In this document: positions 1-64,000 of the stretch, in pieces
Layout: every line of letters begins with the position of its first letter
How positions within the stretch are numbered: position 1 is the stretch's first letter
Assembly: GCA_964106915.2 (NCBI GenBank)
Contig: OZ066921.1
From: Podarcis gaigeae
Taxonomy: Eukaryota
Length of the DNA: 64,000 nt
Reading direction: 5' to 3' (one strand)
Made by a program: the position numbers and the translations under genes
Notes under the pieces: generated by a model
The model's input: only the letters and a program-made list of their open reading frames with translations
Told to the model about the DNA's origin: nothing
Databases searched by the model: none

Positions 1-114
1 GGGGAGCTCAATTCTGCCCATTCCCTACACATTCATGGAATGTCATTCTATACACATGCCTGCAGTTTTGCAGCCAGGATCACAACCGTGCTGTGCTCTC
101 TCTCTCCTTTGCAG

Positions 115-307
115 TTACCTGGAGGAGGCAGTGATGCATCTAGACCACAGTGACCCCATCACCCGCGACCACATGGGCTCTGTGATGAACCAAGTGCGGC
201 AGAAGCTCTTCCAGTTCCTGCAGGCAGAGCCTCACAATACCCTGAGCAAGCCGGCCCGCCGACTCATGATCATGCTTCAAGGCCTGGTCACACCCAGCAT
301 GTCCTAA
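115..307 (+). CDS. EDC4: Enhancer of mRNA-decapping protein 4, last coding exon (partial gene)
   Basis: Polypyrimidine tract and CAG acceptor ending at 114. Then (S)YLEEAVMHLDHSDPITRDHMGSVMNQVRQKLFQFLQAEPHNTLSKPARRLMIMLQGLVTPSMS-TAA, which I recognise as the EDC4/Ge-1 C-terminus. Position upstream of NRN1L and PSKH1 fits the known synteny. Confidence 0.93.
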
Positions 308-927
308 CAAGGCTCGAGCAGCCTCTCCACAAGGGCATCCATCATTGCTAACCAAATGTGGCTTTTTCTTTTTTTTTTCTAATGCTCTTGCTGGGAAAAT
401 ACGTCCGTGCTACAGATGTGGGATGGATAGAAGGGTCTGAGCCCCAGCTGTGTTAGCCCTGTATAATCCAGTTCTTTTCTGTGTGAGCAGACCATGGCCC
501 TACCCACCACCTGCCTCTCTTTGTACTGTACAAGTTAGATGCGCAGACACTAATCCCATCTTCCTCCTATTTTCTAGCTTGGAGCCCCTCCCCAAGAATT
601 TGAGGGGTTTGGCAGAGCTTGGCAAGCCTTACCCTTTCGTTTCAGGAGTACCCTGCCAAGGTAGTCGGAGGTCAAAGGTGCCAGTGGGTTGTGAATCACA
701 GCAGCCATAGTGAAGTATTGCCTCCACCTGTGCTGCTTGTGGGTGAGGGATGAAAGGTTCATGAAGCCCACCCGTCCTGGGAAGCAGCGTTGGTTCTTTG
801 TGTGGTGGAGCATGTTCATGAGTTAGACAACTCCTTTCATTATTATTATTATTTTGCTTTTACACCACTTTTTTCCTTTTTATCTAGACTCTTAATCTTT
901 CATTTTTGAATAATGTTTAACAAGTTC

Positions 928-933
928 AATAAA
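928..933 (+). terminator. EDC4: EDC4 polyadenylation signal AATAAA
   Basis: AATAAA about 620 nt after the stop, preceded by U-rich sequence and followed by a U/GU-rich tract (tgcttctgtttcgttctg). Confidence 0.7.
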
Positions 934-2989
934 TGACTTTTTTGGAGGAAAAAAATCTGCTTCTGTTTCGTTCTGGGCCTGGTGGGGGAGCTCACTCTCT
1001 TAGTCAGCGCTGGTCACACTGCAACTGATGGGTGGGAAACTTTGAGGCCACTGACCTGATATGGCCTACAGCATTCCTCCTCACCCTCACCCCTGCATGC
1101 TGCAATTAGGCCTGAAAGCAGCCTTTGAGCCAATAGGAAGCTGTTTTCAAGCCTAATTGCTTTGGGAAGGAACCTTGTGGGGTTGCCTTTAGGTAGGTAA
1201 GGGTTAGCCCTCTCTGTGTGCTGCGCCTCTGCCAAAATCCTCCCCAAGTAGTCTTGGAAAAGACGTTTCATTGTCCGAGAGGCTGTTCTCAAATGTATAG
1301 ATGTCCAGGGTGGGGACTTGAAGCCTAATTGCCTCTCCTTAGGGGATAGTCTCCAAGCTTGATGGTTGCTGCTGGGGTGTGGGTGTGCATGTGTAAAAGA
1401 GAATTAGGGGGGCATATGAACAAATGTACTTATTGGCAAGCAGCCCCTGGAAGGTTAGCTATGAAGAAATGTGACCCTTTGGCTGAGAGATTTAATCCCC
1501 ACCATCACCCATCCTCAGGGAGGATTCTGACTCCCTTTTTATGCCTGAAGCTGCCAAACCAAAGTGATATCAGGTAAATTGGAAAGGCTTTTTTTTTTTT
1601 AGCAAGACTGCTTGTTGAAGGGGCATTTCCTCCCCCTCTCCCAGTTATCACAGCCAGAGGGCCCCTCTCCATGAACTCTATTGAATGAACAAGTCATTCA
1701 TTCAAAGAGAAGCTTCATCATGCCATGTTTATTTAGTCACAGCCTTAGCTATTCCTGTTGCCTCTTCCTCATGGCATCCCTCATTACATTGCTATCAGTC
1801 CCACAGTGGGGTGCCTCTGTGACATCTGACATGCATTTTCCTGGAGTAAACCTTCAGCAGTCTTCTTACCCCAGCCCTACTTTTAAATCCGTCTCTATCC
1901 TTGTCAGTGTTGTTCTTTAGGGACACAAACCTGATACAAAAAAATCACAGCTAGAATGTACACTTTTGCCGACACTGGAACATCAAGCAGGATACAGATG
2001 GCCCAGACTGAGAGGGGATGCACAGTGTCAATGGCTGAAATTCAGCCGCACCCCAAAAATTAAAGTAAACAACTGCAGGTCACCAGCTGTTGGCTCCTTC
2101 CTCAGTATTTCATTAGTTCAATGCATCTCCCCTTTTTTGTGGCTCTCTAGAGCCCCCAGTTGCTCCCAACCCAAGAAGCAAGAAAGCCATTTAACAGGCT
2201 TTATAGCTGTGACAAACCAATGAGATTATTCCTGTTGCCAGGGCATCAAGCTTTTTGTGGGCTAAGGCAGATGTTGCAGCATTCAACATCACTGGGATAC
2301 ATTTTTTTTAATCACAAGTAGAACAAGAAAGCTGCTGTGGAGAGGGTTTTTCTTTCACCAGAACACATGGTGCTGTTTGAATGCTGGAGCGTGCTTTTTT
2401 TCCTTGTTCTTCCTACCACTGTCTAAAATGTGCTTGGGACCACTTTGCAAATCTGCTTTTCCACCTGCGCACATGCAGTGTACTCTGAAGCAATACTTGC
2501 TATGAGTTTCTTATGGTTTCTTCTGCAACCTGGAAAACCTAACAAGTCATCATATAAACCCAACAGATCAGTAATTCCAAAGTTCAAAACAAACTCTTGG
2601 GAGCTGTTGATGTAGATGATGCATGTTTACATGCACAATAAAATTCCACTATACATCCTGAAGGTTAAGCCAATCCTTGTAAGGCCTTAAGATAGTATGT
2701 AATCTCATATACAGGATTATTCCATTTGTTTTTATACCAGAGCATCACATCTGACTCCTGTAACATTTTCCATTTTTGTACAACAGATAAATGCACAGCA
2801 ACTAGTAAAAATTTACAAGTTATTTACATGCATGTGTATATAATTTATTAGATTTATATATTATATCTAATAGATCACACAAGATAAAGGCACAAATAAA
2901 TAGTTAAAACCGAAACAACAAAGCAATAACCGCCTCCCACGAACACATTTAAAGGCTGTAGAATACTAATCAGTCAGCAGGGTAGAACA

Positions 2990-3460
2990 AGATTTCATAT
3001 TATTGAGATCTGAACTGGGGGTCCTATATCATCTATGTTAAATATTTAAGTTTTCATAATATTTGCCAATATAGATACTACTGGCTGCTCCAACCTGATT
3101 CCCCCCCCCCCCAATCTAGCTTTCAAATTTGTCTTTGAAATAGTTTCCAATCCTGTCCTTGGGCCCAAAATAACATTAAATAATTCTGCATAAAGTTCAG
3201 CAACCAATCCTTTCCCAGAATAAACCCTATTCAATATAATACCCTCTGAACTTGTGTAAGAAGCCAGGGAGTCTGGGCACGGATCTGAGAGTCTGACAAC
3301 AAATGAGATACTTGACGTAAATGCAACCCACCCATGCCCAGGTCTCCAGTCTTCACAAGGAGTTGTTCCTGAGTAACAGGCTTGGGGTTTTTTAAATATA
3401 AAAATCCCTCATTGTAAAAGACCATTTAACCTCCCATTTCAATACCACTTCCATTACATT
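2990..3460 (-). mobile_element. Degenerate L1/Tx1-like LINE ORF2 fragment
   Basis: AT-rich stretch whose minus-strand frames give broken peptide fragments resembling LINE ORF2. Family assignment is tentative and boundaries approximate. Confidence 0.35.
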
Positions 3461-3935
3461 TATGACTCATTCCTAAAACATCTTGAAGTGATTTAACAAT
3501 AAAAACAATTGTGTGTGCATGTTTGTGTGTGGGTGAAGAGGCTGGAGCCAGATAGCAGTTGGGAATGAGGGCTTTAGGGATTAAAGTATATTCTGAAGGG
3601 AAATATCCCTTTCCCAGCTGGCTTCTGTGCCAGGGCTGGGGGGTGGGGAAGGGCTGAGATGCCTGCCTCTCAGAGGCTGGCCAGCTTGCTCAGATCTGAG
3701 AGCAAGTGGGGTGCGGGCTAGCAAAGAAGGGCAATTCTCTCATGCATCCGTCTTCCTTATTGAGGCAAGCTGTCCTCTTCCAGCCCACACCTGCCTGCTT
3801 GCCTGCTCACTTGCATCCTCCAGTCCATGGGGCGGCACTCACGGTCAGCTTCCTCTCCCTCAATCTCAGTGTTGCCATTGGATAGGACAGTAGGGAAACA
3901 GGTGTAGACAAAACTAGGATGAGTTGGCTCTGCCT

Positions 3936-4640
3936 AAGAACAAGGAAGAGTCTGCTAGATAAGGCCAATGGCCCATCTAGTCCAGCCACACAGTGGTTGA
4001 ATAGTTGCCTCTGGGAACCAAGCAAGCAGAATTTGAACCCAAGAGCATTCTACCCTCCTGTGGTTTCAAGCAACTGGTATTCAGAAGCATTGCTACAGCT
4101 GCAGCTAGTAGCCACGGATAGCTTTCTCCTCTGTTAATTTCCATTCCCGTTGGCGGCCATCATTGCCTCCTGTGGAAACCAGTTCCACATGTGCTGCCTG
4201 AGGGAGTGCTTTCTTTTATCTGTCCAGAACATCTTCCAACATTCAGCTTTGCTGCATGTCTACAAGTTCTAATTTTGTGAGAGGGAGAAAAGCTTTTCTC
4301 TATCCGCTTTCTCCATGCCAGGCATCATTGTATCCATTTCTATCATGTCACCTCTTACCTTTTCTTCAGACTAAACGTGGCAACCTTTCTTCACAGGAGA
4401 GTCACACCATTTGATCATTTTGGTTGCCCTGTTTGGAAACTTTGCCAACTCTTTCGAGGTGAGGTGATCAGTGCTGTATACTGTATTCCAAATGTTGTTG
4501 CACCATAGATCCGTATAATGGCATCAGTTTTGTTTTCAGTTCCTTTCCTAAGGATGCCTAGCATGGAATCTGCATTTTCCATGGCTGCCACAAGCTGGGG
4601 CGACATCTTCATCAAGCTATTTACTATGACCTCAAGGTCT
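3936..4640 (-). mobile_element. CR1 LINE 3' fragment (antisense)
   Basis: Minus-strand peptide SPQLVAAMENADSMLGILRKG..Y resembles the CR1 ORF2 C-terminus. The reverse-complemented CR1 3' end (aagaacaaggaagagtctgctagataaggccaatggcccatctagtccagc) is at the left end. Confidence 0.7.
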
Positions 4641-5329
4641 CACTGGACTAAGAGTGGACACGTGGGCACACTTTTGAACAGATCATGTGGCTCTGGCTGT
4701 CATTGGCTCTGGTTTCACATACTGTTTAGGCCAAGTTCAAGTAACTTATTGCAGTAGCGGGAGCCGGCACAGTGATTCCTGCTAGAGCAATGGGAATTCC
4801 CTCTCTCCTCCCCTAAGTTCCCTCCTGACTATACCCTGCTCTGGAGGGTTGGGAGGATACCCAAAAATAGATTGGGGGGGCACGCTGAGGAAAGAGGTTC
4901 CAATCTGCAAGGAAAATCCTTGTGCTGATGGAACTCCATGGCCTTGGCACTGCATTGAAGGCAACCTATTGTCTCCCTGCCTTCCCCTGCACCTGTCAGT
5001 CCCCCTGCCTAAATCCGACTAACCCTACTGTGTAGGCTGGCTGCCTGGGCAACTAATTGTTAGCTATTTTATTTGTTATTAATGGTTGCAACCAACTAAG
5101 TTCTACTCACTCAGAGGAATACATTGAAGTTAATAGACACGACTAATTCAGACCCATTAATTTCAACAGGTCTACTCGGAGTAGATCCTAAAACCGGTTT
5201 TTATGGCCAAGGAGAGGAGAGGTGCTTGCAGGGTTTTCTGCTCCAAGTGTTAAAATAAGTTGGCTGGATTTGGCCGTTATTTTGGTGGTGCTAGGTAGTC
5301 GGGCTATTTGCTGCTCCCTGATCTATGCA

Positions 5330-6190
5330 ACGCCAGCGCCCTAGTTGTTGTTGCTGCCGCCACCGCCTTCTCCTCCATCTGCGGCCAGCCGCTTCGAGGG
5401 TTGAGGGAAGAGCAACTTTTTACAAGCTTGCCGCCCGGGCAGCCACCGCACTGCGGCTCCGGCGGGGCTAGAGACGTTAAGACGAGGCAAGAGAGAGAGA
5501 GAAAACTTCAGTCCTTACGAGCTGCAGTGCAGGACAACGACACCAGGAACTTGCATGGATCCTGTGCCATTTGAGAATAGTTTGCTCCAGGTTTCCGCGC
5601 GCGCGCTCGGAGTGGGCGCTCGGCAAAAGGCAGGTGCGCAGATCAGTTCCACCTCGGCCCGCTTCTAGAGGCCGCGAGGCGAAGCTCCGCGGGTCGGATC
5701 CGAGGGGCGGGGCGCGGGGGCGGGGCCGAGAGGGGAGGCGCTTGGCGCCACTCGGCTTCTTGCTCTCCCGGCTGGCTCCGCACTGAGCCGCTGCTGCCGC
5801 TGGAACTGAGCGCCGGCACAACCATGGGCTGCGGGGCGCTGCTGGGGTCCTTGGCGCTGTTGCTCCTGCTGCACCTGGGTGAGTATCAGAGATGTGTGCT
5901 CGGGTCTAAGCAGGGCGGGGAGTGTGCAACGGTAGTGCAAGAGGCAAGGCGAGGGAGTTGAGTGTGCAAGCTGCCAGCCGCGTAAGGGGTGGGGAGAGAG
6001 GGCAGCCCGGCGCTTGGAGGAGCATGCAAAGGGGACAGACGAGAGGCGTGCAAAGTCTTTCGAGCAAAAGAAGACCGCGAGCATTGCCTGCTTGGTAGCT
6101 CGGGAGCGGGGCTTGTGTCCCAGTGGGCGCGGATCGGCTTGGCTGCACGTGTGTGTGTGATGCTCGCGGTGAAAGAACGGGGCCAAAACG
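5330..6190 (+). promoter_or_regulatory. NRN1L: NRN1L CpG-island promoter with tandem GC boxes
   Basis: Sharp rise in CpG and GC content. Two GGGGCGGGGC Sp/KLF boxes at about 5704-5727, roughly 100 nt upstream of the ATG. Confidence 0.8.
5824..5878 (+). CDS. NRN1L: Neuritin-like protein (CPG15-2), exon 1 (signal peptide)
   Basis: Kozak accATGG; MGCGALLGSLALLLLLHL hydrophobic leader; phase-1 donor G|GTGAGT at 5879, matching the exon-2 phase. Confidence 0.88.
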
Positions 6191-6204
6191 AGCAAAATTA
6201 TTTT

Positions 6205-6950
6205 CCATAGGGACAAATGTCAGGTTCTACACTTAGGCAGGAAGAACCAGTTGCACAGTTATAAGGCGGCGGACACCTGGATTGGCAGTAGGACATGCGG
6301 AAAGGAACTAGGGGTCTTAGTAGACCACAAACTGAGCATTAGTCCTCAGTGTGGTGCAGCAGCAGAAAAGGCTAATGCTATTCTAGGCTGTATCAACCGA
6401 AGTATAGTGTCCCGAACCAGGGAAGTCATAGGACCGCTCTATTCTGCCTTGGTCAGTCCACACCTGGAATACTGTGTTCAGTTCTGGGCACCACAATTTA
6501 AGAAGATTGACAAGCTGGAACATGTGCAAGGGAGGGTGGCCAAGATGATAATGGGCCTGGAAACCAAGCCTTATGAGGAACCGTTGAGGGAGCTGGGTAT
6601 GTTTAGCCTGGAGAAGAGGAGACTGAGAGGAGATAAGATAGCCATTTTCATTTAAAGGGCTGCCCCAGGGAGGATGGAGCAAGCTTGTTTTCTGCTGCTC
6701 CGGAGGCTAGGGCCCAAACCGATGGATTCAAGTTACAAGAAAGAGAATGCCAACTAAACATCAGGAAGAACTTCCTGACAGTATGAGCTGTTCAGACTCC
6801 CATGAGAGGCGGCAGACTCTCCTTCCTCGGGGGTTTCTAAGCAGAGATTGGATGGCCACCTGTCTTGTATGGTTTTGTTGAGATTCCTGCATTGCAGGGG
6901 GTTGGACTAGATGACCCTTGGAGTCCCTTCCAACTCTACAATTCTGTGAC
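6205..6950 (+). mobile_element. CR1 LINE 3' fragment (relatively well preserved)
   Basis: ORF 6251-6655 (KELGVLVDHKL..QC.AAAEKANAILGCINRSI.SR.REVI.PLYSALV.PHLEYCVQFWAP) is the CR1 ORF2 C-terminus. Ends with the typical CR1 3' UTR (gagtcccttccaactctacaattctgtga). Confidence 0.92.
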
Positions 6951-8532
6951 AAGTGTTAGTGAAGATGCCGCTGCTTGGTTCTGCAGCCGCGCGCCTGTGC
7001 ATCTAATTTTGCGATCTAATGGCAAAAGTGCATTACTTAAGGAGGTAAGCCCCGCTGCGTTTGGGGGGTACCCTCAGCTCATCCTGCTAAATAGGACCCA
7101 GAACATCGGCCTCCAAGTCCTGCCCTGCAATGCTCGGAGCGCTTTAGACTGCCTCTCTCCCTCCCCCAGCCCAGGGCTCCGCGCCAGGAGGATCTCCCTG
7201 CTTCCTGTCTGCGGTCCGCCTGCTATGAATGGAGGCGCCGCGCGCGCCTTCTCCTAAGTGTGTGAACACCGGAGACCAGCGTTCCGATCCTCCCCTCAAA
7301 CCCCGGCTGCGTTGCCAGGCCAGCAGCGGAGACCTCTGGCTCGCCAGTTTGTTCTCCTGCACCTTAGAAACCCTGCGCGCTCGTATAGGAAGCCCTCTCC
7401 CGGGGTGCCTTTTCTTCAGCACCACGATCTCCAACAACCGGTCCGTTTTCTGGTGGTATGGCTCAGCCTTCTCCAACCTAGTGCCATTCAGATGTTGTTG
7501 GACTACAACTCCCATCATCTCTGACCATGCGGCATGTAGGGGCAGGTGGGAGTTGGAGTCCAATGAACATCTGGGGGAGCACCAGGTTGGAGAAGTTTGG
7601 CACAACTACATCCTCTGTCACGCTGGCAAACAAAGGATGTGCAATCCTACATTGTGGGTTGTATCCAGTGTTACCCCTACGCAGAGTAGACTTACTGGAA
7701 TTAACTGACACGACTTAGGTCCATCAATCTCAATGTGTCTACTAGGAGTATAACTTGCTTGGGTACAATCCAATATTTCTAACAGATGGCTTCACATGTT
7801 GAAAACACTCTTCTTCCTCCCCCCTTTTTTGGCATGATCAAGGTGGAGAAAAAAGGGGTTGAATTTGTTTCCTTTTTCCTTCCCCCCTTTTCAAATGCCT
7901 TCCTATGGGTGGACTGGTATTTTGAATTTGTTCTGGGGTGGGGGGTGGGGGTGGTAGCTGTGCCAGTCTGCTACAGCAAGCATAACAGAAAGTCTAATGG
8001 CCCCTTAAAAGACTAACAGGTTTGTTGTGGCAGCTCTTTTAATGAGTGTGTGTGTGTGAGAGAGAGAAGCAGGGTGTCCTTGTTAATCTGGAATCTGGAG
8101 CAAGAGGGCACCACATTGCCATGCAATTGCCCAGAATGGATCCCTTGGGGGTTTACTGGTGGAGTTGGAGCTGTCTTTAGCTCAGCTTGGCAAAGTCTTT
8201 TGAGACGGATAGAATTTTCATTGTGGCTTGAATTGTGGCGTTTCAGTTGAGCTTGGCATAACTGGCATAGAATTATTTCCTGACGCTGAAAAGACGGTCA
8301 GTGACCCCAATGTGCCCTCAGTTGCAGTGATGTATCTGTTCCAGCAATTGCAGCAATTGTTGCTTCTGATTGTATTGCAAAGTATGTTGCATTCCACCCG
8401 TCTAGACCTGTTAAAATTAATGAACATTACTGATGTAGGACTGTTTGTTTCAGTGCATCTACCCTGAGCAAAAGTTAGTTAATTACAATCCTTTGTTTGT
8501 TCCTCTAGCCTAGCATGAATTATTTATCATTA

Positions 8533-8645
8533 GGGGAAAGGCTGTAGCTCAGTGGTTAGAGCATCTGCTTTGCATCTAGAAGGTCTCAGGCTGACTCCTT
8601 GGCATCCCCAGGTGGGGCTGAGAGAGACCTCAGAGTGAAACCCTG
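8533..8645 (+). mobile_element. tRNA-derived SINE head (squamate SINE family)
   Basis: ggctgtagctcagtggttagagcatctgctttgcat: A-box and tRNA-like head, related to copies near 19783-19970, 55660-55820 and 58570-58745. Confidence 0.65.
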
Positions 8646-9679
8646 AGTGTAGTTCAGGGGTTCCCAAGCTGGTCCATGGACTACCAGTTTTATTCAGACT
8701 TCAGCACAGCACATTATAGTTGCTACAATTGTCAGAAAAACCCTTAAGTGGTCTGCCAAGGTCCTCTGCAGTTTTCAGGTGGTCCATGTGGGGAAGAGAT
8801 TGGGAATCCCTGGTGCACAAAATTCTGAGTTAGATGGACTGATGGACTTACTTGGAATACAGGAAGCTGCCATATTATGATGTGCTCTTTTTGTTCCATC
8901 CTTTCTTCCCATTTTATCATCACAACAACCCTGTGAGGTGGGCTAAACTGAGAGTGTGGCTAGTTCAACATCACCCAGGAGACTTCATGACTGAGCAAGG
9001 GTTTGAACCCGGATCTCCTGGCTTCCAGTCTGTTAATCTAGCTGCTTTGTTGTGTATTCTGGCTGGTAGCTGATCTTCAGGATCCCAGGCTGGTGGTCTG
9101 TTCTACCTGACCCTTTTACCTGGAGATCTGCTAAGGTATTGAATGTCAGGCCTTCAGCATGCAAAGCATGTGATATGCCCCTGAGCTGTGATCCCTCACA
9201 TTCAAGCATGAATTGCAAGATCATCTCTAGAACATCTGCTGTAGTTGGTTATTTTTAATAATCAGAAATAGTTGGCACAAACTGGCATAACAATTCATGG
9301 AATATTTCACACCTTGTTTTGGTTACCCTCTTAGGCTGTGATCCTATAGACATTTACCTGAGTTCAACAGTACTAACTTCTGAGTATACAAGCCTAGGGT
9401 TGTGCTGTCAATCTGTCTTCTGGCCCTGCCATAGTGGCACTCTCTGGTTTTTGCCCAGCCTGGGGTGTGGCAGTGACAGTTTGGAAAGGACAAGAATGAA
9501 TGAGGATTTGCAGTGCAGCTGACATTTGAGACTGAGTACACTCTTGTTCTGCCCCCTCTCCAACGTCAGAGTAATGTTCCCAGTGACGGACAGGCAGTGA
9601 GGTAATTAGGAAGCTTTACAAATCTGTGATTTGTTGACTCACCTTGTTTCAGTTGGTTAATATGTGGGCATATAACACA

Positions 9680-10115
9680 TAACACAGGTTCTGAAAGACC
9701 TACATTGGCTCCCAAGATGTTTCCGAGCACAGCTCAAAGTGTTGGTGGTGCTGACCTTTAAAGCCCTAAACAGCTTCGGCCCAGTATACCTGAAGGAGCA
9801 TCTCCACCCCCATCGTTCTACCCGGAAACTGAGATCCAGCACGGAGGGCCTTCTGGCAGTTCCACACTGTGAGAAGTGAGGTTACAGGGAACCAGACAGA
9901 GGGCCTTCTTGGTAGTGGCGCCCACCCTGTGGAATGCCCTCCCATCAGATGTTAAGGAGATGAGTAATTATATAACATTTAGGAAACATCTGAAGGCAGC
10001 CCTGTGTAGGGAAGCTTTTTAAGGTTTAATGTTTTACTATGTGTAAGCCGCCCAGAGTGGCTGAGGCAACCCAGTCAGATGGGCAGGGTACAAATAATAA
10101 ATTAGTAGTAGTAGC
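9680..10115 (+). mobile_element. L2-clade LINE 3' end
   Basis: Encodes the L2-type LKDLHWLP...FKALN..GP.YL motif and ends in gtaagccgcccagag...aataataaattagtagtag. Confidence 0.75.
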
Positions 10116-11471
10116 AGTACACATTGGAAGGGGGAGAAATTTGCTTGGCATTTTCACTTGAATCTACTTAATTCACACTTTCTGAAATAATACACAAACT
10201 GAAACGTAGTCATCCTTCTAAAATTGCACTTCTCCAAATCTTGTGATGCAGCTGTCCGGCCAAGTAGTGTCCACAGAAATCTATATTCTAGAGTAAAATG
10301 TGCATAAAATGTATAAACAAGTGAAAAACAAATACAAATGGGAAAATTGCTTGCAAAAATGTGTTTCTAGGGGAAATTGTATACACAAATCAGGATAATG
10401 TGCACTAAAATACTGGTGACTTTTAATGAGGGCTTAAACAAAATTCACAAACTGATGCCGAAGTACGGAGAGTTGAATTTAAGATTAGGAAAAAAGGAGA
10501 AATTAAGAAAAACAAAAAATTGACAGATCTGTCCACCTCTATCTGGATCTACACCTCAAGTATCTCTTTCTCTGTAAGTGTGTATGTGTATATGTGTACA
10601 CATCAGATTTAAATGTGATGGTTCCCTTCAAAATCCTGGGAACTGTAGTTTTGGTGAGAGCACAGAAAATTCCCAGGTTGAGATACTGTACCTAGCCTCT
10701 CTCCTCCCAGAAGTTAAAAATTCAGTGTTCTCTCTGGAGAGGAAATGACAATTAAATCAGTGTCAAGTCTGTGCTGTAGCTATGCCATAATTGTGTGTGT
10801 GTGTGTGTTAGAGAAGGAGTATTCTGTAGTTCCATCCTCCCTTTTTAAAAAAGACATTTTAATATTACGCTCGTGAGCATGAAGTATCTATCTATTCTAT
10901 TATGGGGCCACTGGGTCATCTTTTCTTTCATTATTCCACCTAATAAGATCTGGACAAGCCATGAAGGAGCTCTCTCAGCCCTTTATAGAGTCAGCAGCCT
11001 CTGAGATATCTAATAAGGGACTTTTCTTCCAAGTGTTCCTCAGGAACTGGTTTTAATAAATCGGTGGCAACAAAGAAAGAAGCAGACATGAATGCAATCT
11101 CAGCAACAATTGTCTTCATCCACCTTTGGCTATTTACGTTTTTTCTGCCCCCCTTTCTATGCCTGTCTCTTGCTTGGAAAGGGACCTATATTTTAAGGGG
11201 GGAATTTGTACAGCTTTCTCTTTTTCCTGTTGCCCACAGAGGGGTCCCATCTCTTTCTTCTATCCATACGCTTCAGACCACAAAGGTAACACACACTTCA
11301 AGCTCATCCTTCCTTTCCATATACAATTAATGTGGTACAATGCTAAGGAACCATCATGTTTGGGATTTGCTGTCCAGACAGACACCCTAGAAGTCAGTGC
11401 ATGGTCCATAGAAGGTAAGCCCATATAGAAGAAGATGCTCATGCACTGCACTATACCAACAAGTTTTGAAA

Positions 11472-11600
11472 CAGGGGATGGGAAGCCTGTGGCTCTCCAG
11501 ATGTTGTTGGACTTTAGGTCCCATTACCATTCCATTACCCACTGGGGTTAATGGGAATTGGAATTCAACAGCGCCTGGAGGGCCACAGACTCCCATCCTA
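11472..11600. mobile_element. Short palindromic non-autonomous DNA element (hAT-like MITE family)
   Basis: Imperfect terminal inverted repeats ggatgggaagcctgtggc / gccacagactcccatcc. Related copies near 7470, 18900-19050, 20575, 46155, 48685, 50870, 52850 and 60440. Confidence 0.55.
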
Positions 11601-12288
11601 CAAGCTGACATTGTTTGTGGTATGTGTGTTAGAGAGAGAGAGATGGAATATTTATTCAGCAGTGTTGACTGTAGGGACCTTCTGACCCTGTGATTCTGAG
11701 ACAGGGGTGGGCAACCTGTGGCCATCCCTGACCAGAGGTCATGCTAGCTCGCTGGGTCTTGCAGGAGGTGCAGTCTCCATAATCTCTGGAAGGCCATGGA
11801 TTTCCCAACCCGGGTGTCAGTTGAGAAGAGCCAGGTCCTCTCTAGAAGAATTCAGGGCATTTATTATGATTGAATGATTGCTGAAGCAGAAGTTCTCATT
11901 GCTGTGAAGCATAGGAAAGTTGCAATTTGTTTAAAAAAGATTTCTTCAGAAAGTGTTTGGTAGAAATTTTTGTGGCTTCAGGAAGCTGCAGCCGCTCATC
12001 CTGATTGAAATACACATTTGGGGAAATTATTGGATAAAACACAATGTTTTCGGAAGTTAAATGGCAGAATTCAGCCATTAAGCACCAGAACATTTGGGTA
12101 TGGAAACATAGAGTATTCCTTCATGTAAAGTGCCTTCTTTGGCTGGATTTGGTATAGTTCCAAATTCCTGTTGTGTATGCTAATGGTTGGGAGGGAGTTC
12201 ATTTTCTTTAATCTCCAAACCCCCCCCCCAGGGGTTGGAGCAGTGTATTACATTTGCAACCTATACTTGTAACACCAAGTTCAGATCC

Positions 12289-12393
12289 ATATATATATAC
12301 GAAAAGCATATATATATATATATATATAACTTTTATTTTGCTTTAAACAAATACATATAAATATACACAACCAAAATTACAAAAGAAAATTCC

Positions 12394-12428
<35 letters not shown>
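12289..12428. repeat. (TA)n and (TAA)n microsatellites
   Basis: Directly visible. Confidence 0.9.
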
Positions 12429-12430
<2 letters not shown>

Positions 12431-13055
12431 AAAAGACTACAAAAAATATGAAAGTACATGGCACAGAACATATTATTTCTCATATTGAACCTCTTCCTGA
12501 TTTAGAGTGAGAAGCATGAATTAGCTAGTTTTATTACTGAATTTCAGTCACTGAAATTTGGCTTCCAGATTTGGTGCAAAAGGTTTAAATTGTGTCAAAT
12601 GAATCTCCTTCCCACCCCCAGATGCTTGCAGGATCAAGCATAATAATCCTGTACTAAATTTCAACCAGAATCCCAAGTTCTGTAACTGGAAATCCATAAT
12701 GCATTTATGCCCATCTGTGTTATGTGTTTAAATATGCTTCTGTTGCTTTTTATTTTTATGTTTTATCCTGATTCCTTTTGGTTGATTCTAGACTTTGTTT
12801 GAAATTTTCCAGTACAGAATCCTGGTGCTAGAAATAGGTTTCAATGGGCTGTTAATTATAGCTAATGGATACAGCCTATCTTCATTCATTTCAATGAGAT
12901 ATTGACAGTGGATTGCTAAGTAAATAACAGTGCAGGCCTATACTCAAAAGTTAATCCTATGGGGCTTATATCGAAGTATGTGGGTGTAGGATTTTAGCCT
13001 AAGTCCCAAAGTCAGTCGTCCTTTTCGTTGCCTGGAAAGCAGAAAACTCAGTCCA

Positions 13056-13227
13056 CATGTTAGGTATCAAAATATCTGATGCTGGCTCTTTTGGGATCTC
13101 TTGTGAAACTCAAGTAACATGCCAACACTTATCTGTATCAAGTTGCTACTGAAACTGTTGGCATGTTACTTGAGTTTCACAAGAGATCCCAAAAGAGCCA
13201 GTATCAGATGTTTTGATACCTAACATG
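13056..13227. repeat. Long inverted repeat: 72-bp arms, 28-nt spacer
   Basis: 13056-13127 is the reverse complement of 13156-13227 with 2 mismatches. Confidence 0.95.
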
Positions 13228-15684
13228 AATAATCCCATGACAAGCCCCACTCTCTTTCTTTAATTCACATGGGCCACAACCTACTTAGATGTTCCCCTGT
13301 ACAACCATCATTGGTTTAAATGGGACCTGTGCATTCATCCACAACTGTGCCCTTACTCAGCTCCTGTTTGTCTATATGTGGCTCAGTTGAGAGAATATCA
13401 CAGCAGACTCTGCCACAAATCAGATTTCACTCCCCTCTACCCCCGAGCGGCATCCAAAATCTGCCACCTAAAGCAGCAGCCTCTACTTGCTTCAGGGCAC
13501 TGCCCATCTGTGGGTTCCAAATAATTATTTTATTGCTTTGAATATTATGGGCACTGGAATATTTAGGCTTTCAGTTCTTCACAGAGAAGAACAGTAAAAG
13601 TAGCTTATGGCACTGCCTTCTACCATGAGGCCACTGAGTCTTCTAGCCAATGAGTCATAACTCAGTGGCAAACCACATGCTTTACAAGCAGAAGGTAGTT
13701 CTGTTACCTGAAAGGCTTTGAACTAAAGATGCTTAGATTGACCTTGGGACCTTCTGCATTCACAGTATATGCTCTGAACTCCCTCTCCCCCCCACCTTTT
13801 TTTTTAAGTTACAAGCTTCATGCAAAGGTTGGGGGTTGGAGGGGGAGAGAAAGCAGGATTAGAATTTAGATCTCTGCACTTCCTGTCAACACAGCCACAA
13901 AACAGGCTAAAACTAGGTGTTACCATTTATAATCATCATAATCATCATCTGCCATATTATGAAGGCTCAAGGGGCGGTATAAAGAAGAATTCCTGGATGC
14001 CAAGATCCAAGTTTGGGGCAAGTACTTTTTGATGAGAGTACTCCAGCAGAGATTTAAAATCACAAAATATGCAGCAAAGTAAAGTATGGAAGTATAGGTT
14101 GTTAGACCTTTAAAATATGCCTTTCTGAGTTCCAAAATTTCCCTCTTCTCCCAGCATAGGAAAAGACCACACATTTGGTAAGTTTAAAATTGGTTTACTT
14201 ACATTCTTCAAAGGTCAGGTTCATGTGCTTTTTCCATACATCAATCAGAAAAGTTGCACAGGCAGTAAGACTTAGTTTAGTTCCAAGATGGTAGAAGTTC
14301 ATAAATTATTGGTATAGGAACCCAAGAATGGCTTGTGAGAGCCATGCAGCTAATCTGGAACAACCATCTTGGCCTCTTCACATGCTGAGTTCATCCAGTA
14401 GACTGAAGAGGAACAAAGTCTTGATAGTCCCTCCCAAGATGAGTTAAGCCTGGCAGGACAGCTTACTCTGTGGTCTTAACCCCTTCATGCATTAATTAGA
14501 CTTTAAAATGTTAGTTATGTGAGGCTGCTTATCCCACATTTGACTAATCCCTAGAGTTGGGATGAGCAGAGATATACCTAGGCTCCCTTGCGCCCTTGAC
14601 AGGGAGCTATACCAGTGCACATGTACCTGGTCCCTTGCACAATTGGCAAGGAAATGTATCAGCGCCTCCGAATCTGGGTGAGACCATGGAACAGAAACTT
14701 TAAAAGTTTGCTGTTCATCATCTTTCACACTCCACCAGTGACTTCCTTTGCAACCATTGGGGTTTGGACTGTTATGTTCCACCTCTCCCCCTCCTTACTT
14801 TGCCCTCTCTTTCTAGGCAAGGGTATGGGCAGGCAAATGACAGAATTGACAGTAGCAAAGTGATGGGCTCACAGAGAGTATCTTGCCCAAGGGACCCTAA
14901 AAATCTGGAGTGACACTGGTAGCTCTGTGCCAACCTCATGGAAGTAGAGGTTAAAATGTCTTTAAATAAATAATTAGAGTCCTTGAGTTGCAATGTGACT
15001 TTCATTTGATTAATGCTAATCTCATGGTGGGACTATGGGCTCAAGCTGACATATGGCTTGCCACCTGCGGGTGCGACAGACTTCCCATCCTGAATTGGCG
15101 GGTTGCCCTGGGTGACCAGCAAAGGTTGTTGCACAGCTTCTTGCAAGGTTACTCAACAGTAAACGTGCATGGCAAATACCCTATCATCTGCATGCAGCGA
15201 TAGCCATAGTGGCAATGTTCCCCTTAGTGGGGAGAGCGCCAGTGCATTCAGGTTCTGCTTTTGGGGTTTTCACAGGCATCTGGTTGGCCACTGGGAGATG
15301 AGCTGTTGTTCTGATCCAGCAGGCTTTTTTTATGTTCTAATGTGCAATCTGGGGAAGTTTGGATTCTTACAGCAGCATCTTTTAAGAATCATGACATGAG
15401 CATCTTGCATTTAAAACGATGACATGGGTTACTAGCCCTTGAGGTTTCTATCATTCTGTATAAGTGATATGACGTAGCATGTGAATTGCTTTTTGTCTGA
15501 AATATGCTCTTCACCTACATCTCTGTGCTTGGTTCAATCTCCTTGGGCAGCATGGGAAGATGCCTGGCTGCTGTTTGGCTGAGATGTGCCTGTAGTTGTT
15601 GCACTGCTGGTGACATAGCGGTAATGGCAGGAGGGCAATAATGTATGCAGAGCACTAGATCCCAGTTATTTGTTATTGCAAGTA

Positions 15685-15926
15685 CAGTGGTACCTCGGGT
15701 TAAGTACTTAATTCGTTCTGGAGGTCCGTTTTTAACCTGAAACTGTTCTTAACCTGAAGCACCACTTTAGCTAATGGGGCCTCCTGCTGCCACCACACTG
15801 CCAGAACACGATTTCTGTTCTCATCCTGAAGCAAAGTTCTTAACCCGAGGTACTATTTCTGGGTTAGCGGAGTCTGTAACCTGAAGCATATGTAACCTGA
15901 AGTGTATGTAACCTGAGGTACCACTG
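15685..15926. mobile_element. Tc1/mariner-superfamily (Tigger/pogo-like) MITE, family A
   Basis: TIRs CAGTGGTACCTCGGGTTA / TAACCTGAGGTACCACTG with TA on both sides; 242 bp. Confidence 0.88.
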
Positions 15927-17486
15927 TACAGGTTGGCTTGCTTCTCTTTCTGGCTTTTCAGGCTTCATGAGGCATGGCCCCCACACTCCTGAGCATAACT
16001 CAACAACTTAAGGACTAGAAACTTCTTTTGTTAAAATGAAAGTGGAGATCCTTGGGGTGCTAAACCTTCTATTGATTTTCTGCACTTTGCCCCAAACAAC
16101 TGCCCTCTTTCCTTTAACCTACTGCCCTTCTATGGGCAGATAGCACACTCCTAGTACTTGCACACAAACAAAAAAATAAAGTTCTGAATAATTCTCAGGG
16201 TGGTTTAACAATCGGTCCCTCCTCCCAAGGAACTCTGGGAATTATAGCTCTGTGAGGGGAATCTATGTCTCTCAGCACCCCAGTTCCCAGGATTCCTTTG
16301 GGGAAGCCACAACTGTTCAGAGTGGTATGATACTGCTTAAAAATGCATAGTGCAGATGGGGACTGGAGGCCTTTGTCATTCTGGACCTGATTCAGCCTGT
16401 TCCCATTACGTCTGCCTAGTCCAGAGGTCATCAGAGATGAGAGCAGTTTCAGAGTTTGCTAATCAGCTTCTTGGGGGCTCCCCTGCCGGTTCCGAGGGGA
16501 ATCCCGTCTTCGTCAGCTTTGCTGTTCAAATCTTCTGGCTGTTCCTTTTCCTGCTGGTGTATTCAGAGGAGTGAGGCAGCCTACAGATGTGTTTTGATCA
16601 GACTGAACTAGGCCATCTCACTTAAAATATTAATCATTTTTCTACTTTGCGGACATCTTACTGTGTTTTCTCTGTCAGCCTTGAGTAGGTAAGTGTCTCC
16701 CAGCCAAGAATGGTCCAAGTCAGCTTTAATGGAGGGTGTCTGTGTGGGTGCAGTCAGACTAGCATCTTAACAAGAGGTCCTGACAGCAGCAAGGTCAGAA
16801 TTACTGTGTCTTCTGATACTGGCACCTATATATATTTAAAATCAGTATGGGTCACTATGAGTGCTGTCTAGTGATATAAAGAGAGTTTTTAAAGCTGATT
16901 TGTCATCTGGCTTTGAATCAATTTGACCAGACCAATTTAATTAGATTTGCCTGTTTTTCAGACTTCCCATATTTAGGAGGTTTTCTAAGATGAGCATTTG
17001 CTGACTAATTTGTAAAGTTAACCAATCCTTGTTATAACAGGTAGTCTTCAGCATTTTCTTATTCTTATTACAAGAACTCCTCTCTGACTTTAGTGTTATA
17101 TGTAAAATGCACAGAAATGCACACTTAACATGACTAAAGTCTGCAAATTTGTTTTCTCACAGTTGGGGGGGGGGGAAACAATGCAACTGTGGGGCAGAAT
17201 CCAAAACAAAATGTCTAATTATTTTGCACTAAGGAACATGGCATCCTTTCCACTTGTTCCAAAAGTACATAGAAATATCGGAAAATGTTTTTAGAAGCCA
17301 GAAAAAATAAGGAGGAAATGCATAGCAAGGAAGGGAGGAAGCCTGGTGAGATGGAACAAGGTGGCTTCAGGCTATGCTGAAGGCCCCATGAACCGAAGTA
17401 CGAGCCGTATGTGACCCTTGGGGACACAGGTTGCCCATCTGTGTTGGAGATGATACAAGCTGAGTGTTGCTTGTTTCCCTCTGCAG

Positions 17487-17658
17487 TTCTGTCCGAGGAG
17501 CCGGTGAGTGTGGCCGGCAGTAAGTGCAACACCATCTACAAAGGTTTTGCTGAGTGCCTCATCAGCCTTGGGGACAGCATGGCTCAAAGTGCACAGCAGG
17601 AGCAGCAGCCGGATGACGATAGCATCCAGGAGCAGCAGGAGCTGGACATCATCTGCAA
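17487..17658 (+). CDS. NRN1L: Neuritin-like protein, exon 2
   Basis: Acceptor tttccctctgcag. (V)LSEEPVSVAGSKCNTIYKGFAECLISLGDSMAQ...ELDIIC(K) carries the neuritin-family C..IYKGF.ECL..LGDSM motif. Phase-2 donor AA|GTGAGT. Confidence 0.95.
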
Positions 17659-17749
17659 GTGAGTACAGGATCCTTCTTCCAAATACCTGTAGATAAGAAT
17701 GCCCATAGTGGGCGTTCGACAGACAGCTGCCTTATAGAACATAATACTA

Positions 17750-17970
17750 TGGCCACATCTACACAATTCATTTAAAGCTGTATCATGCCGCCTTTAAGAG
17801 TCATGGTTCCCACCCCACCCTGCAAAGAATCCTGGGAATGGTAGTTTGCTAAGGGTGCTGAGAGTTGATAGGAGACCCTCTGTTCTCCTCTCAGAGCTAC
17901 AATTCCCAGAGTTCCCTGGGAAGAGGGATGGATTGTTAAGCCACCCTGGGAATTGTAGCTCTCTGAGGCT
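17750..17970. repeat. Interspersed lizard repeat family (aatcctgggaa...tagtttgctaagggtgctgaga)
   Basis: Recognisably similar copies near 10610, 16195-16350 (inverted), 21340, 29280-29460, 40310-40490 and 41110. Class not determined. Confidence 0.6.
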
Positions 17971-18211
17971 GGATGCCATACTGCAGCCACTTGATATCAC
18001 AGCTAGGCTATGGTGGTGGCTATATAGAACCTCTGAGGAAGAACACCAGTTACTGGGAAACAACAGCAGGAGACAACTGTTGTCCTCTTGCCCTGCTTGT
18101 GGGCTTCTCATAGGCATCTGGTTGCCTGCTGGACCAGGTAGGCCTTTGCTTTGATCCATTATGACTCTACTTCTATCCCTGCTGGATCAGACCAAAGACC
18201 CATGTAGTTCA

Positions 18212-18660
18212 CACTGGAAGAGTGGCAGATGCAGCTGATAGACTATATGCAACTGGCGGAGATGACTGGCAGAATCCGAGACCTGGGAGAAGAAAGGATT
18301 GAAGAAGATTGGAAGAAATTTAAGATTTATTTACAAAAATATTGTAATTTGGTTGAATGTTAAGAAGGATGCTTGATCATAAATAATTGGCCACCACTAA
18401 ATTAGATTGGAATTTGATGATAAGTGAGATCAAGGAAAATACAAACCTTTTGGAGAATTGTTAGACTATACTTAAATGAGTGGATATAAGATTGTAAACA
18501 AGATGATAATTTGCTTGAAAAACTTTTCAACAATGTAAGTGGGAGCAGGAGACGTGAGGAAGTCTAAACAAGTTATGAAATTCTGTTATGATATAAGCAA
18601 TGTTGTTTATTATCTATGTATTCTGTTTACAAAAAATCTTAATAAATATTTATTTAAAAA
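18212..18660 (+). mobile_element. 5'-truncated L1/Tx1-type LINE with A tail and 18-bp target-site duplication
   Basis: AAAGACCCATGTAGTTCA at 18194-18211 and 18661-18678. Internal frame LEEWQMQLIDYMQLAEMTGRIRDLGEERIEEDWKKFKIYLQKYC resembles an L1-type ORF2 C-terminus. AATAAA at 18641, then an A run. Confidence 0.85.
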
Positions 18661-19146
18661 AAAGACCCATGTAGTTCAGCATCCTGTTCCTACAGTAGCC
18701 AGCTAGATGTCCATTGGAAATACGCAAGCAGGACCACCTAATCAACATCATGGCTCAGTGGGGTTTGAACCTGGCTCCTCTCAGTCTTAGCCCGGCAGTC
18801 TAATCACTACCCCACACAGACTCTCAGTGGTTCTTAAAGATTGCTGCAGAGCGACTGTAGTCATAGAGGCAGGTCTGTAGCCATCAGCTATGTGGTTAAG
18901 CCAACAAGGTGCCCAACAGGCAGGCTGGGCTGATGAGAGTTGTCATCCAGAACACCGGGAGTCCACCAGGTTGGCAAAGGCTGCCATTCACCATTCTGGC
19001 TGGGGCTGATTGGGGTTGGAGTCCCAGCCACATCTGGAGGCCCACCACTTCCCCACCCGAGGCCTAGCTGAAGTCCTCCTGCTGCTGCTGCTTCTGCTTC
19101 TGTGGGGTGCCTTGCTTGTTCCTCATGCAGATTCCTCTTCTTGCAG

Positions 19147-19432
19147 GTCCTGGGATGACTTCCACACCTGTGCCACCCAGGTTCTGTCCAGGTGCCCTGA
19201 GGAGGCAGCGAAAATCTGGGAGTCTCTTCGGCAGGAGTCCCGGAAGATCCAGTTCCAAGGCAACCTTCACGACCTCTGCAGCTCACGGGCCCAGCTGGCC
19301 GGCAGCGGGAGGGCTTCGGATATGGATGAGACCAACAAGGAGACCTTGCGGGGGGAAGCCTGGCTGCCTCGGCCCAGCTTTGTGGGCAGCCTGACTCTTG
19401 TGGCTCTCTTGGCTTTGGTGCCCTTTGCCTAG
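19147..19432 (+). CDS. NRN1L: Neuritin-like protein, exon 3 (C-terminal GPI-anchor signal)
   Basis: Acceptor cctcttcttgcag. SWDDFHTCATQVLSRCPEEAAKIWESLRQESRKIQFQGNLHDLC is a neuritin-family motif; hydrophobic C-terminus, then TAG. The three exons total 513 nt, i.e. 170 aa plus stop. Confidence 0.95.
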
Positions 19433-19782
19433 CCAGGGAGCAGTGGGAGGCCTCCCTCCCTCCTGTCCACCACAGTGCAGACCAGTGGCCCAGCACCGCT
19501 GCCTGCCAGGGAAATTGGGATCGGGCCTGGCAGTCGGCAGCGGTGCTCAGCGTGTCCTGATGACGGAGGCACAAGGCCCACTGGGTGGAAGAGGCAGGAT
19601 GCCATGGGCTTGCCTGCCTTGTGTCTTGCCCTGCTCAAAGAGGCTGGGTTGGGCTAATGGTGCTCTTCCTGTTCCCGTGTGCCCTACTTTTACCAGCCGG
19701 CACTTTGCAGCAGCTCTAGTGCCCTGTCCTCCTGCCTACACTGCCCCTTGTGTCCGTCTCCATTGCTCCCCAGCCTCATGCT

Positions 19783-19970
19783 AGGAACATAGGAAGCTGC
19801 CTTGTACTATTGGTCCATCTAGCTCATTATTGCCCACACTGGCTGGCAGCAGCTCTCCAGGGTTTCAGCTAGGGAGTCTCCCTCAGCCCTCACTGGAGAT
19901 GCTGAGGATGGAACCTGGGACCTTCTGCATGCAAAGCAGATGCTCGCCCTCTGAGCCATGGTCCTTCCCC
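19783..19970 (-). mobile_element. tRNA-derived SINE (antisense, in the NRN1L 3' UTR; duplicated at 29663-29850)
   Basis: Reverse complement of the SINE head (gaacctgggaccttctgcatgcaaagcagatgctc...ctgagccatgg) and tail (ggaacataggaagctgcc). Confidence 0.75.
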
Positions 19971-20987
19971 ATCCTGTACCACCCAGGAAACTCTGCCTAG
20001 GGGTAATATCTCAAAGCCACCGCCTCCCTGCTTCCTTATTCCAGTAAGAAAGGCATCAGTACACCCAGCTGCTTACAGCATCCTTGCCGAGTGACTAGTG
20101 TCCCCAAGAGTGCCAAAGGTAATGTGTCTGGATGTGACATGACATCAGCACTCTTGTCCTAGCCTTCCCCCATCCTGCAGCACTCTGTGTACCTGATCGA
20201 GTGGGAGCACAGCTGTCGCCGGTGAGCTTGGACACCTTAGGGATCTATACTGGCTGCAGGTGGGTGCTACAGTATACTTATTTGGGAATTATATAATTCT
20301 CTGCCCTAGAAGTTCAAGCCCTCCAGGTTACCCTTTGCATGGATAACAGCAGTCACTTAAGTTTCATCTGCTGTCTACTTCTCTGCAGGGTTTTTGACAT
20401 CTTATGCCTCCAAAGTACAGCATTTCCCCATGGGTAGGTCATTTCCCAGCCCAGTGCCCTTCGAGACATGCTTTCCACCCACCAGGATCAGCTGGCAGGG
20501 AAGCTGGTTTGGACCTGATGATAAACGGAGCACCCTCCACCAACTCTTTTGCCAGTGAGAGGGGGTCTGTGGCAGCCTTCCTCAACCTGGTGCTCTCCAG
20601 ATATTTAGGGGTGACGATGCCATCAGCCCTGATGGGAGTTGTGGTTCAAAACAGCCGGAGGGCACCAGGTTGGGGAAGGGGTAGTAGATGCTCTTGCCAT
20701 TCACAAGGTCATATCCTGAATATACATCTGCGCTATTCTTTTCCTTGTGGAGAGGGGCTTTTTGGAGGTAGGCGTGTTTTGTCCCATTTGGCTCGAGAGC
20801 ACTTTCCTAAAGGGGGTGTCCAGGGCTGCCTTGCCTGTGCAGCCCAGTCTCAGTTCAGAGATCCCCTCTGTTCCCAGCACACAGGTATCTGTTGGCCAAG
20901 ACGTGGAACGACAAATGTGTAAGCAATGGAAGTCCTGGGCCTCCCTTTTTGCTGGTGTCAGCTGTTCAAATGTATCTATATATTTAT

Positions 20988-20993
20988 ATTAAA
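20988..20993 (+). terminator. NRN1L: Probable NRN1L poly(A) signal ATTAAA (duplicated at 30868-30873)
   Basis: ATTAAA preceded by TGTA and an AT-rich element, followed by GU-rich sequence (ttgtcctgtgtggtggctttt). Confidence 0.55.
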
Positions 20994-22299
20994 AGGCACT
21001 TTTACATTTCTCTTGCCTTGTCCTGTGTGGTGGCTTTTGCCGTTCCTGCAGGGTGCTGCTGCCGGGAGCCTTTCTGCCTGTCGTGTCTTGTGATCCAGAT
21101 CGCACTTAACTTGGAAGAAGTCAGCGTTTGGGGGTAAATGAGCTCAGAGAACCGCAACATAAGGGGACCCCATGCCTCCTGGAGTGAGAGCTGTCTTCCC
21201 TGGCCTTTTTTAAAAAATACATTTTTGTTCCAAGGATATCAAACCTCCAAAAGTTTTTATTGTTCAGGCACACCATCCTCTTTATATATGCTAGTAGCAA
21301 TCTTGCTTCTGAGTGCCAGTCCTTTATAAAGTACGCGGCTTCTTCCCAAGAATCCTGGGAACCATAGTGTACCCCTCACAGTTTGCCTGCAATTCCCAGC
21401 GCCCTTTAACAAACTCCAGTGCCTAGAGTTGTTGGAGCAAGGTGTGTGCTTTAACTCTGTGGTGTGTCTGCAGCAATGTACGCTGGATATATGCATTCTG
21501 GTGTTGGATGGGGGGAGTGGGAGGGGAGGAGAGAGGGTGTGCTAACTGGCACATGTTTCCCCCCATTAAGGGTATTAACAGCTTTGCTTGGATTTCAGCT
21601 CTGTGTTCCCAGCGCTGCTTGCCCATAATGTAATTAATCTGCCTTTTTGCTTAAAGCCTCTCCTGAGCCCTCGACACCCACCTCTGTTTCTAGCCCAATT
21701 AAGCCCTTCCACAGCATGGCTGCAGTTCTGATACATCTCCTGGCACCCTCTACGCATTTGCCGCATGCCCAGGGCATGCAGGTACAATGGCTGCTTCCAA
21801 CCTTGGGTCAAACATCCGCCGCTATGGCACAGATCTTGCTCGTTATTCAGTTTTCAAATGTCTCTTTCTTTTGTTATTTTTCTTGAATGGGCCAAATCCT
21901 AGCTGGATTGGACAGTCAGCTTCTGCTCAGGCCAGATCCTCTAAACTACTTTAATCACTTGAGGCACTGATTCTGCACGGGAAATTGTTGCTGTTTTACC
22001 CCCCTGGGCCTTTCTCCTGTGATGATACCTAAAGATGGTTGGGCTATGTTGAGGAGGTGGGAAACAGAAGTTAAACGTTATGGTTAGAATGATGAAGGAA
22101 ACCTGAGTCCACGTCAGACGCTTCCACTACTTGGTTCCTGCATTTCAGATACAGGACTGTGCACTGAAATAAAGTTCAGTAGTCAATGACAGAAGAGGAG
22201 AAAGGTATGCATGGCAGTGAATAGAGGCAAGTTTTTCTCCCTCTCCCATAACGCTAGAACTTATGGACATCAAATGAAGCTGAAGATTAAGGCAGACCA

Positions 22300-22615
22300 A
22301 AGACAGTAACAGCACATAGTTAAACTGGAAATGGCTCCTGCAGGAAGCAGCGTTGGTCACCAATGTAATTGGTGTGGGTGACTTTAAAAAAGGATTAGGC
22401 ATGTTAATGTCAATGGCTATCGGCTACTAGCCATGATGACTGTGCTTTACCTCCACTGTCGGAGGCAAGGTGCCTGTGATTGTCACAAGTGAGGAAAGTG
22501 CTGTTGCGTTTTGTCCTGCTTTGAGGTTTCCCAGAAGCCTCAGATTGGTCAGTGCAAGAGCAGGATGCAGGACAAGATGGGCCTTTGGCCTGATCCAGCA
22601 GGGCTCCTATATTCT
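22300..22615 (+). mobile_element. Old CR1 3' fragment (duplicated at about 32180-32495)
   Basis: Ends in gatgggcctttggcctgatccagcagggctcc, the CR1-type 3' end also seen in reverse elsewhere in the window. Confidence 0.55.
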
Positions 22616-22767
22616 GCTAGATAAATGGGTTGCATAATGTCAAGGCTCCAAAGCTTCATCCTTGTGCTTTCTACAATGTTGGTTGAAGGATTTTAAGAGC
22701 TGCAGTGGTTGCTGAGTTGTAGCAGGAGTGTGCCAATGCAGTGCTGTGCCCCGACACTTGTCAAGGT

Positions 22768-22927
22768 GTTCCGTGTGCTGGAAGCTGTTTAGTCACGCTG
22801 GCCACATGACCTGGAAAAACTCTGCAGACACATACTGGCTCCTTTGGCCTGAAAGCAGAGATGAGCACCATTCCCCACAGTCCAATTCAACTGGACTTAA
22901 CTGTCCAGGGATCCTTTACCTTTACCT
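22768..22927 (+). mobile_element. Sauria SINE 3' part (duplicated at 32648-32807)
   Basis: agtcacgctggccacatgacc...gagatgagcacc...ggatcctttacctttacct, with the characteristic (ACCTTT)n tail. Confidence 0.75.
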
Positions 22928-25900
22928 GGTACTCAGGGATAGGTGGGGAGTGACCTGGGGGTGGTTGTTGGCCTGTACAAAGCAGCCCTAAATCTTTGGC
23001 TTTCTTTAGCCTGTGCTTCTTGCACCTGAACATGACAGAAATCTGGGCTTGCGAGCTGCGGTCTCTGGGGCAATGAGCTCAGCATTTTCTGAAAGGCACA
23101 AACAAGAGTCTGGTGCCTCCAGAGAGCCTCTGCCCCCAAAGGCCCCCTGCTTATTTCCATTCCACGCTCTGTGCTGGCACGCTTCAGGGAGAAACGGTCT
23201 CTTCCCTGTTAAGGCCTAATATAGCAGCAGGTGTGCACTGGGACAAGCAGGGGAGGAAAGATACTCTGTTCACCAGGCTATATCTCACTGAATGGAAAAA
23301 TGGGCTAAGGCAGGTAGTTTTCTTCTAATCTCCTATGTCCCTTCACCAGGTATCCCACTTGAAATTCCACACTCTACTTAAATCCTGCAGCAATTTCTCC
23401 AGGTCCTTTGATGCAAACTAGATGCTGGAAGCTGCTTTATACCTGAGCAGACTATTCATCCATCTAGTCTGTATTGTTTAGTCTGACTGACAGTAGCTGT
23501 CCAGGATCTCAGATAGCAGCTCTTCCCATCTCCTGCTAGGGATGTTTGAGTATTCCAATGGAAATGGGAAGGCAAATTGCCAGTTCCCCTTACCCCAAAT
23601 TCCCCTGATCTGTTCCATGTCCAGAACAGGACTCCAACAAATGGGAATGTAGAAGCATAAAACACACCCAGGTTCAGTGCAGCAATCTAGGTAAAAAATT
23701 ATCAGACAAAACCAGCAACAATTTAAAACCCAGCACAACATCTTTAAGCAGATCTAGATATCAGGTCTAACTTATTTAAATCTGACCTTTAAGTCTCATG
23801 GGCAGCTGGTTGGCCACTGAGAGAACAGAGTTCTGAACTAGATGGGACTGAGTCATGATACAGCAGCGCTCTCTTAAAATCAGAGAGAAAGAGGAGCCAT
23901 ACAGGATGAAGTACCACAAATGTGGGGCTACCACTCAAAAGACCTTATCACTTGTGCCTCATCTGACTTTGATTGTACAAGCAGGACCTCTGCAACCATC
24001 CTTAAGGCCCAGGCGTAGGTTGCTATGTTGCTATATGCCCAGGCAAATGGGGACATTGTCTTGGTATCACAATCATGCTAGACCACATTAGAGGGGGAAA
24101 GCAACTTTTGATTGCAGTGCTTGATTCTTTTTCTTCTTCCACATTCCACTGCCTTGCACCCATCTTTTCCCAAGCGGCATACAAGGCACTGAGATGTAAA
24201 GAAACCAAGTGCAGAGACCAGGAGATACATAGCAATAACAAGATGATCTGGTTATTTTAAGGGTCCTCCCTTTGCAGCCAGGATCAAATGTACATCCTAA
24301 GCTTTTACTTTTAGTTTTAAACTGTCTTTTTGGTCAGGGGAAGGAGCACACAAAGTCCTACTGATCCAAAATCCACAATTGGTGTGATGAAATCTGTTGA
24401 GAAGGGGGAAAGGTCAAAATCAAAATCAAGCAATTTGACCAACAATTTTTTTAACTGTGCGTAGCCAGGGGGTGGGACAGGGAAAGGGCTGCCCTCTGTA
24501 AATATGCACATTCAGCAGTTCCCTGCAAGGTCCCTCAGCATTTAAAAGCAGCCAGCAGGGCAGATAATCTGCCTATTCTTCATTTAGAATTTCAACAAGC
24601 CTGTGTTTAAGGGTGAATTAGTGCTGGATATCTGCAGGATTCAGCTAAGAGGATAAGCCAGGCTGATAGTATGTGTGAACAACAGAGGATACCCAGCTCA
24701 GCCTGAGTAGTTACTAGATGAATCACTTATCCAGGGCACACTCTATAGGTCACTTAACATGAATTAACCACCAGTTTATTCATAGTCAAACATAGTTTTG
24801 CTGGATTTTTTTAAAAAAAATCTTTCTATATGCCAGAGCCAGCCCTAACACTAGGCAGAATGGGGTGACTCCTTCAGGTAGCAGATGCTGGGGAGACAGC
24901 AGTAGCATCCCTCTGAGCCTCCCAGCCATTGCCCTCTGATGGAGGACAGAGCTGTGCATGCCATACAGTCTGTCCTGGCCCTCCTAAAATAGCCTCCTGC
25001 CCTCAGGTGCAATGGAAGATATTATCCTGTCCTCAGTATTGAAGAAAGGTTCAGCTTATGCCTTAATAAATGTGTTACTTTTTGATGCAACAGCCTAACA
25101 TGTCTCTGGAAGTTACAACTGTATACCGCTGCATTACAAAGCTGGCAGGTATGTTTATGATGCTGGGTGGAATTAAAGACTTGGTTATCAGAAATTATAC
25201 CTGTATCCAAAACTGACAGGTATGCATTTTGTGACAAAAACCTTTTCCCTCTGATCAGAAAACAGAAAATATTATCTATCTTGACAGAGCAGGTGTAGGT
25301 TTCTAATGCTACACAGGCCCTAGGAAACACTATGGTGACTTTCTGAATTTTGTTCTGATAAATTTCTGGACTATACTGGTAATGCTTTGAGCATGTAAAT
25401 AGAAAAGTGTTTTACATTTATTGTTGTTGTTGTTGTTATTAGACTGAGATCCAAAATCCCAGGATCTGAACTACTGCTACAGACCAATTAGCTGACCCTG
25501 TTTTTGCCTATAATAGACAAACCAAATTTTCTTTTGGATCTGTGACAACCCACACAAACTGTACTCTCTGCTGCTTGTTCTTCGACCTGTTTGGCTGCAC
25601 TCTCTGCATCCCCATCAGTCACTATTCACTATTCATAGGTGAACCAAGAGCCCTCTCACATTTATTTCATTTGGGTTTGATTTTATATTGACATAGTGAG
25701 AATGCACTGCGTAGGAGGTAAGAGGGACTGTGCTGGGAAGAGGTTGCGGCTGGGTGTGGACAATGCATCCTGCCCCTAGATGGTGCTTGATTGAACAATA
25801 CAAAGAAATACGTGTCTGGTGCACTGAATGCCAACTACACTTCTGAAGGAAGAAGTTGGGAATCCATAAAGGTAGCAAGATGGAACAAATACAAGGTTCT

Positions 25901-26815
25901 CTCCAACATTCAGATAACAAGCAAGCAAGCAAGCAGCTAAACACACTATCAGTGTTAGAAACCTGCTGTGAAAGGGCAGCTCAGGCACATGGAAGCGTGA
26001 CTCTGATAACAGTCCAGCCCTATGTGTATACTAATACTCTAAATTACATGCTTCTGTGTTCAGTGGGGCTTGCTCCCAGCTAAGTGTGCATAGGATCGCA
26101 GCCTTAATTGTAGATTTGGGAAGCACCTCAACTGTCATCTAGTCAGTAGTGACTGGTGCCCAATGAGACTGGAGAGGCAGAAGACAGGGCCCATCAGTCA
26201 GTGGCACCAGAGACAGTGACAGACAGAGCCAAGTACTTCCACCATCCTCTTCTCTGCTGAGGAATCTGACATCCAGTGTCACCCCTAGACAAGATGTAAC
26301 TAGGAAAGCAGGCAAGTGGGAGCAAACCGAAGTTGGTGGGGCAATGCCCCATTTATCCTAATGGACCATCCATCACTGCATCTAGTCCAATCTGTTGCCG
26401 GTGTAGGACATCCACTACTCTATTCCCAGTGTAGCAGTTATACAATTTTAGACTTTGAACTACTGTATATGATCTTACATGGGTTGATGGGAGGCTGTTG
26501 TTTAGATGGTAATGTGTATTTTATCACTTCAAAATGTAGTAAGCCGCCCCTGCAATGTTTGTGGTGAGGGGTCCTCCTGCTCATTCTGCTGAATGAGGCC
26601 CTGGGCTTCTTGCCCCAAAGTCCAGCCATGATGACAACACTGTACAACATCCCTGATAGGGTAGAAGGGCGTTTTGTAAAAGTCTCCTGAGATGTCAATA
26701 AAGTTCTTCTTCATGTTCAGTCAAAATATCCTTTCTTGTCATTTGAACCCCTTGGTTCAGGTTCAGCTTTCTGGAGCTACAGAAAACAACTCATTATTAC
26801 CTCACTAACATGCAG

Positions 26816-27830
26816 AAGAACTGAAGAAGAGCCTGCTGGATCAGGCCAACGGTCCATTTAATCCAACATCCTGTGGTCACAGGTGCCTAGGAGAAGCCCA
26901 CAAGCAGAACTCAAGCACAAGAGCACTCTCCCTCCTGTGGTTTCCCACAAATGGTGATCAGAAGCATAGAACCTTGGAAACAGAGTGTGACCATCATGGC
27001 CAGCAGCCGTTGATATCATTTGCCTCCGAATCCTCTTTTAAAGCCATCCAAGCTAGTGCCCATCACTGCGTCCTGTGGGCGTGAGTTCCACGGTGTAACT
27101 TTGCACTGTGGGAAGAAGCATTTTCTTTCGACTGCCCTGAGTACTTCAGCATTCAGCTTCACTGCATGTCCACAATTTCAAGGGCTGCGAGAGAGGAAGG
27201 AAAACTTTCCGCCGCCCACTTTCTCCACGCCACACATCATTTTATACACCTCTATTGTTTTGCCTCTTCCTTGCTTTTTCTCTAAATGGGTTCAGCCGCT
27301 GCAACCTTTCCTCACAGGGAAGTTACTCCATCCCCTTGATCATTCTTACTTGCCCTTTTCTAGCTCTGCAATATCTTTTCTCAGGTGAGGAGACCAGAAC
27401 AACACAGAATATTCCAAGTGCAGTTGCATCATAGTTTTGTATAACAGCATTAGGATATTGGCAGTTTTGTTTTCAATTCCTTTCCTTATGATCTCCAGCA
27501 AGAAAGTTGTCTCTTTTTTACAGTTGTTTCTCGGGTTAAGAACTTAATTCGTTCCGGAGGTCCATTCTTAACCTGAAACTGTTCTTAACCTGAAGCACCA
27601 CTTTAGCTAATGGGGCCTCCTGCTGCTGCCACACCGGCGGAGCATGATTTCTGTTCTCATCCTGAAGCAAAGTTCTTAACCCAAGGTAATATTTCTGGGT
27701 CAGCGGAGTCTGTAACCTGAAGCGTCTGTAACCTGAAGCATATGTAACCCGAGGTACCACTGTATATAGCTGGGTTAACGTTTTCATTGCGCTATCCACT
27801 ACAAGCTCATTTCTGGTCAGCCACCATCAA
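26816..27830 (-). mobile_element. CR1 LINE 3' fragment (antisense) with nested MITE (duplicated at 36696-37710)
   Basis: Same family as 3936-4640 (gaagagcctgctggatcaggccaa...; cagaatattccaagtg). Interrupted by a family-A MITE at 27521-27762. Confidence 0.7.
27521..27762. mobile_element. Family-A Tc1/mariner MITE
   Basis: Close copy of 15685-15926, TA-flanked; right TIR TAACCCGAGGTACCACTG. Confidence 0.88.
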
Positions 27831-28327
27831 TTCAGACTCCATTTTTTTTTGTCTGGATGAGCCTTCAGACACAGGATCCTCCTCTCTTCCATGAGCCATG
27901 GTACAGTCCAGGCACAGGCTGACCAGCGAGAGAGAACTAAGCTTAAGAGGCTAGGCTGCAAACCAGGAGAGTCCTTAGGTTCTGCCAGAATTAAGATTCT
28001 GGGTCAATATGAAAAGTTGTAAACTCTGGGTTTCATTTAACACTTTATGTACAATTTAAAAATTGCATTATATTATTGTCTTGTGAACCACCCTGTAACT
28101 GCATGAAGGGCAATCCATAAATTAAATTAATCAAATAAATAAATAAATGCCATTTATCTTGGTGGGCAGATGATCATTTTAAGGTTGACCCTAATTTTTA
28201 CAATGTTCCTATCTGCTGAGTCTATTTCTATTTATATGCTCTTGTTTTATTGTGTTCATGGGATTGCTTCATTTTTAATTGCTTTAAGCAATTTAGATGC
28301 ATTGGGAAGGGTATATGATTTTTAAAC

Positions 28328-28329
28328 AA

Positions 28330-28372
<43 letters not shown>

Positions 28373-28373
28373 A
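28328..28373. repeat. (AAAT)n microsatellite (same length in the duplicate at 38208-38253)
   Basis: Directly visible. Confidence 0.9.
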
Positions 28374-29656
28374 GTCAAAGACCTGGAAAGAGCAAGTTTC
28401 TGGCTTGGAGCTGTCCAAGGTCCTGTGATTTGAGCCCTACCTGGGCTGACTATTCCAGAGGTGGACAGAAGGTACATCAGCTTTTGCTTGTAGATCTCTG
28501 GGTGATTTGCAACTAGACTATAGCAAGGGTTTCTGAGTTTCAGTTGCTGTTAACAAAATTGTTCTCAACAAAATGACTTTTCCCACTTAAATTAGGTGGT
28601 TGAAATTAAAAGGTGTGTGAGTAACCAGGAATAGACTGCTGTGTAAAAGGACTGTGGTTTGTAGCCAACTTTTAGTTAGAGTAGACACATTAACATTCAT
28701 AAATGTAAGTTAGTTACATAATAAATGTAAGTTAGTGGGCACAATGACTACAATCTTGTGAGCTCAATTCAGTTATGATACTGGGGGAAAAACTTCTAGG
28801 CTCAGAATACTCTGGCTGACAGACCTCTGGTCTTCTCCTGTGGAAACATGTGCTCTGCCACTGAGCTACGGCCTTTCTGCTATCAGACACAAATTCAAGC
28901 TGCAAGTTCTCCATCCTTAACTAAAAGCATGAAAACCACCCATTTGCTCTTGATCTTAAAGTAGACCTGCCAAATCTGAAGTCTGCCCACCTCTGGACTA
29001 TTGCCAGTCTTAGCCACCTCTCATGCCCTGTCCCACCTGTAGCCAGGACATAATAGTTCACACGGACTAGCAGAATTAGCACAGGAGGAAACTTCAGGGC
29101 GAGGGTGTTGTGGGGCTCAAGCAGGGTTTTGTGCTCAAGCCTGTTTGCTTTGGCCTGTGCCACTCACAGTAATCCTCATATTGCCCAGTCAACTATGTGG
29201 ACTAGCACAGGTTTGAACAGTCCACTTGTGGCTTGTGGGAAATACTATTCTCCCACACTCTCCTTTCCTCTGACACTTAGGCTGTGTGCATGGTATATTT
29301 TTAAAGCACACTTTGAACACATTATTTCCCTCAAAGAATTCTGGGCACTGTGGCATGTTAAGGATTGCTGGGAACTGTAATTCTGTGAGGGGTAAGCTTG
29401 AGCGCCCATAATTCTTTGAGGGAAAGAATGCATTTCAAACGTGCTTTAAAGGTATAGTGAGGACATCCTCCATCTGAAATTACCCTTCTAGAGACACCAT
29501 CAGGGGGTGGAAGAGAATGTGGTGGAGGCAACTGGACTAAGAGGGCAGCAAAAGCAATATAGACAGAGGCTGAAGCTTAGGAAATTCCCAGCCTGGATTT
29601 AGCTTCCATTCTCAGCCATCATTTGTTACCTGTGTGCGCACACAAATGAATTCACC

Positions 29657-32600
29657 CATGCTAGGAACATAGGAAGCTGCCTTGTACTATTGGTCCATCT
29701 AGCTCATTATTGCCCACACTGGCTGGCAGCAGCTCTCCAGGGTTTCAGCTAGGGAGTCTCCCTCAGCCCTCACTGGAGATGCTGAGGATGGAACCTGGGA
29801 CCTTCTGCATGCAAAGCAGATGCTCGCCCTCTGAGCCATGGTCCTTCCCCATCCTGTACCACCCAGGAAACTCTGCCTAGGGGTAATATCTCAAAGCCAC
29901 CGCCTCCCTGCTTCCTTATTCCAGTAAGAAAGGCATCAGTACACCCAGCTGCTTACAGCATCCTTGCCGAGTGACTAGTGTCCCCAAGAGTGCCAAAGGT
30001 AATGTGTCTGGATGTGACATGACATCAGCACTCTTGTCCTAGCCTTCCCCCATCCTGCAGCACTCTGTGTACCTGATCGAGTGGGAGCACAGCTGTCGCC
30101 GGTGAGCTTGGACACCTTAGGGATCTATACTGGCTGCAGGTGGGTGCTACAGTATACTTATTTGGGAATTATATAATTCTCTGCCCTAGAAGTTCAAGCC
30201 CTCCAGGTTACCCTTTGCATGGATAACAGCAGTCACTTAAGTTTCATCTGCTGTCTACTTCTCTGCAGGGTTTTTGACATCTTATGCCTCCAAAGTACAG
30301 CATTTCCCCATGGGTAGGTCATTTCCCAGCCCAGTGCCCTTCGAGACATGCTTTCCACCCACCAGGATCAGCTGGCAGGGAAGCTGGTTTGGACCTGATG
30401 ATAAACGGAGCACCCTCCACCAACTCTTTTGCCAGTGAGAGGGGGTCTGTGGCAGCCTTCCTCAACCTGGTGCTCTCCAGATATTTAGGGGTGACGATGC
30501 CATCAGCCCTGATGGGAGTTGTGGTTCAAAACAGCCGGAGGGCACCAGGTTGGGGAAGGGGTAGTAGATGCTCTTGCCATTCACAAGGTCATATCCTGAA
30601 TATACATCTGCGCTATTCTTTTCCTTGTGGAGAGGGGCTTTTTGGAGGTAGGCGTGTTTTGTCCCATTTGGCTCGAGAGCACTTTCCTAAAGGGGGTGTC
30701 CAGGGCTGCCTTGCCTGTGCAGCCCAGTCTCAGTTCAGAGATCCCCTCTGTTCCCAGCACACAGGTATCTGTTGGCCAAGACGTGGAACGACAAATGTGT
30801 AAGCAATGGAAGTCCTGGGCCTCCCTTTTTGCTGGTGTCAGCTGTTCAAATGTATCTATATATTTATATTAAAAGGCACTTTTACATTTCTCTTGCCTTG
30901 TCCTGTGTGGTGGCTTTTGCCGTTCCTGCAGGGTGCTGCTGCCGGGAGCCTTTCTGCCTGTCGTGTCTTGTGATCCAGATCGCACTTAACTTGGAAGAAG
31001 TCAGCGTTTGGGGGTAAATGAGCTCAGAGAACCGCAACATAAGGGGACCCCATGCCTCCTGGAGTGAGAGCTGTCTTCCCTGGCCTTTTTTAAAAAATAC
31101 ATTTTTGTTCCAAGGATATCAAACCTCCAAAAGTTTTTATTGTTCAGGCACACCATCCTCTTTATATATGCTAGTAGCAATCTTGCTTCTGAGTGCCAGT
31201 CCTTTATAAAGTACGCGGCTTCTTCCCAAGAATCCTGGGAACCATAGTGTACCCCTCACAGTTTGCCTGCAATTCCCAGCGCCCTTTAACAAACTCCAGT
31301 GCCTAGAGTTGTTGGAGCAAGGTGTGTGCTTTAACTCTGTGGTGTGTCTGCAGCAATGTACGCTGGATATATGCATTCTGGTGTTGGATGGGGGGAGTGG
31401 GAGGGGAGGAGAGAGGGTGTGCTAACTGGCACATGTTTCCCCCCATTAAGGGTATTAACAGCTTTGCTTGGATTTCAGCTCTGTGTTCCCAGCGCTGCTT
31501 GCCCATAATGTAATTAATCTGCCTTTTTGCTTAAAGCCTCTCCTGAGCCCTCGACACCCACCTCTGTTTCTAGCCCAATTAAGCCCTTCCACAGCATGGC
31601 TGCAGTTCTGATACATCTCCTGGCACCCTCTACGCATTTGCCGCATGCCCAGGGCATGCAGGTACAATGGCTGCTTCCAACCTTGGGTCAAACATCCGCC
31701 GCTATGGCACAGATCTTGCTCGTTATTCAGTTTTCAAATGTCTCTTTCTTTTGTTATTTTTCTTGAATGGGCCAAATCCTAGCTGGATTGGACAGTCAGC
31801 TTCTGCTCAGGCCAGATCCTCTAAACTACTTTAATCACTTGAGGCACTGATTCTGCACGGGAAATTGTTGCTGTTTTACCCCCCTGGGCCTTTCTCCTGT
31901 GATGATACCTAAAGATGGTTGGGCTATGTTGAGGAGGTGGGAAACAGAAGTTAAACGTTATGGTTAGAATGATGAAGGAAACCTGAGTCCACGTCAGACG
32001 CTTCCACTACTTGGTTCCTGCATTTCAGATACAGGACTGTGCACTGAAATAAAGTTCAGTAGTCAATGACAGAAGAGGAGAAAGGTATGCATGGCAGTGA
32101 ATAGAGGCAAGTTTTTCTCCCTCTCCCATAACGCTAGAACTTATGGACATCAAATGAAGCTGAAGATTAAGGCAGACCAAAGACAGTAACAGCACATAGT
32201 TAAACTGGAAATGGCTCCTGCAGGAAGCAGCGTTGGTCACCAATGTAATTGGTGTGGGTGACTTTAAAAAAGGATTAGGCATGTTAATGTCAATGGCTAT
32301 CGGCTACTAGCCATGATGACTGTGCTTTACCTCCACTGTCGGAGGCAAGGTGCCTGTGATTGTCACAAGTGAGGAAAGTGCTGTTGCGTTTTGTCCTGCT
32401 TTGAGGTTTCCCAGAAGCCTCAGATTGGTCAGTGCAAGAGCAGGATGCAGGACAAGATGGGCCTTTGGCCTGATCCAGCAGGGCTCCTATATTCTGCTAG
32501 ATAAATGGGTTGCATAATGTCAAGGCTCCAAAGCTTCATCCTTGTGCTTTCTACAATGTTGGTTGAAGGATTTTAAGAGCTGCAGTGGTTGCTGAGTTGT

Positions 32601-35600
32601 AGCAGGAGTGTGCCAATGCAGTGCTGTGCCCCGACACTTGTCAAGGTGTTCCGTGTGCTGGAAGCTGTTTAGTCACGCTGGCCACATGACCTGGAAAAAC
32701 TCTGCAGACACATACTGGCTCCTTTGGCCTGAAAGCAGAGATGAGCACCATTCCCCACAGTCCAATTCAACTGGACTTAACTGTCCAGGGATCCTTTACC
32801 TTTACCTGGTACTCAGGGATAGGTGGGGAGTGACCTGGGGGTGGTTGTTGGCCTGTACAAAGCAGCCCTAAATCTTTGGCTTTCTTTAGCCTGTGCTTCT
32901 TGCACCTGAACATGACAGAAATCTGGGCTTGCGAGCTGCGGTCTCTGGGGCAATGAGCTCAGCATTTTCTGAAAGGCACAAACAAGAGTCTGGTGCCTCC
33001 AGAGAGCCTCTGCCCCCAAAGGCCCCCTGCTTATTTCCATTCCACGCTCTGTGCTGGCACGCTTCAGGGAGAAACGGTCTCTTCCCTGTTAAGGCCTAAT
33101 ATAGCAGCAGGTGTGCACTGGGACAAGCAGGGGAGGAAAGATACTCTGTTCACCAGGCTATATCTCACTGAATGGAAAAATGGGCTAAGGCAGGTAGTTT
33201 TCTTCTAATCTCCTATGTCCCTTCACCAGGTATCCCACTTGAAATTCCACACTCTACTTAAATCCTGCAGCAATTTCTCCAGGTCCTTTGATGCAAACTA
33301 GATGCTGGAAGCTGCTTTATACCTGAGCAGACTATTCATCCATCTAGTCTGTATTGTTTAGTCTGACTGACAGTAGCTGTCCAGGATCTCAGATAGCAGC
33401 TCTTCCCATCTCCTGCTAGGGATGTTTGAGTATTCCAATGGAAATGGGAAGGCAAATTGCCAGTTCCCCTTACCCCAAATTCCCCTGATCTGTTCCATGT
33501 CCAGAACAGGACTCCAACAAATGGGAATGTAGAAGCATAAAACACACCCAGGTTCAGTGCAGCAATCTAGGTAAAAAATTATCAGACAAAACCAGCAACA
33601 ATTTAAAACCCAGCACAACATCTTTAAGCAGATCTAGATATCAGGTCTAACTTATTTAAATCTGACCTTTAAGTCTCATGGGCAGCTGGTTGGCCACTGA
33701 GAGAACAGAGTTCTGAACTAGATGGGACTGAGTCATGATACAGCAGCGCTCTCTTAAAATCAGAGAGAAAGAGGAGCCATACAGGATGAAGTACCACAAA
33801 TGTGGGGCTACCACTCAAAAGACCTTATCACTTGTGCCTCATCTGACTTTGATTGTACAAGCAGGACCTCTGCAACCATCCTTAAGGCCCAGGCGTAGGT
33901 TGCTATGTTGCTATATGCCCAGGCAAATGGGGACATTGTCTTGGTATCACAATCATGCTAGACCACATTAGAGGGGGAAAGCAACTTTTGATTGCAGTGC
34001 TTGATTCTTTTTCTTCTTCCACATTCCACTGCCTTGCACCCATCTTTTCCCAAGCGGCATACAAGGCACTGAGATGTAAAGAAACCAAGTGCAGAGACCA
34101 GGAGATACATAGCAATAACAAGATGATCTGGTTATTTTAAGGGTCCTCCCTTTGCAGCCAGGATCAAATGTACATCCTAAGCTTTTACTTTTAGTTTTAA
34201 ACTGTCTTTTTGGTCAGGGGAAGGAGCACACAAAGTCCTACTGATCCAAAATCCACAATTGGTGTGATGAAATCTGTTGAGAAGGGGGAAAGGTCAAAAT
34301 CAAAATCAAGCAATTTGACCAACAATTTTTTTAACTGTGCGTAGCCAGGGGGTGGGACAGGGAAAGGGCTGCCCTCTGTAAATATGCACATTCAGCAGTT
34401 CCCTGCAAGGTCCCTCAGCATTTAAAAGCAGCCAGCAGGGCAGATAATCTGCCTATTCTTCATTTAGAATTTCAACAAGCCTGTGTTTAAGGGTGAATTA
34501 GTGCTGGATATCTGCAGGATTCAGCTAAGAGGATAAGCCAGGCTGATAGTATGTGTGAACAACAGAGGATACCCAGCTCAGCCTGAGTAGTTACTAGATG
34601 AATCACTTATCCAGGGCACACTCTATAGGTCACTTAACATGAATTAACCACCAGTTTATTCATAGTCAAACATAGTTTTGCTGGATTTTTTTAAAAAAAA
34701 TCTTTCTATATGCCAGAGCCAGCCCTAACACTAGGCAGAATGGGGTGACTCCTTCAGGTAGCAGATGCTGGGGAGACAGCAGTAGCATCCCTCTGAGCCT
34801 CCCAGCCATTGCCCTCTGATGGAGGACAGAGCTGTGCATGCCATACAGTCTGTCCTGGCCCTCCTAAAATAGCCTCCTGCCCTCAGGTGCAATGGAAGAT
34901 ATTATCCTGTCCTCAGTATTGAAGAAAGGTTCAGCTTATGCCTTAATAAATGTGTTACTTTTTGATGCAACAGCCTAACATGTCTCTGGAAGTTACAACT
35001 GTATACCGCTGCATTACAAAGCTGGCAGGTATGTTTATGATGCTGGGTGGAATTAAAGACTTGGTTATCAGAAATTATACCTGTATCCAAAACTGACAGG
35101 TATGCATTTTGTGACAAAAACCTTTTCCCTCTGATCAGAAAACAGAAAATATTATCTATCTTGACAGAGCAGGTGTAGGTTTCTAATGCTACACAGGCCC
35201 TAGGAAACACTATGGTGACTTTCTGAATTTTGTTCTGATAAATTTCTGGACTATACTGGTAATGCTTTGAGCATGTAAATAGAAAAGTGTTTTACATTTA
35301 TTGTTGTTGTTGTTGTTATTAGACTGAGATCCAAAATCCCAGGATCTGAACTACTGCTACAGACCAATTAGCTGACCCTGTTTTTGCCTATAATAGACAA
35401 ACCAAATTTTCTTTTGGATCTGTGACAACCCACACAAACTGTACTCTCTGCTGCTTGTTCTTCGACCTGTTTGGCTGCACTCTCTGCATCCCCATCAGTC
35501 ACTATTCACTATTCATAGGTGAACCAAGAGCCCTCTCACATTTATTTCATTTGGGTTTGATTTTATATTGACATAGTGAGAATGCACTGCGTAGGAGGTA

Positions 35601-38209
35601 AGAGGGACTGTGCTGGGAAGAGGTTGCGGCTGGGTGTGGACAATGCATCCTGCCCCTAGATGGTGCTTGATTGAACAATACAAAGAAATACGTGTCTGGT
35701 GCACTGAATGCCAACTACACTTCTGAAGGAAGAAGTTGGGAATCCATAAAGGTAGCAAGATGGAACAAATACAAGGTTCTCTCCAACATTCAGATAACAA
35801 GCAAGCAAGCAAGCAGCTAAACACACTATCAGTGTTAGAAACCTGCTGTGAAAGGGCAGCTCAGGCACATGGAAGCGTGACTCTGATAACAGTCCAGCCC
35901 TATGTGTATACTAATACTCTAAATTACATGCTTCTGTGTTCAGTGGGGCTTGCTCCCAGCTAAGTGTGCATAGGATCGCAGCCTTAATTGTAGATTTGGG
36001 AAGCACCTCAACTGTCATCTAGTCAGTAGTGACTGGTGCCCAATGAGACTGGAGAGGCAGAAGACAGGGCCCATCAGTCAGTGGCACCAGAGACAGTGAC
36101 AGACAGAGCCAAGTACTTCCACCATCCTCTTCTCTGCTGAGGAATCTGACATCCAGTGTCACCCCTAGACAAGATGTAACTAGGAAAGCAGGCAAGTGGG
36201 AGCAAACCGAAGTTGGTGGGGCAATGCCCCATTTATCCTAATGGACCATCCATCACTGCATCTAGTCCAATCTGTTGCCGGTGTAGGACATCCACTACTC
36301 TATTCCCAGTGTAGCAGTTATACAATTTTAGACTTTGAACTACTGTATATGATCTTACATGGGTTGATGGGAGGCTGTTGTTTAGATGGTAATGTGTATT
36401 TTATCACTTCAAAATGTAGTAAGCCGCCCCTGCAATGTTTGTGGTGAGGGGTCCTCCTGCTCATTCTGCTGAATGAGGCCCTGGGCTTCTTGCCCCAAAG
36501 TCCAGCCATGATGACAACACTGTACAACATCCCTGATAGGGTAGAAGGGCGTTTTGTAAAAGTCTCCTGAGATGTCAATAAAGTTCTTCTTCATGTTCAG
36601 TCAAAATATCCTTTCTTGTCATTTGAACCCCTTGGTTCAGGTTCAGCTTTCTGGAGCTACAGAAAACAACTCATTATTACCTCACTAACATGCAGAAGAA
36701 CTGAAGAAGAGCCTGCTGGATCAGGCCAACGGTCCATTTAATCCAACATCCTGTGGTCACAGGTGCCTAGGAGAAGCCCACAAGCAGAACTCAAGCACAA
36801 GAGCACTCTCCCTCCTGTGGTTTCCCACAAATGGTGATCAGAAGCATAGAACCTTGGAAACAGAGTGTGACCATCATGGCCAGCAGCCGTTGATATCATT
36901 TGCCTCCGAATCCTCTTTTAAAGCCATCCAAGCTAGTGCCCATCACTGCGTCCTGTGGGCGTGAGTTCCACGGTGTAACTTTGCACTGTGGGAAGAAGCA
37001 TTTTCTTTCGACTGCCCTGAGTACTTCAGCATTCAGCTTCACTGCATGTCCACAATTTCAAGGGCTGCGAGAGAGGAAGGAAAACTTTCCGCCGCCCACT
37101 TTCTCCACGCCACACATCATTTTATACACCTCTATTGTTTTGCCTCTTCCTTGCTTTTTCTCTAAATGGGTTCAGCCGCTGCAACCTTTCCTCACAGGGA
37201 AGTTACTCCATCCCCTTGATCATTCTTACTTGCCCTTTTCTAGCTCTGCAATATCTTTTCTCAGGTGAGGAGACCAGAACAACACAGAATATTCCAAGTG
37301 CAGTTGCATCATAGTTTTGTATAACAGCATTAGGATATTGGCAGTTTTGTTTTCAATTCCTTTCCTTATGATCTCCAGCAAGAAAGTTGTCTCTTTTTTA
37401 CAGTTGTTTCTCGGGTTAAGAACTTAATTCGTTCCGGAGGTCCATTCTTAACCTGAAACTGTTCTTAACCTGAAGCACCACTTTAGCTAATGGGGCCTCC
37501 TGCTGCTGCCACACCGGCGGAGCATGATTTCTGTTCTCATCCTGAAGCAAAGTTCTTAACCCAAGGTAATATTTCTGGGTCAGCGGAGTCTGTAACCTGA
37601 AGCGTCTGTAACCTGAAGCATATGTAACCCGAGGTACCACTGTATATAGCTGGGTTAACGTTTTCATTGCGCTATCCACTACAAGCTCATTTCTGGTCAG
37701 CCACCATCAATTCAGACTCCATTTTTTTTTGTCTGGATGAGCCTTCAGACACAGGATCCTCCTCTCTTCCATGAGCCATGGTACAGTCCAGGCACAGGCT
37801 GACCAGCGAGAGAGAACTAAGCTTAAGAGGCTAGGCTGCAAACCAGGAGAGTCCTTAGGTTCTGCCAGAATTAAGATTCTGGGTCAATATGAAAAGTTGT
37901 AAACTCTGGGTTTCATTTAACACTTTATGTACAATTTAAAAATTGCATTATATTATTGTCTTGTGAACCACCCTGTAACTGCATGAAGGGCAATCCATAA
38001 ATTAAATTAATCAAATAAATAAATAAATGCCATTTATCTTGGTGGGCAGATGATCATTTTAAGGTTGACCCTAATTTTTACAATGTTCCTATCTGCTGAG
38101 TCTATTTCTATTTATATGCTCTTGTTTTATTGTGTTCATGGGATTGCTTCATTTTTAATTGCTTTAAGCAATTTAGATGCATTGGGAAGGGTATATGATT
38201 TTTAAACAA

Positions 38210-38252
<43 letters not shown>

Positions 38253-39536
38253 AGTCAAAGACCTGGAAAGAGCAAGTTTCTGGCTTGGAGCTGTCCAAGG
38301 TCCTGTGATTTGAGCCCTACCTGGGCTGACTATTCCAGAGGTGGACAGAAGGTACATCAGCTTTTGCTTGTAGATCTCTGGGTGATTTGCAACTAGACTA
38401 TAGCAAGGGTTTCTGAGTTTCAGTTGCTGTTAACAAAATTGTTCTCAACAAAATGACTTTTCCCACTTAAATTAGGTGGTTGAAATTAAAAGGTGTGTGA
38501 GTAACCAGGAATAGACTGCTGTGTAAAAGGACTGTGGTTTGTAGCCAACTTTTAGTTAGAGTAGACACATTAACATTCATAAATGTAAGTTAGTTACATA
38601 ATAAATGTAAGTTAGTGGGCACAATGACTACAATCTTGTGAGCTCAATTCAGTTATGATACTGGGGGAAAAACTTCTAGGCTCAGAATACTCTGGCTGAC
38701 AGACCTCTGGTCTTCTCCTGTGGAAACATGTGCTCTGCCACTGAGCTACGGCCTTTCTGCTATCAGACACAAATTCAAGCTGCAAGTTCTCCATCCTTAA
38801 CTAAAAGCATGAAAACCACCCATTTGCTCTTGATCTTAAAGTAGACCTGCCAAATCTGAAGTCTGCCCACCTCTGGACTATTGCCAGTCTTAGCCACCTC
38901 TCATGCCCTGTCCCACCTGTAGCCAGGACATAATAGTTCACACGGACTAGCAGAATTAGCACAGGAGGAAACTTCAGGGCGAGGGTGTTGTGGGGCTCAA
39001 GCAGGGTTTTGTGCTCAAGCCTGTTTGCTTTGGCCTGTGCCACTCACAGTAATCCTCATATTGCCCAGTCAACTATGTGGACTAGCACAGGTTTGAACAG
39101 TCCACTTGTGGCTTGTGGGAAATACTATTCTCCCACACTCTCCTTTCCTCTGACACTTAGGCTGTGTGCATGGTATATTTTTAAAGCACACTTTGAACAC
39201 ATTATTTCCCTCAAAGAATTCTGGGCACTGTGGCATGTTAAGGATTGCTGGGAACTGTAATTCTGTGAGGGGTAAGCTTGAGCGCCCATAATTCTTTGAG
39301 GGAAAGAATGCATTTCAAACGTGCTTTAAAGGTATAGTGAGGACATCCTCCATCTGAAATTACCCTTCTAGAGACACCATCAGGGGGTGGAAGAGAATGT
39401 GGTGGAGGCAACTGGACTAAGAGGGCAGCAAAAGCAATATAGACAGAGGCTGAAGCTTAGGAAATTCCCAGCCTGGATTTAGCTTCCATTCTCAGCCATC
39501 ATTTGTTACCTGTGTGCGCACACAAATGAATTCACC
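29657..39536 (+). repeat. Tandem segmental duplication, copy 2 (9,880 bp)
   Basis: Identical ORF track to copy 1. Identity ends at ...gaattcaccca (39538, counting the 2-bp CA microhomology), then unique sequence resumes. Confidence 0.97.
37401..37642. mobile_element. Family-A Tc1/mariner MITE (duplicated copy)
   Basis: Same as 27521-27762 at +9880. Confidence 0.88.
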
Positions 39537-39851
39537 CAATAGAGACTCTTGACTGCATTCTCTTGTCTCCCAGTTGCAGGTGAGACTCAGCCTGCAATTT
39601 GTACAGCTATTTGAAAGCTAGTTTGAACTGGTGGGTGATTGATTCCTTCGTCAAGGGAAATGGACACAGCGCACCCCTCTTGTCCATTACAAAACTCTCC
39701 AGCGACCTACTTTACCCTCCCTGCCTTTGTTCTTAATTCCTAGAAATGGCTGCGCTCCAGATTTTGCCCATCAAGGCAAATTAATTGGAGTCAATCCTAA
39801 TTTGCTCTCTGCTGTTCTTTGGCCAGAAGATTAAATGCTTTGCAGACATTA

Positions 39852-39862
39852 TCCTCCTCCTC

Positions 39863-39909
<47 letters not shown>
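39852..39909. repeat. (TCC)n/(TC)n microsatellite
   Basis: Directly visible. Confidence 0.9.
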
Positions 39910-39911
<2 letters not shown>

Positions 39912-42900
39912 TAAGGGACAAACCTCCCTGAATTGGGAGGGACAGGCGGGTGGGGGAAAAGGATAAAAGAAGGGAGAGTTAAAAGGAGATGATGTTTAAA
40001 TTCACTCTTTGTAATTGTGAAGCGGGGGTGGGGAGAAGATGCTGCGCTGCAGCCATTGTTGAGAAGCCGGGCACCAGATGGTGACACTATTCTGGGCAGC
40101 TGTGTGACAGCAGTGGGCACACGTGGAGTAGAGCTGTGGGGGCCAAGACCATTCCTATGACAGTGCCCTCTTAAGATCATGCTGGAATACTGATGATCCT
40201 TACAGGGCCTGCACCGAGAGGATAGCTTGACGGAAAGTCAGAGTTGGCTTGGAGCAGTATGGTTCTCTATGTGAAACATTAAATCCTCTCTCACTTTAGC
40301 ATACTGGGGCCACATCCATACCATACATTTAAAGCACTATTATACCACTTTAAACAGTCATGACTTCCCCCAAGGAATCATGGGAACTGTAGTTTGTTAA
40401 GGGTGCTGAGAGCTGTTAGGAGACTTCCATTCTCACAGGGCTACAATTCCTAGTGTGGTTTAACAACCAACTCAATTAACTCTGTGAAACTGTAGTACAT
40501 ACATCACACTCCCCCGCCCTTTTAAACAACAACAACACAGAGGTCTTGCACAAAGAGTCCAAGATCTGAGCAGGTGTTGTTACAAGGTGAAATCACTGCT
40601 TGGCCAACACCATCTTAAGCAATATTTGAATCTTTACAAATCCCTTGAGCCAAGGAGAGCCCTACTCTGTTTTGTCCTGCTAATGGTTACCAGGTAATTC
40701 ATTCTCCAAGGGCTAGGACTTCCTGCAATTAGTTTCCTGCAATGTCCCTGGATGTGTTACCTCAATGAGAAAAAAAAGAACCTTCTTTCTCAGGACAATG
40801 GGGAGAAAAAGGAATGGGATCTTATGGTTCCACCGCCATAGGTCCCAACATCATCATAGTTTCTGGCATTTCAGTTTGGTAAATAACAAGCTTTTTTCAA
40901 AACTTCCCTCTATCATGTCATATGATTTAAGCAAGCCGTAATCCAGGAAAACCTCCAGGAAGCGGTAGTTTTCCATGTGATTCATATATCTCTTTATAGC
41001 AGGGGTAGTTCCTATTTTTGAATACTAGTCCCTGGTAAAATAGGATTCCTATTTTGTTTTTAGGAGAGAAACTGGGTGAATGTACATTTGTGTACGTTCA
41101 TGTGCATGTGAATCCTGGGAACTATAGTTTGTTAAGGCTGCTGGCAATAGTTCTATGAGGGGCAAACTCAGTTCCCAGTATTCTGGGTGCTTTAAATGTA
41201 TCATGTGCATGGAGGTTTTATATAAAACATACCGGCAAGCAGTAGGTTGCAGATTGGTGAGGGGCCACAGCTGATCTAGAGTCATCTTTCCTCACAAACA
41301 CAGAAGTATTGTTTGCAGGTCTGATCCTAACTCAATGTAGGCACACCACACAAGCTTTTGATTTCAGCGTGCTTCGGTGCACCTAACTCTGCAAGGGATC
41401 AAGTTGCTATTTCCTCAAGCTGTTACCAAATAAGCTCAGTTCGAGAAGACCCTTGCCCCCATTCAGTGTGAAGCTGGATTTAAATAGAATTAACTGAACA
41501 TGAATCCATTCCTTTTGGCCTCCATCCAGATTTGCAGATACTGATAGGGGCCTTTTTTGCACTCTGAGAAGGGCACCTTCTTTGCCACATGTTCTTCTTG
41601 CCCCAGGCATCTGGCAAAATCAGATGACTCATGTAGCCTGCTTTTGTTACTGGCAGAGAACTAAGTTCTGGTGAGGGAAAGCAGCTCCACTTGTATATGT
41701 CAGTAATTAAAACACAGAATACTAGCAGCTTCATATGTGGTGTAACTCAGGAATTCTAAAAAACATCCTCACTGGGCAACAGTCATTCGTTCCCCTTACC
41801 TTGGGTTTCCTTGGAATAATAGTTTGTGACTAAGTAGTAGACTTTGAGCACTTCCAGAGTTTTGGTATTTTGCGGTGGGATTCATTCACATATTGGTAAA
41901 TTCAGGTCACATAACTAAAACTGATTTGGAGCTCTTGCATAATGAATTCACTCCCCTAATTTGACTTTTTGTGACAAGGAAATTGATGGGGAAATGCCCT
42001 GGGAAATTTGGGGTAACATTTGCTTGACATAGCATCATTTAACCTCCCTGCAAACTTTGTGCGAATAAATCAGGATAAATCAATAAGCAGTTTGTCTTGA
42101 AGTGACCAGAGTCCCCATCCCAACAATAGATCTGAACAGGGGGAGGGAACTGATTTTCCAAATGAGAGTTTTCAAAAACTGAAAAATACCCAAGCACTAT
42201 TTGTTTGACATAAAGTTTTTATAACTAACCATTTTATAAATGGAGACAACAAAATATCTCTGCAGCACACAGAAACATTATCACACAATATTTAGGTGAC
42301 CTAGTATCAATGGGATAATGAACTGGATTGTATTCGTTTTCAAAAGAATGGTGTTTGCAGGCAACATTATTTTTCTACTAATGTCACACAACAGATGATT
42401 TTTTCCACAAGAAAACAAGTGGTTTTGTTAAGAGAAGTATCCAAAGAATCGGGGAGTAAAGATGAGAGAAGCTTGCTTTTGAGTCAAGTAGAGGCTTAAT
42501 CCAGGAGTGGGGCCAACTCTTGCCTCCACATCACACAACATGATGTCAGTGTCTGTTTACAATTTCCAAAGGACAAACAGGATGGTATTTCTGCAAAAGA
42601 ATTAATGAATACTAATTGGGTCTTAGAAATGACAATTCATAGAAACCAGAGCGAACATTCCTGTCTCTGAGGTGGTCTTTTTCTAAATTTAAAGACTTTA
42701 TACTAAACACACACAAAAACCCTGAATGTTTTCAAGGCTAGTAGAGCTGCTGACCTGGAGTTTGTTGATTGATTTGACACAATTTCTTTTGACCTGTATT
42801 GTGATTTTTAGGTTGGTTCAGTTGGCACAAACAGTTAGTAGCTCTCACATATGACAACAGACAAATTGAGCACAAACTTCCTAGGTAGTCCGGACCCATC

Positions 42901-45299
42901 TCCATCTTTGGGCTTATTGAATGCATGTGACTCAGCCTCATTTACTGCAATTAATTTGATAAATATAGTGCAGCCGGCTCCAGTTTTGGGGGGTCAGTCA
43001 GGTGCTCTCAGCAGACCTCAACCTTAGCACTCCTGTTCTGCAATGCACATCTTCAAACTTGTTTGCTTTTCTCTTCTGGACCCAATCCATGCAACCATTC
43101 AGATAGAGAGAGAGAGAGAGAGAGACGGAGAGAGAATAAAGCAGGCAGAGGATGCTGCTGTATCACCTCACTCTTCTGATTGTTTGCATGCTAGAAATGA
43201 CAAGTGAACACAGGCATTGACCGCAATGAGGATGAGGAGCAAGACCAGCAGTCGTCTCCAGGAAATGGCAGTGGGCCCTTTGCAGGAGTATTGGCCGCAA
43301 GAGGTGCCCAACAATTTTTGTAAATAGCCCTGTGATCTTCAGATGAAGGACAGTATAATAATTTAATTAATAAAATAATATGTAAGTAATACTGCTGCCG
43401 CCAGCCCTGACTGGCACTTTCAAGCATCTGTTGAAGTAGGCGCTTGCCTCCAAGGCCCAGCTGCTGCACATGGTTTCTCTCTCTTTGCCTTTGAACAATG
43501 AAGAATCCTGCATTCCTTGAAAGGAGAGAGGACATGCTACCCTTGTAGGATATCATGTGTCAGAAGGGAAATAAACAGATATTATTATTGCAAAAGGCAA
43601 ATGCAGTTGGAGCAAACTTTATTGCTTGTGCATCCAAGCTTTCAGTTAACCTCATCTCTGATTTAAATATTGTCCCATGCCATTCCACTTTCAGCTTTGT
43701 TAAATTGGAAGAGAATGTGTTAATCCAGACATAAAGCCACAATCCTCTTATACTAAAGTAGCCCCATTAAAATAAACTGTACCAGTTTTGAGCAATAAGA
43801 GGATAGTAACTCTGGGAACAAACTTCAGTGATTTAATAGTCCTAGAACTGGCCACTCAAGAAGCAGTCTAGTATGTTTCTTTCTTATCCAATCTCATGTA
43901 TTAGTTGTCACAGAAGTCTCCATGGTGAACCCTGACTTCTTTGCCATGCTAGGATCTGGATTACGACGATGGATTCTATTTATTATTTATTGTTCTTTCT
44001 AATAGCAAACTCAGGTGGTAAGTGCCGACAGAGATTGAGCTAAAACAAGGGCATTAGAAAATAAGATGGAGTGGTATGAGCATCCTCAGGGGAATCCGAA
44101 GTACAAAACATTAAAGGGGAATCCACAAAAACCAGCTGAGTGAGGATCGTACCAAAGAATGTTGAGTGTTAATGGAAGGAGGAAACCAGAAAACTGGGGG
44201 TTATGGGAAATTGATTACTCTGCTTGAACTCTTTATGCTCTCATACAGGAGGGCATAGCTTGCTGACAGAAACTCTAGAAAAGAAGAGCAATACTGCCAA
44301 AAGGTGAGATTACACTGTAACACCAGAATCCATATTAGGGAAATAATTTTATAATCAAATAGAATCATAGAATTGTAGTTTTGGAAGGGACTAAGAGGGT
44401 CATCTAGTACAACTGGCTGTTTTCAACTCTTTGTCTAGCTAGATGGTAAATAAGAAATTTAGATGCATGTGCAACTAAATTTACAAGCTAAAGCAAAAAT
44501 GCAGCAGTAGGCAACACATGAAAAAATCCCTAAAGAGCCCGCTTAAATAAAACCAACTGCTGCATCCCATGTTGAGTTGTCAGGGAGCTTTCTGTCATTT
44601 TTCTGCACAATACTATACACATCTATTCAGATATACAGCTTCAGTCAATAGGATCTACACTCAGGTAAACCTGTATAGGATCACAGCCTTTAAGCTGTAC
44701 TTATTTTGATGAGTGTGGATATGCTTTATTTAGTATTTTTTAGGCAGAGGCGGTTAGTTTTGGGTGGCATGGAAGGGCAGTAAATAGTTATTGGATTTAT
44801 TATTACTGTATTTTTAGTGCCAGGGAAGGGCAGAAGAAGTGCTTAGAAATTCTGCTATAGGTGCCTTGATTTGGTGGGGCTGGGGAGCAAATTGTCTCGA
44901 TTCGGCTGTGTTTTTGTTCTCTTACTGCTATTCATTATTCCTTATTGCTCAGACCTCCAGATGTGGCAAGGGACGTCTCAGCTGCTGGTCTTTTTTGCTG
45001 GTTGGTAATTCTAACACACCCAGCTTGGAAAAAATGCAAGTATTTCCAAAAAGTCACGGAATATGGAGGGGTTTTGTGTCGTTCTTATAATTTACGTGCC
45101 CTGCTGTAAGCCTCGAATATAAACCTCAAAGAGCTTAAACGGTGATGGTTTTTTTTTATTATTTTAACTGTCACGGTTTGGTGAGACGAGATTTTAAAAA
45201 CGCATTAAGCAAACAAACGCATATTAAAAGAGGCGCATGTGTACAATGTATTCGTATGAAGGCAAGCAAAAACAGAGAAGAAAACAACCGTGAGGGGAG

Positions 45300-45870
45300 A
45301 GAGACCAAGGGGCGCGCCAGTCGCCGCCTCCTGTTCTCAAAGGCAGCCCGCACGGGCCTGTAAAGGGCTCCAGCTCCGCTCTTGGCACCCGCTTCCTTCC
45401 TTCCTGGCCTCGCCTCGGTTTCTATGACAACCACGGCCACCTCTTTCCCCCGCTCCCGCCCCTCTGCGTTAAGCGCGGCCCACGACTCGCCTCCGCCAAT
45501 CACAGCCGGGGAAAGCGGCCGCGCGCCATGTGTGTTGTTATCCCGAGCGCTCACTGATGACGTGATGACGCGAGCGCCAGGCCATAACCCCCCATTTGGG
45601 CTTGGGCTGGACCCGGCGCCCACCCCGCCGCGGGCTGAGGTGAGTCGGTGTGGGGCGACTTGGCAGCAGAAGGCACTGAGCTCGACATGGTCTTCTTGCT
45701 ATTCGGCGTGGTCTTGGCGGGGCCTTGACTCGGGGGGGGGGGTGTCTTGGGCGCACCAGACCATAGAGGGGCCTGCATTTCTCCTTTGCTCGTGCTGTAT
45801 CCGAGGCCTGCTTTGCAGGTCCGTCCCCCCCGCCCCGGCCTGGCGTGGAGCTTGAGGGCTTTCGCAGTGA
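45300..45870 (+). promoter_or_regulatory. PSKH1: PSKH1 CpG-island promoter
   Basis: CpG-rich island with GC boxes (cccgccc), CCAAT at 45496-45500 and tandem CRE/ATF-like TGACGT/TGACG at 45558-45570. Confidence 0.8.
45570..45639 (+). other. PSKH1: PSKH1 non-coding exon 1 (5' boundary approximate)
   Basis: Strong donor GAG|GTGAGT at 45640 inside the CpG island. The next exon carries the ATG, consistent with the PSKH1 architecture I recall. Confidence 0.65.
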
Positions 45871-48153
45871 GCCTCTGTAGTCCTTCCGTTTGCCCAAAGT
45901 AGCACTTCAGGCTGCTCCTCTTTGGCATTCATAGCTCTTTCCCCCGTCAGCCTCAAAGCTCTAGTAGGCAACGCCTGTCCTTAGAATTCGAGTAAGCAAA
46001 GAAGGAAGATGCTTTGGTGCTGACTGTGCTTAGTCCCGTTAAGTTGGTGTCACCATAAGGTCAAGGAAAGGGAATTGTTTATCTCTTAAATAAAGGAAGC
46101 TGCGTTGTGCCAGGTAAGACCATTTGTCCGTTTAGTCCAGCATTGGCTACTCCAGCATTTCCCAACCTAGTGTCCTCTTAACTGTTTTGAGCTCCCAGTT
46201 CATCACCCACAACCAGCTTAGCCAATGGTCAGAGATGATGGGAGTTGCCCTACAGCATGTGTAAGCACACATGTTCTCCATCGCTTGTAGCAGTTGTTCT
46301 TCAGGATGTGAGGCATAGGTCTTTCAAATCACCTGCTCCCTGATCCTTTTACCTGAAGATTTCAAGTACTCCGTCTTGGATCACCTTCCTGCAAAGCATG
46401 TGCTGGAGTTTTGGTTCCTCTCTGATTGGTCTGCCATTAAGTAATTTGGGAGTATTATTCACTTCTATAGCTTGATGCTGGTAGAATTAACTCTGGTTGA
46501 CTGTTACCTGAAAACTCTTGAGAGAGAATGAATGGGAGTAAATATGGCTTGCTACTGTTTCTTAACATATCTGGCCTTCACAGGAAATCAAATGAGCTTC
46601 CATATATGCATCGTATACAGAATTGCTGCCCTGTTTATGCTTGTAGAAAAAAAAGTGGAGGAGGATTAAGTATAGGCTTCAGTGTTGTGTGGGTGCACAT
46701 CGGTTTCCTTCAACATGCAAGAGGAAGAATAGGTTGTCAATGTATAAAACAGAAAAACAAGGATGAAAAACAGCTTGTTACTTGTGACTGAAGTTTTCTT
46801 CCTACATGATCACTCCTTGTCTAATCTTGTCTTGAAAGCTTTAAAAATATGTGCCGTGGAATAAAACTTGTTAAGACTGTTTACAGAGAACAAGGGTTTT
46901 AATGGGCACTTCATTTTCTTGTGTTCTCATAGCAGTTTGAAACATGCTAAAATTTCATGGTACACATGGTCAACACCTGACTCCTGTGGTACTCTTGTAA
47001 ACTGCCCTTTCAAAAATAGTCTCTCTCAGAGGAGCAGGGCAGTGGCCATCTCTTAGACTGTCCTGTGGCAAGCAAGATTTGGGAGGCACATGTGCTGAAT
47101 AAGGGTGTTATCTGCATGGTTACGGTATAGTAAAGTTGCACTGGTAAAGTAATTGTACACCTGATCTTTAAACCTTAAAATTATGCATTATTGGCTTTTG
47201 TAATAAGTGCTGACGCACAAGAATTACCTGCACTTGAAGAAGTAAGAGAGGCCTGGACAAAGCCTGGTTTCCATGGAATTTGAGTGAAATTGATCCAGGG
47301 TCTGTGAGTGACGTTATACAGTTTTAAAACCACAGGACCTCTTTACAGAAAGAACCACTGCTTCAATCAGCTAGGAGACAACCTTTTTGCTTATATACCC
47401 ACTAGTTTTCTCCTTGAAGTCAGTAGAATATCAGAGGCCTACTCCACAATAGCTTAAAGCTGGGCTTTCAGCATGGATGCTCCTCTTCTGTGGAACAGCA
47501 TTCCTGTTGAGATATGAAAAGTGCCTATTATTTCATTTTTCCGTGATCGACTGCAGACCATTTTGTTTTGACAGGCATTTCCAACTGGGTGAAAAGATTT
47601 TAGTAACACTAGTTTTAGTAACACTACAGAATAAACACCTATAGTTTTCATCGTTTGTACTATTTTAAAAGCTATTTTAAGTAGGGTGTTGTTGTTTTTG
47701 TAAATTACCTTGGGATACATATGGAAGGTGATTAATAAATTAACAAAATAAGTGTAGTATTGCTAGTTCCCCCCACCCCAAGATGGTGACTGCCCCTTTC
47801 AAAGCTCTGATTTACTAAGAGGATGCAGTTGTTACTCTACCAGTCTGTTACCTACCTTCATTCCTGCCTGCAGTAGCAAGGTTGACTTTAGATATGAGAG
47901 ATGGTGGCTATTGGTGCAGCTATTGCAATATCTCTCAATGCCTTGATAGTTTTAATAGGAGAGGCATCAACTCCAGATGAAGACCAGGCTATTCTGTTTG
48001 CATTCCAATCACTTCCTTATAACGGCCTTCTAGGCGAATATTGAGAAATATTTTACTTCCTTGGTAGGTTCTGGGACAATATCTGATTGCACTGACAAGC
48101 ATTGTTTCCCCCCGCTTCCACCCTTGAGATTTGTGTAGGATTGGAAGGTAGTA

Positions 48154-48411
48154 CCGTATTTTTCGCTCTGTAAGACACACCAGACCACAAGACGCAACTA
48201 GTTTTTGGAGGAGGAAAACAGGAAAAAAATATTCTGAATCTCAGAAGCCAGAACAGCAAGAGGGATCGCTGCGCAGTGAAAGCAGCAATCCCTCTTGCAC
48301 TTCTGGCTTCTGGGATAGCTGCACAGCCTGCATTCGCTCCATAAGACGCACACACATTTCCCCTTACTTTTTAGAAGGGAAAAAGTGAGTCTTATAGAGC
48401 AAAAAATACGG
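48154..48411 (-). mobile_element. Tc2/pogo-like MITE, family B
   Basis: TIRs CCGTATTTTTCGCTCTGTAAGAC / GTCTTATAGAGCAAAAAATACGG, TA-flanked; 258 bp. Confidence 0.85.
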
Positions 48412-48637
48412 TACATCTGAACTCTTCTGAAAGTACAGTTCTCAAAACATTTTCTTGTTGAAATTCTATTGCAGTCTGTGAAGGGTATGCACAGTAAATA
48501 TTTTTTTATAATATCGTAAATTTTTTAAAAAGACATTTGAAGGAGGAATAAAAATTAAATATGATGACAGGTACCTTTAAGATGAAAACAGGAAAACTTG
48601 AGGTGCTAACTTTTCTCACAGCATTCATAAGGAAGAA

Positions 48638-48639
<2 letters not shown>

Positions 48640-48671
<32 letters not shown>
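48640..48671. repeat. (GT)n microsatellite
   Basis: Directly visible. Confidence 0.9.
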
Positions 48672-48675
<4 letters not shown>

Positions 48676-49999
48676 ACACCAGCCGTTCCCAAGCTGGTGG
48701 CCCCCTGATAATTTGGATTGCAACTCCTGTCCTCCCAGACCATTGTCCACATTGACTGGAGTTGTTGGAGCTGGAGTCTAAAATGTCTGGAGGGCATTAA
48801 ATTAGGGAAGGTTAGTTGCTTTGACTTTGCAGTGTGAAGAAAATATGCTCATCATTTTTTAAAGATTATTTTGAAAGGCATGCTTCTAACACACTGAGTA
48901 ATGCCACACTTCGGATAATTTTCCTGATACTTTTGAATGCCAATTGTGCATGATTGATGTTTGTTACAGGTGCTTTAAAGTGACAAAGACATGTGGTAAG
49001 CCATCAGCAAAGGGTGGAATGTCCTCTACTCTGCAGTTGGCTTCCCCTTCTACTTCTTGAGCCTTAAGATCATTCCTGTCCTGTGAATGGAGGTTTAGGT
49101 TTAGCTTTAAAGAGATTTTTAGGATTAAATGTTAACCTTTGAACACTGACTTCCTTAAGCTTTTTGTTTTTTCAAAAGTGGAATGCTGCATTTCTTTCTG
49201 ACACGCCTTTAAAATTCTGTTGTTTAGCTGCTCTTAGTAGATGGGATTCTCTTACGGTTGCTCAGGTTTCATGTACGTTTGAGGAAAGGTAAAATATACA
49301 ATGGCAAAAGATGTTTGAGAAGATCCAGCAGCTTTCTAGTACTTTCCATTGAGTAGCTTGAGTTTAGACATCTTTTCCTCTCTTGTGGACCAGAATGGGA
49401 AAACTCAGACTGAGAAAGTGACATAATGTAGGCAACTTACCAAACTCCTGTCCAGCATTTTTTTTAAAAAAATAATAATCTTCAAACACTGTAAAATCAA
49501 GCAACCTTCTGTGGTGTGTTGGGATATAGGCGTGCTTTTCTCTTTTGATCAAATGAATGGAAGGTCCTCATTTTCCAAAAAGTGAGCCAATTCAAAGATC
49601 TGTCTGAAAAAATGATGAGACTGGTAAAATGTAATTCTGGCACCTAAGAATTTATTATTCTATTTGAAACATTTGATGCTTAATTCCTAGGAATCTGAAA
49701 TATTTTAAAACCCTGATAAGGAAGGTTATTTGGCAATTTAATATTAGCCCAGCAGCAGAAAATGCTAAAGCTTGTAATGGAATTTTGTACCTGTGTAATC
49801 TGTATAATGGTGATAGTATTGTTTGAGAGTCAACAGTTTCAGCATTCAGCATCTGCAACCCTAGCTCCAGCTGCTAGAAGGAACAATAGAGAAAAGAAGG
49901 TGCCAAACCAAACTGTAGGTCAATATGCTGATCAGCCAAACAAATAGATAAATACTGAGTTCACTTGGAAATCTCTTGACTTCTGTGAAATTTACTTTT

Positions 50000-50180
50000 T
50001 TTATTATTGATTTTAATTCGTTTTGCTACATCAAACATTAAAACAAACGAAGAAAACATACATAACACATACACTCAAAAAAGAAATACATAAAAAAGAG
50101 AAATAATAATAAAGAAAACAAAAGAAAAAACATCTCCTAACATAAGACACCAACAAATTAACTTACATTAACTAAATAAC
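50000..50180 (-). mobile_element. Short antisense retroposed (L1-type 3' tail) insertion with 12-bp TSD
   Basis: AAATTTACTTTT at 49988-49999 and 50181-50192 flanks an insert that starts with a T run and is A-rich on the plus strand. Confidence 0.6.
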
Positions 50181-51251
50181 AAATTTACTTTTAGTAACTA
50201 TGCTAAGCTAGAAGCCTTAATGCCTTCTAGTTATACAACTGCTAGACTCCATTGCATTCCCATATTCTTTTTGCAGAAAACATTCGCTGTTCCAGCATCA
50301 ATTTCCTGTCTTCAGCTTCATAAGTAACCTATAATTTGGGTGCAGATGCTCATGAAATGTGAGCACTTCATACCTGTGAAGTGATTCTGATGACTTTCTC
50401 CCTTTCTCACAATATCTCTGCACATTTTTGGATGCAATTAATTAACTTACAGGTTTTCCTCTACTGGAGATTGTATTAAGAAAGCTCTAGCCAACTGGTT
50501 TCGGGAGGACTTGGGTTGATATATTGAAACAGTTTGAACTGTATATGTACTAAAAGTTATCTTGAGATGCTCAGAATTGTTGGATCATTTTATTTTTAAC
50601 TTGATGGAGTTAGCACAGAACTAAGAATGTCCAAGTCTTGGCTTATCAGTGGAAGTACTGATATTGTGGCATTTCTTCCTTTGGTTTCATGACAGAGCTG
50701 TGGTTTAAAGCACACTTACACTCCCCCTTCCTAATTATATTTTCTGGGAAGCCAAGTCTCCTGAGTCATAGTAGAGATAATTTCCAAGTGATTGAATAAG
50801 CAGGAGAAAGAATTGAGGTTATTAATATGGTTCAACTCAGACATCATACAGAGGTATGGTTTGTGTCAGTCTTCCTCCAAGCTGGTGTCTTCCAGATGTT
50901 TTGGACTACAATTCCCATCAACTCCAGGGATGGTGGAAGTTGTATTCTAATGGGTGCCAGGCTGTGCAAACCATGGTTTGCAAATCTACTTCAAACTGTA
51001 GTTATTGATTCTGATTTGTTGGTGATCACAAACTGTGGTTTAAGAATTCAAATATTGCACTAAAACCTGAATTAAGCTTATGTGCAGAAAGGAAGGGGGC
51101 ATTTATTGAATAAATATAGTATGCTCATCTCTCTCTCTCTCTTTCTACTCCAGCTTCCTGGGATGTCGTGGAGATTGGAATTGTTCCAGACATGCTTGCT
51201 CTGGTGTTGCTCTGGGAGAACACCTTGATGGATGATTAGTACCATTCAGTG

Positions 51252-52172
51252 ATGGGCTGTGGGACTAGCAAAGTACTTCCTGAGCCTCCCAAGGATGTTC
51301 ATTTGGATCTCGTTAAAAAGGTGGAGCCATATACTGGTTATAAAACTGACATATATAAGCACTTCATCAAGGGTGATGGAGATGCCATCAAATCTGCTAT
51401 CCCTTCTCCTCCACGTCACACTAACCCACATGTGGAACAGGCAGAGCCTCGCAAGAACAGAGTGGCAAAGTACCGTGCAAAATTTGATCCCAGAGTGACA
51501 GCCAAGTATGATATCAAAGCCCTGATTGGCCGAGGCAGCTTTAGTCGTGTAGTACGGGTGGAGCACAAGGCTACCAAGCAGCCGTATGCAATCAAGTTAA
51601 TAGAGACTAAGTACCGTGAAGGAAGGGAAGTGTGTGAGTCAGAGCTGTGTGTGTTGCGTCGTGTTCGGCACACCAATATCATCCAGCTCATTGAAGTGTT
51701 TGAGACTCAGGAGCGTGTCTACATGGTGATGGAATTGGCCACTGGAGGGGAGTTGTTTGACCGAATCATTGCCAAAGGTTCCTTCACGGAAAGGGATGCT
51801 ACCCGAGTGCTGCAAATGGTGTTGGATGGAGTTAAATACTTACATACATTGGGCATAACTCACAGGGACTTAAAGCCAGAGAACTTGCTCTATTACCACC
51901 CAGGCATGGATTCTAAAATAATGATCACAGACTTTGGGCTGGCAAGTGCTCGAAAGAAGGGAGACGACTGCTTAATGAAGACTACCTGTGGGACACCAGA
52001 GTATATTGCCCCAGAGATCTTGGTCAGAAAGCCCTACACAAACTCAGTAGACATGTGGGCACTGGGTGTGATCTCATACATCCTACTAAGTGGGACTATG
52101 CCTTTTGAAGATGACAACCGCACCCGCTTGTACCGGCAAATTCTGAAAGGAAAGTACAGTTACTCAGGGGAG
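51252..52172 (+). CDS. PSKH1: Serine/threonine-protein kinase H1, first coding exon (exon starts at 51154; gene continues beyond the window)
   Basis: MGCGTSKVLPEPPKDV N-terminus (Gly2/Cys3 acylation motif); kinase motifs GRGSFS, YAIK, HRDLKPEN, DFG and CGTPEYIAPE. Ends YSYSGE|GTGAGT. Acceptor (ct)n...ccag at 51153. Confidence 0.97.
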
Positions 52173-54436
52173 GTGAGTGTGTCAAGGTTCCAGCAAGGGA
52201 GTGCCTGTTGTGTGATGGTCTGAAATCTCTGGTCTCTACAGGAAACACCCTCATCCTTAAATCTTGAAGCCTACTGCAACCCTGGTCCTTTAAAAGCTAC
52301 TGCTTTCAGAATATATAGTGTATGTTTTTCTGTTTCAGAAATTAGGCCCCCTTTTGCACAAAATGTCTTACAAGAAACAACAACAATGAGGTTGTCTGGG
52401 TGAAAGCAAAAATAACAAGTGATTTCCAAGCAGTGGGAATCTCTGCCCCTGCTAATGGGAGGTGGTAAGGCCAGGCTTTTTCAGAAATGGAATTGAGAGT
52501 CATTTATCCATTTTTTGGAGATGTATTGCATTTCCTCTAAAGAAAAAAAATCCTCTCAAAATGGATTGCAAAGAAGAAAAATGTAAAAGAAGTATTAAAC
52601 TAATACAAAAATTCTTATTTTTCTTACATAAATTAACATTATTTAACATTTTAGAATTGGGATGGTTGGCTTTTAAGCAGCTTGGGAGGCCTCACTCCTC
52701 TGGAAGATAGAAGAATGCATGGGAGCTCTGCCAAGTCTTTACAACAGCTTCAGATGGGATGAGTTGAAAAGCCATTCCCCTCTAGGAGTCTGCCTGTCCT
52801 CAGGAAAGATGGAGCTAAATCTAAATTCTGAGTCTTGTCTGGTGCTGTTCAAAAGACCAGTGGACCCTCCAGAAGTTGTTGGACACCAGCTTCCATGAGC
52901 TCTGGCTAGCATGGCCAATGGCCAGGGCGAATGGGAGCTGTTGTTTAGTAATATTTGGAGAGGCACACATTCTCTGGAGAGGCAATGCTTTAGAGGCTAT
53001 TTCTAGGAGGTGCTGGCATGTATCAATTAAATCTGTCATTGTACTGCTTTGGTCTGCTTCATTGTGTGCCTTATGGTTATAGAAAGAAGAATATATGAAT
53101 GTAGAGATAAGTTCTATACTTCCTTCAATAAGTTACACTCAGAAATAGAAATAATTCAACTATTACCCCTAGTGGCATCTCAGCAAGAACTGAGCCAAAT
53201 GTTTTATATGTGTAAGAGAGCAATTTTTCAGTCGGGGGTTGAGAAGTGACAGTAAAATAACTGACTGAAAAACAAATGAGGTACTTGCTAGTTCTCAGGC
53301 TGTGGTGACATTTCAGTAATGGATGAAGAGTCCTTTTTATATTTGGGGTGTAATGTTCTAGATGCTAAATCAGGATATAAGTTGCTTTTGAAAACATTGG
53401 GGCAATTTTCATGGCTGTGCAGGTTTTGATAAGTCTTCCAAATAATGTGCAGTTGGTCACTCTTTGATTTGACTTGTAGCTTCTGTATGTTTGTGGCTGG
53501 GTTGTGTTAGGCAGTCAGATTTCACAAGCAAGTAGGTAACCTACAGTAAGTAGGCACCCCATTTATATTCTGTAGAGTAGTAGTAGTAGTTGTTGTTGTT
53601 GTTGGTTATTTTACCATGCCTGTTTTGCTTCCTGTAGACCACAGCCAGTGAATCCAGATGATCCAACTAGTTTCCCTATTTGTGAATTGTGAATGAATCT
53701 GACAGCTGCTATGTCCTGGCACTGATTTAAGCAACATGTTTCACAGTGTTTAGGAATGAGTGATAATCAATGGAAAAGTAGGTCAAAGAGCTGTTAGTGG
53801 GTGGTAGGCTCCCAAGCTCCCACAACACCCCCCCCCCAATAATGGGTGTCTTGAAGAAACCATGCTTCTGCTAACCTGATAAATCTTGGAGAATCAGTTT
53901 TCTTCTTCTTATCTTTTCTGGTGTAATGGGAAGAAATCAGCCATAAGCTTGTTTAATCACCGGCCTTCCAAAAACAAATTAAGAGAACTTTTATTACACA
54001 GAAATCCTTTAAAACTGCACTGGATGCAGCTGTGGCAAACTGAGTGTAAGATTGAGAATGCGGGAGAAAAAGGCTGCTACAGAAAGGCCCCTACCCCCCT
54101 TTTTAGCTTTAACTCTGTGAAATGAACACACTTTTATCTGACAGTGGCACTCCCAAGAGGTATGTCTGTGGAGATCCGATCATAGAGTTATAGATTCGCC
54201 TGCAGTGACCCTCTGGGCTAAAGCATAAGAAATGTGCTTTTGAACCAGGGAGGAGAGTGTCTGCTAACATAGGCTCTCATAGAATTTCACAGGCAGAGAA
54301 CTTGCATCATAGAAGAATCCAAAAAAGGTTAGATGTTTTTCCTTCTCTTCTTATCCCCAAAAGAAAAGGTGTACTTTCCAAGACAAGGCTTGCCTCAAAT
54401 GCTGAACTGAGATTGTGGAGTCCTATTGAGAGAGAG

Positions 54437-54755
54437 TGCAAGAAGATCAAACGCATCCATTCTTAAGGAAATTAGCCCTGAGTGCTCACTGGAAGGACAG
54501 GTCGTGAAGCTGAGGCTCCAATACTTTGGCCACCTCATGAGAAGAGAAGACTCCCTGGAAAAGACCCTGATGTTGGGAAAGATGGAGGGCACAAGGAGAA
54601 GGGGACGACGGGACGAGATGGTTGGACAGTGTTCTCGAAGCCACAAACATGAGTCTGACCAAACTGCAGGAGACAGTGGAAGACAGAAGTGCCTGGCGTG
54701 CTCTGGTCCATGGGGTCACGAAGAGTCGGACACGACTAAACGACTAAACAACAAC
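54437..54755 (+). mobile_element. BovB/RTE LINE 3' fragment with 12-bp TSD
   Basis: Peptide ARRSNASILKEISPECSLEGQVVKLRLQYFGHLMRREDSLEKTLMLGKMEG.RRRGR; 3' end ggggtcacgaagagtcggacacgact...(caa)n; TSD ATTGAGAGAGAG at 54425-54436 and 54756-54767. Confidence 0.92.
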
Positions 54756-57077
54756 ATTGAGAGAGAGAGATGTGAAAGCTGATATTCAGGCTGACTTGTG
54801 AAGTATTTCCATTTTCTTTATGAGAAATGAAGAGAGCTTACAATTTGGGTTCTTTTCCTGGAGCAGAGTGTGTGTTTTCAAGAGGCTAGTAGGCAATTGA
54901 TGGGAAAGCTATACCTTAATAGCTCATTTAGGTCCTGCTGACCTCAACTACTCTAATTATCATTCTCTGGCTCCTGATGGTATAGAGGTGATGGCAAAGG
55001 CATGGTGTTTAAGGCAGTCTGGGGATAAGTGACTTGGCAAGCCCTTTTGATGATGTTAGCTCCCTAGGTAAGGGTTACAATGCTTATCGAAGCTGGATCA
55101 GTACAGCCTATCCATCAGGAACTAATTGTGTTCTCCCCTGCCACCCTGCTCCCTGCTGCTCTTTCTTTGCTTTATCAGGGCTTTGCTAAATAAGCTGAAG
55201 GAGCTAGTTTTACTGTCAAAAATCCTACAGGTAACATAGCAGAAAACTTCTTCTGTTCTAGTGTTTCAAATAGAGAGGAGAGTTCACATGCTTTTCAAAA
55301 ATGTATCCTGTCACTCTTTTGCATTTCTGATTTGATGCTAACAAACTAGAAGGCTTCCAACTACTTAAAAGTTGGAATTCAAGGGAGAAGTAGCTATTTG
55401 CAGCTTGGCATAATATGTGGAATACAGGTACTGGAGGCTGTTGGCCTGTGGGGAAACTTAGTGCTTGGGAGCTGGTGTAGTGTAGAGGCTGATGTATAAA
55501 TCAGGAAGTCCCAGCTTCAAATGTCACCTCTACCTTGAACTCATTAAGCTGCTTTAGGCAAGTTACTTTCTCACGGCCCTGGTTCTCCCATCTACAGTAT
55601 GGGGGATAAAAACGCAGACTTAGGATTGTTGTAAAAATTACTGGAAAATATACATGGAACCAAGGATCTTATACCAAGTCAGGTGGTTGTTTTACTCAGT
55701 ATTGTTCACAATGATTGGCAGGCAGTCTCAGGCAGGATTTGTTCCCAGCTCGACCTGGAGATGCTGGGTATTGAACCTGGGACCCTTCTGCATGCAAAAC
55801 AAATGATATACCTCTGAGTTATGCCTACTTCTTCTTGAAAGCACTTTGCCAATGTTAAAGTACTAAGACTTGCAACAAAATGTTGCAGTGTATCATCACC
55901 TTCAAGGTTCCAGTCAGCCATGTCTTCCACCTTTATTTTCCATCTTTTTGGGCAGGAGGTTATCTCCGCAGAATCTTTGCTGCTGTTCATGCCCCTGCTG
56001 AGTCAAGATCAAGATGTCCTTTGGTCACAACAGTGGCAATGCTCAGGCCAGAGTCTGTTTCTGTTTCTAGTTGAATGCTACCATGTCATGCATCACCACA
56101 GTTCCCCATACCACTGCCATCCTGTTCCCCAAGCTCAGGTCACTATTCATATCTGGAATGATTCCCTCTCTTCCTACCGTTTGTCTTGAAACAGGCAGTG
56201 TAGTGCTGTAGAGAGTTACAGTCCTGGCAAGCTCTGAGTAATATTTGCAATAGTGCATGGAGCCTACGTTTGACAGAGTGGCAGGCAAACAGTTAGTTGT
56301 TTTACTATTATGTTCACCCATAATGGAAGCCACTAGCTGCATGTCATAAGAAGAGGAAAGAGCCAACGGCTCATTTAATCTAGCATCCTATTATCCCAGA
56401 AGCAGTATATGAGTGCAGCATCACTCTCCCTACTTGTGACCTAGCAAGCTGTATTTAGAGCCTTCAACAATGAAGACAGAACATACCTATCATGGCCAAT
56501 AGTCACTTATTAATTTATCTAATCTTGTTTTAAAGCCATGAAAGTTGATGGCCACCAATACATAATTGTGGGAGTGAATTCCAGTGTGAAGAAGTACATT
56601 GCTTTTCCTGTGCTGAATCATACAACATTCAGCTTCCATTATGAGAGAGGGAGACAAAGTTATGTCTATCCAATTTCTCCAACTATGCTGCCATGCATCT
56701 TAAATGCTGTCAGTCTGGCCTCAGTGGCTCAGCCTTTCAGCAGCCCCTCCTAGAAGGCATCGTAAGAGTTGACTGGTACTCCGGCAAATAATTTTTGCAT
56801 AGAACAACTTGGAAGTTCGTTTAAATAAATTGCATCATTTTTGTATCTTCAGTTCTACTTGCCCTCACGTTCTTTGGTGCCTTTCGCTTGAACTGCTGCA
56901 TTCTCAAATTCTTCCGTATATTGTTTGTGTTTCCTGGCTGCTCTGTCTCTGTGCTTGTTGTCTTAGATCCAGAACATTGTAGTGGTTAGAGTGTCAGGCT
57001 AGGAGTGGGGAGAATGCAGTTGAAATTCTCACTGAGCCATGAAGCTCACTGAGTGCCATTGAGCCAGTCAGTTACTA

Positions 57078-57336
57078 CTGCATTTTTTGCTCTATAAGAC
57101 TCACTTTTCCCCTCCTAAAAAGTAAGGGGAAATGTGTGTGCGTCTTATGGAGCGAATGCAGGCTGCGCAGCTATCACAGAAGCCAGAACAGTAAGAGGGA
57201 TTGCTGCTTTCACTGCGCAGCTATCCCTCTTGCTGTTCTGGCTTCTGAGATTCAGAATATTTTTTTTCTTGTTTTCCTCCTCCAAAAACTAGGTGCGTCT
57301 TATGGTCTGGTGCGTCTTATAGAGCAAAAAATACAA
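57078..57336 (+). mobile_element. Tc2/pogo-like MITE, family B (opposite orientation to 48154-48411)
   Basis: Plus-strand conceptual translation (KRDCCFHCAAIPLAVLASEIQNIFF) matches the minus-strand translation of the 48154 copy. TA-flanked, decayed TIRs. Confidence 0.85.
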
Positions 57337-58569
57337 TATTTCTTTTGAACCTAGCTGACATCTGAAGAGCATTACAAAGATTATTATTAAATTTTTATAC
57401 TGCCCTTCATCTGAATATCACAGGGCAGTTTACATTATAAAAACACAAAAACACATACCATAAAAAGAAAATAAAACAATACCTGCCATCGATGGTTTAA
57501 AAGACCCTAGATTGTTTAGGAGAAGAGGGATGTTTTGCCTGACACCTAAAGATAGTAACAAAGGTGCCAGGCAAGGCTCCCTGGAGAGAGCATTCCACAA
57601 GAGGGGAGATAAAGGGTCGGGGAGAAAACCAGTGTGGTGCAGTGATTAAAAGTGTTGGACTATGACAGTGCAGTTCACTGAGTAAATGTGGGCCAGTCGG
57701 TCTGTCAGCCTAACCTACCTCACAGGGGAAGGGGAGAACCATACATGCCATGCTGAGCAACATGGAGGAAGGCAGGATAAAAATTTAACAAATCCTCTTT
57801 GCCTTGGCTTTTACTTCAAGATCTACTTTTACTTACTAAAGAAGCCCAGTGGAATCTGCGGGGAATGTTTTAGAGGACATGTCTAAAGTTACTGGAAGCA
57901 AAGTAAGAATCCTGAAAACATACTTTGTAAACTTTCCTGATCATAATTTAAAAAGTGTAGGCTGCATTATCTGTCTTGAAAGAGTGGCTGAAATCTATTG
58001 TCATGGATATTTGTTGACTCGCTTGAGTAAATGGTCCACCAACGTCACCCCCCCTTCCTTTTGCTTTGTGACTCACACCAGCTTTTATTCTCTGATGAAT
58101 ACCACCTTCAGATGGGATGAGGCTTAAACACCTTGACGCACAATGCACTTTGAAGGGTCGTGTTGCATATTTAGCCTGGAACACGATGTGGTGCATAACA
58201 GTTTCTGGTTGACATTAGCTTGGGTTAGTGTGAAATGGAGGCATACAGAATTATAAAAGGGAAAGGGAAAGGAACATAACATAAATATTCAAAGACTGCC
58301 TTTGTATTTAAGCTCCTCCTAACACCATAGCATCTGCCTTCTTCCCATTTGACACTCAAGCTTAGCTTTTTGCTATGACTTCATCAAGTCAGCTTCACGG
58401 GACACAGTCCAAATAAAATTGGGATATCGTAAATATGTGTGATTTTTCCTCCACTCCTCAATGCAAAAACATGTTTACTCATGGGAATTGGTATCCCAAA
58501 CATGTAAGGGCTGTGTGCCATGTGGGGATGCAGGAGGAGCAGTGCAAATAAAGGGACAGTTTTTGCTGA

Positions 58570-58745
58570 TGCCAGTGGGAGAGCATCTGCTTTGCATGTA
58601 GAAGGCCTCAGTTTCAGTTTCCAGTATCTCCATGTAGGACTGGGAGAAACCCCTTTCTGAAGCCCTGGAGATCTGGTCCACACATGCAATATTGAGCTGG
58701 ATGGACCAATGGTATATCAGTGTATGGCAGCTTCCTGTGTTCTTG
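58570..58745 (+). mobile_element. tRNA-derived SINE
   Basis: agagcatctgctttgcatgtagaagg...gagctggatggaccaatgg...ggcagcttcctgtgttct; same family as 19783-19970. Confidence 0.7.
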
Positions 58746-59049
58746 TGCACAGCCCTAAAAGAAAACTAAACATTCCCAAGTCTCATCTAAAAGCAAGCAG
58801 GAATTCAGTGCATGTGCACTGATCTCAATGGAAATTTGGCTTGCCTTTACTAGCAGGGATATGTGTTTATGATGTTATGGTATTATTATTATTACCACTA
58901 TTATATATTTATTTAGTTATTTATACCCTGTTTTTCCCCTGACAGGGATTCAAGGCAGCTTACAGATAAAATATCGTGCAGTCAGATATTTTGGTGCTAA
59001 AAATATTTATACTTTAAACATCAACTTTAGGCAGGCAGTTTGCCACTTT

Positions 59050-59870
59050 AACTTTTGTACCCTCTTGTCAATCCATAACTCCCTGGATGGCTTACTACAA
59101 CATAGTCATAGCATATAACAAGAAAATATAGCCATAATAATAAAGTGCTGCAATCCTGTATTGACTTACCTGGCAATAAGCTCCACTGAACTCCACTGCG
59201 TTTTCTTTTGAGTAGGATTGAACTATCAATGCCAGTAAGAGCCCAGAAAATTGAAAGTGATTTTTCTTTGACCCCCTCCATCACGTTTGGCACTGTTACA
59301 AAAACGGTCCTGACTTTGGTAGACTTCCACCACACTTTGATAGTAGGGGCATTCAAGAGGTGGCTGATTGTAACAGTGAGGGAGCAGGAGGTCTTTTGGT
59401 TAATCCTTTTTCTCCATACATCCCTATAAATGACTGCACAGTTCTTCTGAGTCTTCTGAGGATTTGACTTTCCTGCAATAGTTACAGAAGAATGTTCCCA
59501 GCAGGAAACTAACCCAACTGAGACTGTAAGGTTGTTTCTTTCTTTCCATTGACTGATATACAGTATTTGATTTTCTTTTTGAAATTTGAAAGGTCTGAAT
59601 GTCTGTTTCAAAGGATTATTCATTCCAACTCCCTCCTTACCTGTAGAAAGGGTGCTCGGAAGGTAAAATTCAGTCTGACGTTTTCCATGCTTGGCCACAC
59701 TGGCTGCTTCAAACATAACATGATGAATGAAATACATTCAAAAACAGCACAAATTAGAGGGCCCTTTGAAAGAGGTGTTTCACTTTCCTTGGTCCACTTT
59801 GTGCTTTTTTGGCTGGATGTGAAGATTTGGCTGTCTCCTTGGATGGTGCTTTGGAAGCAACTTTTGGATT
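59050..59870 (-). mobile_element. Degenerate L1/Tx1-like ORF2 C-terminal fragment
   Basis: The 229-aa minus-strand ORF contains WW/W-rich remnants resembling the end of LINE ORF2 and is not a recognisable host gene. Tentative. Confidence 0.4.
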
Positions 59871-60931
59871 TTTAAGATTGTCTTCCTAGTGGTCTTATTA
59901 GAACCACCCCCACCCCCACCATGTGTGAGATGCATTAAATGTTGCACATATTTCCCACAGAGGCCTAAAATTGTACGTATGTACAAGAATGAACAAACAA
60001 ATCAATGAAAATTCTGACTGGAATAAATAGAGGCTAGAAAATTCAGCTTTTACTGAGAAGAGGAACTGTTTTTAAGTGCACCTGAGAGTTCTGTCTCCTG
60101 GAAGAGAAGAGAAATCCATTTACAGAGGAATGTGCTCTTGCGTCCCAGATGAAGAGAGCATTGAGCGAGTATGGGTGAAGGCTGCATGTGACCTGAGGGG
60201 CCTCTACTTAAGAGACAGAGTGTTCTGGTCTCTATCTCTCTCTCTCCCCCCCTTTCTTTCTTTCATTTTTTTTCTTTCAAGACGGAGGAACATTGAAAAG
60301 AGCCTGAAATAGGCTGTCTCCATGCCTGAGGTGGAACGTTGAGGTCAGCCTGACAAATGCACACTCTATGATGAGGCTCAGAAGCCTTTTTTGCTCTGCC
60401 TCTTTTTCTTCTCTCCTACACATGCAACTGTTCATCTCAGGCAGAGGTAGCCAACATGGTGCCCTTCAGTTGCTGTTGGGTTACAACTGCCGTTATCCCT
60501 GACCATTGGCCATGCTGGCTGGGGCTGATGGGAGTTGGGGATCCAGCAACATCTGAAGGGCATCATATTGTCTATCTGCAGTGCTGATGTAGTTGACGTG
60601 GTTTTGTGCTGAGCTGTGTGACAGTGGTAGAAACTTTTGCAGAATTAGAAACTCATGTAGGAATGCCAACATCCTGCTTGGTTACCTAGGGTAACCAATT
60701 GCAAATCTGCTCGAAGTAACCAGATATCCTCTGGTAAAGATGTTTCTTTGGGGAAGGGGAGAATGGACCTATATTTGGACCTGTATTGCAAGCTGAATTT
60801 GACACTTCTCATTGTCAGTTTCTATGAATTACTAAGCATCTGTATTGTTTTCTGTAAAATGTCCACTTTCCATTATGGTGCATTAATTATAAACTTCTTT
60901 GAGTCTCCAGGAGAGTATTTTTCTCAAAAAA

Positions 60932-61151
60932 CATTGGTACCTCGTACCACTTAATTCGTTCTGGAGTTCCGTTCCTAACCTGAAACTGTTCTTAACCTGA
61001 AGCACCACTTTAGCTAATGGGGCCTCCTGCTGCCGCTGCGCCGCTAGTGCGATTTCTGTTCTCATCCTGAAACAAAGTTCTTAACCCAAGGTACTATTTC
61101 TGGGTTAGCGGAGTCTGTAACCTGAAGAATCTGTAGCCCGAGGTACCACTG
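60932..61151. mobile_element. Family-A Tc1/mariner MITE (partly eroded left end)
   Basis: Shared internal sequence ttaacctgaagcaccactttagctaatggggcctcc and right TIR cccgaggtaccactg-ta. Confidence 0.85.
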
Positions 61152-62267
61152 TAAAGTGAAATAGTTTGAAAATCACACATCAAACACTTGTTTGAGATGG
61201 AAGTGAGTTCCTTGAATAATACTGGGACAAAACTAGTATTGCATTTGTTAAAATAAATGTGATTATTTAGAGAACGTGGAGAATATCAAATCAAGCATAC
61301 AAATGCACACACTCACAAAGCTTCTAGCTCTGATTTAAATGTGACAGAATGCACAGTACACATTGTAGTTTATTTGCCTTCTGAAGGTGCTCAGTCCATT
61401 TAATAAAATGAGAGGGATAGTCTCCCATCAGAATAGAGTGAAGACTTATTCTGCAGCATGAATCCCCTGAAGAGTAAAGAGGCTATCTCAGTTGTTGCAT
61501 CCCTTTTAGACTTATTTGTTCACCGTCTTGACATCATAAATACATAGTTTCAACAGACCGTTAAAATATTTTGGGCTTGGGTCCCTTTTGACACAAGCCT
61601 GATTTGCCATGCTTAAAGAGAGAGCAAAATATGTTGGCCTTACGTCACAACTGACTGGCAAGTTGTATAAGTAGAGGACAGCAAAGTTGGGCTTTAATGC
61701 AAATAATTCCATCCCCCCCCCCCCCCCCGTCACAGGGCATTGCAAAACCTTGTGAATAACCCAAGTAAACATTCCTGGAAAACTAAAAAAAAAAAAGAAA
61801 CCAAAGTAGTTTAACTAATAATGCATGTTTCTTTTGGTCACAATGGGAACCCACTGAACCCACCAGGCAATATGGTGAATCTATTCAGTTGCATATGGAG
61901 CCAGCAGAAGAGCCTGTTCTTTCTGCCATACTAAGTCCACAAATACAATGCAATTCTTTGGTGACCTAGAGGCCTTTTCTTGCCATTTACACCAGAAGGA
62001 AAATTTCTTCCTTTTCTAATACAATATTTTTATCTTATAAAATACACAAAATCTTATCATAAATAAGTAAATATACAGTAGATTATCTTGATACATTTGT
62101 CATGAATATAAACTGATGGAAGTATCCAAAAGACTCAACATCTGTAAATTATTACAAATATTCTGCTCCTCAGAAAATCATGTATAAAACTGTTGTTACA
62201 TTAATATTAAAATTTCTAAAGATTTATACATTCTCAGAAAAATGTTGCAACTGTGCCTTCTATTTCT

Positions 62268-62519
62268 GGGAGCCAACATGGTGTAGTGGTTAAGAGCGGT
62301 GGACTCATAATCTGGTGAACCAGGTTTGCTTCCCCACTCCTCCACATGCAGCTGCTGGGTGACCTTGGGCTAGTCACACTTCTCTGAAGTCTCTCAGCCT
62401 CACTCACCCCACAGAGTGTTTGTTGTGGGGCGAGGAAGGGAAAGGAGATTGTTAGCCACTTTGAGACTCCTTAAGGGGAGTGAAAGGCGAGATATCAAGT
62501 CCAAACTCTTCTTCTTCTC
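62268..62519 (+). mobile_element. tRNA-derived SINE with (CTT)n tail
   Basis: A-box tggtgtagtggttaagagc, B-box-like ggtttgcttccc, core gtgaccttgggctagtcac, tail ctcttcttcttct. Confidence 0.8.
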
Positions 62520-62524
62520 TCCTC

Positions 62525-62760
62525 AGCTTTTGATATCATCAATCATGGCATCCACCTGGGAGATGGGCTTCAGGGGCACTGTTCCGCCATGCTTTCAATC
62601 TTATCTCCACGGCTGGTTCCAGAAGGTAGCATTGGATGAGTGCTCCTTAGCCCCTTGGATTTTGAGCTATAGGGTGCCACAGGACATAATAATGTCTCCA
62701 GTGCTATTTAACATCTACATTAAACCATTGGGAGCATTCATTAGGAGTTTTAGAGTAGGG
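62525..62760 (+). mobile_element. L2-clade LINE reverse-transcriptase fragment
   Basis: RVPQDIIMSPVLFNIYIKPLG resembles the RT motif GVPQGS.LSP.LFNIY. Confidence 0.7.
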
Positions 62761-64000
62761 GTAGACAACCTAAGGCCCAGGGGCCGGATGCAGCCCAATT
62801 GCCTTCTAAATCTGGCCCGTGGACGGTCCAGGAATCAGTGTGTTTTTACATGAGTAGAATGTGGTGGGCTAGATGAAGGCTGCTCCTTTTCTGTAGAATA
62901 GCATTCCTTGTCAAGATATGGCAGGTGCCCATTATATGCCCGTCCCAGAAACAACTGAAGACTTTTTTGTTCTGACAAGCTATCCCAGCTGGAGAAATCC
63001 AACTCTTCTGAAAGCTACTAAAAGCAAAGTCATTTTCAACAAATCTATTAGTCTTTGTATTGATATAGACATAACAAACCCAATCAGTTTATTTTTCAAC
63101 TCTTTTATAGTTGAAACCTTATTTAATCTCCAGCATTCATCATAATTTATTGTAGCTGCCATAACTATATGCACTGTAAGTTGAGAACCTACATTTTACT
63201 ATATTTAACACAAACTAAGAGCAACTGTTACTGTAAAGACAAGAAGGTTTATTGAAGTCTTCCAAAAACCAAGCAGACCTTCCCACCCTGCTTGCTCAAA
63301 TATGTCTCTTATCATTCTGTACAAGCTCTGGTTTATGTTTACTTTATTCCCACCACCCCTTGTGTGGTCCAGTCTTTCTGAGAATTGGTAGCTTTGTCTG
63401 TCCCTCTCCTCCTTTCCCTCCTGCAGTTCTGGGAGAGTGCCAGTCTGGAGTCCCCAAACATGCTTCCCAATTAGTTATTTGTTTGGACCTAAATTCTTTT
63501 CTGGAAGAATTGTGTGGTTCTGCTAAAACCTGAGAATCAGCTCAAGCAACCAATCAAGCATTGATTGGTTAAATGGTAAGCTGTTCAGACAGTTGGTTAT
63601 GGGGAGGAAGCTTCCCGCTGTCAGCTGTTTGTAGCACCTGCTGATACTGGATTTGCTGGCCCAGCTATATAGATTCATGCCCAGTGGCTTGTAGCTTGCA
63701 GAGTTCCCATACTGTGGCATGCTGCACATGAGGAACGTCTCTCCTGGGGGAGCCTTTATTTTGAGATATTTCAGGAGATTGATTTCCAGAGTGATTGGGA
63801 AACTAACTTACAGCTGTATTATAGACCAAAGGGGGTTCAAATCTTGTAGAGATTGCATGATGAGTACAATTCAAGAGATTTGTCTAGTTACGTGTCTGTC
63901 ATCTTGAACTTTCTGAGATATATGGAGTGACATTCCTAGTGACATCCAGATCTGATAATGGCTTAACTGCTTGCCAGTACCCACTTAAAACAAGGCAGCA

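What the first reader, a model, noticed from the sequence alone, without database searches (positions are those of the whole stretch)
19777..39538. Apparently exact 9,880-bp head-to-tail tandem duplication between NRN1L and PSKH1
Seen: all ORFs in 20404-29433 recur with identical translation at a constant +9880 offset, so there are no net indels, and the slippage-prone (AAAT)n and (TTG)n tracts have the same length in both copies. The novel junction reads ...gaattcacc-CA-tgctaggaac; CA is shared by the left flank (cagcct-CA-tgc) and the right flank (ttcacc-CA-atag). I see no long homologous repeat shared by the two breakpoints, so NAHR is not supported. I did not compare every base. Inference: zero visible divergence over about 10 kb points to either a very recent, possibly polymorphic, microhomology-mediated duplication or a mis-assembly/artificial duplication. 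The latter is at least as likely.
Basis: partly seen in the sequence, partly recalled or inferred. Interest (0 to 1): 0.85.

Follow-up and report, generated by a model that had tools for sequence, protein, structure and literature searches.

The report
Real 9.9-kb duplication in wall lizard
A 9,880-base stretch of non-coding DNA between two genes is present twice in a row in one wall lizard; sequencing data show it is a real, young copy-number variant rather than an assembly error, which is an ordinary kind of variation with no shown effect.

Summary
Observation confirmed: 19777-29658 equals 29657-39538 with 0 mismatches in 9,882 bp, no gaps, junction microhomology CA. The window is a Podarcis-like lacertid. 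Two public runs of the probable source animal each hold a 58-base contig made of exactly the 28 junction-only 31-mers, and their neighbouring contigs branch at both breakpoints. In a conspecific and a close relative the contigs run through both breakpoints; Zootoca is single-copy. Contig depth (suggestive only) is about 1.5-fold over the unit, with junction/unit 0.36-0.45, which fits a heterozygous duplication. No breakpoint homology, so NAHR is out; 2 bp is compatible with chance (P about 0.15), so template switching and end joining cannot be told apart. Zero substitutions put the age under about 77,000 years. The unit has no coding exon: it holds the distal NRN1L 3'UTR with its poly(A) signal and four conserved non-coding elements, one shared with turtle and duck. 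Both genes keep intact flanks. This is an ordinary non-recurrent tandem duplication; an enhancer-dosage effect is possible but untested. The scan's notes held no earlier report of it.

The parts
19777..29656 (.). Copy 1 of the 9,880-bp unit, joined natively to the left flank (NRN1L 3'UTR)
   Evidence: left breakpoint is contiguous in five lacertid assemblies
29657..39536 (.). Copy 2 of the unit, joined natively to the right flank; identity extends to 39538 through the shared CA
   Evidence: right breakpoint contiguous in Zootoca L001
29657..29658 (.). Novel head-to-tail junction, 2-bp microhomology CA, no inserted bases
29629..29686 (.). Span of the 28 junction-only 31-mers; matches exactly the 58-base contig in runs X15 and X16
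   Evidence: table 8 records 12 and 19
19147..19432 (+). NRN1L last coding exon (outside the duplication, single copy)
19782..19971 (-). High-copy SINE-like repeat whose tail lies 5 bp inside the left breakpoint (copy at 29662-29851); present in all five lacertids, so older than the duplication. Family (Squam3-like tRNA-derived SINE) named from memory, not tested
   Evidence: (repeat-level depth)
20940..21035 (+). Conserved block with ATTAAA at 20988, the probable NRN1L poly(A) signal (inferred; copy at 30868)
   Evidence: 84-94% identity in non-lacertid squamates, 90% over 49 bp in turtle, 86% over 43 bp in duck
21524..21706 (.). Conserved non-coding element 1 (copy at +9880)
   Evidence: 85-88% in five non-lacertid squamates, 83% over 115 bp in turtle
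23026..23284 (.). Conserved non-coding element 2 (copy at +9880)
   Evidence: 77-88% in five non-lacertid squamates
24457..24720 (.). Conserved non-coding element 3, shared with turtle and duck; candidate enhancer (copy at +9880)
   Evidence: 82-85% over about 105-113 bp in turtle and duck, stops in all six frames
25661..25810 (.). Conserved non-coding element 4, weaker (copy at +9880)
   Evidence: 71-73% in Anolis and gecko
27519..27764 (.). 246-bp MITE-like element carried in both copies (second at 37399-37644); inserted before the duplication
39511..39524 (.). 14-bp perfect palindrome of alternating purine-pyrimidine, 12 bp before the distal breakpoint (also 29631-29644); possible fork-stalling feature, weak support
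39663..40127 (.). Conserved non-coding element just outside the right breakpoint (not duplicated)
   Evidence: 91% over 169 bp in duck, 76% over 465 bp in gecko
51252..52223 (+). ORF holding the first PSKH1 coding exon (outside the duplication); CpG island at about 45001-46000 is its probable promoter

Best explanation
A real, constitutional, simple tandem duplication in the sequenced lizard, most likely on one of its two chromosomes (three copies of the unit per diploid genome). It arose once in a germ line within roughly the last 77,000 years by a non-homologous event: a DNA end at the distal breakpoint (39537-39538) was joined to, or resumed synthesis at, a site 9,880 bp upstream (19777-19778), with the shared CA at the join. 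I favour a replication-based backward template switch or polymerase-theta-type join at a stalled or broken fork (about 65%) over breakage of both sisters with end joining (about 35%). Shown: sequence identity, junction structure, junction words in reads of two runs, single-copy state in relatives. Inferred: zygosity, germ-line origin, repair pathway, age. Functionally it is probably near neutral: no coding exon is copied, NRN1L keeps its native 3' end in copy 1, and PSKH1 keeps about 6 kb of native upstream DNA.
For: Identity and junction. Runs X15 and X16 (one sample, share 0.97, no letter differences over 28420-32420) each contain a 0-mismatch 58-base contig at 29629-29686, word depth 23 and 58.8; adjoining contigs end at 29658 (290 of 290 bases laid) and begin at 29657 (78 of 78). 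A single-copy allele lacks exactly 28 31-mers spanning 29629-29686. Conspecific X1 and relative X2: contigs pass both breakpoints; their overhangs of 347-348 bases would end at 39885-39886, inside the (CT)n tract of the native right flank. Zootoca assembly single copy. Unit depth over other-locus contigs 1.56 and 1.46 in X15/X16 versus 0.96 and 1.18 in X1/X2; repeat-normalised medians 1.35-1.45; junction/unit 0.36 and 0.45. No breakpoint homology. Non-recurrent CNV junctions typically show blunt ends or microhomology, and tandem duplication is readily explained by an upstream template switch (PMC3447954; PMC8096281).
Against: The 58-base contig has only 28-30 letters on each side, below the tool's 31-letter rule for a bridging record; no single record runs from flank across the whole unit and junction. 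The tool warns that contig depth is not a copy number. Library types of X15 and X16 are not on record, and both are one sample, so they are not independent animals. X16's junction/unit ratio (0.45) lies nearer 0.5 (homozygous) than 0.33. The 2-bp overlap is compatible with chance (P about 0.15), so the pathway is not determined.
Confidence: 0.8

Rival explanations
1. Real duplication, but homozygous in this animal (common or fixed in its population).
For: X16 junction/unit ratio 0.45; repeat-normalised range reaches 1.8 at its extreme; no heterozygous sites seen in 4 kb.
Against: X15 ratio 0.36; unit depth about 1.4-1.5-fold, not 2-fold, in both runs; contigs drop minor alleles, so missing variants say little; the conspecific X1 shows run-through contigs.
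Confidence: 0.09
2. Assembly artefact: false duplication from uncollapsed haplotypes, a contig-join overlap or a chimeric long read.
For: Perfect identity; false duplications are widespread in vertebrate assemblies (PMC9516828).
Against: That paper's hallmarks are half or very low depth, a gap between the copies and haplotype-specific k-mers. Here there is no gap and no difference between copies (about 30 would be expected at the rate seen between the window and conspecific X1), depth is raised, and junction words occur in two runs at depth 23 and 59. An assembler cannot put words into read-derived contigs.
Confidence: 0.03
3. The junction is real DNA but not an inherited tandem allele: a somatic clone, an abundant extrachromosomal circle of the unit, or an amplification chimera shared by both libraries.
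For: A 9,880-bp circle gives the same junction words; both runs come from one sample.
Against: Junction depth is about 0.56-0.65 of other-locus depth in both runs, about one per diploid genome, far above what circles or chimeras usually reach (general knowledge); the assembly places it in tandem with both native flanks.
Confidence: 0.06
4. Non-allelic homologous recombination between repeats (for example two SINE copies).
For: The left breakpoint lies 5 bp from a SINE-like tail.
Against: No related repeat at the right breakpoint; best match between the 1-kb regions is 11 bp and not in register; only 2 bp shared at the join.
Confidence: 0.01

Closest known systems
Non-recurrent simple tandem-duplication CNVs of vertebrate germ lines (FoSTeS/MMBIR or alternative end joining; PMC3447954)
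   Same: Head-to-tail, unique breakpoints, 0-few bp microhomology, no flanking homology, no inserted bases, polymorphic.
   Different: Nothing essential; only the species and locus are new.
About 10-kb microhomology-flanked tandem duplications of BRCA1-deficient cells (signature RS3; stalled-fork and polymerase-theta models; PMC8096281)
   Same: Size (9.9 kb), head-to-tail orientation, short microhomology.
   Different: Those are many somatic events in a repair-deficient genome. This is one event in a wild-type-looking animal; no repair defect or genome-wide excess was tested, and the scan's notes list no similar exact kb-scale duplication in this genome.
False duplications in assemblies, heterotype and homotype (PMC9516828)
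   Same: Adjacent, near-identical copies on one scaffold.
   Different: No gap, no haplotype-specific differences, raised rather than halved depth, and junction words present in read-derived contigs.
Duplications of conserved non-coding elements that change gene dosage in cis (e.g. SHH ZRS, BMP2, SOX9 enhancer duplications; from memory)
   Same: Duplicates several deeply conserved non-coding elements without any coding exon.
   Different: No enhancer activity, target gene, expression change or phenotype is shown here.

Membership tests
Non-recurrent simple tandem-duplication CNV | Two copies head-to-tail with both native flanks kept | tested here: met
Non-recurrent simple tandem-duplication CNV | Novel junction present in the animal's DNA, not only in the assembly | tested here: met
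   58-base junction-only contig in two runs with branches at both breakpoints; caveat: under the tool's 31-letter bridging rule, contigs not raw reads
Non-recurrent simple tandem-duplication CNV | Blunt or microhomologous join without long homology | tested here: met
   2 bp CA, no insertion, best 1-kb-region match 11 bp
Non-recurrent simple tandem-duplication CNV | Raised copy number over the unit | tested here: inconclusive
   about 1.4-1.5-fold by contig word depth, but the tool states this is no copy number
Non-recurrent simple tandem-duplication CNV | Polymorphic or derived: single copy in other individuals and relatives | tested here: met
   X1, X2 run-through contigs (one animal each, contigs show presence not absence); Zootoca assembly
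Non-recurrent simple tandem-duplication CNV | Germ-line transmission | not testable with these tools
   no relatives or second tissue identified
False duplication (assembly error) | [quoted passage not shown] | tested here: not met
   no N; junction words at depth 23 and 58.8
False duplication (assembly error) | Haplotype-specific differences between copies (heterotype) | tested here: not met
   0 differences in 9,882 bp
False duplication (assembly error) | Reads support only one diploid dose of the unit | tested here: not met
   unit depth about 1.5-fold in source-like runs versus about 1.0-1.2 in controls; suggestive only
NAHR duplication | Long homologous repeats in register at both breakpoints | tested here: not met
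BRCA1-type tandem-duplicator phenotype (RS3) | Many about 10-kb duplications genome-wide with an HR defect | not testable with these tools
   only one window; no similar note elsewhere in this genome's 85 annotated windows
Enhancer-duplication allele | Unit holds conserved non-coding elements | tested here: met
Enhancer-duplication allele | Changed expression of a target gene or a phenotype | not testable with these tools

The most novel reading that the evidence does not exclude
The duplication is a segregating regulatory allele: it doubles a cassette of squamate- to sauropsid-conserved enhancers and the NRN1L poly(A) site, moves NRN1L 9.9 kb further from PSKH1 and from the conserved element at 39663-40127, and measurably changes NRN1L, PSKH1 or EDC4 expression in carriers.
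Probability: 0.1. Interest if true: 0.45.

Novelty: new member of a known kind. Interest (0 to 1): 0.2.

Why it matters
As it stands, little: it is one of the many young structural variants any diploid vertebrate carries. It has two practical uses. It shows that a perfectly identical 10-kb tandem pair in a modern assembly can be true biology, so such pairs should be checked by junction words before being purged. And the reference sequence here carries a probably minor allele, which will halve mapping quality and distort depth and variant calls over 19.8 kb for other individuals. It would matter more if the duplicated conserved elements prove to be enhancers with a dosage effect on NRN1L or PSKH1.

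Tried and rejected
Hidden gene in the unit: five ORFs of 91-172 aa match no Pfam family; no Rfam match in 19000-30500; conserved blocks 1-3 have stops in all six frames and gapped alignments. NAHR: rejected. Templated insertion or inverted segment at the join: none. Hairpin at the breakpoints: folding no better than shuffles (z -0.97, 0.38, -0.89); a 14-bp palindrome near the distal breakpoint has a post hoc chance of about 0.02-0.04, kept only as a weak lead. No G4 motif at either breakpoint. Direct test in Podarcis assemblies failed: the fetched loci stop 160-440 bp short of the junction position. Species name not obtained, as run names are coded; the unit differs by about 4% from three Podarcis assemblies, 5.2% from Zootoca and 5.7% from Lacerta. 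No paper mentions NRN1L, PSKH1 and duplication together; Willis et al. 2017 was not held. Scan notes: nothing near this place, no similar exact duplication.
Full report
Observation. A base-by-base comparison at offset 9,880 gives one unbroken identical run: window 19777-29658 equals 29657-39538, 9,882 bp with no mismatch or indel, and the window has no N. The unit is 9,880 bp; the dinucleotide CA is shared by the left breakpoint, the junction and the right breakpoint, and no bases are inserted. Microsatellites in the unit have equal lengths in both copies.

Organism and context. The ORF at 19010-19432 is the last coding exon of neuritin-like NRN1L, with best named hits in squamates; the kinase ORF from 51252 is PSKH1; EDC4 ends at the window start, as in the orthologous loci. 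Orthologous DNA from three Podarcis assemblies differs from the unit by about 4% substitutions, Zootoca by 5.2% and Lacerta by 5.7%, so the window is a Podarcis-like wall lizard; the species name stays coded.

Ancestral state. The Zootoca assembly runs from the left flank through one unit into the right flank, and gecko and duck show the conserved blocks once, in order. The left breakpoint is contiguous in all five lacertid loci. The Podarcis loci stop just short of the junction position and could not be used for that side.

Real or artefact. The run search found two runs of one sample (X15, X16; share 0.97), one conspecific (X1; 0.83) and close relatives. Laid on 28420-32420, X15 and X16 show no letter difference from the window, so they are probably the source animal; X1 shows 12. 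Both X15 and X16 contain a 58-base contig at 29629-29686 with no mismatch, at word depth 23 and 58.8. Their neighbouring contigs end exactly at 29658 and begin exactly at 29657, wholly laid (table 8). Removing one unit in memory shows that the only 31-mers lost are 28 words spanning 29629-29686, 58 bases. The contig is therefore precisely the junction-only path of a de Bruijn graph, which a single-copy genome cannot yield. In X1 and X2 no such contig is listed, and contigs pass both breakpoints with unlike overhangs whose lengths would end at 39885-39886, inside the (CT)n tract of the native right flank, and at 18568-18606 on the left. Caveats: the record has 28-30 letters on each side, under the tool's 31-letter rule for a bridge; contigs show presence, not absence; both supporting runs are one sample with library types not on record; no record spans flank, unit and junction together.

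Zygosity. The tool warns that contig depth is no copy number, so this is suggestive. Unit depth over contigs from other loci is 1.56 (X15) and 1.46 (X16) against 0.96 (X1) and 1.18 (X2); normalised by repeat-bin depth the medians are 1.35-1.45 (range 1.14-1.83); junction over unit is 0.36 and 0.45. Three copies with one junction predict 1.5 and 0.33; four copies with two junctions predict 2.0 and 0.5; an artefact predicts 1.0 and 0. Heterozygous fits best. The hallmarks of false duplications (half or very low depth, gaps, haplotype-specific words; PMC9516828) are absent.

Mechanism. There is no homology between the parental breakpoints (best 11 bp, out of register), so NAHR is excluded although a SINE-like tail lies 5 bp inside the left breakpoint; that repeat is shared by all five lacertids and predates the event. 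A shared stretch of 2 bp or more arises by chance in about 15% of random joins at this composition, so the CA does not prove a microhomology-driven pathway. [quoted passage not shown] I favour the replication-based route at about two to one (inference). A 14-bp alternating purine-pyrimidine palindrome lies 12 bp before the distal breakpoint; the post hoc chance is about 0.02-0.04 and local folding is unremarkable, so it is a weak lead.

Age. At 1.98e-9 substitutions per site per year (Podarcis muralis; PMC8760935), zero differences in 9,880 bp give a 95% upper bound of about 77,000 years, absent gene conversion. About 30 differences would be expected at the rate seen between the window and conspecific X1, so both copies descend from one haplotype.

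Content and likely effect. The unit has no Pfam or Rfam match. It begins 345 bp after the NRN1L stop and holds a conserved block with ATTAAA at 20988, the probable poly(A) signal, and four conserved non-coding elements: 21524-21706 (to turtle), 23026-23284 (squamates, a trace in turtle), 24457-24720 (to turtle and duck) and 25661-25810 (Anolis, gecko). A fifth, 91% identical to duck over 169 bp, starts 125 bp beyond the right breakpoint and is not copied. Copy 1 leaves the NRN1L 3' end native; copy 2 leaves about 6 kb upstream of the PSKH1 CpG island native. The stop-to-start distance grows from 21,940 to 31,820 bp. Any effect would come from enhancer dosage or spacing; none is shown.

Verdict. 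A real, young, probably heterozygous non-recurrent tandem duplication: a new member of a well-known kind. No paper or earlier scan note describes it. Interest 0.2; the regulatory-allele reading has probability about 0.1 and would merit about 0.45.

Noticed in passing
window 13056-13227: Fold-back inverted duplication of about 75 bp (arms 13056-13130 and 13153-13227, 96% complementary) in NRN1L intron 1; the first arm is absent from all five lacertid relatives, so it is lineage-specific.
   Followed up: partly
window 18212-18660: About 450-bp insertion with an A-rich tail and a target-site duplication of about 16 bp in the last NRN1L intron, absent from the five relatives: a young non-LTR retroelement fragment.
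   Followed up: partly
window 15683-15928, 27519-27764, 60949-61144; L003-L006: 246-bp MITE-like family with discordant presence: the 27519 copy is shared with L003 and L004 but absent from L005 and L006, whereas the 15683 copy is shared with L005 only. Suggests incomplete lineage sorting or introgression among Podarcis.
   Followed up: partly
window 39663-40127: Non-coding element 91% identical to duck over 169 bp, interrupted by a (CT)22 tract; the strongest conserved element between NRN1L and PSKH1, just outside the duplication.
   Followed up: partly
window 48123-48413 and 57076-57367: Two inverted copies (80-91%) of an interspersed repeat on either side of the first PSKH1 coding exon.
   Followed up: no
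window 28420-29658 versus 29797-32420 in run X1: The conspecific shows 0 differences over the first 1.2 kb but 12 over the next 2.6 kb laid; haplotype sharing varies along the unit.
   Followed up: no
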